Part shown: positions 1 through 64,000 of the stretch, piece by piece | How positions within the stretch are numbered: the first letter of the stretch is position 1 | How the letters are laid out: every line of letters begins with the position of its first letter | NCBI GenBank assembly: GCA_048538275.1 | Contig: JBLYPW010000004.1 | Span: 7,567 to 71,566 of the forward strand | Length of the DNA stretch: 64,000 bases | Direction of reading: 5' to 3' | Source of the DNA: Candidatus Komeilibacteria bacterium | GTDB lineage: Bacteria > Patescibacteriota > Patescibacteriia > UBA1558 | Translations under genes and position numbers: made by a program | Notes under the pieces: model-generated | What the model was told of the DNA's origin: nothing | Database searches by the model: none | What the model saw: only the letters and a program-made list of their open reading frames with translations

Positions 1-146
1 TCGCTTTTGTTTTTCAAGGTATTAAACACAAAAGTGCTTCCATGTTTCTATCCATGTTGATTAGTTTAATAGAAACATCAACAATCATCATTACTGTTCT
101 CGTGCGAAGTTAGTAATACCAAACCAACAAAAATACGGAGAGTATC

Positions 147-734
147 ATGTTTGATACCGCATTATTCGGTAAGTTGGCCGGTGGATTGTCAATCGCTGCC
201 TACTTCCCATTTATATTAGCCATACTACGTGGTACAGCCAGACCTAACCGAGCCTCATGGATTATATGGACTTTTATGTCTGGTTCCATTTTCTTCAGTT
301 ATGTAGCTGCTGGTGCTATGAACACAGCCTGAGTTCCCGCAGGATATACAATCGGTTCGTTTATCATTAGTCTCTTCTCCGTCAAATATGGTGAGGGCGG
401 ATGGACAAAACTCGACCGAAACTGTTTCCTTGCAGCGGCTATTGGACTGTTGCTGTGGTGGATTTCTGGATCACCTTTGTTCGCCTTGTTTATTAGCCTT
501 TCGGTTGATATCATAGCGTCTCTACCAACGATCAAAAAATCCTACAAAGATCCTCACAGTGAAGACAAGCTAACTTGGTTTTTATTCTGGGGAGGATCTC
601 TAGCAAATGTGCTAGCCATAGATGGTTGGACGTTTGAGATTTACTCCTACCCAATAGCGATGTTTGTACTAATTACTCTCATCGCCTCGCTTGTGATATG
701 GGATCGTGGCATTCCAAATCAAAATGAAAATTAA
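147..734 (+). pseudogene. 6-TM-like membrane protein (PQ-loop/SemiSWEET-like two-repeat organisation) whose frame is open from 147 to 734 except for one in-frame TGA at 330..332
   Basis: ORFs 147..332 and 450..734 lie in the same frame. I translated 333..449 and found no stop (VPAGYTIGSFIISLFSVKYGEGGWTKLDRNCFLAAAIGLLLWW). TGA is used as a genuine stop elsewhere in the window (ruvA at 10925..10927; Mur ligase at 13251..13253). Confidence 0.45.
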
Positions 735-743
735 CTTAAAATA

Positions 744-786
744 AAGCGCCCCATCGATTAAACTCGATGAGGCGCTTTTTTTTATT
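744..786 (+). terminator. Rho-independent terminator: AAGCGCC/GGCGCTT stem with inner CCATCGA/TCGATGA pairing, followed by a T8 run
   Basis: Hairpin plus U-tract directly after the stop at 734. Confidence 0.7.
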
Positions 787-854
787 CTATAACGAGCCCT
801 TGACAAATAATAACCTACCTGATAAAGTTGCCTTTCAATTAAAGGAGGAGGATA

Positions 855-1037
855 ATGAAAAAATGTACTTTACTAATTTTGATAATCATAATTTTGTCTT
901 CTTGCACAAACACAACAACTCGTAAAACCATACTTCACTGGCAAAAATCAAGAATTACAGTACGAGGGGAAAAGCATGAAAAAAATAATATCCGGCCTTG
1001 TCTTGGTTGGCATCGTTTTGAATTGGCTCGCTTGTGA
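855..1037 (+). CDS. Small putative lipoprotein (60 aa), signal peptide ending in lipobox-like ILSSC
   Basis: Strong RBS AAAGGAGGAGG 5 nt upstream of the ATG. Hydrophobic N-terminus followed by Cys. Overlaps the next ORF in another frame. Confidence 0.35.
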   Translation: MKKCTLLILIIIILSSCTNTTTRKTILHWQKSRITVRGEKHEKNNIRPCLGWHRFELARL

Positions 1038-1338
1038 AATTGAGCCAGAACCGAAACAGCAAATTTCGGCAAAAATCTACATTTGCCAACTAGAAAAAAA
1101 CAAAAATGGTCAAACTGTTGGTACAATAGTGTTTTGTAAAAAACCAGAAATAATCTGGCGAAACAAAACTCATATTGTTGATTTCCTTTGGCAAGCCACT
1201 TTTCAATGCTCAATACCGCCAAATATGATAGGATCATTCAATACCGCCGCCTTAACCATAATGATAACCGGCTTAGAACCCGTTCCTGAAGCTATTATTA
1301 CCAATATCACAGCCTTGGAAACAGCCGTTAAAATTTAG
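976..1338 (+). CDS. Hypothetical lipoprotein (120 aa), signal peptide MKKIISGLVLVGIVLNWLAC
   Basis: RBS GAGGGG 8 nt upstream. Lipobox-like LAC. Terminator follows. Confidence 0.45.
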   Translation: MKKIISGLVLVGIVLNWLACEIEPEPKQQISAKIYICQLEKNKNGQTVGTIVFCKKPEIIWRNKTHIVDFLWQATFQCSIPPNMIGSFNTAALTIMITGLEPVPEAIITNITALETAVKI

Positions 1339-1355
1339 TGAATTTGATCAATAAT

Positions 1356-1392
1356 ACAAAAACGCCTTGCATAGACCAAGGCGTTTTTATTT
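1356..1392 (+). terminator. Rho-independent terminator: AACGCCTTG/CAAGGCGTT stem plus T-run
   Basis: Perfect 9-bp GC-containing stem followed by TTTTATTTT. Confidence 0.7.
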
Positions 1393-1649
1393 TCCTAATA
1401 TATAAACAAATAAATAAATCACGCATAAACTAATATCAAATTAGACAAAAGGCGCGGAACGCCAAAACAACCAATTCATAAAAAGAACACGGTTGAAATG
1501 CAAACAATATGAAAGCGTCTAGTATGATGCTGGCTATAATGCCTTTGTGTGGCGCCTTGAATGTGGCGGGTATTTTTAAATTATTGAAAAAGAAAAATTA
1601 AATTTTGCAGCAAATAATGGTATAATAATATCAACAAAAGGAGGGTGTG

Positions 1650-1763
1650 ATGGATCTAGAGTCTATTGAAACTTTAAAAACGCTCTTACTGCTTGTGGCT
1701 GGCATTTCTACTACCAGCCTAATAACAATATTGTGGGTTACACACAAAAGGAAAACGTCGTAA
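1650..1763 (+). CDS. Small hydrophobic peptide ORF (37 aa, MDLESIETLKTLLLLVAGISTTSLITILWVTHKRKTS)
   Basis: Canonical RBS AAAGGAGGGTG 6 nt before the ATG. Extended -10 TGGTATAAT upstream. Hairpin AACGTCG/CGGCGTT plus T-run overlaps the stop. Confidence 0.3.
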   Translation: MDLESIETLKTLLLLVAGISTTSLITILWVTHKRKTS

Positions 1764-1866
1764 AATACGGCGTTTTCTACTTTCTCAAACCATAAAATAA
1801 TGGTAAAATGTATACATATTATGCCCCATTCAAAATTTATAAATACACGATTAAACTATTGAAAAA

Positions 1867-2067
1867 ATGACCACATATTTTGCATATATACTACGAGGCA
1901 GGAAAGACAACAAGTCCTATACTAGCTCAACAGCAGATATAAAAAGAAGAGTCAAAGAAAGCGATGCTGAGTTTATAAAAGCTACCAAAACTAAAAGACC
2001 CTTCACTACAATCTACGGTAAAACCCGCCTAAACAAACAGGACGCATTAGCTAAAAAAAATATTTAA
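1867..2067 (+). CDS. GIY-YIG nuclease superfamily small protein (UPF0213/YhbQ-like)
   Basis: N-terminus YFAYILRGRKDNKSYTSSTADIKRRVKE matches the GIY-YIG pattern Y.YIL....YiG.T.dl.rRl.eH. Confidence 0.55.
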   Translation: MTTYFAYILRGRKDNKSYTSSTADIKRRVKESDAEFIKATKTKRPFTTIYGKTRLNKQDALAKKNI

Positions 2068-2132
2068 AATCTGGAACGGACAAAAGATACATAAACAACA
2101 AGCTTAAAGCTTTTTTAAATCTCTAACGGGGT

Positions 2133-4862
2133 ATGCCAAAAAAACAAGAAAAATTAATAATCATAGATGGCCATGCTTTGCTTCATAGAGCCTGGCACGC
2201 ATTACCGCCGTTGCGCACTAAAGACGGCACGATGGTTAATGCTATTTATGGTTTTACCTCAATCTTATTAAAAATAATCAAAGAATTTGAGCCGGAATAT
2301 ATTGCCTGTACTTTTGATCTAAAAGGGCCTACTTTCAGACACGAAGAATTTACAGATTATAAAGCGCAAAGAGAGGCTCCGCCAGACGAATTCATTGATC
2401 AAATACCTCTAATATATGAAATATTAGAAGTTTTTAATATTCCCATCTATACAGCAAAGGGTTATGAAGCGGATGATGTAATTGGCACCTTGGTTCATAA
2501 AATGAACGCCAGTAAGCCGGACTTAAAATGTATCATAGTAACTGGCGATATGGATGCCCTCCAACTAGTTAATAAAAATAATAGCGTCTTTACTATCAGA
2601 AGAGGTATTACTGATACCATTATTTATGATGAAGCGGCTGTTATTAAGCGCTATGGCTTTAAGCCAAAACAAATCATAGATTTCAAAGCTTTAAGGGGTG
2701 ACCCTTCAGATAATATTCCGGGGGTCAATGGTATCGGCGAAAAAGGCGCTACCGAGCTAATTAAAAAATTTAACAGCCTTGATGGTATTTACAAAGCCTT
2801 GGCTAAAACTAATAAAATATCTGATCGCCATAAACAATTATTACAAGAACAAAAGGAACAAGCTTATCAAAGTTATAAACTAGCCACCATTATAACCAAT
2901 ATAAAACTAGATGTTTCTTTAAAAGATATGAAAACTACTGGCTTTGATCCAGAAAAAGTATATAAAGTATTTCAAAAATTTGAATTTAAAAGCCTACTAA
3001 ATAAAATACCAACCAAATTAGCTAAGGGCAGCAAAACTCATGACCTTGAACAGTATGCATCTATAGCACAAAAGAAAATGAGCAGCGGTTATAATCTAAT
3101 TGATAATGATCGCGACTTTAATAATTTTTTTGAACAGCTAAAAAAACAATCTATCTTTGCTTTTGATACAGAAACATCAAGCTTAAATCCTCTAACCGGC
3201 ACATTGCTTGGTATTAGTTTTTGTTGGCAAGCTGGTACAGCCTATTATTTAAACACAAAAGATCATAAACACTGGCTAAAACAACTAGGGCCTGTGTTTA
3301 TGAATGAGAAAATAAAAAAAATTGGGCAAAATCTCAAATTTGATTATAAGGTGATAAAAGTAGCTGGCCTAGAAATTAACAATCTTTTCTTTGATACTCT
3401 TTTGGCTGCCTACATAATTTTGCCACCGGGGCGCAGCTTAAAGCTTGATGATTTAGTTTTTTCCGAGTTTGGTTACAAAATGCAACCTATCACTGATTTA
3501 ATCGGACCTAAAGGAAAAAAACAATTGTCTATGGCAGATATAAGTGTTGATCAAATCTCACCCTATGCTTGCGAAGACGCAGATTATACTTGGCGATTAT
3601 TTAAAATATATTACGATCGCCTCAGCCAAGACAATATGCTAGCCTTGCTACAAAACATAGAGATGCCGCTTATTAAAATATTAGCAGATATGGAATTGTC
3701 AGGCATTGCCATTGATAAAGCGTTTTTGAACAAGATGAATAAAGATTTAACCGCAAAAATCAAAGTTATTGAAACAAAAATATATAAATTAGCTGGAGAG
3801 GAATTTAACGTTGCCTCCCCTAAACAGTTAAAAATAATATTGTTTGAGAAACTCAAAATATCATCAGCTGGACTCAAAAAAACAAAAACTGGAATCTCTA
3901 CGGATGCCGCCCAGCTAGAGAAAATGAGGGGCCTACACCCTATCATTGATCTGATCGCAGATTTTAGGGAATATTCTAAACTAAAAAACACCTATCTAGA
4001 TGCACTACCGCGGCTTATTAATCGCAAAACGGGTCGTGTACATACAAACTATAACCAAGCCGTCACAGCCACCGGCAGACTCTCATCATCTGATCCAAAT
4101 TTACAAAATATTCCTATCCGTACAGAAATCGGTCGCGAAATCCGTAAAGGCTTCATTGCTAAACCGGGACACAAATTGATTGGCGCGGACTACTCCCAAA
4201 TTGAATTGCGCATCATATCTTCACTAGCTAATGATCCCAAAATGATAGCCTCCTTCAAAAAAGGAGAAGACATACACAAGCGTACAGCTGCTGAAATAAA
4301 TCATATTAAACTTACAGAGGTAACTTTTGAACAACGCTATCAAGCTAAGGCTATCAATTTTGGCATCATATATGGACTGGGTGCTACGGGCTTGGCTAGA
4401 AGTACAAATCTAAATCGCAACGAAGCAAAAACATTTATAGAAAACTATTTACAATTATATAAGGAAATAAAAAAATACTTAGAACAAACTAAAAAATTTG
4501 CTCATGATCACGGCTATGTCGAAACGCTATTTAAACGTCGCAGATATTTGCCGGATATAAATTCTAAAGTTCCTTTTCTTTTGGCTGCTGCTGAACGAAT
4601 GGCAATTAATATGCCCGTTCAAGGTACAGCTGCCGATATTATGAAAATAGCCATGATAAAACTCTGGCAAGCATTACCAAACATATCTCCCCAATCAAAA
4701 TTATTATTACAAGTTCATGATGAGGTGGTAATTGAAACCCCTGATGGCGATGTTAAAAAAGTCACCAATTTTGTTAAAAAAACAATGGAAACTGCTTACA
4801 CATTAAAAGTGCCAATCAAGGTTGATATTAACTCTGGTCAAAATTGGGGAGAGCTTAAATAA
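2133..4862 (+). CDS. polA: DNA polymerase I
   Basis: 909 aa. 5'-3' exonuclease N-terminus (LIIIDGHALLHRAWHA). Polymerase motifs DYSQIELRI and QVHDE. Confidence 0.95.
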   Translation: MPKKQEKLIIIDGHALLHRAWHALPPLRTKDGTMVNAIYGFTSILLKIIKEFEPEYIACTFDLKGPTFRHEEFTDYKAQREAPPDEFIDQIPLIYEILEVFNIPIYTAKGYEADDVIGTLVHKMNASKPDLKCIIVTGDMDALQLVNKNNSVFTIRRGITDTIIYDEAAVIKRYGFKPKQIIDFKALRGDPSDNIPGVNGIGEKGATELIKKFNSLDGIYKALAKTNKISDRHKQLLQEQKEQAYQSYKLATIITNIKLDVSLKDMKTTGFDPEKVYKVFQKFEFKSLLNKIPTKLAKGSKTHDLEQYASIAQKKMSSGYNLIDNDRDFNNFFEQLKKQSIFAFDTETSSLNPLTGTLLGISFCWQAGTAYYLNTKDHKHWLKQLGPVFMNEKIKKIGQNLKFDYKVIKVAGLEINNLFFDTLLAAYIILPPGRSLKLDDLVFSEFGYKMQPITDLIGPKGKKQLSMADISVDQISPYACEDADYTWRLFKIYYDRLSQDNMLALLQNIEMPLIKILADMELSGIAIDKAFLNKMNKDLTAKIKVIETKIYKLAGEEFNVASPKQLKIILFEKLKISSAGLKKTKTGISTDAAQLEKMRGLHPIIDLIADFREYSKLKNTYLDALPRLINRKTGRVHTNYNQAVTATGRLSSSDPNLQNIPIRTEIGREIRKGFIAKPGHKLIGADYSQIELRIISSLANDPKMIASFKKGEDIHKRTAAEINHIKLTEVTFEQRYQAKAINFGIIYGLGATGLARSTNLNRNEAKTFIENYLQLYKEIKKYLEQTKKFAHDHGYVETLFKRRRYLPDINSKVPFLLAAAERMAINMPVQGTAADIMKIAMIKLWQALPNISPQSKLLLQVHDEVVIETPDGDVKKVTNFVKKTMETAYTLKVPIKVDINSGQNWGELK

Positions 4863-5087
4863 AAAATCATATCTTTAAGCAAGCCAACTATTCACGTCAA
4901 CCTGCCAATCCAAACCACTAAACAAACAAGAAGTTCAGCTGTAATAATCAAAAACAAACACAAATCAATAGTTTTTTCCATATTAGCAGATGTAGCTATT
5001 TGATTGATTGTCAAAACAGCATTTTCATAGTATCTTAACTTTGCTGGGGAACAAAGAATCCAACCAAATTAATATACTCGCATTATT

Positions 5088-6057
5088 TATGATTTTTTTC
5101 TTTTATGGCGACGACACTTATCGCTCTTATGCCAAAATAAAACAAATCCGTGATAAATTTCGTCAAGAAGTTGATCCTAGTGGTTTTAATATTTTATTAT
5201 TGGACGGGGCAGAAATAAAACTGGAGGATTTTAATGCCGCTGTTAGTCAAGCCGGTTTTTTGGCTAATAAACGTTTAATTATTATAAAAAATATTTTTAA
5301 TAATAAGTCTCTAAACAATTGGCGAGATGAAATTATTGCTTACCTAAATAGGCAAACTGACAGCCCGGAAGAAAATTATCTGCTCTGGTGGCAGGCCGGT
5401 ATACCAGACAAACGCAATGCTTTATTCAAAAAACTATCAAGCTATAAATTTTCACAACAATTTGATCCATTGACTGATAATAAATTACTACAATGGATAA
5501 TGCATACATGCCAAGAACAAAACGTACAAATTACTAAGCCCGCTGCGCATGAATTGGTCGCTATCGTCGGCAATAATCTCTGGCAACTTAGTCAAGAAAT
5601 TGCCAAACTTGCCAATTATAAACCCAATCAATTAATAACTCCGGCCGACATTGAATTGTTAGCACACGGTCAGACAAATGAAAACATTTTTATTCTCAGC
5701 GACGCCGTCGCCCAACAAAACAGGGCAAAGGCTTTAAAACTATTAAACAATCAAATAAATGCCGGTCTGAATGAACAATATTTACTAACCATGATCATTC
5801 GTCAATTCCGTATTCTCATCCAATTAAAATCACTGCTCAATAGCGGCATAGCGCCCAATAAACTGGCCAGTGCCGCCGCTCTTCATCCTTTTGTTGTCAA
5901 AAAAGCGCAAGCACAAATACAAAAATACAATTTGCAACAATTGACTGATATTTATCATCGTTTACTAAAAACCGACTTAGAACTGAAATCAACTAATATA
6001 AATTCCAAGATCCTCTTAAATAAGTTAATCATAAAAACCAGTCCGCCCAGCGAGTAA
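5088..6057 (+). CDS. holA: DNA polymerase III delta subunit
   Basis: HolA-like N-terminus MIFFFYGDDTYRSYAKIKQIRDKF. The ORF is open from 5008 but the internal ATG at 5088 fits the family start better. Confidence 0.75.
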
Positions 6058-6080
6058 CACTAGAGGGCGGACTGGTTTAA
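6038..6080. terminator. Bidirectional terminator hairpin CCAGTCCGCCC/GGGCGGACTGG between convergent holA and rpsT
   Basis: 11-bp perfect stem flanked by an A-run and a T-run. Confidence 0.6.
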
Positions 6081-6099
6081 AATATAAATATTAGCTCGT

Positions 6100-6369
6100 T
6101 TATTTACTAGAACGAGTTTTTATTTTTTTAGCTAAGCGCGACTTGCGACGTGCAGCAGTATTTTTTTTGACCTTACCGGTTTGCACGGCCTTATCAATCT
6201 TCTTCTGATAGTCGGCCGCTAATTTTGCCACCTTGGTCATATCATCACCGTCTAAAGCCTTATCAATCTTTTTTGCCAAATCCTTCAACTCGCGTTTCGC
6301 TCGCAAGTTAACCACACTAGATTTTTTGGACTGACGCAAATCTTTATAAGCAGCTTTCTTAACTGGCAT
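6100..6369 (-). CDS. rpsT: 30S ribosomal protein S20
   Basis: 89 aa basic protein MPVKKAAYKDLRQSKKSSVVNLRAKRELKDL, typical of S20. Confidence 0.85.
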   Translation of the reverse strand: MPVKKAAYKDLRQSKKSSVVNLRAKRELKDLAKKIDKALDGDDMTKVAKLAADYQKKIDKAVQTGKVKKNTAARRKSRLAKKIKTRSSK

Positions 6370-6451
6370 TTTATATTATCTTAAAAATTAAAATGATAGT
6401 TATTAACTATTGCTGGCTAAAACTTTAGCACAAAGCCAAAATAAAATCAAG

Positions 6452-7126
6452 CTATTTTGACGGCCATAAAAATTGTGTCCAGTTCTCCTGATTTAGCTGG
6501 TCAAGTTGGGTGGCTTTTTCTACAGAAAAATCACCAATACTAAGACGGCGCAATTCATAAACCACCGCCCCCGTACCCAACTCCTGACCAATATCATGTA
6601 CCAAAGAACGAACATAGGTGCCAGAACTACAGCTTATCAATAACTCAAGCCAAGGATAAGAAAAATCCTCAATCTCTAATTTACTAATAATAATCTCCGC
6701 CGGCTGACGTTTTATCTCCTTGCCTTGCCGAGCTAATTCGTACAGTTTCTTACCCTTTACTTTTTTAGCAGAAAACATCGGTGGCACTTGCTGCTGAGAA
6801 CCTGTAAATTTTTCTAAAGCTTTATCAATCTGCTCGCGACTTATTTTCTGTTCTGAAAAAAACTTAACCCGACCATCGGCATCATAACTATCCGATACCT
6901 CGCCCAACTTAGTGCGCGTCGTATAAACTTTTGACAATTTAACATAGTGGCTAATGCGCTTAGTAGCCTCTCTGCCAATGGCCACTATCAATAATCCGGT
7001 AGCTAATGGATCTAAGGCACCCGCATGGCCAATTTTTTTTATTCCCGTAATGGTACGCAGGCGCGCCACCACGTCAAATGATGTCCAACCCTTAGGTTTA
7101 TCTATTAATAAAAATCCATTACCCAT
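6452..7126 (-). CDS. truB: tRNA pseudouridine(55) synthase
   Basis: GFLLIDKPKGWTSFDVV and GHAGALDPLATGLL motifs. Confidence 0.9.
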   Translation of the reverse strand: MGNGFLLIDKPKGWTSFDVVARLRTITGIKKIGHAGALDPLATGLLIVAIGREATKRISHYVKLSKVYTTRTKLGEVSDSYDADGRVKFFSEQKISREQIDKALEKFTGSQQQVPPMFSAKKVKGKKLYELARQGKEIKRQPAEIIISKLEIEDFSYPWLELLISCSSGTYVRSLVHDIGQELGTGAVVYELRRLSIGDFSVEKATQLDQLNQENWTQFLWPSK

Positions 7127-9188
7127 TATTGCGTCTTTTACTGCTTAAACGTTTAATCTCATCGCGCAAATAAGCCGCTGTTTCAAAATCAAGATTAGCG
7201 GCTGCTATTTCCATTTTATCTTTCATTTCTGACAATAATTGATTACGAGCTAGGCTATCCATTTTATTCCACTCGGCGGTAGCTGCGGTCAATTCTGAAG
7301 GAGCCTTTACTTGTCGTTTGGTGCCTAATTCCTTTTGAACGCCACGCGGTTTAATATTGTTCTTTTTATTATAATCAGCCTGAATTTTACGGCGACGCTC
7401 TACTACCGCCAAAGCTCGCTGCATAGAACCGGTCTTTTTGTCAGCATACATTATCACTCGCCCGGCCACGTGTCGCGCCGCCCGGCCCATGGTTTGAATT
7501 AAAGAGGTCTCCGAACGTAAAAAGCCTTCCTTATCAGCATCCAAAATTGCTACCAAAGAAACTTCTGGCAAATCCAAGCCTTCTCGCAATAAATTAATAC
7601 CCACCACTACATCTACTTGGCCACTACGCAAATCATACAAAACATCCAAACGCTCTAAAGTATCTACTTCCGAATGAAGGTAATGCACTTTTATCTGTAA
7701 ATCCTGTAAATACTCAGCTAAGTCTTCTGCCATACGCTTAGTTAGGGTGGTCACTAATACTCGCTGCTTCTCTTTTATAGTTTTTTTAATTTCTGCCAAT
7801 AAATCATCAATCTGGTATTTGGTGGGGCGTATTTCTACCACCGGATCCAATAAGCCGGTCGGGCGCAATAGTTGCTCCGCCACTCGAGAATCCGGTTGCT
7901 CAGCCAAATGACTAACCGCCTGCCAATCCACTCGCCAACCAGTTCCGGTGGTATCAACTGGGACATTACATTGTTTCCATTCATAGGGTCCGGGAGTAGC
8001 TGATACGTAAATAACCTGATTCACCTTCTGTACAAACTCATCAAATTGCAGGGGGCGATTATCCAAAGCCGAGGGCAGGCGAAAACCAAAATCAATCAAT
8101 GTATTCTTACGCGCCCGATCACCATTATACATAGCGCCGATCTGGGGCACCGTCATGTGTGATTCATCAATGAAAAGCAAATAATCATCGGGAAAATAAT
8201 CCATCAAAGTATAAGGCGCCTGACCTGCTTGGCGACCATCAAAATAGCGAGAATAATTTTCAATACCATTACAATAACCTACCGACTGAATCATTTCCAG
8301 ATCATATTGCGTGCGTTGCGCTAACCGTTGGGCGGCTAATTCATTGCCCTGCGCTTTAAGACTGCGTAATCTAATAGCCAAATCTCGTTTAATATCACCA
8401 ATTATACTTTTTAATTTTTCTGGAGTGGTTAAATAATGTTTGGCCGGAAAAATTTCTATTTCTTTTAACGGTTGCTCAGTCAAAACCTTGCCAGTCAATG
8501 CGTCACACTGATTAATAGCATCAATTTTATCTCCCCAAAATTCTATCCGCCAATAATAGTCAAGAGTAGCTGTAGGAAAAATATCTACCACATCACCCTT
8601 CACCCGAAAAATACCCCGCCGGTATCCATTATCCTGACGCTCGTATTGCAACTTAACTAACTGACGCAATACCTCTTGCCGATCATGCTCGGTATTGATT
8701 TGTAAACCAAAGCTCAGATCTTGATAGTCCCGCGGATTTCCTAAATTATAAATACAAGAAACCGACGCCACGATAATAACATCACGTCGCGATAAAACTG
8801 CTTGCGTGGAAGCGTGGCGCAACCGATCAATTTCTTCATTAATTTGCGTTTCCTTCTCAATATAAGTATCCGTGCGGGGAATATAAGCTTCCGGCTGATA
8901 ATAATCATAATAACTGACAAAATAGTGCACGGCGTTCTCCGGAAAAAAGCGCTCAAATTCAGCTGCCAACTGCGCCGCTAAAGTCTTATTATGAGAAATA
9001 ATTAAAGTGGGGCGCTGTTGCTGCGCAATTATATTGGCCATGGTAAAAGTTTTACCTGAACCGGTTACGCCCAATAATATTTGATCTCTTACTTTCTTAT
9101 TCAAACCATTGTCTAGCTTAGCGATCGCTTGCGGCTGATCGCCTCTGGGTTTAAATTTTGATTTTAAAACAAATTTTTTCTCCTGCAT
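7119..9188 (-). CDS. uvrB: Excinuclease ABC subunit B
   Basis: 689 aa. FKPRGDQPQAI beta-hairpin region, Walker A GVTGSGKTFT, helicase motifs. Confidence 0.95.
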   Translation of the reverse strand: MQEKKFVLKSKFKPRGDQPQAIAKLDNGLNKKVRDQILLGVTGSGKTFTMANIIAQQQRPTLIISHNKTLAAQLAAEFERFFPENAVHYFVSYYDYYQPEAYIPRTDTYIEKETQINEEIDRLRHASTQAVLSRRDVIIVASVSCIYNLGNPRDYQDLSFGLQINTEHDRQEVLRQLVKLQYERQDNGYRRGIFRVKGDVVDIFPTATLDYYWRIEFWGDKIDAINQCDALTGKVLTEQPLKEIEIFPAKHYLTTPEKLKSIIGDIKRDLAIRLRSLKAQGNELAAQRLAQRTQYDLEMIQSVGYCNGIENYSRYFDGRQAGQAPYTLMDYFPDDYLLFIDESHMTVPQIGAMYNGDRARKNTLIDFGFRLPSALDNRPLQFDEFVQKVNQVIYVSATPGPYEWKQCNVPVDTTGTGWRVDWQAVSHLAEQPDSRVAEQLLRPTGLLDPVVEIRPTKYQIDDLLAEIKKTIKEKQRVLVTTLTKRMAEDLAEYLQDLQIKVHYLHSEVDTLERLDVLYDLRSGQVDVVVGINLLREGLDLPEVSLVAILDADKEGFLRSETSLIQTMGRAARHVAGRVIMYADKKTGSMQRALAVVERRRKIQADYNKKNNIKPRGVQKELGTKRQVKAPSELTAATAEWNKMDSLARNQLLSEMKDKMEIAAANLDFETAAYLRDEIKRLSSKRRNNG

Positions 9189-9242
9189 AATGGTAAAAAA
9201 CTCCCGCGTAATATATTACACGGGAGTTTATCATAAATACTA

Positions 9243-10226
9243 CTATTGTGCCTCGGGAATAATGATGCTAAATTTCGCCCCTTCTCCCGGACTAGACTTA
9301 ACCTCAACTTCACCGTGTAAAAAATCACTAACAATCTTCTGTACCTGATAAAGTCCCAATCCCTGACCATGAGCACGCGTACTATCCTTTGGTAAAAAAA
9401 TCTTTTTTTGTAAATCTTTTGGTATTCCAGGACCATCATCCGCAACAGAAATTTTTATTTTTCTATCTACCTCCTCCGCATCTAAAATAATCTTCCCTCC
9501 CGCTGACATTTCCTCCCTGGCATTATTCACAAACTCCTTGATAATCTCGGTGATGATCATGCCATGACTCATGCGTACATCATAATCTTCACTAACAGCC
9601 GCACTAACAAGCACCGGGTATTGTTCAGTAGATTCATTGTTTAAACGAGCGCTTATGTGTCTCAAATAATGTAACATGTTTACGTCTTTGGGATTACCTT
9701 GTTCCAAAATATTTAAAAAATTTTCTTTATCCAATCTATTGCTGTCATCTATGCCCACACTGACCACCTCATTTAGCGTCTTAAATTCATGCGCCTGAGC
9801 TAACATAGTTATTAACCGACCCTTTTCATTGGCCGCTTCAAAATACTTACGACCACTATGATTCACCATGGCAATACTAAAATACAGCAAAGAAAACTTA
9901 TCCTCGTGAGCTTGTCTTAAATCATTAGACAACTTATCAAAACTCTCCAATGCTTGACGAGCAATGCGGGCCAATTCATTAGCTTCTTGAATAACCTTAT
10001 GATCATGGTCAACTTTCTCTGTTGCGACAGTAGCCGACAATAATTTAAACTGTTGGCTAACATTTTTTACACCGCTCTCATAAGCTGGCCACAACTGGCG
10101 CTCCACAAACTCTCTCCAAGCTTCTTTTTCTTTCTCCCAATTTTTATTAACCTCCTCCATACGGGTGGCGTCCACCATGCCCGTAGCTAATTCAGGACTA
10201 TGCAAAATATTAGAAAAAAATTTCAT
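9243..10226 (-). CDS. Cytoplasmic histidine kinase-like ATPase (HATPase_c), orphan
   Basis: C-terminal G-boxes DDGPGIP and GQGLGLYQVQKIV. The longer ORF to 10289 starts at TTG; the ATG at 10226 is preferred. No response regulator adjacent. Confidence 0.65.
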   Translation of the reverse strand: MKFFSNILHSPELATGMVDATRMEEVNKNWEKEKEAWREFVERQLWPAYESGVKNVSQQFKLLSATVATEKVDHDHKVIQEANELARIARQALESFDKLSNDLRQAHEDKFSLLYFSIAMVNHSGRKYFEAANEKGRLITMLAQAHEFKTLNEVVSVGIDDSNRLDKENFLNILEQGNPKDVNMLHYLRHISARLNNESTEQYPVLVSAAVSEDYDVRMSHGMIITEIIKEFVNNAREEMSAGGKIILDAEEVDRKIKISVADDGPGIPKDLQKKIFLPKDSTRAHGQGLGLYQVQKIVSDFLHGEVEVKSSPGEGAKFSIIIPEAQ

Positions 10227-10345
10227 ATTATTATATTTTAATAAAAGTTCGTCTTTCGCAAAGATAACAAAAATAACGATAAAAGTCAAGGCTAAAAAAT
10301 TGCAAAATCATTGCCTTGGCTACCAAAAAATAGTATCATTAGACC

Positions 10346-10927
10346 ATGATTACATATTTACAAGGCACGGTAAAACTAAAAACAGATAAATATTTTTTGC
10401 TACTGGTAAACAATATTGGTTACCAGGTTTTTAGCAGCGAAACATTGCTCGCCGGACTGATTATTGACCAAGAAATGACAGTCTATACCCACCAATATGT
10501 TAAAGAAGACGCTTTAGATCTTTATGGTTTTGGCACTTTAGCAGAATTAGAATTTTTCCAACACCTTATCAATATATCCGGTGTCGGGCCAAAATCGGCT
10601 TTGGCAGTATTATCTCTAGCAAAATTGGATGACATAAAAAAAGCAATCTATAGAGGAGATCCTACCCTACTCAAAAAAGTATCTGGCATCGGCCAAAAAA
10701 CCGCCGAGCGCATCGTAGTGGAATTAAAAAATAAAATTACCGCACTAGCTACTGACTCTGGCTCCTTAACCGATGCAAACGGCGCTAATGAAGAGCTAAT
10801 TTCCGCCTTAGAAGCGCTGGGCTATAATATGACACAAATCCGACCAGCCCTCCAACACCTGCCAACAGATCTGCCGGATATCGCTCACCAAGTCAAAGCC
10901 GCTCTAAAAATCATTAACAATAAATGA
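10346..10927 (+). CDS. ruvA: Holliday junction DNA helicase subunit RuvA
   Basis: MITYLQGTVKL... start and HhH region GVGPKSALAVL. Confidence 0.9.
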   Translation: MITYLQGTVKLKTDKYFLLLVNNIGYQVFSSETLLAGLIIDQEMTVYTHQYVKEDALDLYGFGTLAELEFFQHLINISGVGPKSALAVLSLAKLDDIKKAIYRGDPTLLKKVSGIGQKTAERIVVELKNKITALATDSGSLTDANGANEELISALEALGYNMTQIRPALQHLPTDLPDIAHQVKAALKIINNK

Positions 10928-11952
10928 CTATGCGTCTAGTAGAATTTTATCAAGCTGACAGAGATTACTACAATGATTTTGTAGCCTCACAAAATGAATC
11001 ACAATTCCTACAAAGCTGGGCCTGGGGGGAATTTCAGCATGATCTTGGACGCAAGGTATGGCGAATCGGTTTTAAACGAAGCAACCAACTATTAGCCACC
11101 GCACAAATTATTAGCCATCCATTGAAAATGGATAAGAGCTATCTTTATATTCCACGCGGACCACTGTTTTTGCCCGGCTTAGACAAAACAACACAACAAG
11201 AAATTCTAGAATTACTACTGAGCAAATTACGCGATATTTGTTATGCTACCAAGCGAGAAAATGAAATATTTGTTCGCCTAGAGCCGGATAAAAATTGCGA
11301 TCGTCAAGCAATTCTCTCCCTCCCCCTACAAACGGTGCGGGCGCAGCAGCCTGAGCATTCCTGGCTACTTGATCTACAAATAGAAGAAAAAGATTTGCTA
11401 AAAAACATGCACCACAAAACTCGTTATAATATTAAGTTGGCAGAACGCAAGGGTGTTCATATTCGTCACAGCAACCGCCCTGTAGACCTTAATCATTTTC
11501 TTTATTTAGCAAAAATTACCGCCGCCCGAGCCGGTTTTTCCATCTGGCCAGACCATTATTATGAACAAATGCTAAAAAGCCTAAAATCATCTCAGATGGT
11601 TAGTCTTTGGCTAGCAGAATACAAAAAAATTCCACTCGTTGCTAACCTGGTTATCAATTTTGGCGATACTGTTACCTATTTACACGGCGCATCCGCCAAC
11701 AAACATAAAGAAATTATGGCCCCCCACCTGCTCCAATGGCAACAAATAAAATGGGCTAGGGAACAAGGCTATCAATATTATGACTTTTGGGGCGTTGCGC
11801 CCACTGGCACTGCCAAAGCCGAAGCCTGGCAAGGGATTACTCGCTTCAAACAAGGTTTTGGTGGCCGTCCAATCAAATATCCTGGTAGCTATGATTTTAT
11901 TTATTCCGCCGGTTGGTACAAACTGTACAACTTTATAAAAAAGCTAAGATGA
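10924..11952 (+). CDS. FemAB-family aminoacyltransferase (peptidoglycan interpeptide bridge formation)
   Basis: KTRYNIKLAERKGV and GxxxYLxGAS-like motifs. ATGA overlap with ruvA. Confidence 0.7.
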   Translation: MTMRLVEFYQADRDYYNDFVASQNESQFLQSWAWGEFQHDLGRKVWRIGFKRSNQLLATAQIISHPLKMDKSYLYIPRGPLFLPGLDKTTQQEILELLLSKLRDICYATKRENEIFVRLEPDKNCDRQAILSLPLQTVRAQQPEHSWLLDLQIEEKDLLKNMHHKTRYNIKLAERKGVHIRHSNRPVDLNHFLYLAKITAARAGFSIWPDHYYEQMLKSLKSSQMVSLWLAEYKKIPLVANLVINFGDTVTYLHGASANKHKEIMAPHLLQWQQIKWAREQGYQYYDFWGVAPTGTAKAEAWQGITRFKQGFGGRPIKYPGSYDFIYSAGWYKLYNFIKKLR

Positions 11953-13253
11953 ATGTTAAGGTAGTAGCAAAAAAAATTATCCCCCAATGGATATTTACAA
12001 TTTATCACTGGCTCCTAGCGGAGCTAGCTGCTTTATTGTACCGCTACCCTAGTAAAAAAATGACCGTTATTGGTGTGACCGGGACTAATGGCAAGAGCAC
12101 CACTGTTAATTTGTTAGGGCGCTGTCTGACCGAGGCCGGCTTTCGTGTAGGCTGGGCCACTACTATCAATTTTAAAATTGGTAGCCGCGAATGGCTCAAT
12201 ACAGCCAAAATGACCATGCTTGGCCGTTTCCAATTACAAAAAATATTACGCCAAATGGCCGACGCCAATTGTCGTTTTGCCATAATAGAAACATCCTCTG
12301 AGGGTATTAAGCAATATCGCCACCTAGGGATTGATTACGATGTGCTAGTATTTACCAATCTCACACCAGAACATATTGAAGCGCATGGCTCTTTTGCCAA
12401 CTATAAAACGGCGAAATTAAAATTATTCCGCCACCTAGAAAAAACCAAGAAAAAATACAAGAAAATTATTGCTAATTTAGATGATAAACACGCTGCTGAT
12501 TTTCTTAACTTTCACGTTAGTGACAAAATAGGTTTTAGTCTCACCGGCAAAGAAAGCAAGTTGGTAGATAATACCTATCAAGCTATAAATATTGCCAGCG
12601 ATGCTAACGGGAGTCATTGGCAAATAGACGATCGTCAATTCCACATAAGCCTAGTAGGGCGCTTTCACATATACAATGCCACGACAGCGGCGGTAGCTGC
12701 CAAAGCCCTGGGCATTGATTTTAAAACCTCGGCCAATGCCCTAAAAAAAATAACCAGCATTCCTGGACGTATGGAATTTATAAATACCGGACAAAATTTT
12801 CTAGCTCTTATAGATTATGCTCCCGAACCAGAGGCCTTAAAAAATCTTTATCAAGCTATAGATAAAATTCAATACAAGAAATTAATACATGTTCTAGGAT
12901 CTTGTGGCGGCGGGCGCGACCGCGCCCGCCGACCCATTCTTGGTCAAATGGCTGCCACCAAAGCAGATATCATTATAATTACCAATGAAGATCCTTATGA
13001 TGACGATCCTAATGAAATTATAAAAGAAGTGGCTGATGGCGCGGATAATGTTGCGCGCTTATCGGGTAAAAAAGTTTATCAAATTGAAGATCGTCGTGAA
13101 GCTATTGCTAAAGCAGTATCATTAGCCAAACCTAATGACTTAGTACTAATAACCGGCAAAGGAGCTGAACAAGCTATTTGCGTAGCTGGTGGCAAAAAAA
13201 TACCTTGGGATGACCGCAATGTACTACGTGAAGAGATTGAGAAATTGTCTTGA
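11949..13253 (+). CDS. murE: Mur ligase family protein (MurE-like UDP-MurNAc-tripeptide synthetase)
   Basis: P-loop VIGVTGTNGKSTT, Mur ligase middle and C-terminal domains. ATGA overlap with the upstream gene. The ORF is open from 11913. Confidence 0.7.
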   Translation: MNVKVVAKKIIPQWIFTIYHWLLAELAALLYRYPSKKMTVIGVTGTNGKSTTVNLLGRCLTEAGFRVGWATTINFKIGSREWLNTAKMTMLGRFQLQKILRQMADANCRFAIIETSSEGIKQYRHLGIDYDVLVFTNLTPEHIEAHGSFANYKTAKLKLFRHLEKTKKKYKKIIANLDDKHAADFLNFHVSDKIGFSLTGKESKLVDNTYQAINIASDANGSHWQIDDRQFHISLVGRFHIYNATTAAVAAKALGIDFKTSANALKKITSIPGRMEFINTGQNFLALIDYAPEPEALKNLYQAIDKIQYKKLIHVLGSCGGGRDRARRPILGQMAATKADIIIITNEDPYDDDPNEIIKEVADGADNVARLSGKKVYQIEDRREAIAKAVSLAKPNDLVLITGKGAEQAICVAGGKKIPWDDRNVLREEIEKLS

Positions 13254-13317
13254 TCGCTTATGATAGCTTTGTTTTTTCTTATAAAACCGTGTCCCAACAA
13301 AAGTTCGTATAATAAGC

Positions 13318-13448
13318 AGTTAGCCAAAATCGCTCCGCTCTTTGGCTAATGTAGCGCGGATACCTCCGCTGTTATCCTCTCGGTCGCTTCGCTATTTGAT
13401 GAAAGGCTTCCTGATAACAAAAAGAGCGGTATTTTACCGCTCTTTTCA
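13318..13448 (+). ncRNA. Candidate small structured RNA between convergent genes
   Basis: TATAAT at 13305..13310. Nested hairpins UUAGCCAAA/UUUGGCUAA and UGUUAUC/GAUAACA. A long-range CCGCUCUUU/AAAGAGCGG pairing. Ends in terminator 13418..13448. No ORF. Confidence 0.25.
13418..13448. terminator. Bidirectional rho-independent terminator AAGAGCGGT/ACCGCTCTT
   Basis: 9-bp stem flanked by an A-run on the left and a T-run on the right, between convergent genes. Confidence 0.7.
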
Positions 13449-13459
13449 ATTGTTCTGAT

Positions 13460-14191
13460 TTAGGTACGAAGATGTCGCCACATAAACCAATTTGCCGGAT
13501 GCAAATAAGCGCTAAACACGCCAAACACAACCGCCGCAATAAACATTACCAACAAAGATAAAAATGACACTAAAAAGTGCACCATGATAGCCAAGGCTCC
13601 GGCCACAAAGATTGCCAACAACCAATTAACCGAGGCCAGCGTCATGGTCATAATGGCCAATACCAATGCCGATAGCGCATAGCCGGTATACCTGCCGCCG
13701 GCTATGATAATTTCTGCCACCAAATGCCACACATTCACATCAATATTTTCCAACTCAATAGCAATAACTGTTTTGCTGATTCCCCAGATAACGGTCACAA
13801 GTATTACCCAATAAAACCAAGATAGCCCTTGCCAACCGTAATGAGAATAATGAATAGCTACCGTCAAACCAATCAATACCACGAACAAGATAATACTAAA
13901 TAGCCGATCTTGCCAATCTCGCACACCGCTATTTGCTAAAAAATCAACCGCATGAAAAGAAAATAAAAATAAAACAGCTCCCGACAATGGCATCAAAAAA
14001 ACAATGGTCCATTGTGGTACTAGCCAAATATAAACCTGCTCCACGCCAACAGCGCTATGCCAAGTTATGTACCACCAATCATTAGGATCTGCCCAACCAA
14101 GAGCAGGCCAATCCCAACTAGCTAAAAAATACATTGTCTGGCCTAGAGCCAAAAGGCAAAAAACCCAACCATATTTCTTGATAAACTCCAT
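13460..14191 (-). CDS. Hypothetical polytopic membrane protein (Trp-rich, about 7 TM)
   Basis: 243 aa, hydrophobic throughout. No family recognised. Confidence 0.55.
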   Translation of the reverse strand: MEFIKKYGWVFCLLALGQTMYFLASWDWPALGWADPNDWWYITWHSAVGVEQVYIWLVPQWTIVFLMPLSGAVLFLFSFHAVDFLANSGVRDWQDRLFSIILFVVLIGLTVAIHYSHYGWQGLSWFYWVILVTVIWGISKTVIAIELENIDVNVWHLVAEIIIAGGRYTGYALSALVLAIMTMTLASVNWLLAIFVAGALAIMVHFLVSFLSLLVMFIAAVVFGVFSAYLHPANWFMWRHLRT

Positions 14192-14265
14192 CTTTCCCTC
14201 CTACAAATTTTCAAGGTTATTATTACCTAAAGGATACGCTATTGCTAGAGAAAAAGTCAATTTTC

Positions 14266-14306
14266 TGAAAAAACAAAAAGAGGAACGTTTCACGCCCCTC
14301 TTTTAA
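14266..14306 (-). terminator. Terminator hairpin AAGAGG/CCTCTT flanked by A- and T-runs
   Basis: Read on the minus strand, the stem is followed by TTTTTGTTTTTT. Located 3' of CDS 14316..14987. Confidence 0.55.
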
Positions 14307-14315
14307 CTTAGTAGC

Positions 14316-14987
14316 TTATTTTACTATTAGTTTCGCGCTTAAACGAATAATAAAATAAGAAATGTAAGATACCAGCCCTAACCAGAATGTTTCCACAATC
14401 AGCAACCAAATGATGACGAAGATCATTTTACCGGTAGTGGCTACAACAGTTGTTAAAACCATGTCTTTACCATCCCAGCCATATCTGGCGAACAGAAAAG
14501 GATTATCCGTAAGATCTTTGGCGCGCTGTACAGTTCTGTAAGTGACCTTGGTATAAGCGTCCCATTTTTGAGACACCAATACAAAAGTAAAGTCATAGCC
14601 ATCGCCCCTGACATAACGCAGCTGCCAGGCAAAACTTGGATCAAGTTTCACAATTCTGCGAAATATATTCTCTGGGACATAATCAAGTTGTTCGCTTGAT
14701 CTTAAAAATTTTATCATCAGAGAATCGGTCAACCGAGCGGTTTGCGCCTGCAAAATTATATTATACATGGAAGAGTCAGCGCGCAAAGAATCTCCTACCA
14801 CATAGCTTGCTCCATCCTGTAGAACGGCCGCCTGATAATCCGCACCATAGTCCTGAATGTGCGACACAGTAACAAAATTAAAAAAAAGGAGCGTCGGCAC
14901 AATCCATAATTTGTTTAACCTTTTGATCTCATTCATCTGTTCACCCTCCTTATAAGGATTTGATTTTAAAAGTCCATTATTAATCAA
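14316..14987 (-). CDS. Hypothetical protein with N-terminal signal/anchor and C-terminal TM
   Basis: 223 aa ORF. Hydrophobic N-terminus LWIVPTLLFFNFVTV. Confidence 0.5.
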   Translation of the reverse strand: MINNGLLKSNPYKEGEQMNEIKRLNKLWIVPTLLFFNFVTVSHIQDYGADYQAAVLQDGASYVVGDSLRADSSMYNIILQAQTARLTDSLMIKFLRSSEQLDYVPENIFRRIVKLDPSFAWQLRYVRGDGYDFTFVLVSQKWDAYTKVTYRTVQRAKDLTDNPFLFARYGWDGKDMVLTTVVATTGKMIFVIIWLLIVETFWLGLVSYISYFIIRLSAKLIVK

Positions 14988-15244
14988 CGGTTTTGTTAAT
15001 TAATATAATAAAATAGCATAACAGCTTATCTTTGTCAATACCTACATACACTTAAATAAAAAATATTGGACAAAAAACGGTGACTAAATAACTATTCACA
15101 CTTGTACACTACTAACTGTGGATAACCTGATGAAAAAAAGCTAATTTTAGGGTTGTTTAATCAAGATTTGACAAAAAGCCGCGGCCTGCTCAATGATTTT
15201 TTTAGCTAACTTTAGCCTCAAAATAAAAATTAGCTCCGATACCC

Positions 15245-15273
15245 TTGACGAATAAGTAATTTTCGGCTAATAT
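15245..15273 (+). promoter_or_regulatory. Sigma70-like promoter upstream of rpoB: TTGACG, 17 nt spacer, TAATAT
   Basis: Near-consensus hexamers with 17-nt spacing, about 170 nt upstream of the rpoB start. Confidence 0.5.
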
Positions 15274-15440
15274 TTAGTCATGTTTCTTGGGGGTAAATCT
15301 ATAATTTAAGGGCAAAAGAATATAAAATAACTCGTCCATTTGTTGGAGGAGATTTTTTTGTCTATAAATTATTATTCTCCACGCAAACAAAAACTATCAA
15401 TACATTCTTCTCTTTTTTTTAATATTAAAAGCCCTCCCAT

Positions 15441-18400
15441 ATGCCTAGCCACCCTCTCGGCGAGAGAAAGTATTTCACGCCGCTTCGTGATTTTTTGCCC
15501 TTGCCTGATTTAATTCAAGTGCAAAAAGACTCCTTCAAATGGTTTTTTGCTGATGGTATCAAAGAACTTTTTGAAGAAGTAAACCCGATTAAAGATTACA
15601 TCGGCCGTAATCTTGAGCTCTATCTCTTGGACTACTATCTAGATGAACCAAAGTTTGACGAAGTCACCGCTCGCTCTCGTAACATAACTTACGAAGCTCC
15701 TTTGCGCGTACAAGTACGTTTGGTGAATAAAAAAACCGGCGAAATTAAAGAACAAGAAATTTTCTTAGGCGACTTCCCCTTGATGACAAATCGTGGGACT
15801 TTTATCGTTAATGGCGTAGAGCGCGTAGTCGTATCCCAATTGATTCGCTCAGCCGGCGTTTTCTTCACCTCTACTCCTTTTCGTGCTAAGCGCTTATATG
15901 GTGCTAAAATTATACCCAACCGTGGAGCCTGGCTAGAGTTAGAAACCGAATCCAATGGCGCTATTATGGTAAAAATAGATCGCAAACGTAAAGTGGCAAT
16001 AACAGCTCTATTACGCGCTTTTGGTTTTAATAGCGACGCTGAAATATTACAAACTTTTGCTGATGTAGATGTAGACCCTGATCTCAAATATTTAGAAAAA
16101 ACTATTGCTAAGGATTCTTCCAAAACAGAGGAGGAAGGTTTGATTGAAATTTACAAACGCATTCGTCCGGGAGATCTCGCTACCGCCGATAATGCGCGCA
16201 GCTTAATCCACGCCATGTTCTTCAACTTTGATCGTTATGACTTTGGACCAGTGGGACGCTATAAACTCAACAAACGTTTTGACACCAACTATCCGATTGA
16301 TAAAGAACACCGCGTTTTATTAGTAGATGATTTAGTCAGAATTATTAAAGAAATTATTCGCCTAAACATTACCCAAGAAGATGCTGATGACATTGATCAC
16401 TTGGGCAATCGCCGCGTACGTGCTATCGGTGAACTTATTCAAAATAAATTCCGTGTCGGCTTGGCTCGCATGGAACGTATTATCAAGGATCGCATGAGCA
16501 CTTTGGATATTCATACTCTGACTCCCAACCAGCTGATAAATGCCCGTCCGGTAATTGGCACCATCAAAGAATTTTTCATGAGCTCACAGTTGTCCCAATT
16601 CATGGATCAAACCAATCCTTTATCAGAATTAGAGCATAAGCGCCGTCTATCCGCTATGGGACCAGGTGGTCTATCGCGAGAAAGGGCTGGTTTTGAAGTG
16701 CGTGACGTACATCGCACCCACTATGGTCGCATTTGTCCGATTGCTACGCCAGAAGGACCAAATATTGGTTTGGTTGGTCACCTGTCTTCTCATGCTCGTA
16801 TAAACCAATATGGCTTCATTGAAACTCCTTACAGAAAAGTGGTACACGACCCAATTAATAACGGCAGCGCCGCTATTGGTTATATTACTCGCCAAGATGT
16901 CCTTGACCCAGACAATAACAAAACTATCATTAAGGTAAATACAGAAATAACAGAAAAGATCGCTACTGAGCTGGCAAACTATGCTAATATCAAGACTATT
17001 CCTGTTAAGCCGGTGGTAACAAATGAAGTAGAATATGTAGATGCTTTTAATGAAGAGCGTTCTGTAACCGCTTCCGCTACTACACCTATCAATGAAGATG
17101 GTTCTTTTGCTGTTGATTATACTGAAGTTCGTTATCACGGCAAACCGTCCTTTGAAAAAGTAGAAGTGATTGACTACATAGACGTTTCGCCTTATCAAAT
17201 CATTAGCATATCTACTGCCATGATTCCGTTCGTAGAAAATGATGATGCTGTTCGTGCCTTAATGGGAACAAACATGCAACGTCAAGCTGTTTCTGTCATT
17301 CGTCCTCAAGCGCCCGTAGTCGGCACTGGTATTGAAAGTCGCGCCGCTTACGATTCTGGTCAAGTTATCATCGCTCAAGAAGATGGCGAAATTGTCGGTG
17401 TACAATCTGACAAAATTACTATCAAGGATAAAGAAGATAATATACATGAATACCCTCTAAACAAATTCCTGCGCTCTAATGCTGGAACCTCTATAAATCA
17501 ACGTCCGCTTGTAAATAAGGGCGACAAAGTGAAAACTGGCGAAGTTATCGCCGACGGCGCTGCTACTGACTATGGAGAGCTAGCACTTGGACAAAATATT
17601 TTGGTGGCCTTTATGCCTTGGGATGGCGGTAATTATGAAGACGCGGTTTTGCTATCTGAAAGATTGGTACAGGACGATCGCTATACCTCTATTCATATTG
17701 AGGACTATTCCATAGACGTACGCGATACCAAACTAGGACCAGAAATTATTACTAGAGATATTCCTAATGTTAGTGAAGAAAAATTAAAAGATTTAGATGC
17801 TAATGGCGTTATTCGTATCGGCGCAGAAGTCAGTTCCGGCGATATTTTGGTGGGCAAAATTACTCCCAAAGGCGAGACCGAGCTTTCTGCCGAAGAAAAG
17901 TTATTGCGCGCTATTTTTGGCGAAAAAGCAAAAGACGTTCGTGACACATCTTTATATTTAGAACATGGTGAACACGGTAAAATAATTGATATCAAAGTCT
18001 TTTCCCGAGAAAAAGGTGATAAGTTACCAGCCGGCGTTATTCAAACTATTCAAGTTACTATTGCGCAACTACGCAAAATTCAAGTCGGCGACAAAATGGC
18101 TGGCCGTCACGGTAATAAAGGCGTCATCTCTCGTATAATTCCGGTATCTGACATGCCTTTCTTAGAAGATGGCACTCCGGTTGACATTATTCTCAATCCC
18201 TTAGGCGTCATCTCTCGTATGAACCTCGGACAATTGCTGGAAACACACCTGGGTTTAGCCGCCAAGACATTAAACTACCGCGTTGCTACGCCGCCGCTCA
18301 ATGGCGTAAAGCCAGAACAAATTCAAGCAGAATTGGTAAAAGCAGGTTATCCCGACGATGGAAAACTACAATTATTTGATGGTCGCACCGGCCAACCCTT

Positions 18401-18863
18401 TGATAAAAAAACAGTGGTTGGCATTATCTACATGTTAAAACTAAATCATTTAGTGGAAGATAAGATACACCAACGTTCTATCGGGCCATACTCCTTAGTA
18501 ACGCAACAACCGCTAGGCGGTAAAGCGCAGTTTGGTGGCCAGCGTTTTGGTGAAATGGAGGTCTGGGCTTTAGAAGCTTATGGCGCCGCACATGCATTAC
18601 AAGAAATTTTGACAATTAAATCAGATGACGTGCCCGGTCGTAGCAAAGCCTATGAATCCATTATTAAAGGCGAGCCGATTCGTAAAGTCAATATTCCAGA
18701 ATCATTCAATGTCTTGGTCAGAGAATTAAAAGGATTGGCTTTGGATGTAGAGCTGATCAAACCAAAGAATGCAAAAATAAAGGTCGTTCCCGAAGAGGAG
18801 GTAGAGGAAACAGGCGAAGAAGAAAAAGAGAGCAAGTCAGAAACAAGCAAAGATAAAGAATAA
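15441..18863 (+). CDS. rpoB: DNA-directed RNA polymerase subunit beta
   Basis: 1140 aa, conserved throughout ([21 protein letters not shown]-like). Acidic C-terminal tail. Confidence 0.97.
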
Positions 18864-18905
18864 AACTTCATTATAAATTACTAGCAAATTTTTAAAACCT
18901 ATCAT

Positions 18906-21900
18906 ATGCCAACTCCATCATCAACCAAAACTACTATGTTTGACTCCGAAACAACGGCCGACATAGCCTTTGACGCCATCAAGCTCAAACTAGCCAGTCC
19001 CGAACAAATCCACAAATGGTCACATGGCGAAGTTACCAAACCAGAAACCATTAATTATCGTACGCAAAAACCAGAAAAAGATGGTTTGTTTTGCGAAAAA
19101 ATATTCGGCCCCTCCAAAGACTGGGAATGTTATTGTGGCAAATATAAACGTATCCGCTATAAAGGTATTGTCTGCGACAAGTGTGGCGTGGAAGTAACTC
19201 GTGCCATAGTGCGTCGCGAACGCATGGGTCATATTGATCTAGCTTGCCCGGTATCCCACATTTGGTTCTTGCGCGGCATTCCTTCTCGCATCGGTTTAAT
19301 TTTAAATATGTCCAGCCAAGAACTGGAAAAAGTCATTTATTTTGCTTCCTTTATTATAACTTCAGTAGATGAAGAGCTGCGCGAACAAACTATGAATCAA
19401 ATCAAAGGAGAGCTAAAGAGTAAACACAAGGCTATAGAAAATGAATTCAGTCAAAAAAGTGCTAATTTAAAAAAACAGCTAGCCGATAAACCAGATAAAG
19501 AAATCAATGCCCAACTAGCTCCTTTGGAAGAAATTCGCGATAACAAATTAACCCACTTGCAAGAGGCGGCTGATCGCGCTAAAAAAGAACTGCGCGACTT
19601 AAAACCACATCAAATTATATCAGAAGCTCAATATCAGGATTTATCCATGAAATATGGTCATGTTTTCAAAGCCAGTATTGGCGCGGAAGCTGTGCGTCAA
19701 TTATTAAGCGAGGTTGATCTAGAAAAATTGGTTAAACAATTGGAAAAAGAAAAATTAGATGCCATACCCTCTAAACTGAAAAAAATTACCAGACGATTAA
19801 AGTTAATTAAAAATTTACTTTTAAACAATATCCGACCTGAATGGATGGTGCTAACTGCTATTCCTATCATTCCGCCAGACCTACGTCCCATGGTGGCTTT
19901 GGATGGTGGTCGTTTTGCTACCTCTGACCTCAATGACCTCTATCGTCGTGTGATCAATCGTAATAACCGTTTAAAAAGATTGAAAGAATTAAACGCGCCA
20001 GAAGTTATTCAACGTAATGAAAAACGTATGCTGCAGGAAGCAGTAGACGCATTAATTGACAATAATGCTCGTCGCAGCAAAACCGTAACCGCTTCTACCG
20101 GCCAAAAGCGTACGCTTAAAAGCATTGCTGACATGCTCAAGGGAAAACAAGGTCGTTTCCGCCAAAACTTATTAGGTAAACGTATTGATTATTCTGGTCG
20201 CTCTGTTATTGTCGCTGGTCCAAAACTCAAAATTGGCGAATGCGGTTTGCCTAAAATTATGGCCCTAGAATTGTTCCGACCATTTGTAATTTCCGAACTA
20301 ATCAAACTAGAATTAGTACACAATGTTCGTTCTGCTAATCGCTATATAGAACAGGACCATCCTGAGGTATGGGATATTCTAGAAAACATAACAAAAAAAG
20401 CTTTCGTCATGTTAAATCGCGCCCCTACCTTACACCGTCTTGGTATTCAAGCTTTCCGACCACGACTTATTGAGGGCAAAGCTATTCAAATTCATCCCAT
20501 GGTATGTAAAGCTTTCAATGCTGATTTTGACGGTGATCAAATGGCCGTGCATGTTCCGCTAACAGAAGAGGCTAAGCAAGAGGCAGCCGAACTAATGCAT
20601 TCTGTAAAAAATATACTTAAGCCAGCTACCGGCGATCCAATCGTTTCTCCTGACCAAGATATTGTTTGGGGCAGTTATTATTTAACTTATGACAGCGGTA
20701 TTAAAAGCGAACATCCTAAGGCTTTCTCTGACTTTAATGAAGCAAAGCTAGCTTATGACAATGAAATAATTTCTTTACACGAAGTTATTAAGGTAAGGAT
20801 TAACAAAAAATTGGAAGACACTACCATCGGACGATTGATATTTAACTCTATTTTACCCACCGAACTCGGTTTTATAAATCGTACACTAAAATCAAGCGAT
20901 CTGCGTAATATCATTGGCGTGTCATTTGCTAAAGCTGGCCGCGAGAAAACTATTGAATTATTAGATAATTTAAAAGATATGGCCTATGGCTATATCACAC
21001 AATCCGGTCTTTCTTGGGGCATTGCTGATATACCAATTGTCAGCAGTAAAGGAGCTATGATAACCAATGGTGAAAAACAAGTAGAGGCCATCCAACAACA
21101 ATACAATGAAGGTCTGCTTACTAATCGCGAACGACGCGTAAAGGTTATTGAAACTTGGAATGAGGTAAAAAATGATATTACCGAGTCAAGCAAACAATCT
21201 TTTGATTCAAACTCCAGTCTTTATTCTATCATCAATTCAGGGGCGCGCGGATCTTGGGCACAGCTTATCCAAATCATGGGCATGAAAGGCTCTGTAGTAA
21301 ACCCAGCTGGTGAAATTATTGAGCTGCCTATCAAAGCCAATTTCCGTGAAGGTCTGGATGTACTGGAATACTTTATTTCCACTCACGGTGCTCGTAAAGG
21401 ATTATCCGACACTGCCTTGCGTACGGCTAGCGCCGGTTACCTAACTCGCCGCCTAGTGGACGTCTCCCAAGACCTTGTTATTACTGAAGACGATTGTAAA
21501 GATAAAGAAGGACTACACCTAACTCTAAAAGATGCTGATGATATTGGCGAGCCCTTGGGCAAGCTAATACTAGGACGTACTACTATTGGTGATATTAAAG
21601 ATGCTAAGGGCAAAATCATAGTAAAAAATGGTCAAATCATAGATAATGAAGCGGTAGAAAAAATAGTAGCCGATAAGCTGCCAGAGGTGACTATTCGTTC
21701 TAATATGACTTGTAAAACCGTGCGCGGTTTATGCGCTAAATGTTATGGCTGGGACTTAGCTTACAACACCCCCATAAAACAAGGCGTAGCCGTTGGTATT
21801 ATCGCCGCGCAAAGTATTGGCGAGCCAGGCACGCAGCTAACTATGAGAACTTTTCATACTGGCGGCGTTGCAGCTACTGGCGATATTACTCAAGGTTTGC

Positions 21901-22772
21901 CGCGTGTAGAAGAATTATTTGAAGCTAGACAACCAAAGAAAAAGGCTATCATCGCTCAAGAAGACGGCGTTGTGATGATTGATCCCAAAGCGGAAATGAG
22001 CATTCGCCGAGAGCGCGTTATCCAATACAAATATCATGGACCTGCACTAGAATCACATCTCACACACGAAGATTATGAAATAGTGGTTAAAGAAAACCAA
22101 GCTATAAAAGCCGGCGATGTCTTATTAAAACATCGTAGTAGTGACAAAACCATAGTCGCTAAAAATAGCGGCTTGGCTCGCATTCATAATTCTGAAATTG
22201 AGGTTTATGAAGATAAAGATGGTATTAAAGACATTGTCATACCGCCTGGCTATAGTTTGTGGGTAAAAGACGGCGACGAACTTAAAGCCGGTGATCCTAT
22301 TACTGAGGGCAGTATTGATCTACATGAATTATATCTCTATAAGGGCAGGCGTTCTACAGAAAAATACGTGATTAAAGAAATTATGTGGATCTATTCATCA
22401 CAGGGACAAAAAATCAACATGAAACACATTGAAGCTATTATTCGCCAAATGTTTTCACGTGTCTATATAACTGATCCGGGCGATACTAATCTGCTACCCG
22501 GTGACGTTGTGACTGTTTCTGAATTCACTGAAGAAAACTTGGCTGTCAAAGAAAGTAAAGGTCAAGAAGCTAAAGGCAATATTATTCTACTCGGCATTAC
22601 CAAAGCATCGCTCAGTACTGATAGTTGGTTATCAGCCGCTTCCTTCCAAGAAACAGCTCGCGTTTTGATAGACGCCGCTATCACCGGTAAAATTGACAAA
22701 CTTAAAGGCTTGAAAGAAAATGTTATTATCGGGCGATTAATTCCGGCCGGTACCGGTTTTCACAAAGACTAA
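18906..22772 (+). CDS. rpoC: DNA-directed RNA polymerase subunit beta'
   Basis: 1288 aa. Zn finger [23 protein letters not shown] and the catalytic [12 protein letters not shown] motif. Confidence 0.97.
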
Positions 22773-22790
22773 TCAGAAATTTACTTCGTT

Positions 22791-22818
22791 AAAACCCCCT
22801 GTTTTAAGGGGGTTTTTA
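22791..22818 (+). terminator. Rho-independent terminator AACCCCCT/AGGGGGTT plus T-run
   Basis: Directly after the rpoC stop. Confidence 0.8.
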
Positions 22819-22915
22819 TGTTGTAAAAAAACTCTACAAATGTTAAAATATACAAGCCTGAAAGCCAAATAAACATTCACAATATCAGGTTGTTGATTAA
22901 TCTTTGAAAAACATT

Positions 22916-25207
22916 ATGGCAAAAAAGTCAAAAGCAAAAAAACGACTAACTGATAATGAAGTCTTATCACCGGAAACTAAAAAAGGCATCGCTATTATAT
23001 TAATATTTTTGGTTTCTCTATTATCTCTACTATCGCTTTTCAATTTAGCTGGTAGTTTTGGTTTATATATAGATCGTTTTTTAGGAATTATATTTGGCTG
23101 GGGCAAATGGCTTTGGCCTATATTATTATTGGCTTGGGGCTATGTCTTGCTAAACCCGGATCGCTACTTATTAAAACCAAGCAATTATCTCGGCCTATTC
23201 TTTGCCACTTTAAGCGGCTCGGGTCTATTGGAATTAATACATGATTTTAATAATATCGCCACCACCTTTAGTGTTAATAAAGGCGGCGGTTACATTGGTT
23301 TTGCTATCAACCACCCCTTACAGCAAGTTATGGGAGGTTTAGCCACCCTTGTAATACTACTAGGATTGTTTTTGATTTCATTATTAGTATCTTTCAATAT
23401 ATCATTGGATGAATTGGGCAATAAAATTAATATTTTTCGTCTGTTTTGGTTAAAAATCAAAACTCTGTCTAGAGAAAAATCTACTACTGGGTATGACGAC
23501 AATTATGAATATGAAGAAGAGGAAGAGGAGGAAGAGGAGGAAGAAGAAGAGGAAGGTGACGATACAGAAGAACAAAAAATAAAACAGAATTATTCTTCTA
23601 ATCAAGAAAAGAAAATTACTAAGCAAATCAAAACACCTGCTTCTGCTAAGCCTCGTCGCAATCCGGTTAAGGTGCCAATTGATTTATTGGACAGCAACGG
23701 CACCAACCCGACTAGTATAGATATAAATGTTAATGCGGATATTATACGCCGTACTTTTGAAAACTTTGGCATAGAGGTAACCATGGAAGAAGTTAATGTT
23801 GGACCGACCGTCACCCAATTTACCCTAAAGCCGGCCGAGGGCGTAAAACTTTCTCACATTACTAATCTGCACAATGATCTAGCGCTGGCATTAGCCGCTC
23901 ACCCCATCCGCATTGAAGCGCCTATCCCTGGCAAATCACTAGTTGGCATTGAAGTGCCCAATCAAAAAATAGCCACCGTAAAGCTGAGAGAAATTATTGA
24001 ATCAGTCGCTTTTAAAAACGGCTCTAGTAAATTGACCGTAGCCTTGGGCAAAAATGTTGCCGGTGATTGCCAAGTGGCCGACATCGCTAAAATGCCTCAT
24101 TGTTTAATTGCTGGCGCCACTGGCAGTGGTAAAAGTGTTTGTATCAATGACTTTATTATTAGTTTGCTTTATCAAAATAGTCCGGACGATTTAAAACTGA
24201 TCATGGTAGATCCTAAGCGAGTAGAGCTGTCTGTCTATAATAATATCCCTCATTTGTTGACGCCGGTTATCACCGAAGTTCCTAAAACGATCAATGCTTT
24301 GCGCTGGGCAGTCAATGAAATGGATGAGCGCTATAAACTATTAGCTAATGTGCACAAACGTAATATAGAAAGCTATAATCAAAGCGTATTAATAAATCAA
24401 TTACCTTATATAGTAATCATAATAGACGAGCTGGCGGATTTAATGGCAGTAGCTGCCCGTGAAGTAGAGGCCGCAATTATTCGTCTAGCGCAAATGGCAA
24501 GAGCTGTGGGCATCCATTTGGTAATAGCGACCCAACGCCCCTCTACCAATGTTATTACCGGTTTGATTAAAGCTAATATTACCACCCGTATTGCTTTTTC
24601 TGTTGCTTCACAGATTGATTCTCGCACTATTATTGATTCTTCTGGTGCCGAAAAACTACTGGGGCGAGGAGACATGCTCTTTACTTCTGCAGAGCTATCT
24701 AAACCTAGGCGTTTACAAGGTGCCTTTATCTCTGATAAAGAAATTAAACGGCTAACAGATTTTTGGAGAAGTCAGGGCGAACCAGAATATAAAGACGAAA
24801 TCATAGAAAGACAAAAAGGAATTAATTTGCCTGGCTCAGCCATGATGGATGATGATGACGATGAATTGTTACCAGACGCCCAAGAGGTAGTACTAAAAGC
24901 AGGAAAAGCTTCTGCCTCCCTATTACAACGTCGCCTGCGCGTTGGTTATGCTAGAGCAGCTCGCTTATTAGACCTTTTGGAAGGTCGCGGAATTATTGGT
25001 CCGTCTGAAGGAGCAAAGCCAAGAGAAATACTGCTCAATCAGGACGATCTGGAAGCCAATCTTGACACTAGAGAATATGAAGATGGGTGGGAAGATGCTG
25101 AAGAAGACAAAACAACCGATGACGAGTATAATGACAATGAAGAGGAGGAGGAAGAAACAGATGATCAGGATGGAGCAGACGAAGAAGAAGACCAGAAACA
25201 AAAATAG
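22916..25207 (+). CDS. ftsK: DNA translocase FtsK/SpoIIIE
   Basis: N-terminal TM segments, a poly-Glu linker, Walker A GATGSGKSVCIN, and a gamma-domain wHTH LLQRRLRVGYARAARLLDLLEGRGIIGP. The ORF is open from a TTG at 22904; the ATG at 22916 is preferred. Confidence 0.9.
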   Translation: MAKKSKAKKRLTDNEVLSPETKKGIAIILIFLVSLLSLLSLFNLAGSFGLYIDRFLGIIFGWGKWLWPILLLAWGYVLLNPDRYLLKPSNYLGLFFATLSGSGLLELIHDFNNIATTFSVNKGGGYIGFAINHPLQQVMGGLATLVILLGLFLISLLVSFNISLDELGNKINIFRLFWLKIKTLSREKSTTGYDDNYEYEEEEEEEEEEEEEEGDDTEEQKIKQNYSSNQEKKITKQIKTPASAKPRRNPVKVPIDLLDSNGTNPTSIDINVNADIIRRTFENFGIEVTMEEVNVGPTVTQFTLKPAEGVKLSHITNLHNDLALALAAHPIRIEAPIPGKSLVGIEVPNQKIATVKLREIIESVAFKNGSSKLTVALGKNVAGDCQVADIAKMPHCLIAGATGSGKSVCINDFIISLLYQNSPDDLKLIMVDPKRVELSVYNNIPHLLTPVITEVPKTINALRWAVNEMDERYKLLANVHKRNIESYNQSVLINQLPYIVIIIDELADLMAVAAREVEAAIIRLAQMARAVGIHLVIATQRPSTNVITGLIKANITTRIAFSVASQIDSRTIIDSSGAEKLLGRGDMLFTSAELSKPRRLQGAFISDKEIKRLTDFWRSQGEPEYKDEIIERQKGINLPGSAMMDDDDDELLPDAQEVVLKAGKASASLLQRRLRVGYARAARLLDLLEGRGIIGPSEGAKPREILLNQDDLEANLDTREYEDGWEDAEEDKTTDDEYNDNEEEEEETDDQDGADEEEDQKQK
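23506..23566 (+). repeat. Purine-rich (GAR)n simple sequence repeat encoding an E16-like acidic tract inside ftsK
   Basis: gaagaagaggaagaggaggaagaggaggaagaagaagaggaagg. Confidence 0.8.
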
Positions 25208-25293
25208 TCTAATATTAGATAAAACCAAAACAAATACTGAAAAAACAGCTATTATTTGCATAATTTTTATCTTTTTGTTTATACTAATTAGAC

Positions 25294-26007
25294 ATGAACA
25301 CATTCACTAAAAAAAGAATAGTATCCCACCAAACGGTACCGGAAACATTGCGCTTGTGTCGACAAAATAAAAACATATCCCTTGAAGGCATAGCGAAACA
25401 ACTCCGCATCCAACCAGAATATCTCCAAGCCCTAGAAGATGGTGCTTATGAAAAATTACCAGGAGAAATTTATGCCAAGCAATGGCTGCGTCAATATGGT
25501 CAATATCTTGATTTAGATATCAAATGGCTTTGTAATCAATATCAACACGAGCGTGGTATGCAAATGCAGTTCCAAGGCTTTACTCACGAAGAAATAAAAA
25601 GTCCTCGTTGGTGGCTATCTTGGCTCAACTACAAGACCTTAAAACTGACCATGATCATTATTGCTGCTTTAGCTTTTAGCGTTTATCTTGGCGCAGAAGT
25701 AAAAGACATCATGCAACCGCCAACTTTAACTATTTATGAACCAATCAATAATATTACCACCACGGATAGAACTATTCGTCTAGCCGGTCAAACCGAAGCG
25801 GAAATTGAAGTTACTATCAATAATGAAACTATATTAGCTAATGAAAACGGCTATTTTGATAAAGAAATTTTTCTCTCCCCAGGGCTAAATGTCCTACAAA
25901 TTATAGCTAGCAAAAAACACGGCGGGCAGCAACATGCCACAATATCCGTATTTAGAGAAACTAGACAAGCAGAGGAGAATGGTGCTACTATATCATATAC
26001 AAAATAA
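25294..26007 (+). CDS. RodZ-like HTH (XRE-type) domain protein with single TM
   Basis: N-terminal HTH LRLCRQNKNISLEGIAKQLRIQPEYLQALEDG followed by a TM segment. Confidence 0.55.
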   Translation: MNTFTKKRIVSHQTVPETLRLCRQNKNISLEGIAKQLRIQPEYLQALEDGAYEKLPGEIYAKQWLRQYGQYLDLDIKWLCNQYQHERGMQMQFQGFTHEEIKSPRWWLSWLNYKTLKLTMIIIAALAFSVYLGAEVKDIMQPPTLTIYEPINNITTTDRTIRLAGQTEAEIEVTINNETILANENGYFDKEIFLSPGLNVLQIIASKKHGGQQHATISVFRETRQAEENGATISYTK

Positions 26008-26043
26008 CTTGCAGGGTCGGCTTAAATATTAAATTATTGTTGT

Positions 26044-27078
26044 ATGTCTAACAAAAAAACAGCTGATAATGATCGCGGCAATGCTGCCCATGCGGCTATT
26101 GATCAAATTAAACAAAAGTTTGGCGATGGTGCTATAATGCGCTTTGGCGAGGCTAAAACTATGACAGTTGATGCCATCCCCACCGGTTGCTTGTCTCTGG
26201 ACATTTCTCTTGGAGTGGGCGGCGTGCCTCGGGGGCGCGTTATAGAAATATATGGCCCAGAGGCTTCTGGTAAAACAACTTTAGCGCAACATATCATTGC
26301 CGAAGTACAAAAAATGGGTGGTACAGCCGCTTTTATTGATGCCGAGCATGCTCTAGATCCAGAATATGCCAAAAAAATTGGCATTGATGTTGATCAACTA
26401 CTTATTTCCCAGCCCGATACCGGCGAACAAGCCTTAGAAATAGCCGAAACATTGGTACGATCCAATGGTATTGATGTGGTTGTTATTGACTCGGTGGCAG
26501 CTCTAGTGCCTAAAGCGGAAATTGAAGGTGAGATGGGTGATTCTCACATGGGCCTCCAAGCTCGTCTAATGAGCCAAGCGCTACGCAAATTAACCGGAAT
26601 TGTCTCTAAAACCAAAACCGCCGTGATCTTTATCAACCAAACCAGAATGAAGATCGGTATTATGTTTGGCAATCCGGAAACCACTACCGGTGGCATGGCA
26701 CTTAAATTTTACTCTTCCGTTAGAATTGAGGTGCGACGCGCCGCACAAATTAAAAAAGCCGACAAGTTTATCGGCAATCGCGTTCGCTGTAAAGTAGTAA
26801 AAAATAAAGTAGCACCACCTTTCCAAAATTGTGAATTTGACATCATGTACAATGAAGGCATTTCCATTGCCGGCGACGTATTAGACCTTGGCGTAGAAAA
26901 AGGTATCATAAAAAAAGCCGGTAATAGCTATAGTTATGGAGAAGAAAAGCTGGGAGTAGGTCGCGAAAATGCCAAAGATTTTCTACGTAATAATAAAAAA
27001 TTATTGGCTAAAATTAAAGAAGATATTTGGACGGAAGTAAAGAAGGAAAAAGCAGAAAATCAAGATAGTAAAAAATAA
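26044..27078 (+). CDS. recA: Recombinase RecA
   Basis: [16 protein letters not shown] Walker A and [14 protein letters not shown] motifs. Confidence 0.97.
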
Positions 27079-27097
27079 TATCTCTCTATAAAATTAC

Positions 27098-27133
27098 CAC
27101 CCAGCCCCTGTCAAGGGGCTGGGTTGTTTTTTG
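27098..27133 (+). terminator. Rho-independent terminator CCCAGCCCCT/AGGGGCTGGG plus T-run
   Basis: 10-bp GC-rich stem followed by TTGTTTTTTG. Confidence 0.8.
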
Positions 27134-27210
27134 CCTAATTTTACCGTAAAATAAAGACACGCTTAGTTACAAAAAACACCCGCCTTTATACAATCTTTTT
27201 ATACTAAAAC

Positions 27211-28641
27211 ATGTCGCTGACTAAAAAAGTCGCTTACAATACTATAGTACAATTTGTCGGCAAACTTATAAGCACCGTAATCGGTGTAGCGATTGTAGCT
27301 CTAATAACTCGCCACCTAGGGCAGGTTGGCTATGGTCAATACACCACCGCTTTAGTTTTTGCCCAATTTTTTGCAGTTATTATTGATCTTGGTCTTTACA
27401 TAGTTTTGATCCAAGAAATTTCTGATCCCCAAACCGATACCCGCCGAGCTGTCAGTAATATTTTTACCATCCGACTATTATCAGCCGCCATTGTTTTTGT
27501 AGCTGCTCCTTTAGTCGCCTTGCTTTTTCCTTATGACGCCATAGTCAAACAAAGCATAATCTTGATGTCCATATCATTTTTTTTCTTTACCCTGGCTCAA
27601 GTATTGGTGGCTCTTTACCAAAAACACTTACAAATGGACCGCGTGATTATTGCCGAAGTTTTGGGAAGGCTTGTTTTTTTGCTTAGCATAGTCTTGTTTG
27701 TTGTTTTGCAAAAAGGATTACTTTATATTGTTGCCGGTAATATTATATTCAATATCATTTACTTTATAATAATATTTATCAAAGCGCGCGGTTATACTCA
27801 TTTTGGCATTAGTTTTGACTGGTTATATTGGGGTCGTCTTTGGCACAGACTATGGCCCATAGCCCTAACCTCTCTACTGACGCTAGTATATTTTAGAGCT
27901 GACACCTTGATACTTTCTGTTTATAGACCGGTAGCTGAAGTAGGCATATATGGCGCCACTTATAAAGTTTTAGAAATAATCGGTACCTTTCCTCACATGT
28001 TCCTTGGCTTAATATTACCTATTTTAACTGCCGCTTATGTTGGTAAAAATCTAGAACGCTTTCACCGTGTTTATCAAAAGGTGTTTGATTTTTTTCTGAC
28101 CATAACCATTCCTTTAATTGCTGGTAGTTTATTGTTGGGGGAAAGGGTCATGGTGTTGATTGCCGGTCCAGAATTTTTTGTTTCTGGCGTCGTGCTAAAA
28201 ATTCTCATCTGGGCCACTGCTTTTATATTTTTTGGAAATTTGTTCGGCTATATAATTCTGGCTATTGATAAACAAAAAGCGATGATACCATATTATATAA
28301 TAACAGCCGTATTATCATTAGTATTATACTTTATATTTATACCGCGCTATTCATATTGGGCAGCTGCTTGGTCCACGGTCATCATTGAATTGCTTTATAT
28401 GATATTTGCCCTAATTGTATGTTACCGTTATGCTCAAATACGTCTTTCTTTACGCTTGGGATTTCATATCTTATTAGCAACGTTCGGCATGAGCATAGTG
28501 ATAAAATTATTATTTGCCTGGCCACTGTGGTGGCTGTTATTAGTGGCTATTATTGCTTATTTTGCCATACTTTATATTAGCGGCGGTATTCGTCCTGACA
28601 TTTTGGCAGAGCTTACCAATAAACAATCCGATGCTCAATAA
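27211..28641 (+). CDS. MOP-superfamily polysaccharide/oligosaccharide flippase (Wzx-like)
   Basis: 476 aa, about 12-14 TM. N-terminus KVAYNTIVQFVGKLISTVIGVAIVALITRHLG is typical of the polysaccharide biosynthesis protein family. Confidence 0.65.
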   Translation: MSLTKKVAYNTIVQFVGKLISTVIGVAIVALITRHLGQVGYGQYTTALVFAQFFAVIIDLGLYIVLIQEISDPQTDTRRAVSNIFTIRLLSAAIVFVAAPLVALLFPYDAIVKQSIILMSISFFFFTLAQVLVALYQKHLQMDRVIIAEVLGRLVFLLSIVLFVVLQKGLLYIVAGNIIFNIIYFIIIFIKARGYTHFGISFDWLYWGRLWHRLWPIALTSLLTLVYFRADTLILSVYRPVAEVGIYGATYKVLEIIGTFPHMFLGLILPILTAAYVGKNLERFHRVYQKVFDFFLTITIPLIAGSLLLGERVMVLIAGPEFFVSGVVLKILIWATAFIFFGNLFGYIILAIDKQKAMIPYYIITAVLSLVLYFIFIPRYSYWAAAWSTVIIELLYMIFALIVCYRYAQIRLSLRLGFHILLATFGMSIVIKLLFAWPLWWLLLVAIIAYFAILYISGGIRPDILAELTNKQSDAQ

Positions 28642-30010
28642 TATCCTCATCATCTTATTTTTACTTGGCTATACTTGGTTGATTTGGCGTCAGCCGGTTC
28701 GTGGCGTCTATATAATCACTTTATTATTGCCTACTTATTTGATTCGCTTTGTTTGGCTAAACATCCCTTTCACTTTGCTAGAAATGATGATTGGGTTATT
28801 ATTTATTGTTTGGTTGATAAAGCTTGGCCTCAATCATCAGCTCAATCTGCGCTTTAGTGCTTGGCTTAGCCGTCTATGGAAAAACACTAAATCTGTTAAT
28901 AAAAATTATAATTTAATTCCACCGCTTTTACGCTGGCCCATCATTGCCGTGCTAGCCACCAGCCTAATCGCTTGGCTTGTTTCGCCCAATTGGCTAGGGG
29001 CGGCTGGCATTTGGAAAGCTTATTTTTTTGAACCGGTTTTATTCTTTATACTATTTGTTTATTTGATAAGAAAAAATTCACAATTAAAAAACATAATAAA
29101 CGCCTTAGCTATTTTAAGTTTTGTTATATTCATATACGCCCTCATCCAAAAAACTACTGGTTGGAATATTAATAATCTAGAATGGTTATTGCCAGCCACC
29201 AGACGAGTAACAACGTTTTTTGGTTATCCCAATGCCAATGGACTGCTCCTGGCACCGCTAGTAATAATTTTTCTAGCCAGTCTTTGGTTGCCTGATCGTC
29301 TTGTCGGTAAAATATTACGTGCTGTGGCTTTGATTGGAGCGTGGCTAACAATGTTTTGGGCTAACAGCGAAGGCGCTCTAATTGGCGCCGCTCTGGGCAG
29401 CATAACGGTATTATTATTATTCAAAAATACTCGCTTTATTGCCACCGTGTTTATTGGTCTGGCAATCGTTGGCCTGGTTCTTCACCCTTCTACCAAAGAA
29501 GCAGTGTGGCAAAAAATAACCTTGCAAGACTTTTCTGGACAAATTCGCCAAGCACAATGGACGGAAAGCCTGAGCATGCTGCGCGATAACCCGTGGCGCG
29601 GTGGTGGACTGGCGAATTATCAAAATGCCCTCATCCCTTATCACCGCTCTGGCCTGACTATCAATGGCCAATGGCAACCAATAGAAATATTTTTATACCC
29701 CCATAATATTCTGCTAAATTTCTGGACAGAGCTTGGTCTATTGGGCCTCTTAGCCATTATTTGGCTGGGCCTAGCCGGTTGCGTTCTTTTACTTAGACTA
29801 TTTATAATTCTACCCAAACTACCAAAGTATAAACAAACTGATAGTCGTCCTTGGGCTATTGGCTTGACCGGCATAGCGGTTGCGATTATAATACACGGCC
29901 TGGTTGATGTGCCTTATTTTAAGAATGATTTAAGTGTTTTAGCCTGGCTTTTCCTGGGAATAATAGTGGTGGTTTATAATTATTCCTTAGAAAAAAACAT
30001 ATCAAATTAA
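28631..30010 (+). CDS. O-antigen ligase / Wzy_C family membrane protein
   Basis: Polytopic. Wzy_C-type periplasmic loop region (PHNILLNFWTELGLLGL). The ORF is open from 28553; the ATG at 28631 overlaps the upstream stop by 11 nt. Confidence 0.65.
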   Translation: MLNNILIILFLLGYTWLIWRQPVRGVYIITLLLPTYLIRFVWLNIPFTLLEMMIGLLFIVWLIKLGLNHQLNLRFSAWLSRLWKNTKSVNKNYNLIPPLLRWPIIAVLATSLIAWLVSPNWLGAAGIWKAYFFEPVLFFILFVYLIRKNSQLKNIINALAILSFVIFIYALIQKTTGWNINNLEWLLPATRRVTTFFGYPNANGLLLAPLVIIFLASLWLPDRLVGKILRAVALIGAWLTMFWANSEGALIGAALGSITVLLLFKNTRFIATVFIGLAIVGLVLHPSTKEAVWQKITLQDFSGQIRQAQWTESLSMLRDNPWRGGGLANYQNALIPYHRSGLTINGQWQPIEIFLYPHNILLNFWTELGLLGLLAIIWLGLAGCVLLLRLFIILPKLPKYKQTDSRPWAIGLTGIAVAIIIHGLVDVPYFKNDLSVLAWLFLGIIVVVYNYSLEKNISN

Positions 30011-30019
30011 TAGTGCCTT

Positions 30020-30109
30020 GGAGGCGTGGCAGAGTGGTTGAATGCGCTGCTCTCGAAAAGCAGTGGACCTTTACCGGTCTCGGAGGTTCGAATCCTCCCG
30101 CCTCCGCCA
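30020..30109 (+). tRNA. tRNA-Ser (anticodon CGA), class II long variable arm, encoded CCA
   Basis: Hand-folded cloverleaf: acceptor GGAGGCG/CGCCTCC, D GCA/TGC, anticodon stem CTGCT/AGCAG with loop CTCGAAA, T-arm GGAGG TTCGAAT CCTCC. Confidence 0.9.
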
Positions 30110-30227
30110 AGTTTCACTTTTTGTGAAATCATAAGATGTTGCCTCGGCGCCCGCCTCCGCTAATGCTTCGGCGGCAACCTCACAGAAAAACCATTCCAAC
30201 AGATTTTATTTTTTTAAGCCCTTTACC

Positions 30228-30563
30228 ATGGAACAATTGCCAAATAGTCTTGAAACAAATACAGCGGAAAAAAGATTACATGAAATCTTATCAAATAGAC
30301 AAATTTTAACTGTAAAAGTTTCAAAAGATAAAAATGGATATGGCGACATTGACATTGCAATAGACGACTCAATACAACATGCAGATACGATGGTTGATAA
30401 CTATGAAAAAGGATTTGATGTTTCCTCCGGCAAGTGTGGCATAGAGGGACTAATAAAGGCCTTGCACATTATAGATTCTCTAGACCCTAAAGATTTTGGT
30501 GGTATATTGTTCATACAACCCTCTGATGAGAAAAAGAAGCGCGCATATAGGAAGCTTTTGTAG
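30228..30563 (+). CDS. Hypothetical protein (111 aa)
   Basis: ORF only. Lies in an AT-rich block next to a tRNA. Confidence 0.35.
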   Translation: MEQLPNSLETNTAEKRLHEILSNRQILTVKVSKDKNGYGDIDIAIDDSIQHADTMVDNYEKGFDVSSGKCGIEGLIKALHIIDSLDPKDFGGILFIQPSDEKKKRAYRKLL

Positions 30564-30970
30564 CATGGCTTTATTTGGAACCCTGATAATGAATGTTACG
30601 AAAAACATACTAAAAAACAAAAAAATACCTAATAACAGTTTATTTATTAAAATATTTTTATTATAAATTTAACAAAATTTCTCCCGACACCTCTGATTTA
30701 AAAGCCTTTATATTTTTTGGCTATGATTGTACCGGCCTAGATGGCGTAGTTTTTTTTAACCGACGCGACAGCCGTCCAATATAAACCGGTCGCTTATGCT
30801 ATTTTGAGTTCCAAAAAAGCAGAAAATGTAAAAAATAATATTTATATCGCATTGCCAGAAAACATTAAAATAATTGCTAAATAGCATAAAGATAAAGGAA
30901 GAACAAGAAACAAACCCCAAAAATATATAAAGGGGCATAGTAGATAAAAAAATAATAAAATTAATTAATT

Positions 30971-31780
30971 ATGATCCTTGAACATTCTTCAAAAAATAAA
31001 AAAGCTTTATTGCTCATATCCATTATTATTTTGGCACTAGGTGTTTTTCTGGTTTTCTATTCACCCATAATCTTTCAAGAGGGTAATCCTTGGCCACAAA
31101 TAAAAGGAATATTGAAGTTAAATTTTAGTAATAACGAGGTTGTAAAATTAAATATTGGAGAAAATAAATATATTACCAAAGGCAATAATCCAGAAATAAT
31201 CAAATCTTTTATGAAAGGTAGGGGCTACGATTTTACGGAGCAAATGGGAGCTGGTTATCTTTTCAAAACAGACAGTGGGGCAAGTGCCGTTGCTACTCAT
31301 AGATATTACAGTCGTTTTTATTCACTGTGGACCATTACTGAAGAAAATAATGCCCCTAATAACAATCTGTGGACTACAACTACTAATGACCAAGGTATTA
31401 CATTCCAATATCCTGACCTAATCACCCAATACATCCGTGCCGTGGCTTGGCCGCCGGCCATCACTTTCAGCAATGCCACTTTTAACTGCGAAATAACCGA
31501 TCCAACCAGCAGCCAAGCAAATAGGACAATGTTGCGCCAAGTTGATAATAGAAGTTATTGCCTGCAGGCTATGAGTGAAGGCGCGGCTGGCAGCACTTAT
31601 ACAGAATATATTTATACTACAGAAGTAAATAATAAACTGATAACTGCAAGATTCACCTTGCGCTTTCCACAATGTCTAAATTATGACGATCCCCAAAAAA
31701 CCGCCTGCCAACAAGAGAGAGAAGCCTTTGACCTGGATCAGGTAGTGGATAAAATTGTCTTATCCATTCATACAAACTAG
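30971..31780 (+). CDS. Hypothetical N-terminally anchored extracellular protein (269 aa)
   Basis: N-terminal TM LLLISIIILALGVFLVFY followed by an Asn/Thr-rich and Cys-containing ectodomain. Confidence 0.45.
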   Translation: MILEHSSKNKKALLLISIIILALGVFLVFYSPIIFQEGNPWPQIKGILKLNFSNNEVVKLNIGENKYITKGNNPEIIKSFMKGRGYDFTEQMGAGYLFKTDSGASAVATHRYYSRFYSLWTITEENNAPNNNLWTTTTNDQGITFQYPDLITQYIRAVAWPPAITFSNATFNCEITDPTSSQANRTMLRQVDNRSYCLQAMSEGAAGSTYTEYIYTTEVNNKLITARFTLRFPQCLNYDDPQKTACQQEREAFDLDQVVDKIVLSIHTN

Positions 31781-31887
31781 CCAAATTTCATAAATAACAA
31801 CCCTTGAGATAAAACCTTGTTCTTAAATTAAGAAAAAGGTTTTTTCTTTGTCAAAATCTTAAAAAAATTGTATAATTTTATTAGTTT

Positions 31888-32760
31888 ATGAAAAAAATTA
31901 CCAAAGCAATTATACCGGTAGCCGGTCTAGGTACTCGCTTTCTACCCGCTACCAAGGCTCAGCCCAAAGAAATGCTCACCTTGGTGGATAAACCACTCAT
32001 TCAATATATCGTTGAAGAGGCGGTAGCGGCTGGCATTGAACAGATTATTTTTGTCACTTCACAGACCAAGCGGGCTATTGAAGATCACTTTGATCGCAAT
32101 TTTGAGCTAGAATACCGCTTGCGACAAAAAAATAAAAAAGACGCATTAAAGGATATTACAAAAATTTCTGATCTAGCAGAATTTATATACATTCGTCAAA
32201 AAACACCTCGTGGCTTAGGTCACGCCATTCACTGTGCTAGCCCTTTAATCAATGATGAACCATTTGCTGTATTCTTAGGTGATGATATTATCGCAGCGCC
32301 GCAACCGGCCATCGCCCAATTGATAGAAACTTATAATAAATATGAAGACGTGGTGCTGGGTGCTGTTGAAGTAGCAAAGGATAAGGTGTCGCGCTACGGT
32401 ATTATCGCCGGCACTAAAATAGATAACAATGTTACAGAGGTTACAAATTTAATCGAAAAACCGACAGTCAAAGAAGCTCCTTCTAACTTAGCTATCATTG
32501 GTCGCTATATCTTGCGTCCGGAAATTATGACCATACTACAAGACACCAAGCCCGGCAAAGGAAATGAAATTCAATTAACCGATGCCTTGCAAACCCTAAA
32601 CAAATCACGCGCTATGTATGCTCGAAAAATAACCGGCCAGTATTTTGACTGCGGCAGCAAGCTGGGGTTTTTACAAGCCACCGTACACTACGGACTAGAA
32701 CACAGCAATCATAAAAAAGATTTTTTCCAATATCTAAAAACTATTATCAACAATAAATAG
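31888..32760 (+). CDS. galU: UTP--glucose-1-phosphate uridylyltransferase
   Basis: AIIPVAGLGTRFLPATKAQPKEMLTLVDKPLIQYIVEEA. Confidence 0.9.
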   Translation: MKKITKAIIPVAGLGTRFLPATKAQPKEMLTLVDKPLIQYIVEEAVAAGIEQIIFVTSQTKRAIEDHFDRNFELEYRLRQKNKKDALKDITKISDLAEFIYIRQKTPRGLGHAIHCASPLINDEPFAVFLGDDIIAAPQPAIAQLIETYNKYEDVVLGAVEVAKDKVSRYGIIAGTKIDNNVTEVTNLIEKPTVKEAPSNLAIIGRYILRPEIMTILQDTKPGKGNEIQLTDALQTLNKSRAMYARKITGQYFDCGSKLGFLQATVHYGLEHSNHKKDFFQYLKTIINNK

Positions 32761-34161
32761 ATGCCTGCAAAAAAAATAAAGTTATATATTCTGGTCTTGT
32801 TGCTGATGGCCATGCCCTTGTCCGGTTTTGGTTGTAAGTTCTCACAAAGTAATGAAGTGCAGCAACTAAACAAGCCTGTCAATTTGTCCTGGTGGGGCGT
32901 ATGGGAAGAATCCGCGCAAGTAGCCAGCCTGATAAATGCTTACCAATCCGTTCACCCTAATATAAACATAACTTATCGTAAGTTTCGCTGGGAAGAATAT
33001 GAAGCAGCCCTAACCCGTGCCTGGCTAGAGCAACGCGGTCCAGATATTTACTCTATTCCGGCAAGCTATCTACATCAATACCAAAGCTTGATCCAACCAA
33101 TGCCAGCAACCATGCGCTTACCCTTTGTGGAAATGCAAGGCGCTATAAAAAAAGAGCCTGTGACGGTGATAAAAACTGTCGCCGGACTCACGCCCAGCAA
33201 ACTAAAAGATTTATTTGTCGGCGCTATTGCTGATGAAGCGGTCATAGCTGATCAAATATACGGACTGCCTCTCAGTCTGGATAGTCTGGCCCTATACTAT
33301 AATCGTGACATTCTTAACAATGCCCGCATACCACTACCGGCAACCACCTGGTCAGAACTAGTAGAACAGGTGTCCCAACTGGCTGTTTTTGACCAAAATA
33401 ACAATATCAACCAAGCTGCTATTGCGCTGGGCACAAGCGATAACATTCCCCGTTCTAGCGATATTTTATCCCTACTAATGATGCAGAACGGCGCCACTAT
33501 GAGTGATGATGACGGCAGAGTAATTTTTAACCAGCCACCAGAAGGAGTAAATTTTTATCCGGCTAAAGACGCGCTAGACTTTTATACCAGCTTTGCCAAT
33601 ACCAGCAAGGCGGTCTATACCTGGAACGAAGACATGCCTGACGCTTTGGAAGCTTTTACTAGCGGTCGCCTCGCCTATTTTATCGGTTATAGCTACCAGC
33701 TACCCATCATCCGCGCGGCCGCTCCCAAACTAAACTTCAATGTCGCGCCCATGTTACAAACAATGCCCGATGTACAAGAAATAAATTTTGCCGACTGGTG
33801 GGCCCTAACCACTTATTTTGGCGCCGATGAAACTAAGATTGCTCCGGCTTGGAATTTTATAAAATTTATCACTACCACGCCGGAGGTATTGGGACCATAC
33901 TTGACAGAAGCAAAAAGACCAACCGCTCTCCGTGCTTTAATAAATGACCAAATACAACAAGACGGTATCTCTGTTTTTGCCAATCAAGTTTTGACCGCCC
34001 AAAACTGGTATCGTGGTTATGATGCCGTAGCGGCCGATCAAGCAATGCAGCATATGATTGATCAAGCCAATCACGACATTACCGATAAATTTACTCTCAA
34101 CAATTTACTAGACCTAACGGCCGATAAAATTAACCAAACCAATCAACCGCCACAACCATGA
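32761..34161 (+). CDS. Extracellular solute-binding protein (ABC transporter family-1 SBP-like lipoprotein), orphan
   Basis: Signal peptide with GFGC lipobox. SBP-like fold length. No permease or ATPase genes adjacent. Confidence 0.65.
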   Translation: MPAKKIKLYILVLLLMAMPLSGFGCKFSQSNEVQQLNKPVNLSWWGVWEESAQVASLINAYQSVHPNINITYRKFRWEEYEAALTRAWLEQRGPDIYSIPASYLHQYQSLIQPMPATMRLPFVEMQGAIKKEPVTVIKTVAGLTPSKLKDLFVGAIADEAVIADQIYGLPLSLDSLALYYNRDILNNARIPLPATTWSELVEQVSQLAVFDQNNNINQAAIALGTSDNIPRSSDILSLLMMQNGATMSDDDGRVIFNQPPEGVNFYPAKDALDFYTSFANTSKAVYTWNEDMPDALEAFTSGRLAYFIGYSYQLPIIRAAAPKLNFNVAPMLQTMPDVQEINFADWWALTTYFGADETKIAPAWNFIKFITTTPEVLGPYLTEAKRPTALRALINDQIQQDGISVFANQVLTAQNWYRGYDAVAADQAMQHMIDQANHDITDKFTLNNLLDLTADKINQTNQPPQP

Positions 34162-34937
34162 TAAAAAAAATTATTATCCTCATAGCGCTATTACTGCCAC
34201 TCGTCGGGCAAGCTGCCATCTTAGACAATCCCGAATTGTTTCCCCCAAATAATAGTAGCCATACTACCTGTATAGAAGACGGTAGTTGTACCCTAGACCA
34301 AGGCTTTGGCGCCTTTGTAGCGCTCGGACAATGGGGTCTTGGCGTGGTGGGCGCGGCCGCTTTATTGATGTTTATTTATGGTGGTTTTCAGTGGCTAACG
34401 GCTGCCGGCAATCCCAGCAAAATTGAATCCGGCAAAAAAACACTGGTAGCATCATTAACAGGTGTGATAATTGTATTATTGTCTTGGCTTATAGTACAAA
34501 GCATTTACCAACCTCTGACTGGTAATAATTTGACTGGCGCGGGCGCGGTTAATCAAGCTGATATTTGTCTCAGCGCCGCAGATGGTACCGATTGCCGTGG
34601 TGGCTTGGGACAATGTCAAAATGGCGAGTGTGTACAAAAGTGCGACCTATTAAATGATCCTTCCTATGCTTGCCGGGAAAGCGTCTATTGTGATACAGAT
34701 TATGAAATACCAGGACAATGTTTTGGAGCTAGTAATATCCTTTGTTGCAAAGAATACCAGGCACCTGCTTTAGAAACAAAAGACCTAAACAATTATAATA
34801 TAAATCCAGTAAACGACTGTACCAATGTGTACGGGCAGGAATACGGTTGTTACGAACCCTACCTTTGTTGGGAAGGTACAGAAAAAAGTGGAGGACACTG
34901 TATAAACGACCTTGTGTGTTGCGTGTTAGGAGAATAA
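34158..34937 (+). CDS. TrbC/VirB2-like pilin (CPR T4SS-pilin type) with about 140-aa Cys-rich C-terminal extension
   Basis: Signal peptide. Core GGFQWLTAAGNPSKIESGKKTL plus C-terminal TM. About 19 Cys afterwards. ATGA overlap with the SBP. Confidence 0.7.
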   Translation: MIKKIIILIALLLPLVGQAAILDNPELFPPNNSSHTTCIEDGSCTLDQGFGAFVALGQWGLGVVGAAALLMFIYGGFQWLTAAGNPSKIESGKKTLVASLTGVIIVLLSWLIVQSIYQPLTGNNLTGAGAVNQADICLSAADGTDCRGGLGQCQNGECVQKCDLLNDPSYACRESVYCDTDYEIPGQCFGASNILCCKEYQAPALETKDLNNYNINPVNDCTNVYGQEYGCYEPYLCWEGTEKSGGHCINDLVCCVLGE

Positions 34938-34963
34938 AACTTATAAAAATAATCATATCTTGT

Positions 34964-35287
34964 ATGAAAAAAATAACCCCTTGGCTTTTTAGCCTCACCG
35001 TGCTTTGGACCATTGCCTTACCAGCCTTGGCAGTACAAATAAACAACCCTATTCAGGTTAATTCTGCTGCCGAGCTGGCCGGCTTGATCATCAAAACCTT
35101 ACTTGGCTTGGTCGGCATAATTGCCCTAATTTACTTTATTTTAGGCGGTTTTATGTGGATGACAGCCGCTGGCAATCAAGAAAAAATCAAAAAAGGTCGT
35201 GACACTCTGGTATGGGCGACAATCGGCTTGGTAATAATCTTCGCTTCCTATAGTATTGTATATTTTGTACTCGGTATTTTTGATTAG
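34964..35287 (+). CDS. TrbC/VirB2-like pilin paralog 2
   Basis: Signal peptide. GGFMWMTAAGNQEKIKKGRDTL. C-terminal TM. Confidence 0.75.
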   Translation: MKKITPWLFSLTVLWTIALPALAVQINNPIQVNSAAELAGLIIKTLLGLVGIIALIYFILGGFMWMTAAGNQEKIKKGRDTLVWATIGLVIIFASYSIVYFVLGIFD

Positions 35288-35296
35288 AAAAAAACA

Positions 35297-35325
35297 TTGT
35301 AAAAAACAAGCTTCTCTGTTATAAT
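35297..35325 (+). promoter_or_regulatory. Sigma70-like promoter TTGTAA, 17 nt spacer, TATAAT upstream of pilin paralog 3
   Basis: Consensus -10 with 17-nt spacing. RBS AAAGGGGGTGA before the ATG at 35420. Confidence 0.5.
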
Positions 35326-35419
35326 TTTACTAGTTATCAACATATAACAACCTTATTATTAATCATTTTTGGCTGGCCCTTATGACGCTAGCCTAAAACT
35401 GAAAGGGGGTGAAACTGGT

Positions 35420-35800
35420 ATGAGAAAAATTTTCTCCAAGACCAATATCATCGCTTTTGTCATGTTGGCCTTGATGATGATGCCAATAGTGACAATGGCT
35501 GCAGGCAATGTTGACATTGGCATTAATGATGCCGCCAATATCGGCCTGGGCAATACAGACGCTAAAGACGTCGTGACTAACATAATCCAAGTTATTCTCG
35601 GATTCTTGGGCTTAGTTGCAGTTATTATCATCTTAGCTGGTGGTTTCATGTGGATGACAGCCGGTGGTAATGAAGATAAAGTAAAAAAGGGTCGCCAATT
35701 GATTATCAATGGTATTATTGGCCTGATTATCATTTTAGCTGCCTTCTCTATCGCGACTTTTGTGCTCAATTCCTTAAAATCAGCAACCGGATTAAACTAA
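35420..35800 (+). CDS. TrbC/VirB2-like pilin paralog 3
   Basis: GGFMWMTAGGNEDKVKKGRQLI. Confidence 0.75.
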   Translation: MRKIFSKTNIIAFVMLALMMMPIVTMAAGNVDIGINDAANIGLGNTDAKDVVTNIIQVILGFLGLVAVIIILAGGFMWMTAGGNEDKVKKGRQLIINGIIGLIIILAAFSIATFVLNSLKSATGLN

Positions 35801-35892
35801 CTATTTTATAGTCTAGACTATAGTGGATCAAATCCTTGGTCCACTTAGGCCTAAACTTTAATTAGGGTTATAAATAAGTATTAAATAATACT

Positions 35893-36279
35893 ATGATGAA
35901 AAATATCTTTAGTCGTACCAATATTGTCGCCTTTCTATTGTTGGCTATAATGTTTGTGCCAGCTATTACCATGGCTAGCGGATTAGATACTAACTTGGGT
36001 CTAAATTATGCTGGCAATATTGGCCTGGGCGAAACAGACGCCATAGACGTTGTTACAAATATCATACAAGTAATCTTGGGCTTCTTGGGATTGGTGGCGG
36101 TAGTAATTATCTTAATTGGTGGATTCACTTGGATGACAGCCGGTGGTAATGAGGATAAGGTCAAAAAAGGCCGCACCTGGATTATCAACGGCGTTATTGG
36201 CTTAGTGATAGTGCTAGCTGCTTTTTCCATCGCTTCCTTTGTTATCAATGCCAGCAAGAACGCTACTGGCCTTAATTAA
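35893..36279 (+). CDS. TrbC/VirB2-like pilin paralog 4
   Basis: GGFTWMTAGGNEDKVKKGRTWI. Confidence 0.75.
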   Translation: MMKNIFSRTNIVAFLLLAIMFVPAITMASGLDTNLGLNYAGNIGLGETDAIDVVTNIIQVILGFLGLVAVVIILIGGFTWMTAGGNEDKVKKGRTWIINGVIGLVIVLAAFSIASFVINASKNATGLN

Positions 36280-36363
36280 TATAGTCTAAATTTTGGCGGG
36301 CCAGACTTGGCCCGCCCTGATGTGGCCTATATTATGATTTGGTTAAATAAAAAAAATCAATCT

Positions 36364-36750
36364 ATGTTATTTGTCAGCCTAATTTTATTTATGGCTGCTT
36401 TTGTTTTGTTTACCACGATTAGCCCTGCTCTAGCCTCTTCCGGCCTAGATGATGCTAAAGAGGGCCTAGGACAGGCCGCTCGTTATGGCGGCTTTACGAG
36501 CGACGCAGAAGGACCAACTAGTCCAGTAGATTTAGCTTCAAAAATAATTAAGACAATTCTTGGTTTTGTTGGCACTATATTTTTAATCCTTATTATAGTC
36601 TCCGGCTTCCAGTGGATGACAGCCGGTGGTAATGAAGAAACTATAAAAAAAGCCCGCGGTAGAATGACTAGCGCCGTTATTGGTTTGGCAATCATTCTCG
36701 GGGCTTGGGTAATCACCGACTTTGTAATTAATTCTATAGTATCTTTATAA
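36364..36750 (+). CDS. TrbC/VirB2-like pilin paralog 5
   Basis: SGFQWMTAGGNEETIKKARGRM. The start could instead be 36307 or 36334. Confidence 0.7.
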   Translation: MLFVSLILFMAAFVLFTTISPALASSGLDDAKEGLGQAARYGGFTSDAEGPTSPVDLASKIIKTILGFVGTIFLILIIVSGFQWMTAGGNEETIKKARGRMTSAVIGLAIILGAWVITDFVINSIVSL

Positions 36751-36751
36751 A

Positions 36752-37150
36752 ATGAATTTTCATAACAAAAAAAAGCTGCTACTCTGCTTCATTTTAATGG
36801 GCTTGATTGTGTTACCCGCCTTAGGCCACGCCGCGCTTCTAAAAGAAGGCACCGACATAGGCGGCGGTGCCAAAAATTTTGCTGAACACTTGGGTTATCA
36901 AACAAACAATACTAATACACCAACCGATGTCGCAGCATATATCATAACCTTGCTATTAAGCTTTGTGGGCACCGTCTTTGTAATATTAATTATCGTCTCC
37001 GGCTTCCAGTGGATGACGGCCGGTGGTAATGAAGAGACTATCAAAACATCACGCAAGCGAATAATTAATGCGACTATTGGCTTAGTAATAGTTTTAGCCG
37101 CTTTTGTTATCACCAGGTTTGTCTTATTTAATATACAATATGCCGTTTAA
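36752..37150 (+). CDS. TrbC/VirB2-like pilin paralog 6
   Basis: SGFQWMTAGGNEETIKTSRKRI. Confidence 0.75.
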   Translation: MNFHNKKKLLLCFILMGLIVLPALGHAALLKEGTDIGGGAKNFAEHLGYQTNNTNTPTDVAAYIITLLLSFVGTVFVILIIVSGFQWMTAGGNEETIKTSRKRIINATIGLVIVLAAFVITRFVLFNIQYAV

Positions 37151-37556
37151 AATAGTAAAAAAAACACTAAGCATAGTTAGCCTCTTTATTCTGCTGCTAC
37201 CCGCTGTGGTAGGGGCGGCTGGAAATCAGCCAGCCAGCGACCTTGATCAATTGCAAATGGGACAATTTGATGCGTTAGAAAATGCCGTCACCGGGCAAGG
37301 CGACCAAGAACCAGCCTCAGTAGATAGTATAGTGGCCTACATTATCAGGATGGCGCTTAGCTTTCTCGGCTTTATATTTATAATATTAATTATCGTCTCC
37401 GGCTTCCAGTGGATGACGGCCGGGGGCAATGAAGAGACTATCAAAACATCACGTAAACGCATGACCAATGCTGTCATTGGACTAGCCATAGTAATAGCCG
37501 CCTTTGCTATCAGTGAATTTGTATTAGGAACAATTATCAATGCCACATTACGCTAA
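37140..37556 (+). CDS. TrbC/VirB2-like pilin paralog 7
   Basis: SGFQWMTAGGNEETIKTSRKRM. Overlaps paralog 6 by 11 nt. Confidence 0.75.
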   Translation: MPFKIVKKTLSIVSLFILLLPAVVGAAGNQPASDLDQLQMGQFDALENAVTGQGDQEPASVDSIVAYIIRMALSFLGFIFIILIIVSGFQWMTAGGNEETIKTSRKRMTNAVIGLAIVIAAFAISEFVLGTIINATLR

Positions 37557-38040
37557 AATTACCGTTCTAGTTGTTTTTTCCCTCACCATCCTAATGAGTG
37601 CGGGTATTTTTTTTAGTCAACCCGCTCTTGCCAGTTCTGACCTGGGCAATACCATCTTAAACGAACACCAACAATTTCAAAACGAAGTAGGGGTGCTAAC
37701 CCCAGAAAGAGACTTGCCTGATATTATTGTTATGCTGATTAAATCAATCCTCGGGCTATTGGGCCTAGTTTTTGTCGTATTAATACTACAGGGAGGCTTT
37801 CAGTGGATGACTGCCGGGGGTAATGAAGCCTCAATAAAAAGCGCTAAGAATAGATTAAAAAACGCTATTATCGGATTGCTCATAATTATAGCGGCTTATT
37901 CTATTACTTTGTTTGTAATAAATGCTCTCAAAAAAAGCACCGGCGCTCAATATCAAAGCAGCTCCTGCCAAAGTAACGATGATTGTCCTAGTGGTTTTCG
38001 TTGTAGCGAGGCTTTACACACCTGCGTAATAAAGTTATAA
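37540..38040 (+). CDS. TrbC/VirB2-like pilin paralog 8 with short Cys-rich C-terminal tail
   Basis: GGFQWMTAGGNEASIKSAKNRL followed by SSCQSNDDCPSGFRCSEALHTCV. Confidence 0.7.
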   Translation: MPHYAKITVLVVFSLTILMSAGIFFSQPALASSDLGNTILNEHQQFQNEVGVLTPERDLPDIIVMLIKSILGLLGLVFVVLILQGGFQWMTAGGNEASIKSAKNRLKNAIIGLLIIIAAYSITLFVINALKKSTGAQYQSSSCQSNDDCPSGFRCSEALHTCVIKL

Positions 38041-38098
38041 ACCAAAATCATCAGCTAATAAAAAACACACCTTCCTAGGTGTTTTTTTATTTATCTTT

Positions 38099-39700
38099 TT
38101 ATTGAACCGCAAATATCTCTGCCTCTTCGTCACTATACACTGGCAGGAAATAAACATTGTTTATTAGTTTAGCTAATAGCTTATCATTCTTCTTGTCAAC
38201 CAAAATGTACTTGGCTTGCAAACGATCATGAAAAAGCTGATAAGGCGGTACCAGATTACGATCTTTCACCAAATCAGTTAAAGCCAAAACTCCTTGCGGA
38301 TACACGGGCAAGCTTAAGCGGGGATCAAGTCCGTAAAAATAATTATTATTGGTATTATAATAAAACAAACTGGGCCATTGTCCCCAATTATCATTTACGA
38401 CCAAACTATGATCAGGCGTATTCATTGACAACCATTGCGCGGCAGCCTGCAGGTGAGTTAACGATATGCCCTTGTTACTGTCTGTTTTCACCATATAAAA
38501 ATTACGTCCTGTGATCAGCAAGGCTATAAAAAGCCCTACCCACAACCAACGACGACGACTTTTATACGGCTGGCAATAATTTTTCCACCAGGCTGATAAG
38601 CCCTGTCCTCCCAATAAATCACGCCACAATAAAGCTAAAAATATGACCATTGCCGGTGCCGAGTATTCAATAAAACGACGCGCGTTAATTGTTGCTATAA
38701 ACATAATAAGGGAAAAAAGCGCCATAAAAACAGTTGCCTTTTCTATTTTTCGCGGTCGCAATATCCATAATAAACTAGCCGCCATAATAACAAACAACAA
38801 ACCGGCGCTGCCCAATAAAGCATATATATTATAAGGATACCACTCGCTCCCTACATTAAGCAGCCGATAATCTATATTGCGAACCGCTATATCTAAGACT
38901 TGCTGACCGTAAAAATATAAGTTTTGTGGCCAATATGGATGACTGATAACTCCTCCGATAATGCCCAACAAACTCAACAATAACAAGCCCCATTTGCGCG
39001 CCTGCTGTTTACCAACCAACCCCAATTTAATTAAGACTTGTTTGATTCTAGATCTTAGTTGGGCTAATTTGTCATCACTGTGCGAACGATAAAAAATATC
39101 TATTAGCAACCACAAACCGATAACAGCCGGCAAAATCAAAAATCCTCCATACAGCCAAACAAATAACCAACTAATCAAAAACACCTTGAAATAACGATAG
39201 TGCATCGCCCAGTGCATGCCCAACAATAAAAATATTAAAGCCCAAGACGAGGCTTTTACCAAAGAAATTCTAAACAAAAAAGGATAAACACTCAATAATA
39301 CCGCCAGCCAGGCTGCTGGCCACGGCGCTCGATATTTTTTCAAACCAAAATATAATAAGGTTAATAAAAGGCTAGAAGTGAAGACGGTGGCTAATTTTAT
39401 ACCCACCAATGGCGGCAACCACTTTACCCAAGGGACGAGCCACAAGTGATATAGCCAGTGATGATCAGTAAAGCTTTGCGCTAAAGTCGTGCCTTGCAAC
39501 CAAGGAAAGCTGCCTAATATTGGTTCATTCTCCATTAAAACTGCCATTTTCGCGTGATAAAAAGCATCCGGATCCATAAATGTGGGGCTGACTTGTATCC
39601 AAGCTAGCAGCAAAAAACACAATAAAAAAACCACCAATACATCAAGCTGATGGGACAATAAAAAACCGATCACATTGCGCCACTTGTTCTTTAAAAACAT
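38099..39700 (-). CDS. Polytopic membrane protein, putative GT-C-fold glycosyltransferase-like
   Basis: 533 aa, more than 10 TM. Conserved-looking DPDAFYH loop after TM1. Family assignment tentative. Confidence 0.45.
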   Translation of the reverse strand: MFLKNKWRNVIGFLLSHQLDVLVVFLLCFLLLAWIQVSPTFMDPDAFYHAKMAVLMENEPILGSFPWLQGTTLAQSFTDHHWLYHLWLVPWVKWLPPLVGIKLATVFTSSLLLTLLYFGLKKYRAPWPAAWLAVLLSVYPFLFRISLVKASSWALIFLLLGMHWAMHYRYFKVFLISWLFVWLYGGFLILPAVIGLWLLIDIFYRSHSDDKLAQLRSRIKQVLIKLGLVGKQQARKWGLLLLSLLGIIGGVISHPYWPQNLYFYGQQVLDIAVRNIDYRLLNVGSEWYPYNIYALLGSAGLLFVIMAASLLWILRPRKIEKATVFMALFSLIMFIATINARRFIEYSAPAMVIFLALLWRDLLGGQGLSAWWKNYCQPYKSRRRWLWVGLFIALLITGRNFYMVKTDSNKGISLTHLQAAAQWLSMNTPDHSLVVNDNWGQWPSLFYYNTNNNYFYGLDPRLSLPVYPQGVLALTDLVKDRNLVPPYQLFHDRLQAKYILVDKKNDKLLAKLINNVYFLPVYSDEEAEIFAVQ

Positions 39701-39839
39701 GGTTGTATTATATCAATTTTACTTTTATTTGACTACAAAAAATCCTCGGCAAGCATGGTAGCGAGGATCTTGTGGCTAAATGAGCCAGGCATGGGGGTAA
39801 ATAATATAAAAGGGAATAAATCCCCCTCTATACACTATA

Positions 39840-40880
39840 TTAGGTTGCTTTGCTGGACAGCGCTTTTTTAAATTCATCAACCCAGGGTATAGCTATCGGA
39901 TCAACCTTATTAGCAACACTTATATGATAGCACAAATATGAACCAGATTGCAAAGTGGAAAAACTATCATGTAATAAACTATCGCCTGTTACTGTCATTT
40001 CCGCCCAGGCGACCTTCTGACGACTAAGAATATTTTGTGTCAATCTTATTCTTTTTTGTATTTCCTCACTATAATTTGAAGAATTTAAGAAAATTACCTG
40101 CAAATACTGTTTGATCACCGCTCGCGGTACTTGTAATGCCTCTAGCCAGTGGTGATTTAAATCCGGTAATGTTAACCACCAAGCTAATTGTTTAGCGGTT
40201 TCATTAACTTGGTTGGCTAAAATATGCGCATTACCAATCAAATGTTCGGCACCAACAAGTAATAAGGCTTTGCCTGCTACCGCCTTACCTAATTTAGCAA
40301 TTGCCTGATCGTCTGCCAATGTTTGATTGGCCTGTAAAAATTTTTTATCAGCTAGGCTGACTAATTTGGCTTTTTTTAAAACTTGTAAAAAAGCACCAAT
40401 GGAATAACCCAAGCCCCAACGCGGCTGCTTGGATGGATTAAAATTATCGCCCCATATTAAGCCGGGCACGCCTTGTTTGTGCAGAGCCGCCAGCTTGCCG
40501 CCGCCACTCAAAACATACCCCTTCAACTTCTTTTGTTTGACTTCATTTGCGCAACTTAAAACCTCTGCTGTGTTACCAGAATAGCTGGCTAAAACCACTA
40601 GGGTTTGTTTATTAACAAAGCCGGGCAAAGTATAGTCTGGCCTTAAAATTATAGGCACCTTAATCTGATCGCCTAAAACGTGGCGCACCAAATCATAACC
40701 AATATTAGAGCCGCCCATACCACAAATAACAACATTGCGAAAATTCTTATATCCGACCGGCCAGTCTGCTTCGGCTGTCTGTTGCCACCCCTGTTCTAAT
40801 TGCGCAGGAAGCAATCCAATAGACTGATAAACGCTGGCTTGTTGTTGAGAAACTTTATTCATATTAGTATTGTAATGCAT
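39840..40880 (-). CDS. SIS-domain bifunctional phosphoglucose/phosphomannose isomerase
   Basis: GMGGSNIGYDLV and SYSGNTAE SIS motifs. Size fits the PGI/PMI family. Confidence 0.7.
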   Translation of the reverse strand: MHYNTNMNKVSQQQASVYQSIGLLPAQLEQGWQQTAEADWPVGYKNFRNVVICGMGGSNIGYDLVRHVLGDQIKVPIILRPDYTLPGFVNKQTLVVLASYSGNTAEVLSCANEVKQKKLKGYVLSGGGKLAALHKQGVPGLIWGDNFNPSKQPRWGLGYSIGAFLQVLKKAKLVSLADKKFLQANQTLADDQAIAKLGKAVAGKALLLVGAEHLIGNAHILANQVNETAKQLAWWLTLPDLNHHWLEALQVPRAVIKQYLQVIFLNSSNYSEEIQKRIRLTQNILSRQKVAWAEMTVTGDSLLHDSFSTLQSGSYLCYHISVANKVDPIAIPWVDEFKKALSSKAT

Positions 40881-40982
40881 TTAAACAAAACACTCAATAA
40901 TCACCGGCTTAAAAACATTGATTTTTTACTCATTTTCCGCTACAATTTAATAAGTTTAAGTTTTATCAGCACAATAAAAACC

Positions 40983-41690
40983 ATGTCTGGACACTCAAAA
41001 TGGGCCACTACCAAACGTCAAAAAGCATCTGCCGACGCCAAACGCAGCAATCTTTTTACCAAACTAGCAAAAAACATTGCTATTGCCGCGCGCGACGGCA
41101 GCGATCCGGAGACCAATTTTAAACTTCGCATTGCCATAGACCGAGCCAAAAAGCTAAGCCTGCCTAAAGACAATATAGAGAGAGCCATAAAAAATGGCAG
41201 TGGCGAATTGACCGGCCAACAAATTGAAGAAATTCTCTACGAAGCTTATGCTCCGGATGGCATCGCGTTACTTATAGCCACTATTACTGACAACAAAAAT
41301 CGCACCGTTAGTGAAATTAAACACCTGCTGACAAAAGCTGGCGGTAGTTTGGGTAGCAGCGGCAGTGTTTTGTGGATGTTTACTAGGCGTGGCGTAATTT
41401 ATTTAAACGATTCTAACTTAAAAGAAGAGCAGGAGTTGGCGCTAATAGATGCCGGCGCCATTGATATTGATCGAAACGAAGACAAGATAATAATTTATAC
41501 TTCTGATACAGACTTTAAGGCCGTAGAAGAAGTGGCCCGCAATGCAAAACTAGATATTGATGATAGCGACCTAGAATATATTGCCAAGGACATTGTTGTC
41601 CCGCCACAACCAGATAAAATAACTAAATTAATGGATCAGCTAGATGAGCTAGATGACGTACAAAACGTCTATACTAATGCTGATGTTTAA
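40983..41690 (+). CDS. yebC: YebC/PmpR family DNA-binding regulator
   Basis: MSGHSKWATTKRQKASADAKRSNLFTKLAK. Confidence 0.9.
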   Translation: MSGHSKWATTKRQKASADAKRSNLFTKLAKNIAIAARDGSDPETNFKLRIAIDRAKKLSLPKDNIERAIKNGSGELTGQQIEEILYEAYAPDGIALLIATITDNKNRTVSEIKHLLTKAGGSLGSSGSVLWMFTRRGVIYLNDSNLKEEQELALIDAGAIDIDRNEDKIIIYTSDTDFKAVEEVARNAKLDIDDSDLEYIAKDIVVPPQPDKITKLMDQLDELDDVQNVYTNADV

Positions 41691-41692
41691 AA

Positions 41693-42193
41693 ATGACTAA
41701 TAGGCCAGCAAAAAAACGCATACTCGGAATTGATCCCGGCTTCGCTGATACTGGTTTTGGCATTTTAGAGTTCTCAGGAAATAACGTCCTTACCATTGAC
41801 TATGGCTCAATCAAAACCGCCGCCGGCCAACCTTTTCCGGACAGACTAATATATATTTACGATCAAGTTGCTAGTCTAATAAAAAACTACAAACCCTCTC
41901 ACTTGGCAATTGAGGATTTATTTTTCTATAAAAACATAACTACCGCCATCAAGGTCAGTCAGGCGCGCGGCGTGGTGCTGCTTGCCGCCCGACAAAAAAA
42001 ATTAACTATTAGCAACCATAGCCCCTTACAAGTAAAACAATCTTTAACTGGCTGGGGCGGAGCAGACAAAAAACAAATGGGAAAAATGATAAAAACCGTC
42101 TTGCATTTAGAGAAAGTGCCCACCCCTGATGATGCCGCCGACGCCCTGGCAATAGCTTGGTGTGCTGGCGCTAACCTAATCATTAAAAAATAA
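41693..42193 (+). CDS. ruvC: Crossover junction endodeoxyribonuclease RuvC
   Basis: ILGIDPGFADTGFGIL... catalytic Asp residues. Confidence 0.9.
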   Translation: MTNRPAKKRILGIDPGFADTGFGILEFSGNNVLTIDYGSIKTAAGQPFPDRLIYIYDQVASLIKNYKPSHLAIEDLFFYKNITTAIKVSQARGVVLLAARQKKLTISNHSPLQVKQSLTGWGGADKKQMGKMIKTVLHLEKVPTPDDAADALAIAWCAGANLIIKK

Positions 42194-42194
42194 A

Positions 42195-43664
42195 ATGCCC
42201 AAATCGCTTAAAATAGCACAAATCGCCTCTGAAGTTGCTCCTTATTCTAAAAGTGGTGGCTTGGGCGTGGTAGCTCGATCTCTGCCCAAGGCCATAAAAA
42301 GACTAGGGCACGACGTAGTGGTAATTACCCCTTTTTATGAAAAGGTGATAAACAAAGAACAATACAATCTGCGTTTAATAAAAGAAGGGTGGGATATTAA
42401 AATTGATAAAAAAAATACCGTCAAGGTAGATGTTTATCGTGGCTGGCTTATGGAAGGTTTGCCCATCTACTTTATTGGTAATAAACAATATTTCTCCAAA
42501 AAAAAGTCCCTCTATGGCTCAAAAAATGAAAATGCCCGTTTTTATTTGTTTGATTTAGCGGCCTTAGAACTATTAAAAATGATTAACTACGCGCCAGATA
42601 TTATACATTGTCACGATTGGCACAGTGGCCTGGTTCCAGAATTGCTACAAGAACGCTATAAAAAAGACAAAAACTTCCATTCCACAGCCACTCTATACAC
42701 CATACACAATTTAATGTATCAGCTGGGACACGACTGGTGGTCCATTCCCAGCCGCTTGCGCGACGATGGTAAGGCACCATTACCATTGTTTAATGAAAAT
42801 TCTATAGAGCGCATCAACTTCGTCAAGCGCGCCATTCTAAGAGCTGATCTTATCAATGCCGTATCCGAAAATTATGCTGTAGAAATAATGACCAAGGACT
42901 TTGGCGAAGACTTGCACATTATTCTTAAAAATAGGCAGGCCAAGCTTTTTGGCATTGTTAATGGTATTGACTATGACGTCTATAATCCTGAAAAAGATCC
43001 CGGTATAATCCGTAATTATAATTATAAAAAAATTCAACATAAAGCTGATAACAAGGCTTGGCTGCAAAAATTTCTTTCTTTGCCCGTTCGTTTAGAAACC
43101 CCCGTAATAGCCATGGTGACTAGAATCACGGAGCAAAAAGGCTTTGATTTGTTAGACAAAATTATTGAGCCGCTATTAACACAGCCACTACAAATAGCTA
43201 TTTTGGGCGGGGGCGACAAAAAACTTATTAGCTCACTAAAAAAAATCCAAAAAAACTACCCCGACCAACTGGGTATTTATCCCAAATTTACCTCCAAATA
43301 TGAAACGTCTTTTTATGCTGGGTCCGACATGCTACTCATGCCTTCCCGTTTTGAACCATGTGGTTTGGGACAATTAATTTCATTGCGTTATGGCAGCGTG
43401 CCGATCGTCCGAGCGACCGGCGGGTTGGCCGACACCGTACAAAACTTCAACCCTAAAAACGAATCTGGCAATGGTTTTGTCTTTAATAATTATAGCAGTA
43501 AAGAATTATTAATCGCCATTATTCGCGCTTTGGAAAATTATAAACATTCTCGTGCCTGGAAAAACCTAGTAATAAAAGGCATGAAAATATCAAATTCTTG
43601 GGAGATACCAGCACAAAAATATGAAGTCTTGTATAATAAAGCTATTAAAGAAGCAAATGAATAA
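42195..43664 (+). CDS. glgA: Glycogen/starch synthase (GT5)
   Basis: KIAQIASEVAPYSKSGGLGVV N-terminal motif. Confidence 0.9.
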   Translation: MPKSLKIAQIASEVAPYSKSGGLGVVARSLPKAIKRLGHDVVVITPFYEKVINKEQYNLRLIKEGWDIKIDKKNTVKVDVYRGWLMEGLPIYFIGNKQYFSKKKSLYGSKNENARFYLFDLAALELLKMINYAPDIIHCHDWHSGLVPELLQERYKKDKNFHSTATLYTIHNLMYQLGHDWWSIPSRLRDDGKAPLPLFNENSIERINFVKRAILRADLINAVSENYAVEIMTKDFGEDLHIILKNRQAKLFGIVNGIDYDVYNPEKDPGIIRNYNYKKIQHKADNKAWLQKFLSLPVRLETPVIAMVTRITEQKGFDLLDKIIEPLLTQPLQIAILGGGDKKLISSLKKIQKNYPDQLGIYPKFTSKYETSFYAGSDMLLMPSRFEPCGLGQLISLRYGSVPIVRATGGLADTVQNFNPKNESGNGFVFNNYSSKELLIAIIRALENYKHSRAWKNLVIKGMKISNSWEIPAQKYEVLYNKAIKEANE

Positions 43665-44799
43665 TTTCTTGTATATACTATATTTATGGTCTCACCGACT
43701 ACTCGGTCGTTTTTGGTTTAAGGAAGAAAAACAATTTATCGCCACTCCCGCTGAAAAATTAGCAGCTCTTAGCATACTAAAACAGGGGTTGGTAGAAAAA
43801 TATTTAAAACGTCATGCGCAGCGAATATTACCTGACTTTTCTCAGTGGGAAAAACTGACTCAAGTAATAATAAAAAATCATCAGGGCAAAAAAAACGTCA
43901 CTTGTGTGGTGCGGTATGAACTACTTTATGTAAACAATAAAGGGCAGCAAAAAAAAGCCGATATTTATTTTAATAGCAGTAGTGATAATTCTCGTCGCCA
44001 CGCTTGGGACTGTCTGACCAATTTAAATGGCCTAAAATTTTCTACCGACCACTGGCAAATTATTAAACCTTATGACTATGTTCCTTATTGGCAATGTCTG
44101 GTCTACTTGGGCGCGCCCGGTCGCAGCTTATTATTCTATACTCAAAACACCTCTCTTAGCCTGACTCCTTTTATACGATTAGCGGCTGGCTGGTTAAAAC
44201 ACCTGCACAATCTTCCTGGCCGACCTTCTTCCGCTTGGCAAAAAAAATACATCTATCAAATGATTCCGCGACCCAGTTTTCTTGCCTGGCGCATAACAAA
44301 AGTCTTCGGTTCGTGGGGGCGTCGCTCTCGTCGCACATTATTAACCGCCATTCGTTTGGAAAAAAAATGGGGACATGCCAAAACAAACAACACCATGCTT
44401 TGCGGCGATTATCACCCCGCCAATATCATCTTCGCCTCCTCCAATCCAAAATCAGTAACAATTATAGATTATGCTGACATGAGCCTGGGGGATAGTCATA
44501 GAGACTTAGGCACCTTTTTACAACAATTTAGTTGGATGGCTAGAATGCATCGCGACAAACAACAAATCTATTATTATAAACGTATTTTTTTGGAAACTTA
44601 TTTCGGTTGCGCTTATCATGACATACCTCTAGACTCTTTTCGTAGAATAAATCTTTATCAGGCTTGGACAGCCCTCCGATCGGCGGTTTTTATTTTCTTA
44701 ATGGAGGGGTCAGGACGATTGGTTTTTGAGTTAATTGATGATGCAGAAAAATATATAAACAAAATTGAAATCAACGCAAAAACTGTCAATATAAAATAA
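43657..44799 (+). CDS. Phosphotransferase (APH / Mak-like kinase fold) family protein
   Basis: CGDYHPANIIF and IIDYADMSLGDSHRDLG match the HGD-H-N and DxE/D catalytic and Mg-binding motifs of the APH/choline/maltokinase family. Embedded between glgA and glgP. Confidence 0.5.
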   Translation: MNNFLYILYLWSHRLLGRFWFKEEKQFIATPAEKLAALSILKQGLVEKYLKRHAQRILPDFSQWEKLTQVIIKNHQGKKNVTCVVRYELLYVNNKGQQKKADIYFNSSSDNSRRHAWDCLTNLNGLKFSTDHWQIIKPYDYVPYWQCLVYLGAPGRSLLFYTQNTSLSLTPFIRLAAGWLKHLHNLPGRPSSAWQKKYIYQMIPRPSFLAWRITKVFGSWGRRSRRTLLTAIRLEKKWGHAKTNNTMLCGDYHPANIIFASSNPKSVTIIDYADMSLGDSHRDLGTFLQQFSWMARMHRDKQQIYYYKRIFLETYFGCAYHDIPLDSFRRINLYQAWTALRSAVFIFLMEGSGRLVFELIDDAEKYINKIEINAKTVNIK

Positions 44800-46544
44800 T
44801 GAGCTTCCCCAAAAACAACTCCACGGAAAAAAAGGCGCAAATAGCCTATTTTTCCATGGAAATAGGTATTAGCCACGAGTTGCCAACTTATGCTGGAGGA
44901 TTGGGTGTATTGGCTGGCGACCTTTTAAAATCATATGCTGATTTGAACATTCCGTTTGTAGGCGTGACTCTTTTAAACGAAAAAGGATATTTTCGCCAGT
45001 CTATAGACGACTCTGGAAAACAAATAGAATCGGACTTGAGCTGGCCAATACGAAAATACATGAAACTAATGCCCCACAAGGTTACCGTTTCTATTGCTGG
45101 TAGACCGGTTATTGTGCGCGCCTGGAAACATCTTATTAATGGTCAGGCTGGTAACCGCAGTCCAATATTTTTCTTAGATACAAACTGCTCTGAAAATAGC
45201 GATGCGGATAAAAAATTGACCAGCCACCTTTATGGCGGCGACCGTCAATACCGCCTCGCTCAAGAAATTGTTTTGGGGGTAGGCGGACTGCGCATGCTCA
45301 AAGCTCTGGGTTATTATGATATACAAAAATATCATCTCAATGAAGGACACGCCGCTCTCCTAGCCATTGAACTACTACATGGATTAAGTAGCGACAAAGA
45401 GCAAGAAGAAAAAACCATCGCCACCGTTAAAGACCGTTGCGTGTTCACTACCCACACTCCCGTAGCCGCAGGGCATGATCAATTTACTCAAACGCTTTGG
45501 CGAAAATTGTTAGGCGATTTTGTGCCGCCAAGTATATACAAAAAAATTATCACTCCAGAAAAAAAAGTAAGCATGACTTTATTAGCGCTCACTATGAGTA
45601 CTTATATAAACGGAGTGGCCAAACAGCACGCCCGAGTCACCAGAGAAATGTTTCCCAGCTATCATATAAACAGCATAACCAATGGCGTCCACCCTCCCTC
45701 TTGGACATCCCCCGCATGGTCCGATCTTTTTGACAAAAACCTGTCGGGCTGGCGCCTAGATCCCCACATTCTTAGAAACGCTCTGATTATAAACAACCAA
45801 GCTGTTTGGCGCGCTCATCAACTCAGCAAACAAGCACTTTTGAAAGAAATAGAAAAAAGTTGCGGTCAAAAATATGACCAAAACACTTTTACGCTTGGTT
45901 TTGCTCGTCGTTTTACGGCTTATAAGCGACCAGATTTATTATTTTTTGACCTTGAACGATTAAAAAACATTGCCGCAAGACACGGTGGCTTACAATTGGT
46001 ATTTGCTGGCAAGGCACACGCTCAAGACAGGCAAGGAAAAAAACTAATTAACAATATAAACAAATTAGCCTTGCAGCTACGTCAAGAGCAAGGGCTATTA
46101 CGTTTGGTTTTTTTACCTCAATATGATATGCGCTTGGCTAAATTAATGGTATCTGGATCTGACGCCTGGCTAAACACCCCTCAGCTTCCCTACGAAGCTT
46201 CTGGAACCTCGGGCATGAAAGCCGCCCTCAATGGCGTTCCTCATTTTTCTACCATAGATGGTTGGTGGTTAGAGGGTTTATTAGAAGGTTTGACCGGCTG
46301 GGGCATTGGCGCTCATCCTCAAGACAAAAACATTAGTTTTGCTGGCGATATTGATCCTGAGCCCGACGCCAACAGTCTATATAAAAAACTTGATGCTGTT
46401 ATTTTGCCTCTTTTTTATAAAAATAACAGCGCTTGGATTAATATCATGAAACACTGTATTGCTATAAACGGTAGTTTTTTCAATACTTATCGTATGGCGC
46501 AACAATACTTAACCAATGCCTACTTAGCCCAATCCGACGAATAG
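44799..46544 (+). CDS. glgP: Alpha-glucan (glycogen/maltodextrin) phosphorylase, GT35 short form
   Basis: AYFSMEIGISHELPTYAGGLGVLAGD and the PLP-site region. Confidence 0.85.
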   Translation: MSFPKNNSTEKKAQIAYFSMEIGISHELPTYAGGLGVLAGDLLKSYADLNIPFVGVTLLNEKGYFRQSIDDSGKQIESDLSWPIRKYMKLMPHKVTVSIAGRPVIVRAWKHLINGQAGNRSPIFFLDTNCSENSDADKKLTSHLYGGDRQYRLAQEIVLGVGGLRMLKALGYYDIQKYHLNEGHAALLAIELLHGLSSDKEQEEKTIATVKDRCVFTTHTPVAAGHDQFTQTLWRKLLGDFVPPSIYKKIITPEKKVSMTLLALTMSTYINGVAKQHARVTREMFPSYHINSITNGVHPPSWTSPAWSDLFDKNLSGWRLDPHILRNALIINNQAVWRAHQLSKQALLKEIEKSCGQKYDQNTFTLGFARRFTAYKRPDLLFFDLERLKNIAARHGGLQLVFAGKAHAQDRQGKKLINNINKLALQLRQEQGLLRLVFLPQYDMRLAKLMVSGSDAWLNTPQLPYEASGTSGMKAALNGVPHFSTIDGWWLEGLLEGLTGWGIGAHPQDKNISFAGDIDPEPDANSLYKKLDAVILPLFYKNNSAWINIMKHCIAINGSFFNTYRMAQQYLTNAYLAQSDE

Positions 46545-46668
46545 TGATTTTTAAAGCCAAATATACCCAACTAGGCTTTAAATCCTTAAATAATCAAGGG
46601 TGCAAAACCAGGCACACAATTGTGAAAATTTGCCACCCTTGGTAAAATAAAATAGCTAAAAATATTAA

Positions 46669-49593
46669 ATGCCAATACCTCAACTAAAAATAAAGTCTCC
46701 GCGTCATTGGGAAAAAAACTCGGACAAACCAAAGAAAAAAAGGAATAGTGGTCATAGAAAGCCGTCTCCCAAAAATAAACCAAGTTCTCGCTCCCAACAA
46801 CCACGCTTGCCAAAAAAAAACACGCTGGCCTTGGGTTCTTTATGGAAAAAATCTTGGCGCCCTCTCTTGCGCTGGGGCGTTCGTCTAATAATCCTGGGCT
46901 TACTTGTTTTGGTGGGGGCTTTTGTTTATTATTCCAAAGACCTGCCCAACCCCAATAAAATCATTGAGCGCAATATTGCACAAAGTACAAAAATTTATGA
47001 CAAGACCGGAACCAATTTGCTTTATGAAATAGCCGGCGACCAAAAACGTACTCTGATAGAGCTTTCCGCTATTCCTACCTATTCTATTCAAGCGACCATT
47101 GCGGTAGAAGATAAAAACTTCTATGATCATGGCGGCATCTCTTTTACCGGCATAATTCGCTCTATTATAGTTGACATATTACGCGGTGGTAAAGTACAAG
47201 GAGGATCCACTCTAACACAACAATTAGTCAAAAACGCCATTCTCACTCCCGAAAAAAAAATCTCTAGAAAAATAAAAGAGCTGGTATTATCTTACCGCAT
47301 AGAAAAAAAGTTCAGTAAGGACGAGATACTAAAAATGTACTTTAACGAAATTCCTTATGGTTCAAACGCTTATGGAATAGAGGCGGCTGCCAATTATTAT
47401 TTTGGCAAGTCCGCTGCTGATTTAACTTTAGCGGAAAGCGCCGTGCTCGCGGCCCTTCCCCAAGCGCCGTCATACTATTCACCATACGGCTCTAATCGCA
47501 ACGCTCTCATTACGCGCCAGCATTATGTACTAAATCAAATGGCTGGCCAAGGCTATATCACCAAAGAACAAGCCGAACAAGCGAAACAAGAATCGTTATC
47601 TTTTAAAGATCGCCTTACTAACATCACCGCGCCCCATTTTGTTTTGTATGTCAAAGAATATTTAGCCAATAAATATGGCGACCAGTTGGTTGAACAGGGC
47701 GGCTTAAAAATAATCACCACCCTTGATCTAAAGGCTCAAATAGCTGCCGAAAACGCCATTAACGAGCAAGCCGACACCAATGAGCGCTATCAGGCGTCAA
47801 ATGCCGCCTTGGTGGCTATTGACGTGCCTACGGGGCAAATATTAGCGATGGTCGGCTCCAAAGATTATTTTAACGACAATATAGATGGCCAAGTAAACGT
47901 TGCCGTGCAACCGCGCCAACCCGGCAGCTCATTTAAACCCCTGGTGTACCTAACCGGCTTTACTAGGGGCTATACTCCGGATAGCTTATTGTTTGATCTT
48001 AACACTTCATTTCGTGCTGAACCAAAAAGCTATGAACCAAAAAATTATGACTTAGCAGAGCATGGTCCGGTGTCTATCCGTCAGGCGCTGGCCGGTTCTC
48101 TTAACATTCCAGCGGTTAAGATGATTTATCTGGCCAATATTGGTAATGTTTTAGATTTGGCTGACAATTTTGGTTATACAACTCTAAACGACCGCTCCCG
48201 CTTTGGACTGTCTTTAGTTTTGGGCGGCGGAGAAGTCAAATTATTGGAACATGTCAATGCTTATGCGGCCCTAGCTCGGGAAGGGGTGTGGTTGCCTTAT
48301 TATTCTCTACTAAAAGTGGAGGATGCAAACGGCAACACGCTGGAAGAATACAAAGAAAACAAAGGAGAAAAAATAATAGACGCTAATTATGTCCGCATGT
48401 TAAATGATGTTTTATCAGACAACGGCGCTCGTGCCTATGTATTTGGCACCAATAATTATCTAACCCTGCCGGAGCGTCCAGTAGCGGCCAAGACCGGGAC
48501 CACAGACAACTATCGTGATGCCTGGACGGTCGGCTTCACGCCCAACCAAGTTGCCGCTGGCGTATGGGTCGGAAACAATAATAATGATGAAATGAAACGC
48601 GGCGCCGCTGGCGGCGTTGTCGCCGCGCCTATTTGGCAAAAGTTCTTAAGCGCCTATCTTGAAAACGCACCAATAAAAACCTTCACCAAGCCCCAATACA
48701 CCAATGCGAATAAACCAATGATTGGTGGTTATCTTGAAGGTGGAGACAAGATAAAAATAGATAAGATTTCTGGCAAATTGGCAACCGAATACACTCCGGC
48801 AGAAACCACAGAAGAAAAAACCTTCAAAGAAATTCACAATATTTTAGAATATGTTGATCGCGCCGATCCTTTGGGGCCTGCACCATCAAGCCCTGGGCAA
48901 GACTACCAATATGATGCTTGGGAGGACCCTGTACGCACCTGGACAGAAAAACAAAACTTTATAGCTGAGTCGCCTCCTACTGAATATGACGACATTCACT
49001 TGCCTGGCGACAAACCCTATATTTCTATAATAGAGCCGCGCGAGGGTACCACAATAAAATCTGGTCAAGTTGTTATTACTGTTAATGCTGGCGCTCCCCG
49101 CGGCGCGCAAGAAGTAAAATTTTATTTAGATGATAAGCTTATTGGTTCTAGTACCAATAGTCCTTTCAATTATACTTATATTATTTCCCCTGCCATTGCC
49201 AACGGACCGCACGTATTGTCTGCTAAGGTATATGATGATGTTTTAAACAATAATTTAGCTAGCATAAACTTGGTTTTTGATCGTGAAGAATATATAAAAA
49301 TGAACTGGCTAAGTCCCAGCAGCGGAACAACTCTCACTACTAGTGATTTTCCTTTCGTCTTAGAATTGGGGCTAGAAAATCCCGACATAATAAGACAAAT
49401 AGATTTTTATTATCGTTTGGCTGATAACAGCCAGTCTCATTGGCTCGGGTTTGTAAAGCAACCATTAACCAATCCCATTACCCTGACGTGGGACAATAAG
49501 CCTAACAACGGAGTATACAAGGTATACCCAGTTTTCACTGATGTGCAAGGCAATGTCGTACAAGGAAAAAACATCACTGCGAGCATTGAATAA
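46669..49593 (+). CDS. mrcA: Penicillin-binding protein 1A (GT51 transglycosylase + transpeptidase) with basic N-terminal tail and C-terminal extra domains
   Basis: GT51 motifs QATIAVEDKNFYDHGG and GGSTLTQQ. TPase SxxK in STFKP. Confidence 0.88.
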   Translation: MPIPQLKIKSPRHWEKNSDKPKKKRNSGHRKPSPKNKPSSRSQQPRLPKKNTLALGSLWKKSWRPLLRWGVRLIILGLLVLVGAFVYYSKDLPNPNKIIERNIAQSTKIYDKTGTNLLYEIAGDQKRTLIELSAIPTYSIQATIAVEDKNFYDHGGISFTGIIRSIIVDILRGGKVQGGSTLTQQLVKNAILTPEKKISRKIKELVLSYRIEKKFSKDEILKMYFNEIPYGSNAYGIEAAANYYFGKSAADLTLAESAVLAALPQAPSYYSPYGSNRNALITRQHYVLNQMAGQGYITKEQAEQAKQESLSFKDRLTNITAPHFVLYVKEYLANKYGDQLVEQGGLKIITTLDLKAQIAAENAINEQADTNERYQASNAALVAIDVPTGQILAMVGSKDYFNDNIDGQVNVAVQPRQPGSSFKPLVYLTGFTRGYTPDSLLFDLNTSFRAEPKSYEPKNYDLAEHGPVSIRQALAGSLNIPAVKMIYLANIGNVLDLADNFGYTTLNDRSRFGLSLVLGGGEVKLLEHVNAYAALAREGVWLPYYSLLKVEDANGNTLEEYKENKGEKIIDANYVRMLNDVLSDNGARAYVFGTNNYLTLPERPVAAKTGTTDNYRDAWTVGFTPNQVAAGVWVGNNNNDEMKRGAAGGVVAAPIWQKFLSAYLENAPIKTFTKPQYTNANKPMIGGYLEGGDKIKIDKISGKLATEYTPAETTEEKTFKEIHNILEYVDRADPLGPAPSSPGQDYQYDAWEDPVRTWTEKQNFIAESPPTEYDDIHLPGDKPYISIIEPREGTTIKSGQVVITVNAGAPRGAQEVKFYLDDKLIGSSTNSPFNYTYIISPAIANGPHVLSAKVYDDVLNNNLASINLVFDREEYIKMNWLSPSSGTTLTTSDFPFVLELGLENPDIIRQIDFYYRLADNSQSHWLGFVKQPLTNPITLTWDNKPNNGVYKVYPVFTDVQGNVVQGKNITASIE

Positions 49594-49613
49594 ATTTCCT
49601 AAAGCCAAGTACC

Positions 49614-49643
49614 CAAAAACCGACTCTGAAAGCCGGTTTTTTG
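49614..49643. terminator. Weak bidirectional terminator AAAAACCG/CGGTTTTTT
   Basis: Short stem with a T-run, between the convergent PBP1A and dnaN genes. Confidence 0.4.
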
Positions 49644-49734
49644 TTGGGTAGCCCCCATGCCTGAGAACTATATCTTAAAAGGTAGTTATGAGTCCCCTAT
49701 TAAAAGAAAACCCACACACCCCCCTTAAGTAAAA

Positions 49735-50835
49735 TTATTGACGTATTGGCATTACAATATATAAATATCCTTCTCTGTCGGTTGGTACAAATACGCCTGG
49801 CGCGCCTTGATTACTGAGCTTTATGGTGACGCTTTCCGATTGTAGACCATTTAGGCCGTCTAGTAAATAACGATAGTTAAACACCATATCTATTTCATCA
49901 CCCTTAATATCGGCATTAATTTTTGTTATATTTTCCCCTAAACCACCATTTGCAGACACTATTATTATCTCTCCTTTACTTGGTAAAAACGTCATTTTTA
50001 CGTCATTTATGCCTGGTTTACAAAACAAAGCTGCTCCTTTTATTGCCTTCACTAGTTCGGTTATTTTAGTAGTAACAATCGTCTTTTCTTCTTTGGGGAT
50101 AATTTGTTCATAATCTGGGTAATTACCATCTATTAAACGAGAAACTAATTTCACATTATCATAGCTAAACAATATTTGATCATCGTTCATACTAATGCTG
50201 ACCTCTCCTTGACCGCTCACCCCTAAGCCACGAAATAACTCTTGTAATGTTTTTAACGGCACAATTATTTTTTTATGTAGCTCGCTTTTAGTCTCTATTT
50301 TCTTTTCCGCTAAACGATAGCTGTCGGTAGCGGCCACCACCAAGTTGTTTTCACTAAAATTAAAAAATACTCCACTTATTTCTGGCCTACTTTCATCAAC
50401 ACTAACGGCAAATAATGTTTGACTCAACAATTCTTGCAAATTTTCTTTTTTTATTATTACTTGCTCTTCCGAAGAAACTTCTGGAATCAAGGGATAGTCC
50501 TCTGCGCTCATTCCCTTAATCTCTGTTTGTGATTTTTTACTGTCTATTTTTAATCCTTCATCGCTTACCGTCAAAGTAATATTTTCTTTTGGTAAAAGAT
50601 TTATATAGTCGGTTAATAGTCTAGCAGGAACAGTATAACTTCCGTCCTTTTCTACCTTCCCCCGTATTTGTACATTTATGCCTATTTCCAAATTGGTAGT
50701 AGCTAAAGTAATAATGCCATCGACCGCCTTTAATAAAACATTATTTAAAATGGGAAGATTAGCATTACGAGAAGCAATATGATTTACTATTGATAACCCT
50801 GTATTCAAATTTTCTTGCGTGCAAATGATTTTCAT
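49735..50835 (-). CDS. dnaN: DNA polymerase III beta sliding clamp
   Basis: MKIICTQENLNTGLSIVNHIAS. 366 aa. Confidence 0.9.
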   Translation of the reverse strand: MKIICTQENLNTGLSIVNHIASRNANLPILNNVLLKAVDGIITLATTNLEIGINVQIRGKVEKDGSYTVPARLLTDYINLLPKENITLTVSDEGLKIDSKKSQTEIKGMSAEDYPLIPEVSSEEQVIIKKENLQELLSQTLFAVSVDESRPEISGVFFNFSENNLVVAATDSYRLAEKKIETKSELHKKIIVPLKTLQELFRGLGVSGQGEVSISMNDDQILFSYDNVKLVSRLIDGNYPDYEQIIPKEEKTIVTTKITELVKAIKGAALFCKPGINDVKMTFLPSKGEIIIVSANGGLGENITKINADIKGDEIDMVFNYRYLLDGLNGLQSESVTIKLSNQGAPGVFVPTDREGYLYIVMPIRQ

Positions 50836-51113
50836 TATTATTAATATAAATAATTATTTAATTTTATTAATCATTGTAATAATAAGGGGGTGTTAATATC
50901 TTAATAAGTGTTAAAGAGATAGAATTTTAAGTGCTTTTATACTCTACTTATCTCTGGACAACTCACGCTATTGTTGCGGACAAGGAAAGAACCATTTGTT
51001 AATAAAATCCCAGAGAGAAAAGTTATGAACTATTTGTTAAATCTTACTAACAGAAAGAAAGAGAATTATCCTATGCTTGTTTACGGTTTACTCAACAGGA
51101 AAGCCACAATATA

Positions 51114-52508
51114 TTAGGAGGCGTAGAGCTGTTGTCTGATCAAATCAATGTCGCTTTTTATCTTGCTGTTGTTTTTTATTTCATTTTCTATTTTGTTGCA
51201 GGCATGAATAGCGGTGGTATGATCACGACCCCCCAGTTCTTGTCCGATAGACGGGTAGGAGCTTTTTAGCTCTTCTCGCAATAACCACATTACGATCTGA
51301 CGAGGAATAACCATTTCTTTCCGACGACAACTGCCAACCAAATCATCCATTGATATATCATAAAATTCAGAAACCTTATTAGCGATTTTTTTTGGCGTTA
51401 GGCCGCTTTTTTTCGCGCTTAATGAAAGTGAACCAAGAACATTTTTTACGGTTTCTAGTGTCAGCTTACTATTATTTAATTGATGATAGGCAATGATTCT
51501 GTTTAGGGCGCCTTCTAGCTCACGAATATTACTTTGAATATTTTCTGCGACATAAGACAGTATTTCTGGAGATAAATCAAAATTTTTAGAATTACATTTG
51601 GCTTCCAAGATGGCATAGCGCGTTTCCAGGTCGGGTACAGATATGTCAGCAATCATTCCCCACTCAAAACGAGAAATCAGCCTTTGTTCAACCTCGGCAA
51701 TTGCCTTTGGCGGGCGGTCAGAAGTCATAACAATTTGCCTGTTTTTTTGGTGAAGCTCATTAAAGGTGTGAAAAAATTCTTCTTGGGTTTGTTCTTTACC
51801 GGCTATAAACTGAATATCATCTATTAATAAAACGTCAACAGTACGGTAATATTTTTTTAACTCATCAACATTGCCTCGTTTAATAGAGTTGATGTAGTCA
51901 TTAACAAACTTTTCACTGTTTATGTAAACCACTCTGCTGCTGGGAGTTTTTTCTAAAATAGCATTACCGATGGCTTGTAAAAGGTGTGTTTTTCCTAAAC
52001 CAACGCCACCATATAAAAACAAGGGGTTATAAACTTCGCCCGGCCTATCGACAACCGCCTTAGCGGCCGCCGTTGCCAAATCATTGCCCTTTCCTACAAT
52101 AAAGGACTGAAAAGTATATTTTGGGTTTAAATTAAAAGAATTGGTTTTCTCGTTGGTTGTGGTTGTTTGTTTTGTGTCCGTTTGTATTTTACTATTGGTG
52201 GATAAAACGGCAGGCGAATCATCCGTGGTTGCGTCAGCAAGAGAGGCGCGCGCCGGCTTATTAGCACTCACTTTATAAACAACAGTGGTAATCTTTCCTT
52301 GGCTGCTTTTATTAATAGCAGCGATTATATTGTCATTATATTTGTTTTCTAACCAGGCCTTGGTAAAAGCATTGGGGACGCCAACAATAGCAGAGTTGCC
52401 ATCTATATCAGCAATAAACGTATTTTTAAACCAGGTGGTAAAATTTGCCTTTGAAATTGTGAGCTCCAGCTCACCAAGTACCGCTTCCCAAAGTTGGTCT
52501 GCAAACAT
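51114..52508 (-). CDS. dnaA: Chromosomal replication initiator DnaA
   Basis: N-terminal LWEAVLGELE. AAA+ Walker A GGVGLGKTHLL. C-terminal DNA-binding domain. Confidence 0.95.
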   Translation of the reverse strand: MFADQLWEAVLGELELTISKANFTTWFKNTFIADIDGNSAIVGVPNAFTKAWLENKYNDNIIAAINKSSQGKITTVVYKVSANKPARASLADATTDDSPAVLSTNSKIQTDTKQTTTTNEKTNSFNLNPKYTFQSFIVGKGNDLATAAAKAVVDRPGEVYNPLFLYGGVGLGKTHLLQAIGNAILEKTPSSRVVYINSEKFVNDYINSIKRGNVDELKKYYRTVDVLLIDDIQFIAGKEQTQEEFFHTFNELHQKNRQIVMTSDRPPKAIAEVEQRLISRFEWGMIADISVPDLETRYAILEAKCNSKNFDLSPEILSYVAENIQSNIRELEGALNRIIAYHQLNNSKLTLETVKNVLGSLSLSAKKSGLTPKKIANKVSEFYDISMDDLVGSCRRKEMVIPRQIVMWLLREELKSSYPSIGQELGGRDHTTAIHACNKIENEIKNNSKIKSDIDLIRQQLYAS

Positions 52509-52639
52509 TTTGTTTTTTTATTAAATAAATATTCAAACATCGCTTAAAACGAAGGCATTGCTTTGCGCAACGCTTTTTCATTTTAGCACAGCTGAGAAGA
52601 ATTAAAAACCACCTAATAAATAAAAAATTGTTTACAAAA

Positions 52640-52648
52640 TGTTGATAA
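52640..52648. promoter_or_regulatory. DnaA-box-like 9-mer TGTTGATAA (one mismatch to TGTGGATAA) in the dnaA-rpmH intergenic putative oriC
   Basis: Lies in an AT-rich 250-nt spacer between divergent dnaA and rpmH. Confidence 0.3.
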
Positions 52649-52756
52649 ACGGTTAACAAAATAAACAAGAAATAAAAACCCTTTACAATTTATGGGTTTA
52701 TTGCTACACTAGCGTTGTTATTTTTATTAATTTATATAAAATAAGATAGAGACAAC

Positions 52757-52906
52757 ATGCCAAAAAGAACTTATCAACCAAAGAAAAGACGCCGCCTAAA
52801 AAAATACGGCTTTCGTGCACGTCAAGCAGATAGTGGCGGGAAAAAGGTTTTGAAGCGTCGTCGTGCGCGAGGACGAGCAAGACTTTCTTCTAGCAATGAA
52901 AAATAG
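52757..52906 (+). CDS. rpmH: 50S ribosomal protein L34
   Basis: Not in the ORF track (49 aa). Hand translation: [49 protein letters not shown]. Confidence 0.85.
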
Positions 52907-53240
52907 TTTAAACAAAGAAAAGGACATTTTTAGGGTTTTAAGAAAAAAACCCTTTTTTTCCCAACACTTCGTGGTAAAAAGCGCGCCGGGCGAGGACAAA
53001 CAGTTTCGTTACACTATAATAATTTCAAAGAAACAAGAAAAATCAGCCGTAAAAAGAAATTTAATAAAGCGGCGCATTCGTAGTCTGGTTCAAAAACAAA
53101 AAGAAAGCATTGGTCCGCGGACAGACTTTGTTATATCTGTTAAGGGAAAAGAACTGGCTAAGGTTTTACGCGGAGAAGGATTGCGCTTGGAGTTGCTTCA
53201 AGTTATGGACCGGGCGGGCATAATAAAGAAAGAAAAATGA
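52896..53240 (+). CDS. rnpA: Ribonuclease P protein component
   Basis: [18 protein letters not shown]-motif region. Overlaps the rpmH end. The ORF is open from 52863. Confidence 0.75.
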
Positions 53241-53470
53241 AAAAATTACTATTGTTGCTACTAGGTTTTTATCAGAAATACCTATCGCCTGACAGCGGAC
53301 TATTCCGTCGCCCCCGATTGAGTGGAACGTGTCGTTTTTATCCCACCTGTTCAGAATATACCAAGCGGGCGATTGAAAAGTACGGCGCCTGGCAAGGGCT
53401 ATGCAAAGGCAGCAAAAGACTCATGCGCTGTCACCCTTGGTCTAAAGGGGGTCACGACCCATTAGTATAA
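53237..53470 (+). CDS. yidD: Membrane protein insertion efficiency factor YidD
   Basis: CRFYPTCSEY...RCHPW motif. Confidence 0.85.
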   Translation: MKKLLLLLLGFYQKYLSPDSGLFRRPRLSGTCRFYPTCSEYTKRAIEKYGAWQGLCKGSKRLMRCHPWSKGGHDPLV

Positions 53471-53474
53471 AATT

Positions 53475-54200
53475 ATGTTATCAGCTTTATATCACAATAT
53501 TTTATACCAGCCATTATTTAATATTTTGGTGTTTTTTTATGATATTATTCCGGTTAAAGATGTTGGCTGGTCCATTATCTTGTTAACGGTTGTAATTCGG
53601 TTGCTTTTATTTCCTTTATCAAAATCGTCTATTGAATCACAAAAGAAGTTACAGGATATAAAACCAGAGCTAGACGCGCTCAAAGAAAAACACAAAGACG
53701 ATAAAGAGGCTTTTGGTAAAGCCACCATGGCTCTGTATAAAGAAAAAAAAATAAACCCCGCTTCTTCCTGCTTGCCCTTATTAATACAGTTGCCTATTTT
53801 ATTTGCCGTATACCAAGTTCTTAGAGTTGGTTTAAGCAATGGCAGCTTTGACTTGTTGTATTCTTTTGTGAGCCACCCAGGTGTTATAAATAGTTTATTT
53901 TTAGGCTTTATAAATTTGGCAGAACCAAACATTGTTTTGGCCATTTTGGCTGGCTTGGGACAATATTTTCAATCTAAGATGATTATTAAAACACAGCCAG
54001 AGAAGAACAACAAAGCAAGTGGGAAGGCAGACTTGGCCGGAGCCATGAGCAAACAAATGCTGTATTTTATGCCTATTTTTACAGTTTTTATTGGCATGTC
54101 CTTACCTAGCGGTTTGGCTTTATATTGGTTGGTTTCAATTTTGTTAACTATTTTACAACAGTATTTGGTACTGCGAAAGACAAAAGTAACCCAAGTATAA
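53475..54200 (+). CDS. yidC: YidC/Oxa1-family membrane insertase (short form)
   Basis: 241 aa, 5 TM. Conserved synteny rpmH-rnpA-yidD-yidC. Confidence 0.8.
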   Translation: MLSALYHNILYQPLFNILVFFYDIIPVKDVGWSIILLTVVIRLLLFPLSKSSIESQKKLQDIKPELDALKEKHKDDKEAFGKATMALYKEKKINPASSCLPLLIQLPILFAVYQVLRVGLSNGSFDLLYSFVSHPGVINSLFLGFINLAEPNIVLAILAGLGQYFQSKMIIKTQPEKNNKASGKADLAGAMSKQMLYFMPIFTVFIGMSLPSGLALYWLVSILLTILQQYLVLRKTKVTQV

Positions 54201-54217
54201 AATTAAAGTATTACAAA

Positions 54218-54251
54218 TAAAAACCCCCTACCCTCGGGTAGGGGGTTTTTG
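54218..54251. terminator. Bidirectional rho-independent terminator AAAACCCCCTACCC/GGGTAGGGGGTTTT
   Basis: 14-bp stem between convergent genes. Confidence 0.85.
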
Positions 54252-54262
54252 TGTAAAGCAGT

Positions 54263-55006
54263 TTAAAAAAGCCTGTCGCTACCGACAATTACGGAAAGCT
54301 TATTAGGCGCTATTGAAACCCTTGCCGGTGGTTTGGTTTTGGCGACCTGATCAACGGTGATAAAGGCGCCGGTTTCAGAACAAACGACTTCAATGTCTGT
54401 AAAAGGCATAATAGTGGTGTCCGTTGTTTTTTTTATAAGACTGTCTGTGCTGGCGATAACACATTCAAGCTGTCCGTCGGTAGGGTCAAAAGAGCGCGTC
54501 ACTCCTCCCCCACTCATTATGCCGAGATTATTAAAAGTAACCGAGTTTTTTTGGCTGCGCGGACTGATGTTGAACTTGCCAAACTTAATCGTAGTGGGCT
54601 CGTTAATTATACTGGCAGAGTCCAGAAAATAATATCCCCCAATCCTGCCCAGGTCTACCTTTTTTATAATACGCTGGGCTAAAACATCGCAGGCCGCTTG
54701 ACCAGCCGGAACGCCCAAGATCTTTCCTATTTTAGATTTCTTATCAATCGGAATAACGCCAAGGGCGATGTTCTTGTCAGCTATAATATTTATTATTTTA
54801 GAAAAACTAAGGTCGTCGCCCACCACCACCACGGTTGTAACGCCCTGGCTAATTCCATCACTGACCACTTCGGCCATATTTTTCAAAACGTTTAAACGGA
54901 CAACGCGACCTTTAATACCCAAATCAACCAAACGATTTTCAATTTTGAAAATTAGCCCTTGGTATTTTTTAGCGGTAAGAAAACTATCGTATATGTAGAG
55001 ATACAT
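54263..55006 (-). CDS. DAGK_cat-family lipid kinase-like protein (YegS/BmrU-like) with degenerate GGDG motif
   Basis: TVVVVGDDLSFSKIINII aligns to the GGDGT loop. ALGVIPIDKKSKIGKILG aligns to the LGxLPxGTxN region. Confidence 0.5.
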   Translation of the reverse strand: MYLYIYDSFLTAKKYQGLIFKIENRLVDLGIKGRVVRLNVLKNMAEVVSDGISQGVTTVVVVGDDLSFSKIINIIADKNIALGVIPIDKKSKIGKILGVPAGQAACDVLAQRIIKKVDLGRIGGYYFLDSASIINEPTTIKFGKFNISPRSQKNSVTFNNLGIMSGGGVTRSFDPTDGQLECVIASTDSLIKKTTDTTIMPFTDIEVVCSETGAFITVDQVAKTKPPARVSIAPNKLSVIVGSDRLF

Positions 55007-55024
55007 AAAAACGGTAAAGGTGTG

Positions 55025-55420
55025 TTATTTTTTATTTTCTTCGCTTTCTTTGGTAGTTTTGGCAGCCGTCTCTTCCACAACATTACATTGGCCATTTAAA
55101 GTTGCGCCTAATTCAACCATTAAAAGTTTTGCAGAAACATTGCCTTTCACGCTAGCCTGGCTGGTTATATGAAGTTTTTCTTCAACAGTAATGTTGCCCA
55201 CAATAGAGCCTGCAATAAAGGCGTTTTTTGCATGGACTTCGGCTTTGACCTTAGATCCCTCACCGATTTTTAAATTGTTTTTAGTTTTAATGTTACCAAT
55301 AACCTCTCCTTCAATAATAATATCATGATTACTTATAAAATCTCCTTCAACTTTTACGGAGGAACCAATGATGGTTTCAGCGGTTTTAATGTCTTTAGCC
55401 GGGTTTTCTTCTTTGAACAT
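55025..55420 (-). CDS. Bactofilin family cytoskeletal protein
   Basis: Repetitive beta-helix motifs (IEGEVIGNIKTKNNLKIGEGSKVKAEVHAKNAFIAGSIVGNITV). Confidence 0.8.
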   Translation of the reverse strand: MFKEENPAKDIKTAETIIGSSVKVEGDFISNHDIIIEGEVIGNIKTKNNLKIGEGSKVKAEVHAKNAFIAGSIVGNITVEEKLHITSQASVKGNVSAKLLMVELGATLNGQCNVVEETAAKTTKESEENKK

Positions 55421-55513
55421 AGCCTTTTTGTTAAAAATAAAAATTTAGACAAATGGTCGCGGATATATTATATTATATAAGCTCTTGTTTACCAACCAAT
55501 AATTATCAACCTT

Positions 55514-55651
55514 ATGTCAACAGGCATTGAAAAAAAAGATCTTTATATTATATTAGGCACGATGGTAGCCTATATAGCGCTATTTATTGCGTTGAAATTG
55601 TGGGACATGCAAACCGGTGTTTTAGAAAGTTTAGCTGCCGGCATAATTTAG
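55514..55651 (+). CDS. Possible small membrane peptide (45 aa)
   Basis: Hand-translated MSTGIEKKDLYIILGTMVAYIALFIALKLWDMQTGVLESLAAGII. No strong RBS. Confidence 0.2.
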   Translation: MSTGIEKKDLYIILGTMVAYIALFIALKLWDMQTGVLESLAAGII

Positions 55652-55710
55652 TGTTTTACGACGCATAATTTGGTCTAATATTATATAAAATTATATTTTA
55701 TAGTAAAATT

Positions 55711-55724
55711 GTTCCAGCTGGAAC
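55711..55724. repeat. Perfect 14-bp palindrome GTTCCAGCTGGAAC overlapping the putative tRNA-Arg promoter (copy 1 of 2)
   Basis: Exact dyad. A near-identical palindrome occurs at 57225..57238. Confidence 0.8.
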
Positions 55725-55740
55725 GATTTTATTTACACAA

Positions 55741-55815
55741 GCTCTCGTAGTTCAACGGATAGAACAAGGCACTCCTAACGCCTAGATGTAGGTTCGATTC
55801 CTGCCGAGAGCACCA
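55741..55815 (+). tRNA. tRNA-Arg (anticodon CCT), encoded CCA
   Basis: Hand fold: acceptor GCTCTCG/CGAGAGC, D GTTC/GAAC, anticodon loop CTCCTAA with an A31:C39 mismatch, T-arm GTAGG TTCGATT CCTGC. Confidence 0.8.
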
Positions 55816-55945
55816 CTTAGGAAAGCTCAACACCGCGTGTTTGATTTTTTTTGTATTTAATTTCGGATTAAAAACGGAATACGCGATTTTGTTTGAGCAA
55901 TGAAAAACCCCTTAGAAGCTATCAAAAAGCGGCGCTTGCTACCTC

Positions 55946-55974
55946 TTGACTTTTATGGCATAATATGCTAAGAT
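55946..55974 (+). promoter_or_regulatory. Consensus-like promoter TTGACT, 17 nt spacer, TAAGAT driving the GC-rich downstream segment
   Basis: Hexamers and spacing. RBS GAGGT 6 nt before the ATG at 56045. Confidence 0.5.
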
Positions 55975-56044
55975 CTGAAACAGAGTGGTTGGGCTATAGT
56001 AGTTTGACCAAAATCGCACATTCCCAATAGAAACGAGGTAACAA

Positions 56045-56520
56045 ATGCAGATCGTATTAACGTTTCTTTATCTGCTGGTGGGATTTCTACTGGCGATTCC
56101 GTACTGCCTGCTAGCGGGATGGAGCACGGAGAGTTACCCGATGGTTGCTTTCGTGATGCCTGATTCCTGTTCATCTGGCTCATGTTGGCGTTTTTCACAG
56201 GCGTGGTGGACGAGGGTCATCCGATCAGCTTTAACTGGCGCGCTGCCTTCGGCAAGGGTGACCGCCGAAGACTGACGGGATCTCCTGTCATGCTCTGGGC
56301 GTGGACTATCTACGGTTTTCTACCGGTGACTATCCACTGGAGCGCAGTGTTTTTAGGTAAAGTTGGCTATGAGACGGCCAGCTCGTTTCTGGATGCACAT
56401 CGTTACGGGAGCCCGTTCTTAGTCCTTATAGCGACCTTTATCCTACTAATTCTCAGCCGGCTAGCTATTAATGCGTCTGGTGCGGCAAAGAATATATGGA
56501 CGCGGCTCGTCAATCAGTAG
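56045..56520 (+). pseudogene. GC-rich (above 50%) frameshifted small membrane-protein gene, likely horizontally acquired
   Basis: Frame 2 ORF 56045..56275 (MQIVLTFLYLLVGFLLAIPYCLLAGW...) and frame 1 ORF 56164..56520 (FLFIWLMLAFFTGVV...ILLILSRLAI) overlap and together encode about 4 TM helices. G+C-rich codon usage unlike host genes. Confidence 0.4.
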
Positions 56521-56541
56521 CGAATGGTGTTCTATTCAATT

Positions 56542-56583
56542 GGGGCTCTCCACGGATAATCGTGAGTTGAGCCCCTTTTCTTT
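56542..56583 (+). terminator. Rho-independent terminator GGGGCTC/GAGCCCC plus TTTTCTTT
   Basis: 7-bp GC stem and T-run 22 nt after the 56520 stop. Confidence 0.6.
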
Positions 56584-57189
56584 AATTTCCTCTTTATTTT
56601 TATGTCATAATTGTGTTCGCAGCGCGCCTTCGGAATTATTGGTTGTAAAAGGACTGGAAATTGTTATCGGTGTGACAAAGTTATATTTTGCAAGGCGTTT
56701 TCCAGTTGCAGTAGGCATCAGAACCAGTTCGCGCTATTTTAAAAACAGAGCGCTAAGGCGCCCACGGGAAGCATTGGGAGGCGCTCACATTGACAAAAAG
56801 TATAATATTTGTTATTATTGCTTGATTGATTATAGAAATATAACAGCAAAAGCTTGCTTATAGGAGGCACATATTGGAAGCATTAGTGTTTCATTTGAAC
56901 GAAAGACTTGGTGTTTTTTTAGAAACAAAGCCTTTTTTTGTTTGTAACCCGGGTGCTTGTCTATTTAAATCCGGTCGCAATTTTGCCACAAGCAATTAGT
57001 TCAGTTTTGGAGAGTCGGTAGAAGGAGCCTCGCCGGGCATGTGATATATGTTTTATGCCATACAAACAGCTTTTGTTTTTATTGGGATAAAGGAGAAAAA
57101 TTCGGCTGTTTTTGGTTCAATGCTAGTCAGTTTTATTTTATCCATAATAATTATAGTTGCGGTCACAGTTAGAAACCATGATGACCGCA

Positions 57190-57224
57190 CCCCCCCCCAT
57201 TTTAAAGAATAAGTGGGGTTTTTT
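57190..57224 (+). terminator. C-run (C9-10) followed by CCCCA/TGGGG hairpin and a T6 tract
   Basis: Preceded by a GCGGTCA/TGACCGC hairpin at 57159..57188. Confidence 0.35.
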
Positions 57225-57238
57225 GTTCCACGTGGAAC
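57225..57238. repeat. Perfect 14-bp palindrome GTTCCACGTGGAAC (copy 2 of 2)
   Basis: Same TTGTTCCA..TGGAACRA context as copy 1. Confidence 0.8.
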
Positions 57239-57467
57239 AAAAGAAGAGTGCTATTTGGCGGCATTACCACCTAATCTCTTGTTTTAAGCAGTTTATCATA
57301 AAGGACAGATTTAGAGGTTTTTATCGTTTTCTTGGCTTAGAGCGAGCAAATGTTGTAAATAATAAACAGCTTTTCAATTTCAATACCTTGACAACTATGT
57401 ATAATTGTGCTAAATTAAATAATCAATGAAATTTGACAATTTTAATTAAACAACAAAAGGAGAAAAA

Positions 57468-57932
57468 ATGGATGCTTTACGGCCATCAGTGCTTATTTGG
57501 TGGACCAAACTGGGGAAATATCAAGTAGTGGTAACAATTGTTACCTTGGCGGTTTATTTTAGCACTGCATATTTTACCGGGGACAAGGTACTAGCCGCCT
57601 TTGCCGCTCCCACCGCCGCCTTAATCGTCGCTTTGGGTGCTTTGGTCGTCGCCATGATCACCTTTGCCCCACCCCTGGCCGCTTCTGCTGCTGCCTTGGT
57701 TGTCACCCTTGCCGCTCCCACCGCCCTCTTGGCCACCTCGGCCGCTCCCGCAGCTACCTTGGTTATCGCCTTGGTCACCCCCATAGCCTTGGTCACCTTG
57801 GTTGCCGCCATAGTCGTGTCTGCCGACGCCAAAGAGCAGCGGGGCACCATAAGCCATAAGACAATTATTTTTACTTATGGGATGCAGTTCGTTTTCATAT
57901 TCACTCCAATATGGATATCAATGATTGGTTGA
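57468..57932 (+). CDS. Hypothetical membrane protein with GC-rich Ala/Pro/Thr/Val low-complexity core
   Basis: Excellent RBS AAAGGAGAAAAA ATG. The ORF extends about 40 aa before and about 30 aa after the repeat core. A terminator follows. The antisense strand carries Gly-rich ORFs (57621..57857). Confidence 0.4.
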   Translation: MDALRPSVLIWWTKLGKYQVVVTIVTLAVYFSTAYFTGDKVLAAFAAPTAALIVALGALVVAMITFAPPLAASAAALVVTLAAPTALLATSAAPAATLVIALVTPIALVTLVAAIVVSADAKEQRGTISHKTIIFTYGMQFVFIFTPIWISMIG

Positions 57933-57949
57933 GGAGTGATAAAATTGAC

Positions 57950-57982
57950 TTGGAGCATGTCATTAAACTGCTCCTTTTTTAT
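57950..57982 (+). terminator. Rho-independent terminator GGAGCA/TGCTCC plus a T7 run
   Basis: Directly after the 57932 stop. Confidence 0.65.
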
Positions 57983-58122
57983 TTTGTTTAACAATAATTA
58001 TTATGCTTTTAGATTTTACTATTGATAGTTTTTCCGATTTACTTTAGAATATTAACGCTTGTGGTATTAGCTTAGTTTCAGCCAGAGGCTGACCAAACCT
58101 TGGTTGGGGCTAGACATTTCGC

Positions 58123-58199
58123 GGGGTATTAGCTCAGTTGGCTAGAGCGCTTCCTTCGCATGGAAGAGGTCGCCGGTTCAAATCCGGCATACTCCACCA
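58123..58199 (+). tRNA. tRNA-Ala (anticodon CGC), G3:U70, encoded CCA
   Basis: Hand fold: acceptor GGGGTAT/ATACTCC, anticodon loop TTCGCAT, T-arm GCCGG TTCAAAT CCGGC. Confidence 0.85.
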
Positions 58200-58227
58200 C
58201 CCAAAACCAACATTTGTTTAAGAATTT

Positions 58228-58653
58228 ATGCAAATTGATAAAAAGAAAACATACTTGGCGTATATAGTTAACGCCGTAGGTTCTAAACTATGGCGGGATT
58301 TATATTTTGAAGACGGTAAGAACATAACAAGCTCCGGCGAATATAGCTGCGCTGTTTTTGTTTCCACGGTCTTATATATTTTGGGTTGGTTGGATGGTTT
58401 GCATGCGACTGTAATTTCAACAGAAGCAGCTCTGCAAAATTCGGGTTGGCAAGTTGTTGAAAAACCAAAAGCAGGAGACGTGATTGTTTGGCCGGAAAAC
58501 GACCAGGGTAACAAACACATTGGTTTTGTAATTTGCGACAGTGAAGCGGTAAGTAATAGTAGTCGGTTAAAAAGAATAGTTAAACATCATATAACTTACA
58601 AAGGGAAAAGAAATTGGCAAGCATTGTATCGTTTTCCAGGGATGAATGATTGA
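58228..58653 (+). CDS. NlpC/P60-like papain-fold cysteine peptidase domain protein, no signal peptide
   Basis: SSGEYSCAVFV (the Cys motif, cf. DCSGFV) and GDVIVWPEN...HIGFVI (the His motif, cf. GDLVFF..HVGIYIG). Confidence 0.5.
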   Translation: MQIDKKKTYLAYIVNAVGSKLWRDLYFEDGKNITSSGEYSCAVFVSTVLYILGWLDGLHATVISTEAALQNSGWQVVEKPKAGDVIVWPENDQGNKHIGFVICDSEAVSNSSRLKRIVKHHITYKGKRNWQALYRFPGMND

Positions 58654-58688
58654 CAGAAGCGAAAAAAATCATATAATAGAATCTACGT

Positions 58689-58765
58689 GGGCCCGTAGCT
58701 CAGTTGGTTAGAGCGCTTGCATGGCATGCAAGAGGCCGCCGGTTCGAATCCAGTCGGGTCCACCA
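58689..58765 (+). tRNA. tRNA-Ala (anticodon GGC), G3:U70, encoded CCA, one C:A mismatch in the T-stem
   Basis: Hand fold: acceptor GGGCCCG/CGGGTCC, anticodon loop ATGGCAT, T-arm GCCGG TTCGAAT CCAGT. Confidence 0.8.
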
Positions 58766-58810
58766 CGTCTGTAGAGTTAATTCATAAATTAACTCTACAG
58801 ACGTGGTTTA
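58766..58810 (+). terminator. Perfect 17-bp hairpin CGTCTGTAGAGTTAATT/AATTAACTCTACAGACG immediately 3' of tRNA-Ala, weak U-tail
   Basis: Exact inverted repeat with a CATA loop, followed by TGGTTTAT. Confidence 0.5.
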
Positions 58811-58877
58811 TAAAGGAACTGTTTTTAGCGGTTCCTTTTGTTGTTCTTCGTGGAATAGAATAATTATAGGTGCTGGC

Positions 58878-58921
58878 TTGACAAGGCGCGCGTGATGATA
58901 TATAATACCCCCAGGGGGTAT
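58878..58921 (+). promoter_or_regulatory. Consensus sigma70 promoter (TTGACA, 17 nt spacer, TATAAT) overlapped by a perfect 17-bp palindrome ATACCCCCAGGGGGTAT (CsoR/RcnR-family type operator)
   Basis: The palindrome at 58905..58921 starts inside the -10 hexamer and ends 6 nt before the ATG of the CsoR-family gene. Confidence 0.7.
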
Positions 58922-58927
58922 ACACAT

Positions 58928-59188
58928 ATGACAGTTAAAAAACAAATTAGCAATAAAGATTTAAGCAATCGCTTCAATCGTTTGCGCGGCCAATTGGAGG
59001 GCCTGCAAAAAATGTTAGCAGACGAACGTGAGTGCTCTGACGTGTTAACACAATTAGCGGCGGTAAGGGCGGCTTTGTCTAACTTGGGTTTAGTTATCTT
59101 ACAAAATGAGACATCTTGCTTAAAACTTAGGGGTAAGGAGCGCGAGCGCTTAAACGAAGTGATCGCCAGATTTTTTAAGACTAATTAA
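58928..59188 (+). CDS. CsoR/RcnR/FrmR (DUF156) family metal- or thiol-sensing transcriptional repressor; two Cys, no His (CstR-like)
   Basis: LRGQLEGLQKMLADERECSDVLTQLAAVRAALSNLGLVILQNETSC matches the family signature L.RI.GQ..g...M.e..r.C.dvl.Q..Av..Al. Confidence 0.8.
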   Translation: MTVKKQISNKDLSNRFNRLRGQLEGLQKMLADERECSDVLTQLAAVRAALSNLGLVILQNETSCLKLRGKERERLNEVIARFFKTN

Positions 59189-59201
59189 TTATTGTGACAT
59201 T

Positions 59202-60131
59202 ATGACAGACAATAAATATGATATTATTATTGCCGGTTCTGGACCGGCTGGTTGGACGGCGGCTATTTATGCTACGCGAGCAGAGTTTAAGACTTTAGTT
59301 GTGTCTGGTAGAGAAATGGGAGGACAATTGATGACTACGACGGATGTGGAAAACTTTCCCGGATTTCCAGAAGGAATTCAAGGGCCAGAATTGATGACCA
59401 AAATGCAAGAACAGGCGCGGCGTTTTGGCGCGGAAATTATTGCTAAAGATGTTTCTAAAATTGTAAAAAAAGGGGAAAAAGATTTTATTGTTAAAGTAGA
59501 TGATGATGAGTATCGGGCGCGAGCTGTTATTATCTCCACTGGCGCAAGTGCTCGTTGGTTGAACTTACCCAGCGAAACAAAATTACGCGGCAAGGGCGTC
59601 TCTGCTTGCGCCACTTGTGACGGATTCTTTTTTAAAGATAAAATTGTAGCAGTTGTTGGGGGCGGAGACGCAGCTATGGAAGAAGCTACTTTTTTGACCA
59701 AGTTTGCCAAGCAAGTGCACGTATTGGCGCGAGCCGATGAGGGCAAATTACGTGCCAGTAAAATAATGCAAGAACGCGCTTTTCAGAATAATAAGATAAA
59801 GTTTTATTATAATACAGAGGTGCAAGAGGTGTTGGGAGACGAAAAAGTCAGGGGTTTAAAAGTGATTAATAACAAAACTCAAGCAGTGAGTCAGCTGGAC
59901 ATTGATGGTTTGTTTGTGGCCATCGGCCATAAACCGAATACGGACTTTATTAAAGGCTTGGTAGGGGTTGACCGGAAGGGTTATGTGGTTTTGCAGGAAA
60001 ATACTCAGAGTAGCGTGCCTGGTATTTTTGTGGCCGGCGATGTGGCTGACCATCGTTATCGTCAGGCTATTACGGCGGCCGGCACCGGCTGTCAGGCAGC
60101 CCTGGACGCCCAGCACTATCTAACAGAGTAA
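59202..60131 (+). CDS. trxB: Thioredoxin-disulfide reductase
   Basis: FAD GSGPAG motif. Redox CATCDG motif. NADPH GGGDAAME motif. Confidence 0.92.
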   Translation: MTDNKYDIIIAGSGPAGWTAAIYATRAEFKTLVVSGREMGGQLMTTTDVENFPGFPEGIQGPELMTKMQEQARRFGAEIIAKDVSKIVKKGEKDFIVKVDDDEYRARAVIISTGASARWLNLPSETKLRGKGVSACATCDGFFFKDKIVAVVGGGDAAMEEATFLTKFAKQVHVLARADEGKLRASKIMQERAFQNNKIKFYYNTEVQEVLGDEKVRGLKVINNKTQAVSQLDIDGLFVAIGHKPNTDFIKGLVGVDRKGYVVLQENTQSSVPGIFVAGDVADHRYRQAITAAGTGCQAALDAQHYLTE

Positions 60132-60195
60132 TTTGTAAAATTTATTATTTGGTTTATAATTAAATTTCTAAATTAAAAATTAACAGTTAATTAAT

Positions 60196-60513
60196 ATGGC
60201 ACAATTTGTTACCGATCAAGACTTTGCTGAAGAAGTTTTAAAATCAGACATACCGGTCTTTGTTGACTTTTACGCTCCCTGGTGCGGTCCTTGTAAAATG
60301 ATGGAGCCAATAGTTGAAGAGCTTGCCAAAGAGTATGAAGGCAAGATAAAAATAGTAAAGCTAAATGTAGATGAAAATCCAACCACCGCTCAGCAATTTC
60401 AAGTGATGAGCATCCCCACTATGTTTATTTTTAGGGGCGGTCAAGCAGTTGATCAAATGATTGGTTATCAAGACAAAGCTAGCTTGAAAGAAAGATTTGA
60501 TAAATTATCTTAA
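60196..60513 (+). CDS. trxA: Thioredoxin
   Basis: WCGPCK active site. 105 aa. Confidence 0.92.
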   Translation: MAQFVTDQDFAEEVLKSDIPVFVDFYAPWCGPCKMMEPIVEELAKEYEGKIKIVKLNVDENPTTAQQFQVMSIPTMFIFRGGQAVDQMIGYQDKASLKERFDKLS

Positions 60514-60520
60514 GATATAA

Positions 60521-60557
60521 AAAATCCGACACCATGCTTGGTAATCGGATTTTTGTT
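60521..60557 (+). terminator. Terminator hairpin AATCCGA/TCGGATT plus T-run
   Basis: After the trxA stop. Confidence 0.6.
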
Positions 60558-61182
60558 ATGTTTGTGGAGGTTTTTAGGTAATCACATTTTTGGCCAACAA
60601 GTGTTTATCAAGATCTGACCTTGGCATGATACGATATTTTAGTTCTTTATTATTCAATATATCTACGATAGCTGCGGTTATTTCGGATGATCAGAAATTT
60701 TTGCTTAGCTGTTTTGGAAAGATTGAAATGAGCGTGGGTTATTAGCGCATTGACTAGGTAAAGGCCCATATCAATGATGCGGCGCTTGCCTTGTTTTTTC
60801 ACGGAAACTAACCGTGTAATCAAGGATCGCCCACTTGTTCATGTCGCAAGCTAGTTTCACTGGGGAAATTATAGCAAACTTGTTTGAGAGGTGATTCACA
60901 TTGACAAGGTATTGATATATCAAAGGCGCTCGGCTCCGCTGCGCTTTACATTTTTGAGAATAATAGCATTGTTTATCCGATACTTGTCATTGTCACCATT
61001 GCTAGAAGTACCGACGGCGCGGATTAATAAGTCAATTTTTTCAGAACCAGCAGTTATGAAGGTTGCTTCAATTCTTAAGTCGTTTATGGGTATTTACTTT
61101 GCCTTGTTAAATTTTCAATATTATAGCAATTTATCCTCCAATGAGGACGATAGTCAATAATTATTAACTAAGTATTAAAAAT

Positions 61183-62406
61183 ATGTCCGTCATTAATAGC
61201 GCAAAAAAACAGCTGGAAATAGCAGCAAAAAAATTAAATTGGACAACTGGCCAATTAAAAGCAATTGCCAAGCCGGATAGAATCATTGCCGACAAAGTTA
61301 AACTAAAATTAGATAATGGTCGGATTAAAATAGTGAAAGTTTATCGGGTGCAGCACAATAATTGGCGTGGCCCTTATAAGGGTGGCGTGCGTTTTCATCC
61401 GCAGGCGGATATTAATGAGGTTAAAGCTTTGGCTTTATGGATGACTATCAAAACAGCGGTGGCCAACTTGCCCCTGGGAGGAGCTAAGGGTGGCGCTCAG
61501 ATCAATCCCAAGGCTTTGTCATTGGCAGAAAAAGAAAGATTGGCGCGAGGTTGGGTCAAAATAATGAGTCCTTATATCGGACCACAAAAAGACGTGCCGG
61601 CGCCCGATGTATACACCGATCCGCAAATTATGGCTTGGATGAACGACGAATACAAAAAAATAACGGGAGTAAAAACAGAGGGAAGTTTTACTGGCAAGCC
61701 AATTAATACAGGAGGTTCTCGGGGACGTGATGTAGCTACGGCGCAAGGCGGTTTTTATTTATTGCAAGAATTGATTAAACGAGGTTCGTTAATAAAACCA
61801 AAAGTTATTATTCAGGGATTTGGCAATGCTGGGCAGACTATGGCAAAATTATGCAGTCGCGCTGGTTATAAAATTATTGGTTTGTCCGATTCACAAGGCG
61901 CTATTTTTAATGATAGGGGCGTTGATTTAAAAGCAGTAATAGAACATAAAGAAAAGACCGGCAGCGTGATTGGTTTTAAGAAAGCCAAAACAATGGATAA
62001 TAAAAAACTTTTAGAGCAAGCTACTGACATTTTAATACCAGCTGCTTTGGACAATCAAATTACAGACAAGAACGTTGGTCGTATCAAGGCAGCTATTATA
62101 TTGGAGCTGGCTAATGGCCCAATCAGCAGTGGCGCTGATGCAAAGTTGTATAAAAAGGGCGTCGTGGTAGTACCTGATGTTTTAGCTAATAGTGGCGGCG
62201 TTATTGTGTCTTATTTAGAAATGATACAAAATAAAAAGAGGCAGCAATGGTCACGCGCCGAGGTGCTGGCTAGGTTGCGCAAGCAAATTATTCGCGCTGC
62301 CGATCAGGTGGAAAGTTTAGCAACCAAAAGTAATATTAGTTGGCGGGTGGCGGCTTATATGTTAGCTTTGCAAAGATTGGATAAGGTCAAAGAAAGGCGG
62401 GCGTGA
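61183..62406 (+). CDS. gdhA: Glutamate dehydrogenase (Glu/Leu/Phe/Val dehydrogenase family)
   Basis: GPYKGGVRFHPQ and LPLGGAKGG motifs. NAD(P) GFGNAG Rossmann motif. Confidence 0.9.
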   Translation: MSVINSAKKQLEIAAKKLNWTTGQLKAIAKPDRIIADKVKLKLDNGRIKIVKVYRVQHNNWRGPYKGGVRFHPQADINEVKALALWMTIKTAVANLPLGGAKGGAQINPKALSLAEKERLARGWVKIMSPYIGPQKDVPAPDVYTDPQIMAWMNDEYKKITGVKTEGSFTGKPINTGGSRGRDVATAQGGFYLLQELIKRGSLIKPKVIIQGFGNAGQTMAKLCSRAGYKIIGLSDSQGAIFNDRGVDLKAVIEHKEKTGSVIGFKKAKTMDNKKLLEQATDILIPAALDNQITDKNVGRIKAAIILELANGPISSGADAKLYKKGVVVVPDVLANSGGVIVSYLEMIQNKKRQQWSRAEVLARLRKQIIRAADQVESLATKSNISWRVAAYMLALQRLDKVKERRA

Positions 62407-62560
62407 TATTGTCAGTAGGCTTAATATATTATAGTAGCTTTTTTATAGATCTGCCGGCGATGCAAAAAAAAAATAATTAGATGGTAAGTCATTTAGCTCC
62501 GCACCAGATGGTGCGGAGCTTAAAATTATATTCAGTTGCGAGATTTGTTATAATGTATTT

Positions 62561-63142
62561 ATGAACAAAAAAAATATTATTGCCGGTGTGGATGAAGCCG
62601 GGCGCGGCGCTTGGGCTGGCCCGCTGGTAGCGGCGGCCGTTATTCTTAAAAACTTTTCTCGTCGTCAAGAATTACGAGACTCAAAAAAGTTGACTGATAA
62701 ACAGCGTCGTTGTTTATATAAAGACATAAAGAAAGAATGTGTATATTCCATTGGTCGGGCGACGACAAAAGAAATTTTTAAGCTGGGTTTGCAAGCCGCC
62801 AATATTTTGGCAGCGCAACGCGCGCTTGATGGGCTGACGACAAAGCCAGATAAGGTTTGTCTTGATATGATACGTGGTTTTCATTATCATATACCGTTTG
62901 AATTAATTATAGATGGCGATGATAAAGAAGCTTGCATACAAGCGGCAAGTATTGTGGCAAAGGTTACTAGGGACAATGCATTAATTCGTTTAAGCAAGCG
63001 TTTTCCGGCTTATTTGTGGGAGGAAAATAAAGGATATGGCACAGCGGCTCATCGCCAAGCCTTATTACGGCACGGCATAAGCCAGCAGCATAGAATAAAG
63101 TACAAACCTATAAGAGAAATACTTGACTCTAACCAAAGATAG
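62561..63142 (+). CDS. rnhB: Ribonuclease HII
   Basis: IAGVDEAGRGAWAGPLVAAAVIL. Confidence 0.9.
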   Translation: MNKKNIIAGVDEAGRGAWAGPLVAAAVILKNFSRRQELRDSKKLTDKQRRCLYKDIKKECVYSIGRATTKEIFKLGLQAANILAAQRALDGLTTKPDKVCLDMIRGFHYHIPFELIIDGDDKEACIQAASIVAKVTRDNALIRLSKRFPAYLWEENKGYGTAAHRQALLRHGISQQHRIKYKPIREILDSNQR

Positions 63143-63187
63143 TTTTTTTTGTTATAATATAAGAGTTAAAAAGTATTATCAATCATT

Positions 63188-63742
63188 ATGAAAATAGACG
63201 GCGCAGGTGGCAATCAGTTATTGAATCCAGAACATATTCTAAAAGATATATTACGTTTGGACTTTGGGTCGCGCGTGGCTGATTTGGGTTGTGGTTCAAT
63301 GGCTTATTTTACTTTGGCAGCGGCACATATTGTAGGTAAAGACGGCCAAGTCTATGCGGTTGATATTTTAAAAGATGTTTTGTCATCAGTGCAAAGCAAA
63401 GCACAATTACAACGCCTAGATAATATAAAAACAGTTTGGAGTAATTTGGAAATATACGGAGCCACTCAGGTGCCAACTGATTTGGATTATGTTTTTTTGG
63501 TAACTACCTTATTTCAAAACACACAGCACTTGCCAGTTTTAAAGGAAGCTGCTAGGGTCTTAAAGGAGGGAGGAAAAATGTTATTAGTAGAATGGTTGCC
63601 ACAAAACACTGCCATTGGTCCGGCCCTGGCCAAGCGTTTGAAGCCAGAACAAATCAAGGCATACACTCAAGAAGCGGGATTTAAATTACAACAAGAGTTT
63701 AAGGCCGGCTCTTATCATTATGGTATGATTTTTGAAAAGTAA
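63188..63742 (+). CDS. Class I SAM-dependent methyltransferase
   Basis: Motif I VADLGCGSMAYFT. Rossmann-fold length. Confidence 0.7.
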   Translation: MKIDGAGGNQLLNPEHILKDILRLDFGSRVADLGCGSMAYFTLAAAHIVGKDGQVYAVDILKDVLSSVQSKAQLQRLDNIKTVWSNLEIYGATQVPTDLDYVFLVTTLFQNTQHLPVLKEAARVLKEGGKMLLVEWLPQNTAIGPALAKRLKPEQIKAYTQEAGFKLQQEFKAGSYHYGMIFEK

Positions 63743-63743
63743 T

Positions 63744-64000
63744 ATGATTAACTGGTTACAATTAGATTATCTTTTTACAAATTATATGCCGCTGATCAGT
63801 CAGCGAGTTTTATTGATAGCCACCATAATATATTTGGCTATATTTGTAGCGGCTATTGTATTTGCATGGTTGCGAAAAAGGAAAAACATTTCGGCATTGT
63901 ATCGTCGTCTTTGGCAGAAGTTAGCTAGTTGGGCCTTTTCTTTCAGTTTAATAGGTTTATTATTATTATTTTTTCGACAACAATTGGTGCCATATTTAGG
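63744..64000 (+). CDS. Hypothetical membrane protein, 5' partial at window end
   Basis: Hydrophobic ORF MINWLQLDYLF...IATIIYLAIFVAAIVFAWL running off the window. Confidence 0.35.
   Translation, partial: MINWLQLDYLFTNYMPLISQRVLLIATIIYLAIFVAAIVFAWLRKRKNISALYRRLWQKLASWAFSFSLIGLLLLFFRQQLVPYL

Follow-up and report, generated by a model that had tools for sequence, protein, structure and literature searches.

Introduction

Published accounts from 2023 and 2025 describe Patescibacteria with tandem arrays of 2-11 VirB2-like genes. These arrays are essential in Southlakia epibionticum, and in Saccharibacteria a series of pilin genes sits inside an essential type IV secretion system (T4SS) cluster. 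A census (PMC12102498), in which a VirB2 array is defined as at least two pilin genes, in tandem or with one non-pilin gene between them, counted 441 arrays and found a pilin gene near virB4 in 1135 of 1948 assemblies. According to the literature, pilus formation has not yet been demonstrated for any Patescibacterial VirB2-like protein.

Here, we describe a locus from an NCBI MAG of Candidatus Komeilibacteria (class ABY1), an uncultured, ultra-small bacterium. The window, that is, the whole 64-kb stretch of DNA analysed, is housekeeping chromosome with dnaA close by. The locus has eight consecutive pilin genes and is thus an array as the census defines it. It is a further, mostly ordinary case of the Patescibacterial VirB2-like arrays already published.

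Results

The original prediction placed eight genes at 34158-38040. Indeed, ORFs occur on the + strand at the positions it gave (Table 1), and their starts agree with the PGAP annotation (MFW0838139.1-MFW0838146.1) except for paralog 5, for which the PGAP start (MIWLNKKNQSM...) provides a better signal-peptide n-region than the alternative. PGAP named four of the eight products pilin or TrbC/VirB2, including paralog 2 ('TrbC/VirB2 family protein') and paralog 5 ('pilin'). The genes are intact, co-directional and closely packed: the solute-binding lipoprotein (SBP) gene runs 4 nt into pilin 1, and paralogs 6/7 and 7/8 overlap by 11 and 17 nt, respectively. The array's only strong Shine-Dalgarno sequence (AAGGGGGTGA) lies 3' of the promoter-like site, ahead of paralog 3. 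A syntenic relative of the locus occurs in JBLYPX010000001.1.

Table 1. Positions of the pilin genes, neighbouring genes and predicted regulatory features.
Feature	Position	Strand	Evidence or remark
Promoter-like site ahead of NTP_transferase gene	31848-31876		Match 11/12
Upstream gene, sugar-1-phosphate nucleotidylyltransferase-like (NTP_transferase)	31888..32760	+	Pfam PF00483, E 1.3e-30
Orphan sugar-type solute-binding lipoprotein gene	32761..34161	+	Pfam SBP_bac_1, E 1.7e-15
Pilin paralog 1 (259 aa)	34158..34937	+	PF18895, 38.8 bits
Pilin paralog 2 (107 aa, shortest)	34964..35287	+	PF18895, 39.1 bits; PF04956, 30.4 bits; both above cut-off
Promoter-like site before paralog 3 (TTGTAA-17-TATAAT with extended TG)	35297..35325	+	Consensus match only
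Pilin paralog 3 (126 aa), candidate major subunit	35420..35800	+	PF18895, 33.5 bits
RNA hairpin 3' of paralog 3	35810..35857	+	MFE -18.1 kcal/mol, z -3.4
Pilin paralog 4 (128 aa), candidate major subunit	35893..36279	+	PF18895, 40.5 bits
Strong G+C-rich RNA hairpin 3' of paralog 4, without U-tract	36277..36334	+	MFE -29.6 kcal/mol, z -6.5
Pilin paralog 5 (138 aa from the PGAP start, 36334; 36364 as alternative)	36334..36750	+	PF18895, 41.3 bits
Pilin paralog 6 (132 aa)	36752..37150	+	PF18895, 35.3 bits
Gene-conversion tract, paralog 6 copy	36976..37052	+	Partner 37376-37452 in paralog 7
Pilin paralog 7 (138 aa)	37140..37556	+	PF18895, 29.8 bits
Pilin paralog 8 (166 aa)	37540..38040	+	PF18895, 36.4 bits
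Bidirectional intrinsic terminator, common to array and convergent gene	38057..38091	.	MFE -12.1 kcal/mol, z -5.9; flanked by A-run and U-run
Convergent polytopic membrane protein (533 aa), weakly STT3/oligosaccharyltransferase-like	38099..39700	-	TIGR04154 archaeo_STT3, E 1.3e-8

The assignment of the proteins to TrbC/VirB2-like pilins was borne out. In a Pfam profile search, all eight matched T4SS_pilin (PF18895) at 29.8-41.3 bits against a gathering score of 26.6. For TrbC/VirB2 (PF04956; gathering score 27.9 bits), paralog 2 was the sole protein above the cut-off; paralogs 4, 5 and 6 fell below it (25.2, 26.5 and 19.4 bits) and paralogs 1, 3, 7 and 8 had no match, so that seven of eight failed this model. 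Each protein also matched nearly the full 80-residue NCBIfam profile of Mbov_0395 from a Mycoplasma ICE (NF045849; E 7e-10 to 3e-6), at scores of 26.6-38.4 bits, which lie under the equivalog cut-off of 40; by these scores, the proteins are relatives of that family and not members of it. Type IV pilus (T4P) pilins were considered and rejected: none of the eight matched N_methyl, the leaders are Sec-type and a class III signal peptide or N-methylation motif (G/FTLIE) is lacking. Using a profile of the eight proteins, no solved pilin was matched by sequence, and fold searches returned generic helical hairpins only, with neither VirB2 nor TraA among them.

As originally proposed, each protein carries an N-terminal signal peptide, here with a small-residue (AxA-like) end, and a hydrophobic C-terminal segment, which hydropathy resolved in all eight as a two-helix hairpin. 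The interhelix loop is net basic (three or four K+R versus one or two D+E). This short basic loop (W-M-T-A-G-G-N-E-x-K...) should lie on the cytoplasmic side, with the variable N-terminal segment and, where present, the C-terminal tail exposed to the outside. In this predicted topology, Cys residues occur on the outward side only, and the paralogs diverge most in the outward-facing N-terminal segment. The core motif first described was worded approximately; the positions without variation hold G, F, W, T, A, G and N. A DNA version of the motif occurred seven times at ≤2 mismatches against none expected from shuffles, and the eight gene copies form one direct-repeat family. Beyond its hairpin, paralog 1 extends into a C-terminal tail whose 16 Cys fall into two modules; in its AF2 model, the hairpin helices span 46-81 and 86-121, and residues 131-200 form a tail module (block-mean pLDDT mostly 64-87). 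The model of paralog 4 has helices at 50-81 and 87-125 (pLDDT ~90). Paralog 8 has a short C-terminal tail with four Cys.

Comparison with 79 related ABY1 loci, in which the arrays mostly comprise 4-13 genes, revealed a conserved gene order, in which the first gene is Cys-tailed, the second is short and the probable major pilin comes next. The synteny is kept in other Komeilibacteria, and the locus is conserved across ABY1 species. Genes 1, 2 and 3/4 form positional ortholog clades across genera; paralog 1 has positional orthologs in loci L007, L003, L029 and L001, and the clade of paralog 2 is clean. Distal genes 5-8 show lineage-wise turnover and group by lineage and not by position, and paralog 8 best matches the last array gene of L007 and L003. 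The paralog 3/4 type is the most conserved of the array, and stable 3' hairpins follow its orthologs in most of ten related loci checked. The promoter-like site and the single strong Shine-Dalgarno sequence, both consensus matches, together with the 3' hairpins of predicted folding and the conservation, make the paralog 3 type the probable major subunit. The orthologous arrays keep their genes separate. Elsewhere, natural fusions combine a single signal peptide with several hairpins; those examined contained 2 to ~8 units, and up to 17 matched stretches are listed. The fused forms have no internal signal peptides. Pilin domains also anchor proteins of 2,400-3,500 aa.

The original prediction also held that T4SS machinery is absent nearby. 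Our scan of the window's ORFs with a length of 120 aa or more, which covered all but two near its right-hand edge (193 aa at 62561-63142; 184 aa at 63188-63742), likewise found no VirB4, VirB6, VirD4 or relaxase. The sole FtsK/VirD4-superfamily protein of the window, at 22904-25207, was rejected as VirD4, as its 4TM, alpha, motor and gamma domains are those of a genuine FtsK. Similarly, a VirB4-like ORF lay within 10 kb of the array in none of the 79 related loci. Being encoded beside VirB4 or VirB6 is associated with PF18895 but does not define the family by sequence. An array without T4SS genes close by is usual in this lineage; this point had been overlooked, as had the Patescibacterial pilin arrays already in print. 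The four related genomes checked (those of L002, L005, L010 and L029) are all VirB4-positive in the published Table S1. In the L010 genome, VirB4, TrsD and VirB3 are encoded by CDS 794-796; the contig carrying its array (12.7 kb) has no VirB4-like ORF.

A nearly identical stretch of about 75 nt shared by paralogs 6 and 7 had been called consistent with ongoing gene conversion or recent duplication. The stretch is real (offset 400, exact run 43 nt), with coordinates in paralog 6 about 12 nt from those first given. Its identity in 30-nt windows was 93-97%, versus 20-70% in the flanks, and dS was 0.29 within the tract versus 1.6-3.2 outside. In a Sawyer-type test of this pair, up to 26 consecutive polymorphic sites matched (permutation p < 0.0002). 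These data support gene conversion. They do not support recent duplication: synonymous divergence is saturated in every paralog pair (dS of at least 1.37), so the duplications are old. The dN/dS ratio was below 1 in each computable pair; for paralogs 3 and 4, which are 72-73% identical, it was 0.11.

The closest solved relatives of the SBP are maltose, trehalose and other sugar binding proteins. In related loci, its family has a conserved GFGC lipobox-like motif and occurs immediately upstream of the array in 46-50 of the 71 loci with upstream sequence, often overlapping the first pilin gene. ABC ATPase or ABC transporter genes were found in none of the related loci. In 43 related loci, the SBP gene is preceded by a member of the NTP_transferase family, and some related loci have true T4P pseudopilins upstream. 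The convergent 533-aa protein had no Pfam match, and its TIGR04154 match is far under the cut-off; its family recurs downstream of the array in nine related loci, and a functional link would be hypothetical.

Discussion

We consider the array to be probably a pilin-subunit operon of a Patescibacteria-type T4SS on the Komeilibacteria (class ABY1) chromosome. The hairpins would enter a membrane pool, from which a VirB4/TrsD/VirB3 core, its genes lying at another place in the genome, would draw and assemble them into a single heteromeric filament or conduit at the cell surface. Its abundant major subunit would be of the paralog 3/4 type, and specialised minor subunits would come from the first gene with its Cys tail, the short second one and distal genes 5-8. 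In the distal genes, the exposed parts may diversify through birth-and-death evolution and short gene conversion, and the orphan solute-binding lipoprotein, presumably co-transcribed, would be a surface partner. A relaxase is absent from the scanned ORFs of the window and the context is housekeeping. The system is likely used for contact with a host cell, or for exchange with it, rather than for conjugation. The original prediction had offered two options, a distant apparatus or a non-conjugative surface role; the former appears the better, because four related genomes with such arrays are VirB4-positive in the census. VirB4 in the source genome is itself inferred only from these relatives.

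Alternatively, the eight genes might encode interchangeable major pilins, used for surface variation or for matching different host strains. The published survey offers this reading for Patescibacteria (PMC12102498), and it has been proposed for the VirB2 paralogs of Bartonella and Anaplasma. The divergence of the outward-facing segment, the lineage clustering of genes 5-8 and the tract joining paralogs 6 and 7 are consistent with it. We nevertheless regard it as unlikely here. Genes 1, 2 and 3/4 have positional orthologs from genus to genus, dS is saturated and dN/dS low among them; the genes are all intact, packed and co-directional, with no silent-cassette or invertible-promoter features seen in the array; and the fusion of several hairpins in one protein implies joint use. 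Thus, based on the positional clades and the natural fusions, we favour one co-assembling set over alternatives. Covalently fused multi-hairpin proteins fit poorly with a classical pilus of free subunits. The conserved gene order, these fusions and the placement of the array in one operon with an orphan lipoprotein of the sugar-binding type could be read to mean that the VirB2-like hairpins of ABY1 are ordered parts of a fixed heteromeric conduit and not a conventional one-subunit pilus, within a T4SS-derived apparatus that captures or imports host-derived molecules; we think this improbable.

There is a similarly small chance that the hairpins are not pilus subunits at all and build, with the SBP lipoprotein, a VirB4-independent, membrane-embedded heteromeric scaffold or channel for uptake or attachment. 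The frequent SBP gene upstream, the missing ABC transporter genes, the distance from VirB4 in every related locus, the polytopic fused proteins and the pilin domains that anchor very large proteins would all suit it. However, the homology is to T4SS pilin families, VirB4 is encoded in all the related genomes checked, the Saccharibacteria series sits within an essential T4SS cluster, and the SBP adjacency could be inherited synteny without common function. That the array is what remains of an integrated conjugative element after loss of its transfer genes is very improbable. Kinship with conjugative pilins and with the Mycoplasma ICE family speaks for it; against it, the array has the G+C content of its flanks, these are housekeeping, no integrase, relaxase or tRNA boundary was found in them within the window, and other Komeilibacteria share the synteny, the locus being conserved among ABY1 species. 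The idea that the ORFs are pieces of one larger repeat protein, raised with the original prediction, is already refuted by sequence, and this or decay into pseudogenes can practically be dismissed. Fused multi-hairpin proteins do exist in other organisms, but they have no internal signal peptides, whereas every unit of this array starts and stops at codons of its own and bears a separate signal peptide. PGAP called the same eight genes, orthologous arrays have separate genes, and dN/dS is below 1 in all computable pairs.

The array resembles that of S. epibionticum (SEML1_0006-0019) and those of the census (PMC12102498) in being tandem, co-directional, sequence-divergent and of the PF18895 family, and in being chromosomal, near dnaA and without a relaxase. 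Unlike these, it lies outside a VirB4 cluster and is preceded by an orphan SBP lipoprotein gene. It belongs to ABY1, whereas the census arrays are most abundant in Microgenomatia and Saccharimonadia, and its paralogs are more similar (mean identity ~37%, maximum 73%, versus a published 25% and 54%). Among the entries of census Table S3 consulted, the comparable array of one ABY1 genome does not appear. With the TrbC/VirB2 pilins of diderm T4SSs (PF04956; T-pilus, RP4, F-like pili), the proteins share the signal peptide, two-helix hairpin and basic loop. The differences are a monoderm host, an MPF-FATA-type T4SS, many paralogs in place of one gene, some with Cys-rich outward tails, and the lack of VirB5, VirB6 and VirB4 near the array. 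Monoderm hosts and MPF-FATA-type systems are shared with the Mycoplasma ICE pilin-like protein Mbov_0395 (NF045849), which is, however, a single gene on a mobile element. Archaeal Ced/Ted DNA-import pili (PMC9905601) are likewise reported to be VirB2-like filaments without a relaxase, possibly for import; they belong to another domain of life and differ in sequence family and genomic surroundings. The VirB2 clusters of Bartonella and Anaplasma (cited in PMC12102498) share the tandem amplification and diversification of pilin genes. In those diderm pathogens, the clusters are found inside the virB operon or next to it, with antigenic variation as their supposed role, whereas the order of the Komeilibacteria type is conserved across genera.

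The pilin genes and their products

The original prediction described a run of eight tandem VirB2-like pilin genes, and this interpretation was correct. The ORF listing of the window contained eight co-directional genes, whose products are the PGAP proteins MFW0838139.1-MFW0838146.1, encoded on an 89,089-bp contig of a Candidatus Komeilibacteria bacterium MAG. The ORF coordinates matched the NCBI annotation with the sole difference of paralog 5, for which the PGAP start lies 30 nt upstream, at 36334. PGAP labels three of the products (paralogs 1, 5, and 6) "pilin", calls paralog 2 a "TrbC/VirB2 family protein", and leaves the remaining four as "hypothetical". All eight proteins exceeded the gathering threshold of Pfam PF18895 (T4SS_pilin), but the TrbC/VirB2 model also proposed as a check (PF04956) was passed by paralog 2 only, with paralogs 4, 5, and 6 scoring below its cut-off. 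The core DNA motif occurred seven times in the window versus zero times in shuffled sequences.

Each protein has a signal peptide with a small-residue end motif and two hydrophobic helices separated by a net-basic loop. Cysteines are almost confined to predicted outward-facing segments, numbering 18 in paralog 1 and four in paralog 8; the single cysteine of paralog 6 is in the signal peptide. AlphaFold2 modelled paralog 4 as a hairpin with high confidence (helices 50-81 and 87-125, pLDDT ~90), and paralog 1 likewise. Family and fold searches gave no assignment for the cysteine-rich tail of paralog 1. Fold searches with the two models returned generic hairpins only, and a PDB profile search with the paralogs returned nothing useful; both were uninformative for so small a helical hairpin.

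Array organization and evolution

Orthologs were grouped using BLAST and a neighbour-joining tree of the arrays in the window and in five related loci (L001, L003, L007, L029, and L078). Clean positional groups were obtained for gene 1 (long, with the cysteine-rich tail), gene 2 (short), and genes 3/4, while genes 5-8 grouped largely by lineage.

The near-identical tract of paralogs 6 and 7 had been read as consistent with recent duplication or ongoing gene conversion. Synonymous divergence was saturated in all paralog pairs, which rejects recent duplication; paralogs 3 and 4 (73% protein identity, dS 1.88, dN/dS 0.11) are old duplicates under purifying selection. Gene conversion was supported as a short event: the ~75-nt tract had a dS of 0.29 over 25 codons, versus 1.6-3.2 outside, and paralogs 6 and 7 shared a run of 26 matching polymorphic sites (p < 0.0002).

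Upstream of paralog 3 is a promoter-like site (consensus match) whose -10 element is extended, and the gene has the array's only strong Shine-Dalgarno sequence. Stable hairpins without U-tracts are predicted 3' of paralogs 3 and 4, as is a canonical bidirectional terminator 3' of paralog 8. In most of ten related arrays checked, the 3/4 ortholog was the gene with the stable 3' hairpin and the widest flanking gaps. Based on the promoter-like site, Shine-Dalgarno sequence, hairpins, and gaps, we infer that the 3/4 type is probably the abundant major subunit and the others minor ones.

Genomic context

With the exception of two, every window ORF of ≥120 aa was scanned against Pfam, which identified polA, uvrB, ruvA, rpoB, rpoC, ftsK, recA, wzx/wzy-like genes, PGI, yebC, ruvC, glgA, a phosphorylase, a class A PBP, dnaN, dnaA, rnpA, yidC, a bactofilin, trxB, and gdh. 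No VirB4, VirB6, VirD4, or relaxase was found among these ORFs, bearing out the earlier claim that such genes are missing near the array. The FtsK homolog carries the gamma domain of true FtsK.

The genes dnaN and dnaA follow the array at a distance of 11.7-14.5 kb downstream, and the minimum of the cumulative GC skew falls near 50-52 kb of the window. Thus, the array is close to the replication origin. Pilin arrays, not virB4 alone, tend toward origin-proximal sites. In two other lineages, dnaA was located ~8 kb upstream of the arrays. A mobile-element origin of the array was rejected on composition, context, and synteny; indeed, the G+C content of the array does not differ from that of its flanks.

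Two further features were observed in this region. A ~1.6-kb stretch with no convincing ORF and a higher G+C content (0.44) adjoins tRNA-Arg(cct) within a few kb of dnaA, rnpA, and yidC; it may represent sequence of the origin region or of an RNA. Rfam gave no credible family for this stretch, with relaxed thresholds yielding far-sub-threshold chance matches only. A 141-aa CHAP-domain protein with no obvious signal peptide is encoded between two tRNA-Ala genes (anticodons cgc and ggc).

Coordinates of features in the window and in related loci (L numbers), and fused relatives (P numbers)
Feature	Location	Strand	Remarks
NTP_transferase gene	window 31888-32760
Solute-binding lipoprotein (SBP) gene	window 32761-34161	+
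Pilin paralogs 1-8	window 34158-38040	+
STT3-like protein	window 38099-39700	-	TIGR04154, E 1.3e-8
dnaN and dnaA	window 49735-52508
Stretch adjoining tRNA-Arg	window 55815-57460
CHAP-domain protein	window 58123-58765
dnaA upstream of array	L023:799-2154
dnaA upstream of array	L060:2219-3571
Polytopic neighbour (fam13, fam19)	L058:7103-8686
Polytopic neighbour (fam13, fam19)	L068:14832-16835
Pseudopilin-like gene	L005:2381-4809
Pseudopilin-like gene	L044:3790-5178
PilB-type ATPase	L019:14047-15759
Fusion	L018:3053-4480
Fusion	P0046		820 aa
Fusion	P0047		555 aa
Fusion	P0053		234 aa
Fusion	P0050		1775 aa, 17 matched stretches; putative
Giant protein	L006:9992-20347
Giant protein	L009:3042-13508
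Giant protein	L031:9764-19468
Giant protein	L046:10007-17323
Giant protein	L063:10001-19363

Related arrays and their neighbours

The eight aligned paralogs were used to query a single genome for each species, which yielded 297 relatives; the best 79 loci were compared. These were from Komeilibacteria, Magasanikbacteria, Falkowbacteria, Uhrbacteria, Kerfeldbacteria, and other Patescibacteria; Komeilibacteria, Magasanikbacteria, Uhrbacteria, and Kerfeldbacteria belong to class ABY1 in Table S1 of a published survey (PMC12102498). A profile built from the eight paralogs detected arrays of 4-13 tandem genes in most of the 79 loci.

Clustering of flanking ORFs revealed that in 46-50 loci an orphan gene for a sugar-type solute-binding lipoprotein (SBP_bac_1, 455-490 aa) immediately precedes the array on the same strand. 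Between the two, the median gap was -5 nt, and many loci had a 4-nt overlap, as in the window. The SBP family has a conserved GFGC lipobox-like motif, and an NTP_transferase gene is upstream of the SBP gene in 43 loci, as it is in the window. This clustering revealed no ABC ATPase gene in any related locus and no ABC permease near the SBP gene. Outer neighbours vary by lineage: S15/NYN/PNPase, GT2, an MGDG-synthase-like GT, DUF2079, or an STT3-like membrane protein. Hence, the link between SBP gene and array has persisted where the synteny around them has not. We found no mention of this link in the publications on Patescibacterial pilin arrays that were consulted.

Large polytopic membrane proteins recur beside the arrays (STT3-like, DUF2079, and a further family; families fam13 and fam19), as do GT2 and MGDG-synthase-like genes. 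The NTP-transferase, GT2, and STT3-like/DUF2079 neighbours prompted the idea of pilin N-glycosylation, which was dropped because the outward-facing parts of 120 pilin ORFs showed no enrichment of N-x-S/T sequons (z 0.58 and -1.29). Genes for T4P pseudopilin-like proteins with N-methylation motifs occur 2.5-4.6 kb upstream of the array in ~20 Magasanikbacteria-type loci, and a PilB-type ATPase is encoded 1.1 kb downstream of the array in L019. Many array-bearing contigs (L008, L012, L014-L017, and others) are titled "uncultured Gammaproteobacteria bacterium"; such titles appear to be placeholders or errors.

Location of VirB4 and census coverage

Neither family clustering nor a Walker-A screen with subsequent Pfam searches found VirB4 in the regions flanking the 79 related loci. 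The candidates were PNPase, FtsK, IF-2, SMC, DnaA, EngA, PilB, and an AAA_14/DUF4143 ATPase, and never VirB4; two further candidates had no Pfam match. The genomes of L002, L005, L010, and L029 are all VirB4-positive in Table S1 of the survey (PMC12102498). From such relatives we infer that the source genome likewise has VirB4. The lack of T4SS genes nearby is typical of the lineage.

The L010 genome illustrates this separation. In the available part of Table S3 (PMC12102498), its VirB4, TrsD, and VirB3 are CDS 794-796. The L010 array proteins, KKQ40371.1-KKQ40379.1, are encoded on the 12.7-kb contig LBTN01000021.1, which has no VirB4-like ORF. Six of the seven array proteins tested passed PF18895, yet the array is absent from the eight Table S3 rows for GCA_000992085.1, in which KKQ40626.1 is the only VirB2 listed. 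Moreover, the rows supported by PF18895 alone in the available part of Table S3 are all flagged as near virB4. Within that part of the table, virB4-distant arrays thus seem under-counted, which suggests that a census centred on the virB4 neighbourhood misses arrays of this type.

Fused and giant relatives

A wider profile search of 1.84 billion cluster representatives (E ≤ 0.001) returned 78,866 relatives, and many of the top matches held 2-17 matched stretches. Three fused sequences were inspected and contained 2, 6, and ~8 hairpin units with a period of ~90-110 aa. Each carries one signal peptide ahead of a series of linker-helix-loop-helix repeats that lack signal peptides of their own; these three proteins are therefore true fusions. 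In many array members of related loci, the pilin domain bears an N- or C-terminal extension.

The fusions imply joint action of different hairpins within a single assembly. Accordingly, they favour a heteromeric structure over a set of interchangeable variants, and they fit poorly with a classical pilus of free subunits.

Some related loci also encode giant proteins of 2,400-3,500 aa with an N-terminal pilin hairpin domain, each preceded by a 600-700-aa pilin-domain protein. Their context is housekeeping (signal peptidase I, HisRS), and no VirB4 was found near them.

Discussion

Patescibacteria account for a large share of uncultured bacterial diversity and apparently live on other cells. An essential series of predicted pilins within a T4SS cluster was described in Southlakia epibionticum (Wang et al. 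2023, PMC10633639). In a survey of 3,035 Patescibacterial genomes, Quinonero-Coronel et al. (2025, PMC12102498) reported VirB2-like pilins in 1,948 VirB4-positive assemblies, near virB4 in 1,135 of these, as well as 441 arrays of 2-11 pilin genes each. Relaxases were few and T4SS genes were often close to dnaA. A 2025 review repeats these findings and points out that no pilus has so far been demonstrated. Based on the 2023 and 2025 publications, a tandem Patescibacterial pilin array is a known kind of feature.

The locus is thus no new kind of system. The new leads, which are modest, are the link to the SBP gene, the preserved gene order with its probable major pilin, and the fusion proteins. 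The T4SS and pilin series are essential in the one Patescibacterial species tested (PMC10633639), and the locus provides three testable handles on what the Patescibacterial T4SS is and moves. Specifically, in one large class the pilin genes lie away from those of the ATPase core, they are tied to a binding lipoprotein gene, and their order within the array is conserved, with one probable major subunit.

Finally, all eight paralogs matched NCBIfam NF045849 (E 7e-10 to 3e-6). We found no paper on this family in the literature. It comprises the "Mbov_0395 pilin-like conjugal transfer protein" of Mycoplasma ICEs, to which the window pilins are related, albeit below the model's cut-off. The survey treats VirB2-like proteins as absent from the MPF-FATA class (PMC12102498); the similarity hints that such proteins exist within monoderm MPF-FATA systems.

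Follow-up and report, generated by a model that had tools for sequence, protein, structure and literature searches.

The DNA analysed here, a 64-kb window of a Candidatus Komeilibacteria genome, carries a tandem array of VirB2-like pilin genes whose first member continues past the pilin core into a Cys-rich C-terminal region; the question raised by this locus is what such a region is and what it does on a pilin. Arrays of VirB2-like pilins occur widely among Patescibacteria, and in Southlakia epibionticum they are essential (PMC12102498; PMC10633639; PMC12857230). A published survey describes arrays of 2-11 pilin genes, with T4SS components near the replication origin (dnaA), and places the pilin genes away from virB4 in 813 of 1,948 assemblies (PMC12102498). 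The array studied here is chromosomal, lies about 13-17 kb from dnaA/dnaN and has the following genes and sites in and around it.

31848..31876, +, candidate sigma-70-like promoter, the best match (11 of 12 consensus positions) ahead of the NTP_transferase-SBP-pilin string
31888..32760, +, GalU-like nucleotidyl transferase (Pfam PF00483, E 1e-30)
32761..34161, +, orphan family-1 solute-binding protein (SBP), predicted lipoprotein (Pfam PF01547, E 2e-15)
34158..34937, +, paralog 1, Cys-rich VirB2-like pilin, 259 aa plus stop (PF18895; NCBI MFW0838139.1)
34967..35287, +, paralog 2, short VirB2-like pilin, 106 aa from the ATG (PF18895 and PF04956)
35420..35800, +, paralog 3, short pilin (PF18895)
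35893..36279, +, paralog 4, short pilin (PF18895)
36307..36750, +, paralog 5, short pilin (PF18895), start uncertain: TTG 36307, or ATG 36334 or 36364
36752..37150, +, paralog 6, short pilin (PF18895)
37140..37556, +, paralog 7, short pilin (PF18895)
37540..38040, +, paralog 8, last pilin of the array, 166 aa (PF18895; positional ortholog of gene 8 in the syntenic locus L001)
37966..38037, +, 4-Cys tail of paralog 8, residues 143-166, spacing C-x5-C-x5-C-x6-C
38067..38082, bidirectional, terminator-like hairpin directly 3' of the pilin array
38099..39700, -, convergent gene for a polytopic membrane protein of 533 aa, weakly similar to STT3/GT-C oligosaccharyltransferases

Paralog 1 occupies exactly the forward-strand frame that a sequence-only reading had assigned to it, a 259-aa ORF at 34158..34937 in which the peptides quoted by that reading are found. 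NCBI entry MFW0838139.1 (annotated 'pilin', from a Candidatus Komeilibacteria MAG) is the same 259-aa product and corresponds, at 100% identity, to entry P0001 of our family. Paralog 1 is the most Cys-rich ORF in the window, with 18 Cys in total: C38 and C44 towards the N-terminus and 16 at residues 137-255, so that the earlier count of about 19 Cys in about 140 residues is corrected to 16 in 123. Measured against the 0.64% mean of the window's long ORFs, the Cys density of residues 137-255 has a binomial P of ~2e-16, and the number of Cys in each Cys-bearing segment is even (2, 10 and 6). The protein is divided as follows.

34158..34214, +, signal peptide, residues 1-19 (MIKKIIILIALLLPLVGQA), with a putative cleavage site
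34269..34289, +, N-terminal Cys pair C38-x5-C44 (CIEDGSC), predicted to be extracellular (alignment A1)
34293..34517, +, VirB2/TrbC-like helical hairpin, residues 46-120, two hydrophobic helices and the basic loop TAAGNPSKIESGKK
34518..34565, +, variable Gly/Asn-rich linker, residues 121-136, containing an N-L-T sequon
34566..34748, +, module 1, a conserved 10-Cys domain, residues 137-197, 61 aa (Cys columns of alignments A1-A3, AF2 and a local HMM)
34749..34934, +, lineage-specific extension, residues 198-259 (acidic linker, then a Tyr/Trp-rich 6-Cys unit)

All eight paralogs score above the gathering threshold of PF18895 (T4SS_pilin), so the 'pilin' label given by the sequence-only reading is right for the family, and the kind is the VirB2/TrbC pilin of type IV secretion. 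On paralog 1 the match reaches 38.8 bits against a cutoff of 26.6 and covers residues 56-114; AF2 places the hairpin helices at residues 46-80 and 86-120 (pLDDT 86-95), and NCBIfam matches cover the hairpin alone. The hydropathy profile has three peaks. The hydrophobic segment of the signal peptide is centred on residues 10-16 (AF2 helix 2-23), its A-x-A-like end aligns throughout the pilin family, and the hairpin loop contains three Lys; paralog 1 thus combines the signal peptide, two hydrophobic helices and short basic loop by which VirB2/TrbC pilins are recognised. Type IV pilins, by comparison, are marked by a short leader whose last residue is Gly, by a site for prepilin peptidase and by one N-terminal hydrophobic helix with Glu5. 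The Sec-type signal peptide, the two-helix hairpin and the lack of a T4P match in Pfam rule out a type IV pilin (T4P) here. Foldseek comparison of the full model with the PDB gave insignificant helical-hairpin matches, the best pilus being the Aeropyrum conjugation pilus (8dfu, E=3.9), and a profile search of PDB sequences with paralog 1 matched no pilin. Ahead of the hairpin, the C38-x5-C44 pair marks the pilin subfamily of paralog 1 (C38 is at least 90% conserved in alignment A1) and is missing from paralogs 2-8; behind it, the linker has AF2 pLDDT values below 50 at residues 124-132 and a mean pairwise identity in the family of 10%.

The Cys-rich region had been taken for a single module of about 140 residues and proves to be composite, a 61-aa 10-Cys module followed by a 6-Cys extension, particular to the lineage, for which AF2 gives no confident fold. 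Module 1 starts after the second hairpin helix and has the spacing C-x8-C-x6-C-x4-C-x3-C-x9-C-x5-C-x9-C-x7-CC. C137, C146, C153, C158, C162, C172, C188, C196 and C197 show no or almost no variation in alignments A1-A3, and family members with eight Cys lack C7 and also one Cys of the CC pair. The module ends in C-x(5-8)-CC, usually CPGGxxxxCC and in paralog 1 CFGASNILCC. Its non-Cys residues have a mean pairwise identity of 16.6%, against 36.9% for the hairpin. The question whether a folded domain is predicted at all is answered in part: two independent AF2 runs give residues 137-197 a pLDDT of 90-96 (about 95) with a beta-hairpin core, and residues 198-259 a low-confidence 42-57. The extension, in which the 6-Cys unit runs C221-x9-C-x5-C-x10-C-x5-CC, is missing from the positional ortholog P0002, which ends just after the CC pair. 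No homolog of it was found, and a metagenome scan with the C-terminal region was also empty; a genome scan with the single protein returned hairpin-level relatives only. In Cys spacing alone the extension resembles the second half of module 1, and we considered residues 221-255 as an internal duplicate of the C5-C10 half. This found no support: the HMM aligned in register with a score of -1.3 bits; in a separate protein shuffle test the observed score was reached by 64 of 2,000 full shuffles and by 272 of 2,000 with the Cys positions fixed; hhalign of the extension with module 1 aligned the CC alone; and similarity at the DNA level was not above that of codon shuffles.

The fusion of hairpin and module is widespread. 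A family search gave 16,935 hits, and among the best 150 cluster representatives, on which the Cys-tail figures rest, about 45 carry Cys-rich tails; a local module HMM, scoring 53 bits on paralog 1, finds module 1 in about 30 of the 150, in every case fused to the hairpin. The tails are very diverse, with up to 37 Cys in 358 aa among the matches listed, and similar Cys-rich fusions, for which a search had been proposed, are common in other Patescibacteria. Positional orthologs of paralog 1 stand in the syntenic loci L001, L008 and L009. Module-only word-index searches, with a single sequence or a profile, returned nothing and missed known members as well; their sensitivity is low, and they are therefore uninformative on how the module is distributed. 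A single gene thus joins a pilin-family hairpin to a disulfide-type Cys-rich C-terminal region, as the sequence-only reading had described, and since this architecture recurs in many independent homologs and in syntenic positional orthologs, the frameshift fusion that would have explained it away can be dismissed. To judge from the published accounts, the fusion of a 10-Cys module to PF18895 pilins appears to be previously undescribed.

What the Cys-rich region might otherwise be can be weighed against these data. It had been called 'knottin/EGF-like', and divergence from a known superfamily of small disulfide-rich domains (EGF, knottin, disintegrin-like or hevein-like carbohydrate-binding) would account for the small size, the Cys density and the beta-hairpin core of the AF2 model. 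Disintegrin and ADAM Cys-rich domains head the insignificant Foldseek matches, and the extension is Tyr/Trp-rich like some carbohydrate-binding modules. Yet no Pfam family matches the 137-aa C-terminal region or any sub-unit of it at E<=10, NCBIfam gives nothing significant, PDB sequence searches with the module as a single sequence and as a profile found nothing relevant, and Foldseek of the C-terminal model against the PDB and BFVD has nothing below E of about 2, so that the EGF or knottin assignment is unsupported; ten Cys with a terminal CC fit neither EGF nor the classic knottin, each with six. We regard membership of a known superfamily as improbable. A defensin-, toxin- or effector-like module, which would reach the host as a payload with membrane-active or inhibitory properties, is suggested by the C-x9-C-x5-C-x9-C-x7-CC stretch, which recalls the beta-defensin consensus C-x6-C-x4-C-x9-C-x6-CC, by the presence of a tick carboxypeptidase inhibitor and a cryptdin among the insignificant Foldseek matches, and by a sub-threshold Toxin_12 match to the tail of paralog 8. 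All the structural matches have E>2 and a probability below 0.15, however, and Pfam again has no match; defensins are cationic, whereas the modules are net acidic (-6 and -7 in paralog 1, and mostly negative throughout the family) and are attached covalently to a two-helix membrane anchor, no cleavage site being apparent, which makes this reading very improbable. An artefactual origin (a frameshift, two genes joined in the assembly, or read-through of the true stop), already refuted for module 1, would have to be confined to the extension, where it could draw on the want of a homolog, the low-confidence model and the closest ortholog stopping right after the CC. It is hardly credible for the extension either, given a frame unbroken from the hairpin through module 1, 62 open codons in the extension against six stops in frame +1, an even number of Cys in the spacing of the family, an identical 259-aa gene call by NCBI for the MAG, and recurrence of the fusion in dozens of independent sequences and the syntenic orthologs. 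The confidently predicted fold of the 10-Cys module matches no solved structure, and the module appears to represent a domain family not yet catalogued.

The gene order around paralog 1 is conserved. The SBP gene immediately upstream, which the sequence-only reading did not mention, is the tightest contextual clue at the locus. Its stop overlaps the start of paralog 1 (ATGA), no ABC permease or ATPase gene is adjacent to it, and its signal peptide ends LSGFG-C25, C25 being the sole Cys of the protein; a lipobox-like Cys is conserved among the orthologs (GFGC, GAGC or GFAC). SBP orthologs with 38-62% identity lie directly 5' of a Cys-rich pilin in L001, L008, L009, L011 and L012, L014-L016 have partial copies there, and an SBP_bac_1 gene takes the same position in the locus of family member P0070. 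In total, all 9 family loci that include upstream DNA have the SBP gene 5', as do L002 and L007, where the Cys-rich region is N-terminal of the hairpin, and the SBP stop and Cys-pilin start overlap in most loci. The pair is directly trailed by same-orientation short pilins in seven loci; L012, a short contig, apparently has the pair and no array after it. The pairing of an SBP lipoprotein with a Cys-rich pilin appears to be undescribed so far. Further upstream, the stop of the GalU-like gene (32760) abuts the SBP ATG (32761), and a nucleotidyl transferase gene also stands 5' of the SBP gene in L008, L009 and the P0070 locus. The sigma-70-like match at 31848..31876 is a possible operon start for the whole string; by consensus scoring alone, such matches are no more numerous there than shuffles predict. 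Beyond the array, the 533-aa membrane protein matches NCBIfam TIGR04154 at E 1e-8, far below the cutoff, and has a possible link to glycosylation; in L001 and L009 the equivalent position is taken by unannotated proteins of 522-534 aa.

Within the array, the eight tandem paralogs are divergent (29-55% identity), save for one pair at 73%, in which paralog 3 is a recent duplicate of paralog 4. Paralog 2 also passes PF04956 (TrbC) and has gene 2 of L001 as its ortholog (63% identity). Paralogs 2-7 have no Cys. Paralog 8 does, in a tail (SSCQSNDDCPSGFRCSEALHTCVIKL) once credited with six that has four (C143, C149, C155 and C162), and its L001 ortholog keeps a 4-Cys tail spaced C-x5-C-x6-C-x8-C. 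Cys-rich tails on the first and last genes, a feature pointed out from the sequence, are both kept in L001, with which the array is collinear. The paralog 8 tail has the common motif C-x-S-x-D-D-C-P-x-G-x-x-C, and its match to TIGR04201 (Myxo_Cys_RPT) is not significant (17.5 bits against a cutoff of 25); a Lustrin match in Pfam is sub-threshold, as is the Toxin_12 match. Homology of the tail to the first, 4-Cys part of module 1 was considered and none is detectable.

Paralog 1 is, in our judgement, somewhat more probably than otherwise a specialised VirB2/TrbC-like pilin with a surface-exposed Cys-rich recognition domain that acts together with the SBP lipoprotein. As to its topology, disulfide formation, pilus incorporation and binding function, we infer the following course. 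Sec export and cleavage of the signal peptide would leave the two-helix hairpin in the membrane, its short basic loop inward and both termini outward, as for other VirB2-type pilins; this would make the C-x5-C loop, the 10-Cys module (137-197) and the 6-Cys unit (221-255) extracellular, and the N-terminal Cys-rich region of L002 and L007 fits an arrangement with both termini outside. The Cys would presumably be oxidised to 1 + 5 + 3 disulfides by machinery of the MdbA/VKOR type. Disulfide bonding agrees with the even Cys number of every segment and with the joint loss of C7 and one CC-pair Cys in eight-Cys members, the latter an indirect clue to connectivity. CPR genomes are enriched in an MdbA-like oxidoreductase and VKOR (PMC6744442); the disulfide-related enzymes found in the window are just a cytoplasmic thioredoxin and a thioredoxin reductase. 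Disulfides would make the module a rigid scaffold whose loops are hypervariable and mostly acidic, a combination that points to a recognition or binding surface rather than to an enzyme or a cationic toxin. With its gene at the head of the array and translationally coupled to that of a membrane-tethered solute-binding lipoprotein, paralog 1 could be a low-copy pilin, either the first subunit incorporated, and hence at the tip, or a decorating subunit, that offers its Cys-rich domain, by itself or jointly with the SBP lipoprotein, to the surface of a partner cell; the shaft would be built from the seven short paralogs, or these would supply variants. We may reasonably infer a tip or minor adhesive pilin role for the Cys-rich genes of the array, as had been suggested. 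C-terminal peptide fusions to F-pilin were reportedly displayed on the pilus surface by Rondot et al. in 1998.

Several observations could also be read without a pilus. Paralog 1 might instead be a membrane-anchored partner of the SBP lipoprotein and no pilus subunit, its hairpin merely a two-helix anchor and its ectodomain docking or regulating the tethered SBP in glycan or nutrient capture or host-surface sensing, with the short pilins a separate matter; we hold this to be rather unlikely. The SBP/Cys-hairpin pair is more strictly conserved than the array, and L012, whose pair apparently has no pilin after it, fits a pilus-independent role; the overlap of SBP stop and pilin start recurs in most loci, and the pairing survives the move of the Cys-rich region to the N-terminal side in L002 and L007. 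No VirB4, VirB6 or VirD4 gene is present in the window, and no T4SS assembly gene (VirB3, VirB4, VirB6 and others) in the 20-kb orthologous loci either, in scans of ORFs of at least 120 aa, which take in every ORF large enough for VirB4; this absence counts against a pilus subunit. According to the accounts cited here, no VirB2-type pilus has been visualised in any Patescibacterium. The tails of this family, very diverse and at times very long (as many as 37 Cys in 358 aa), are difficult to accommodate in a filament; for an ectodomain of 14 kDa on such a hairpin there is no characterised precedent, and it might not allow the subunits to pack. Against an anchor pure and simple, the hairpin is a bona fide PF18895 hairpin with the loop motif GGFxW(L/M)TAxGN that paralog 1 has in common with its seven neighbours, and the short pilins directly 3' of the pair in seven loci share its orientation.

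The specialised-pilin reading can be set beside systems already described. A tandem PF18895 array near dnaA is what has been reported for Patescibacteria (Quinonero-Coronel et al. 2025, PMC12102498; Wang et al. 2023, PMC10633639). The Cys-rich lead pilin, the Cys tail of the last pilin and the upstream SBP lipoprotein are unmentioned in those accounts (PMC12102498; PMC10633639; PMC12857230), and virB4 and virB6 are not near the present array within the window. PilB of Streptococcus sanguinis (PMC8179133) similarly bears an adhesive module on an exposed pilin C-terminus and is a minor pilin beside major ones, but it belongs to the type IV pilins, with one N-terminal helix and a site for prepilin peptidase, whereas paralog 1 has a VirB2 hairpin and a Sec signal peptide; as the grafted domains also differ, the likeness would be an analogy of design, not homology. 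The VirB5 tip adhesins of Gram-negative T4SSs are comparable in the role proposed for paralog 1, that of a low-copy, host-contacting component of a VirB2 pilus. They have no similarity to paralog 1 in sequence or fold, VirB5 being a separate helical protein and the candidate adhesin here being fused to the pilin. VirB5 has not been found among the T4SSs of monoderm bacteria (PMC12857230), and published surveys list none for the main Patescibacteria-type systems (PMC12102498), which leaves the tip-adhesin role vacant.

Patescibacteria account for a large part of bacterial diversity, and their cultivated members live attached to host cells. VirB2-like arrays are essential in the one genetically tractable species of the group, yet have no known function, adhesin or receptor. 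A lead pilin with a disulfide scaffold, hypervariable loops and coupling to an SBP is a concrete candidate for a host-contact determinant, and the SBP and Cys-rich pilin form a defined protein pair for the study of binding and host range. A bolder proposal, which we consider unlikely on present evidence, is that the SBP lipoprotein and the hairpin with its hypervariable, disulfide-scaffolded Cys-rich ectodomain constitute an unrecognised host-recognition or nutrient-capture cassette of Patescibacteria that fills the role of the VirB5 tip adhesin. If so, the ectodomain, whether N- or C-terminal, would dock the SBP or the host surface at or next to the pilus tip and would help to set host range; more broadly, the PF18895 hairpin would then be an anchor of general use on which these episymbionts display rapidly evolving Cys-rich ectodomains.

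The cysteine-rich lead gene (paralog 1) of the eight tandem pilin genes was called as an open reading frame of 259 amino acids, which contains the peptides quoted in the sequence-only reading. It is identical to MFW0838139.1, which lies on a contig of 89 kb and is annotated by NCBI as 'MAG: pilin [Candidatus Komeilibacteria bacterium]'. Its ATG overlaps the stop codon of the upstream gene (ccATGAtaa), which encodes a solute-binding protein (SBP). The genes of its immediate surroundings are:

27211-30010: Wzx-like flippase and Wzy_C (O-antigen-ligase / PglL-family domain) protein
31888-32760: GalU-like nucleotidyl transferase
32761-34161: SBP, family-1 solute-binding protein (PF01547)
34158-34937, + strand: paralog 1, Cys-rich pilin, 259 aa
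38099-39700, - strand: STT3-like GT-C membrane protein, convergent

All eight paralogs score above the Pfam gathering score for PF18895 (T4SS_pilin), and several also match PF04956 (TrbC/VirB2); NCBIfam added a hit, below its threshold, to a family of pilin-like conjugal transfer proteins. The protein has a Sec-type N-terminal signal peptide and two hydrophobic helices (residues 46-80 and 86-120; pLDDT 86-95 in the AlphaFold2 model) joined by the basic loop TAAGNPSKIESGKK. The pilin part is a VirB2-type hairpin, an architecture that rules out identity as a type IV pilin. The protein holds 18 cysteines: C38 and C44 are N-terminal, where a C-x5-C motif (CIEDGSC) marks the subfamily in our alignment, and the others fall within residues 137-255, so that the Cys-rich C-terminal region proposed earlier is present with 16 cysteines in place of about 19. 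Given a mean cysteine content of 0.64% in the long ORFs of the window, the probability of at least 16 cysteines in 123 residues is approximately 2e-16, a density that none of the window's remaining ORFs approaches.

A fusion of two genes by frameshift or misassembly could in principle produce such a protein. An exhaustive search with full-length paralog 1 against 1.84 billion cluster representatives returned 16,935 family matches; among the best 150 of these, about 45 have Cys-rich tails behind the hairpin, and about 30 carry, by a local HMM, a module of the type seen in residues 137-197 (module 1). The framework of module 1 is C-x8-C-x6-C-x4-C-x3-C-x9-C-x5-C-x9-C-x7-CC, with CPGGxxxxCC the usual ending in the family, and the cysteine columns are invariant or almost so across the family alignments. 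All named source organisms of the module family are Patescibacteria, for example Komeilibacteria and the 'Parcubacteria group'. Positional orthologs of paralog 1 occur in the related loci L001 (46% identity), L008 and L009, within the syntenic order rpoC-ftsK-HTH-recA-flippase-Wzy_C-(GalU)-SBP-Cys-pilin-pilins. The recurrence of the same single-gene fusion in homologs and syntenic orthologs therefore excludes a frameshift or assembly fusion for the hairpin and module 1, and an artefact is an unlikely explanation of the protein. Many top matches (P0004, P0006, P0011, P0013, P0014 and others) are polypeptides of 300-820 aa with 3-8 separate PF18895 hairpin matches each; such tandemly fused proteins do not sit easily with the classical picture of a single-subunit pilin.

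AlphaFold2 was run twice, with alignments of 32 and 26 sequences. Module 1 was modeled at pLDDT 90-96 in both runs, as a beta-hairpin (151-154 and 157-160) preceded by a short helix and followed by a helical turn and two more strands, while the extension that follows it (residues 198-259) was modeled poorly (pLDDT 42-57); the folded part of the supposed module of about 140 residues is thus confidently predicted for residues 137-197 only. The extension is missing from the closest ortholog, which ends directly after the CC pair, and no homologs of it were detected in sequence searches, in a genome scan with the single protein or in a metagenome scan with the C-terminal region. Its six cysteines (C-x9-C-x5-C-x10-C-x5-CC) are spaced like those in the C5-C10 half of module 1. 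The observed score between the two was reached by 64 of 2,000 full shuffles and by 272 of 2,000 with cysteine positions fixed, and HMM, hhalign and DNA tests of a copied half were all negative; as far as these comparisons go, the likeness resides in the cysteines alone. The extension probably codes for protein, because its frame is open for 62 codons while frame +1 has 6 stops. In one family member, P0045, the only Cys-rich unit is a 6-Cys unit of the extension type, which suggests that the C5-C10 half is able to stand alone. In 8-Cys members, C7 and one cysteine of the CC pair are missing together, which hints at a C7-C9/10 disulfide.

The module had been likened to knottin and EGF-like domains. 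For the Cys-rich region, Pfam gave no family at E<=10, PDB searches by single sequence and by profile returned nothing relevant, Foldseek of the C-terminal model against the PDB gave no significant match (best E 2.1), and Foldseek against BFVD gave no match. This assignment was not borne out, and a known fold of any kind is unlikely. The insignificant top PDB matches comprise disintegrin and ADAM Cys-rich domains, a tick carboxypeptidase inhibitor and a cryptdin, the last two of which might suggest a toxin or defensin. The two modules of paralog 1 carry net charges of -6 and -7, and charges are mostly negative family-wide; this acidity speaks against a defensin-like role, which was rejected, and we regard the toxin/defensin reading as unlikely. 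Sequence pairs in the 32-sequence alignment are on average 36.9% identical in the hairpin, 10% in the linker and 16.6% in the non-cysteine residues of the module. The module thus appears to combine a constant disulfide framework with loops that are hypervariable, a pattern typical of binding and recognition surfaces.

The upstream SBP is the strongest new contextual clue. Its signal is of the lipoprotein type and ends in a conserved G-F-G-C, which supplies the only cysteine of the protein, and no ABC permease or ATPase gene lies adjacent. Wherever a family locus includes upstream DNA, an SBP ortholog directly precedes the Cys-rich pilin gene: full-length (38-62% identity) in L001, L008, L009, L011 and L012, as partial genes in L014, L015 and L016, and in the same arrangement at the P0070 locus. 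The SBP stop and Cys-pilin start usually overlap, by 4 nt. The same pair recurs in two more lineages in which the Cys-rich region is N-terminal of the hairpin, L002 (Candidatus Uhrbacteria; PF18895-like proteins with 7 and 18 cysteines come after the SBP) and L007. The latter is labelled 'uncultured Bdellovibrionales' and may be a mis-binned contig. Coordinates in these loci are:

L001 8604-10004: SBP
L008 8613-10004: SBP
L009 8629-10008: SBP
L011 101-1495: SBP
L012 1304-2713: SBP
L002 5818-7227: SBP
L002 7229-7774 and 9410-10195: PF18895-like proteins, Cys-rich ectodomain before the hairpin
L007 7551-8918: SBP
L007 8921-10366: PF18895-like protein, 481 aa, 49 Cys, seven C-x(5-9)-CC repeats before the hairpin

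A VirB2 hairpin is expected to have its two ends outside the membrane, and the occurrence of the Cys-rich region on either side of it supports an extracellular location. Two nucleotidyltransferase/HEPN-type toxin-antitoxin-like pairs lie between the SBP-linked Cys-pilin and the remaining pilin array in L002 (7871-9371), and an NTP_transf_2/HepT pair lies just upstream of the SBP in L012.

In an all-against-all comparison the array is collinear with that of L001, giving a clear diagonal. Paralogs 3 (35420-35800) and 4 (35893-36279) are 73% identical, compared with 29-55% for other pairs, and share the same single L001 gene as best match, which suggests that they were tandemly duplicated not long ago in this lineage. 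The tail of paralog 8, the last gene (37540-38040), holds four cysteines and not the six first reported, and the last L001 gene also has a 4-Cys tail; homology of the paralog 8 tail to module 1 was not detectable, and its matches to TIGR04201 and Toxin_12 were sub-threshold only. The GalU-SBP-pilin string is bracketed by a promoter-like site (31848) and a terminator-like hairpin (38067). The synteny of the flanking genes is kept in L001, L008 and L009, and the paralog 1 linker contains an N-L-T sequon; the flippase, Wzy_C, GalU and STT3-like genes may serve glycosylation of the pilins or the cell surface. The remaining genes are housekeeping (polA, uvrB, rpoBC, ftsK, recA, PBP1 and glycogen genes), dnaA and dnaN lie 12-14 kb downstream of the array, and no virB4, virB6 or virD4 was found within the 64-kb window. 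Elsewhere in the window, a small CHAP-domain ORF (58228-58653) sits between two tRNA-Ala genes with anticodons CGC and GGC (58123-58765), and a 130-aa ORF without a Pfam match (56471-56863) has six cysteines, some of them in CHNC and CYYC motifs. With its listed TTG start, a YebC/TACO1 ORF (40800-41690) overlaps a divergent PGI-like gene (39840-40880) by approximately 80 nt; because its Pfam match sets in at residue 66, translation probably begins further downstream.

Patescibacteria are known to carry VirB2-like genes in arrays of 2-11 divergent members, T4SS components often lie near dnaA there, and such an array is essential in Southlakia epibionticum (PMC12102498, PMC10633639, PMC12857230); the array itself is thus of an established type. 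In design, paralog 1 is most closely analogous to the modular type IV pilins, of which S. sanguinis PilB is an example (PMC8179133). The closest functional analogy may be the VirB5 tip adhesin; VirB5 is not found in monoderm T4SSs (PMC12857230) and is not among the components listed for the main Patescibacteria systems (PMC12102498). In the literature searched, we found no description of the 10-Cys module as a family or of an obligatory pairing of Cys-pilin and SBP lipoprotein, and these two elements appear to be new.

The main rival to a pilus role holds that the hairpin is a mere anchor and paralog 1 a pilus-independent partner of the SBP. We consider this rival rather unlikely. In L012 the SBP and Cys-pilin have no array after them on the contig. 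With somewhat more than even confidence, we infer that paralog 1 is a specialised pilin of the VirB2 family, with a recognition domain stabilised by disulfides at its extracellular C-terminus. Its Cys-rich domain would be oxidised by a system of the MdbA/VKOR type, which is enriched in CPR (PMC6744442). The recognition domain would act at the pilus tip, the pilus surface or the cell surface, where it would contact a partner cell jointly with the co-translated SBP lipoprotein.

Follow-up and report, generated by a model that had tools for sequence, protein, structure and literature searches.

The systems closest to the locus described here are phage morons, genomic islands at tRNA genes, mobile insertion cassettes, and integron cassettes. 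According to one definition, a moron is an independent transcription unit that lies between phage genes and has its own promoter and terminator (PMC3594210). A further point of comparison is provided by mobile insertion cassettes and by MITE-like elements that carry passenger genes (PMC4337579). The locus is found in a Candidatus Komeilibacteria genome, within the Candidate Phyla Radiation (CPR, Patescibacteria), and the window, meaning the whole 64-kb stretch of DNA that was analysed, contains it a few kb from dnaA. It is a segment inserted next to tRNA genes, and it reads as three tandem units on the same strand. In every unit a sigma-70-type promoter with an extended -10 element is paired with a terminator-like hairpin and T-run. 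The promoters and terminators of all three units are consensus matches predicted from sequence (Table 1).

All three units fit the moron pattern of one gene with its own promoter and terminator that is absent at the same place in relatives. The GC content also differs from the surroundings, as in morons, with consensus matches and conservation as the evidence for the expression signals. Unlike morons, the units are chromosomal; they are flanked by genes for tRNAs, a CHAP-domain protein, bactofilin, and TrxB, and no phage genes are near. A further difference is that the promoter, leader, and terminator of unit 1 are conserved together with its ORF across distant hosts. With genomic islands at tRNA genes the segment shares its position beside a tRNA gene, its anomalous composition, its absence in relatives, and genes that are probably accessory. 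In contrast to such islands it has no integrase and no direct repeat of a tRNA 3' end, it is only 2.3 kb long, and it is richer in GC than its host.

Table 1. Features of the inserted segment and its flanks, with positions in the window
Feature	Position	Strand	Basis
Inserted segment, lineage-specific, about 2.2 kb	55816..58021	+	tRNA spacing in relatives; blastn/tblastx
tRNA-Arg(CCT), ancestral left anchor	55741..55815	+	ARAGORN, Rfam
Unit 1 predicted promoter, TTGACT-17 nt-TAAGAT, extended -10 TG	55946..55974	+	promoter scan, conservation
Unit 1 5' leader	55975..56044	+	hairpin 55987-56009, ACATTCCCAA motif, GAGG Shine-Dalgarno 56035-56038
Unit 1 gene, 158-aa four-helix membrane protein (predicted)	56045..56520	+	ORFs, intact allele, homologues, model
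Unit 1 predicted intrinsic terminator	56542..56583	+	GGGGCTCTCCACGGATAATCGTGAGTTGAGCCCC then TTTTCTTT
Unit 1 3' flank	56584..56755	+	homologous to flank and right inverted-repeat arm of L003 and L015 cassettes
Unit 2	56790..57224	+	predicted promoter TTGACA-17-TATTAT (56790-56818), terminator-like hairpin and T-run (57195-57224)
Operator-like palindrome GTTCCACGTGGAAC, second copy	57225..57238	.	2 matches in 64 kb, 0.04 expected
Unit 3 predicted promoter, TTGACA-17 nt-TAAATT, extended -10 TG	57388..57416	+	promoter scan
Unit 3 gene, 154-aa hydrophobic orphan	57468..57932	+	GGAG Shine-Dalgarno at 57459-57462
Unit 3 predicted terminator	57952..57985	+	GGAGCA, 11 nt, TGCTCC, then TTTTTTATTTT; read by eye
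tRNA-Ala(CGC), ancestral right anchor	58123..58199	+	ARAGORN, Rfam, synteny

The segment is a lineage-specific insertion, a genomic islet, between tRNA-Arg(CCT) and tRNA-Ala(CGC). The gene order dnaA-rnpA-yidC-DAGK-like-bactofilin-tRNA-Arg(CCT)-tRNA-Ala(CGC)-[CHAP]-tRNA-Ala(GGC)-TrxB recurs in related metagenome contigs. The gap between the first two tRNA genes is 24-276 nt in the nine listed relatives that have both, versus 2307 nt in the window. In the closest relative (L017) the gap is 24 nt, the flanking genes have 65-69% amino acid identity, and the tRNA-Arg(CCT) orthologue, which is found in most syntenic relatives, is nearly identical. Neither segment ORF is encoded in any of 77 syntenic loci. 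Blastn and tblastx searches of the comparison loci with the segment recovered the cassette homology and, beyond it, nothing but two matches of 23-25 nt. Acquisition of the islet postdates the separation from the closest relative sampled, and what had been called a decaying foreign gene becomes a dated event. The first-pass annotation had proposed a horizontally acquired insertion beside tRNA genes with no integrase or att repeat, and both points are supported, the insertion more strongly than inspection of the sequence allowed. ORF and domain searches found no integrase or recombinase in 55816-58122, and a repeat search of 55400-58800 did not find the tRNA-Arg 3' end duplicated as attL/attR-type direct repeats. 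Searches of the window found no mobility machinery, att repeats, or target-site duplications.

The surroundings of the insertion are themselves variable. Across the wider clade the DNA 3' of tRNA-Arg(CCT) differs in length and content, and 0.55-3.4 kb lie between this tRNA gene and the next conserved gene, occupied by different small ORFs, of which several are hydrophobic. tRNA-Ala(CGC) now has its own promoter-like site at 58022-58050, and the right edge of the segment, which is approximate, was set just before it. The first copy of the palindrome GTTCCACGTGGAAC is upstream of tRNA-Arg at 55711-55724, a position where it is also found in nine syntenic relatives. With dnaA and dnaN near, the spacer was considered as a replication origin; this was rejected on DnaA-box counts (23 in the window with 17 expected, and only one box, with one mismatch, in the segment).

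The GC excess of the segment is limited to its two long ORFs, as shown by the GC and GC3 of individual ORFs. The repaired first ORF has a GC content of 0.522 (z 4.6) and a GC3 of 0.610 (z 5.7), and the second has values of 0.527 (z 4.8) and 0.568 (z 4.7). The reference for these scores is the window's 47 other ORFs, with GC 0.402 +/- 0.026, GC3 0.372 +/- 0.042, and a maximum GC3 of 0.451. The non-coding parts of the segment have GC contents of 0.380 (55816-56044), 0.367 (56521-57467), and 0.337 (57933-58122), similar to the window's non-ORF DNA (0.359). The GC-rich stretch first described from 55985 to 57930 is real for both ORFs, but the excess is not continuous, as the spacers have 34-38% GC. 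The promoters are also concentrated here: the pattern TTGAC-N15-17-TGnTAnnnT has six matches in 64 kb with 0.53 expected, and three of the six are inside the segment, all on the plus strand.

Outside a near-identical strain, units 2 and 3 have no relatives among the comparison loci. Unit 2 contains no long ORF; short ORFs at 56874-56999 and 57048-57212 lie in one frame and are split by TAG at 56997 and TGA at 57039. Its read-through translation has no Pfam match, no comparison locus has homologous DNA, and conservation is seen only in a near-identical strain. Unit 2 is a candidate decayed gene, small peptide gene, or small RNA. Unit 3 contains the GC-rich low-complexity ORF seen in the first pass. 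Its protein is rich in Ala, Val, Leu, Thr, and Pro and has degenerate internal repeats. The only database matches are to itself, in an NCBI Komeilibacteria MAG and a Logan contig; it is identical in the relative with 99.3% identity, and a search with the non-repetitive ends only, which avoids swamping by low-complexity sequence, found no homologue. A single-sequence AlphaFold2 model is all-helical with low confidence (pLDDT 59.8). Unit 3 is a candidate orphan membrane protein of low complexity and hydrophobic character. Its terminator was missed by a simple scan because the loop is longer than 8 nt. Minus-strand ORFs in 57554-57857 were rejected as coding: they stop short of the flanks and no Shine-Dalgarno sequence precedes them, whereas the plus-strand ORF has a promoter, a GGAG, and a terminator. 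Both GC-rich ORFs contain matches of 15-16 nt complementary to the 3' end of tRNA-Ala(GGC). A primer-binding site was considered for them and rejected, since the family alignment shows no conservation of the site and the complementarity is probably due to chance.

The gene of unit 1 is interrupted by a single missing nucleotide. The membrane-protein frame starts at 56045 and is split into ORFs 56045-56275 and 56182-56520. The frame switch described earlier is real, and alignment with contig L001 from another sample, which is 99.3% identical over 2943 nt, places it at one missing C between 56162 and 56163 (CCTG^ATTCC). L001 has an intact 158-aa gene, and the only differences within the gene are the 1-nt indel and a single synonymous substitution. 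The position is not in a homopolymer. No other split gene was found in the window's ORF listing or in two gaps that were checked, which argues against a generally indel-ridden assembly without settling the choice between error and mutation. Recoding of UGA was rejected, as the protein is not encoded in the frame that leads into the TGA, and in the relative the difference is one additional base. A programmed frameshift was also rejected; every homologue is one uninterrupted frame, except L015, which is interrupted by masked Ns.

The unit 1 protein belongs to a family of CPR membrane proteins. It has 42 homologues with 40-64% identity, about 100% coverage, and E values down to 2e-59, and a family profile finds 134 clusters at E<=1e-3 in a representative library. 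The family motifs are LLAIPYCLLAGW, APAFLFIW, NWRAAFGK, LPxxxHWS, and HRY, and the window's repaired protein keeps the invariant columns of the family alignment. The invariant residues include Trp26, Pro94, Arg120, and Tyr121, and His98 is nearly invariant. The AlphaFold2 model of the 158-aa protein has four long helices and a pLDDT of 86. The members are predicted to be four-helix inner-membrane proteins of about 160 aa, and as far as sampled they are restricted to CPR bacteria. The family is under purifying selection, with dN/dS of 0.10-0.28. Neither the unit 1 nor the unit 3 protein has a match in Pfam, NCBIfam, PADLOC, PHROGs, or PDB sequences, distant family members have no Pfam domain, and nothing similar to the fold of the unit 1 protein was found in the two structure libraries searched, PDB Foldseek and BFVD. 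Searches of IMG/VR viral contigs, a phage collection, and a plasmid collection found no family member.

In most loci the promoter, 5'-leader hairpin, and terminator travel with the ORF, forming a module or cassette of about 0.7-1.1 kb, and these cassettes cluster behind tRNA genes. A tRNA on the same strand ends 103-304 nt upstream of the cassette in eight of 17 distinct loci, versus a background rate of 4.6% among ORFs (binomial P = 3e-7). The tRNAs are Arg-CCT, Leu-CAA, Ser-GGA (twice), Phe-GAA, Tyr-GTA, Asn-GTT, and Ser-GCT. Because the family is found at seven or more different tRNA species, one site-specific integrase is unlikely. No common motif was found after the tRNA 3' ends across cassette loci, no neighbour genes are conserved across 13 loci, and in five tRNA-adjacent loci the 6 kb or so downstream contain no integrase or transposase.

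Hardly any neighbourhood has a gene richer in GC than the cassette gene. Its GC3 is above the neighbour mean in 17 of 17 loci (average excess 0.23; Wilcoxon 8e-6) and tops that of each neighbour in 16 of them, and it is correlated with host GC3 (rho 0.55). Genes acquired by most bacteria tend to have a higher AT content than the core genome, which makes a consistently GC-richer accessory gene unusual. A uniform excess in all 17 hosts is unlike simple transfer followed by amelioration and may reflect a constraint intrinsic to the gene. Sungbacteria-labelled and Harrisonbacteria-labelled copies and one from a metagenome differ by a dS of only about 0.45-0.55. RecG is encoded within 3-5 kb of the cassette in L003, L008, and L015, and the distribution of the family may in part be vertical, with local rearrangement rather than transfer.

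Repeats surround the cassette in a few loci. In L003 inverted arms of 100 nt (99% complementary) enclose 857 nt with the whole module, and in L015 arms of 65 nt (98% complementary) enclose 852 nt with the whole module. The boundary motif GAAATTGTTATCGG at 56657-56670 in the window has a shared form, GAAATTGTyAnCGG, that is also at the cassette edge in L003, L015, and L096. A 43-nt palindromic element is present on both sides of the L096 module, as two direct copies. The cassette and tRNA-Ser of L005 and L010 are inverted together with respect to a LemA/M48/GroEL block. The window cassette lacks a left arm of the L003/L015 type, terminal repeats are absent there and in most loci, and the arms differ in sequence and length among loci. 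No target-site duplication is present at the cassette ends of L003 and L015, and no further copies of their arms were found in the sampled DNA, which does not extend to whole genomes.

These repeats invite comparison with known mobile cassettes. Like mobile insertion cassettes, L003 and L015 have long inverted repeats around a single passenger gene and no transposase. Their repeats are, however, locus-specific, lack a target-site duplication, and have no counterpart in most loci. Repeats of 65-100 nt that are 98-99% complementary are far longer than expected for IS ends. Integron cassettes are also single-gene modules, and the two imperfect palindrome copies around the L096 module are a further likeness. 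[quoted passage not shown]

The segment is best explained overall, and probably correctly, as a three-unit islet that was captured at a tRNA-flanked site and carries a near-intact membrane-protein gene. An intact, nearly identical allele together with purifying selection on the family indicates that the lesion either arose very recently in this strain or is an error of the consensus; the 1-nt deletion would then be a very recent inactivation or an artefact and not long-term decay, and the islet carries an essentially intact accessory gene. It is rather unlikely that the segment is foreign DNA in which this gene is a decaying pseudogene, as first proposed. A real mutation is plausible, given a frameshift that is present in the sequence outside a homopolymer and no other split gene, and unit 2, with two same-frame short ORFs split by two stops, may be a degraded gene. 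Against decay, the relative L001 carries the intact conserved gene with a single synonymous difference besides the indel, an observation that the first-pass annotation had itself set against its proposal. Several lesions, relaxed selection, and lost expression signals would mark a pseudogene, but there is one 1-nt deletion, selection is purifying, and the promoter, Shine-Dalgarno sequence, and terminator are intact and conserved. The other reading offered in the first pass, a large structured non-coding RNA, is highly improbable for 56520-57467. In its favour, the interval has no long ORF but contains what resembles a promoter at 56790 and a terminator at 57195-57224, and the many hairpins noted there correspond to a mild folding excess in 56826-57240 (z -2.17; -2.43 for the whole minus strand) but to none over the first 300 nt (56584-56880, z +0.28). 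Its composition is that of ordinary AT-rich spacer, and it has no homologue in the comparison loci. A scan with Rfam 15, which includes GOLLD, ROOL, HEARO, 6S, and RNase P, found only tRNAs above the gathering threshold in the window. At E<=10 the matches in 55800-58150 are at chance level (the best, sau-66, has 28 bits with a gathering score of 80), and four cassette loci gave only tRNAs and noise.

As to how the three-unit islet arose, its units may have entered through recombination at a hotspot flanked by tRNA genes, with no integrase of their own involved. The conserved tRNA genes, or the flanking hairpins and inverted repeats, would supply the homology anchors or a trans-acting recombinase, and the proteins would have dispensable envelope or accessory functions. 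A related but unlikely explanation is that the cassette is a non-autonomous mobile element, bounded by repeats, targeted 3' of tRNA genes, and moved by a recombinase from elsewhere. The inverted arms of L003 and L015, the palindromes of L096, the boundary motif common to these loci and the window, the frequent adjacency to tRNA genes, and the joint inversion with tRNA-Ser in L005 and L010 all point in this direction. They are offset by the lack of repeats in most loci and on the left side of the window cassette, by arms that differ among loci and are not repeated elsewhere, by the lack of target-site duplications in L003 and L015, of a transposase or integrase partner, and of a common motif after the tRNA 3' ends. 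One speculative version, which we consider doubtful, is that the module of the protein of about 160 aa is an unrecognised tiny non-autonomous mobile cassette of CPR bacteria that homes 3' of tRNA genes, with a family-wide GC3 excess that would come from frequent recombination (GC-biased gene conversion) or from a shared GC-rich reservoir. Few mobile elements are recognised in the tiny genomes of CPR bacteria, and a cassette that moves without its own recombinase, if it exists, would be a handle on the exchange of envelope functions among them. It is quite improbable that the gene is an old vertical CPR gene that is GC-rich through selection, linked to tRNAs by co-transcription, and lost in relatives. 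The GC3 excess in every host and its correlation with host GC3 fit a gene-intrinsic bias, RecG is near in three loci, and in L011, L004, and L005 the -35 box begins 4-25 nt past the tRNA with no terminator between. However, a clean loss would be needed in every sampled relative, since the gene is absent in 77 syntenic loci and the tRNAs are 24-276 nt apart, and the seven tRNA species and the lack of conserved neighbours also argue against it, as may the low dS among differently labelled copies.

The expression signals of unit 1 are conserved along with its ORF. The promoter that had been recognised upstream of the gene was found again by a scan, and its sequence, spacer included, is conserved in L015, L010, and L011. 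The ribosome binding site was also identified correctly, as a GAGG Shine-Dalgarno sequence ahead of the membrane-protein frame. The terminator, likewise noticed in the first pass, keeps its position and most of its sequence across loci, and its inner stem has compensatory changes in L005, L094, and L099. A covariance model of the leader (R1) scores 73.5 bits at the window leader, and in about 736 kb searched it matches only cassette leaders and one other gene, in L008. In the leader hairpin 87% of cells are paired, and four of ten pairs show a compensatory change. The promoters of CPR bacteria are poorly known, and judged by its conservation this promoter and leader may provide a strong expression module for them.

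The DNA between tRNA-Arg(CCT) and tRNA-Ala(CGC) is an islet gained relative to all sampled relatives. The one named database match of the window is an NCBI MAG labelled Candidatus Komeilibacteria. In the window, dnaN and dnaA are followed by rnpA, yidC, a DAGK-like gene, a bactofilin gene and tRNA-Arg(CCT), and to the right of tRNA-Ala(CGC) lie a CHAP-domain gene, tRNA-Ala(GGC), a CsoR-like gene and trxB. Scanning metagenomes with the DAGK-like protein gave 77 loci, onto which the window proteins and tRNAs were mapped. The relatives keep much of the order dnaA-rnpA-yidC-DAGK-bactofilin-tRNA-Arg(CCT)-tRNA-Ala(CGC)-(CHAP)-tRNA-Ala(GGC)-TrxB-Trx. In the closest of them (L017), whose flanking proteins are 65-69% identical to those of the window, tRNA-Arg is followed by a 24-nt hairpin spacer (AACCGAGGCCGGGCCTCGTTTCAA) and then tRNA-Ala(CGC). 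The same gap measures 75-276 nt in L018-L020, L022, L023, L069, L079 and L088. Neither ORF of the segment has a tblastn match in any of the 77 loci, and the segment DNA outside the cassette-homologous parts matches nothing in the fetched loci except for two stretches of 23-25 nt. The proposal of the first-pass annotation that DNA was inserted beside the tRNA genes is therefore supported. Across the wider clade, what follows tRNA-Arg(CCT) on its 3' side is variable: the next conserved gene is 0.55-3.4 kb away, and the interval holds different small ORFs, including several hydrophobic ones and some that exceed their locus in GC content. This interval looks like an insertion hotspot. The islet may have been captured by recombination at this hotspot framed by conserved tRNA genes, possibly aided by tRNA-gene homology or by a trans-acting recombinase working on edge repeats.

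The replication origin region lies within a few kb of the islet. The overall GC content of the window is about 40%, and the cumulative GC skew reaches its minimum around 51-56 kb, which together with the minus-strand dnaN and dnaA genes places the segment close to the origin. DnaA boxes are not enriched in the segment (23 matches in the window versus 17 expected).

Coordinates of the islet, its transcription units and flanking landmarks
Feature	Coordinates	Strand	Remark
dnaN	49735-50835	minus	
dnaA	51114-52508	minus	
tRNA-Arg(CCT)	55741-55815		directly left of segment
Unit 1, promoter match	55946	plus	membrane-protein cassette
Unit 1, hairpin and T-run	56542-56583	plus	
Unit 2	56790-57224	plus	no long ORF
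Unit 2, promoter match	56790	plus	
Unit 2, hairpin and T-run	57195-57224	plus	
Unit 3, promoter match	57388	plus	
Unit 3, ORF	57468-57932	plus	154-aa protein
Unit 3, hairpin and T-run	57952-57985	plus	
tRNA-Ala(CGC)	58123-58199		directly right of segment

The segment appears to consist of autonomous expression units. The pattern TTGAC-N15-17-TGnTAnnnT occurs six times in the 64-kb window (0.53 expected), and three of the matches lie within the segment on the plus strand. Each of the three is followed by a hairpin and T-run, so the segment can be read as three tandem, self-contained units. In unit 2, a short ORF at 56874-56999, which starts with TTG behind AGGAGG, shares its frame with another at 57048-57212, and TAG and TGA stand between them. 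Reading through these stops gives a product that matches nothing in Pfam, and the folding z-score of the unit is -2.17. Unit 2 could be the remains of a gene, or it could specify a small peptide or a small RNA. The unit 3 protein contains 32 Ala, 19 Val, 17 Leu, 17 Thr and 14 Ile residues, is hydrophobic over most of its length and has degenerate internal repeats with spacings that are multiples of three. Minus-strand frames are also open in unit 3; the plus frame is preferred because it alone has a promoter, GGAG, a terminator and extension into the AT-rich flanks. Searches with the 154-aa protein, including searches with only its non-repetitive ends, found no homologue but itself, and a single-sequence structural model is helical with low confidence. 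The islet products could be dispensable envelope proteins.

The unusual base composition is a property of two genes and not of the whole 2 kb. In a 200-nt profile, GC content peaks at about 57% in 56100-56400 and at up to 63.5% in 57500-57900, with 33-44% in the DNA between. The first ORF (56045-56520), measured after restoring a missing base, has a GC content of 0.522 and a GC3 of 0.610, and the second (unit 3) has 0.527 and 0.568. The other 47 ORFs of the window average 0.402 +/- 0.026 for GC and 0.372 +/- 0.042 for GC3 (maximum GC3 0.451), giving z-scores of 4.6-5.7 for the two ORFs. The non-coding stretches of the segment (0.34-0.38 GC) are similar to non-ORF DNA of the window (0.359). Thus the GC anomaly described in the first-pass annotation is real for the two ORFs, but a continuous 2-kb excess is not found. 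The promoter, Shine-Dalgarno sequence, reading frame, frame switch, terminator and low-complexity ORF were all recovered where that annotation had put them, and overall it is partly confirmed.

The frame switch, which had been read as a sign of a decaying gene, is a single-nucleotide lesion. Exact look-up of the 154-aa protein identified a 2943-nt Logan contig from run SRR32315888 (L001), which aligns to 55773-58716 with 99.3% identity, 18 mismatches and 3 gap columns. In L001 the 158-aa gene is a single open frame. Between 56162 and 56163 a C is missing from the window (L001 CCTGCATTCC versus window CCTGATTCC); elsewhere in the gene the two sequences differ by just one synonymous change (TTA/CTA). 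The deletion lies outside any homopolymer, and no other split gene was found in the ORF listing of the window or in two gaps checked. The lesion therefore arose very recently by mutation or is an isolated error of the consensus; it does not point to prolonged decay, and the decay reading is not supported. Two further differences between the window and L001 stand out. A poly-C tract at 57189-57197, at the foot of the terminator-like hairpin of unit 2 and within a 54-aa ORF, has nine C in the window and seven in L001; such a change in length would shift the frame, and the tract may be hypermutable or a sequencing artefact. At 57331-57366, upstream of the unit 3 promoter, there are 7 differences in 36 nt while the surroundings differ by less than 1%, suggesting a small recombined or hypervariable patch.

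Unit 1 belongs to a cassette family of wide, scattered occurrence, in which a membrane-protein gene is accompanied in most loci by its own expression signals. Seventeen distinct loci were compared (the window, L003, L004, L005, L008-L016, L094, L096, L098 and L099). An all-against-all comparison of 13 loci showed that the membrane-protein gene is the sole common coding element, and the flanking signals are kept along with it in most loci. The promoter has a -35 box and an extended -10 box and is conserved even in spacer bases (consensus TTGACTTTTATTGTGTAATATGCTAA). The 5' leader has a hairpin of about 10 bp, a ACATTCCCAAC motif and AAGAAAGCGAGGTGACAAATG. The two-tier terminator comprises GGGGCTCCCCACGAGCAATCGTGAGTGGAGCCC and then a T-run, with covariation of the inner stem in L005, L094 and L099. 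With a covariance model of the leader, the ten training sequences, one of which comes from a second L008 gene unrelated to the cassette, score 57-92 bits and leaders of newly fetched cassette loci 32-56 bits, with no other significant score in about 736 kb searched. Support for the hairpin from covariation is moderate: 87% of cells are paired and four of ten pairs show compensatory change, with a covariation score reached by 21 of 500 shuffles. The hairpin might act on mRNA stability or translation.

Other small genes are found directly behind the cassette in some loci. In L008, a cassette-type promoter and leader at 6639-7232, right after the cassette terminator, precede an unrelated 174-aa Cys-rich protein with CxxC pairs and a weak DUF7573 hit, showing that the expression module has been reused by another gene. 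In L011, a second small GC-rich unit at 6560-6930 encodes a 75-aa acidic protein between a promoter-like site and a terminator-like end, and L014 encodes a homologue of this protein. The L011 unit suggests that other CPR genomes carry small GC-rich units arrayed in tandem behind tRNA genes.

The cassette family is GC-rich for its hosts and linked to tRNA genes. Cassette GC3 exceeds the mean of the neighbouring ORFs in 17 of 17 loci by an average of 0.23 (Wilcoxon 8e-6), and it tops all neighbours in 16. It tracks host GC3 (Spearman 0.55), and the rise is limited to the cassette gene itself. Genes gained by horizontal transfer are usually AT-richer than the host, which makes the excess atypical. 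It could stem from repeated import out of a GC-rich pool, from GC-biased gene conversion where the locus is prone to recombination, or from selection on the mRNA. A same-strand tRNA gene ends 103-304 nt upstream of the cassette in 8 of the 17 loci, with seven different tRNA species. Such a neighbour is found for 4.6% of 657 ORFs from 42 of the fetched loci, a background that is itself tRNA-rich (binomial P = 3e-7). In L011, L004 and L005 the -35 box starts 4-25 nt past the tRNA. The pair of tRNA-Ser(GGA) and cassette has opposite orientations in L005 and L010 relative to a common LemA/M48/GroEL block; the two remained together through an inversion. Downstream neighbours in five tRNA-adjacent loci are GroEL, RecG, S1, a sigma factor and ABC transporters, and no integrase or transposase was found within about 6 kb downstream. 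The pattern is statistically solid, while the mechanism is only proposed. The window itself carries a modest islet of hypothetical genes, and the interest lies in this family-level pattern.

Repeats at the cassette edges hint at a possible repeat-dependent mobility mechanism. In L003, inverted arms of 100 nt (96-195 and 1053-1152, 99% complementary) surround 857 nt with the whole module, and in L015, arms of 65 nt (5726-5790 and 6643-6707, 98% complementary) surround 852 nt. The two pairs are homologous but diverged, and they are much longer than expected of IS ends. In L096 the module lies between two direct copies of a 43-nt palindromic element (97-139 and 816-858). The repeats differ between these three loci and are complementary within each, which would imply concerted evolution or recent formation. 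The motif GAAATTGTyAnCGG is found at the 3' boundary in all three and in the window (56657-56670), where a homologue of the L003 right arm, diverged in sequence, extends to about 56755 and a left arm is absent. No target-site duplication is visible at the L003 and L015 ends, and the arms were not found elsewhere in the fetched DNA.

Among known systems, the islet is classified as a chromosomal, moron-like, tRNA-associated gene cassette. [quoted passage not shown] The islet has this architecture, but it lacks a phage context, and the cassette family is not in the viral, phage or plasmid collections searched. It is similar to a tRNA-linked genomic islet, but no integrase or att site accompanies it. 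The L003 and L015 copies are similar to mobile insertion cassettes (PMC4337579); in contrast to these, their arms vary between loci and no target duplication was seen. The islet does not qualify as an integron cassette, since unit 1 has its own promoter and neither IntI nor, by eye in the L096 element, canonical core sites were found.

Several minor features were noted in and around the islet. The palindrome GTTCCANNTGGAAC occurs twice in the window (0.04 expected), just upstream of tRNA-Arg(CCT) at 55711-55724 and within the inserted segment at 57225-57238. The upstream copy is kept in nine syntenic relatives (L018, L019, L020, L022, L023, L069, L073, L079 and L088), and in some relatives the locus holds extra copies at other places, one of them separating trx from trxB in L022. 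The palindrome resembles a regulatory operator. At 58063-58077 there is a 15-nt copy of the tRNA-Ala 5' end (58125-58139) located 62 nt upstream of tRNA-Ala(CGC) (GGTATTAGCTTAGTT versus GGTATTAGCTCAGTT), and an overlapping 25 nt (58068-58092) are 92% identical to L017 489-513, upstream of tRNA-Ala(GGC); either a leader element or a piece of tRNA that a rearrangement left behind could explain this. Stretches of 15-16 nt in both GC-rich ORFs (56197-56211 and 57498-57513) are complementary to the 3' end of tRNA-Ala(GGC) (58750-58772) with the core TGGTGGAC, but this is probably chance, as the site is unconserved in the family alignment. The CHAP-domain (peptidoglycan hydrolase-like) gene at 58228-58653, between the two tRNA-Ala genes, has a counterpart at the same position in L017 (46% identity) and no match there in other relatives. 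Farther away, six successive small plus-strand ORFs (128-166 aa) at 35369-38040, at least two with near-alike hydrophobic N-termini (MRKIFSKTNIIAFVMLALMMMPI and MMKNIFSRTNIVAFLLLAIMFVP), may form an array of paralogues that encode secreted or pilin-like proteins.
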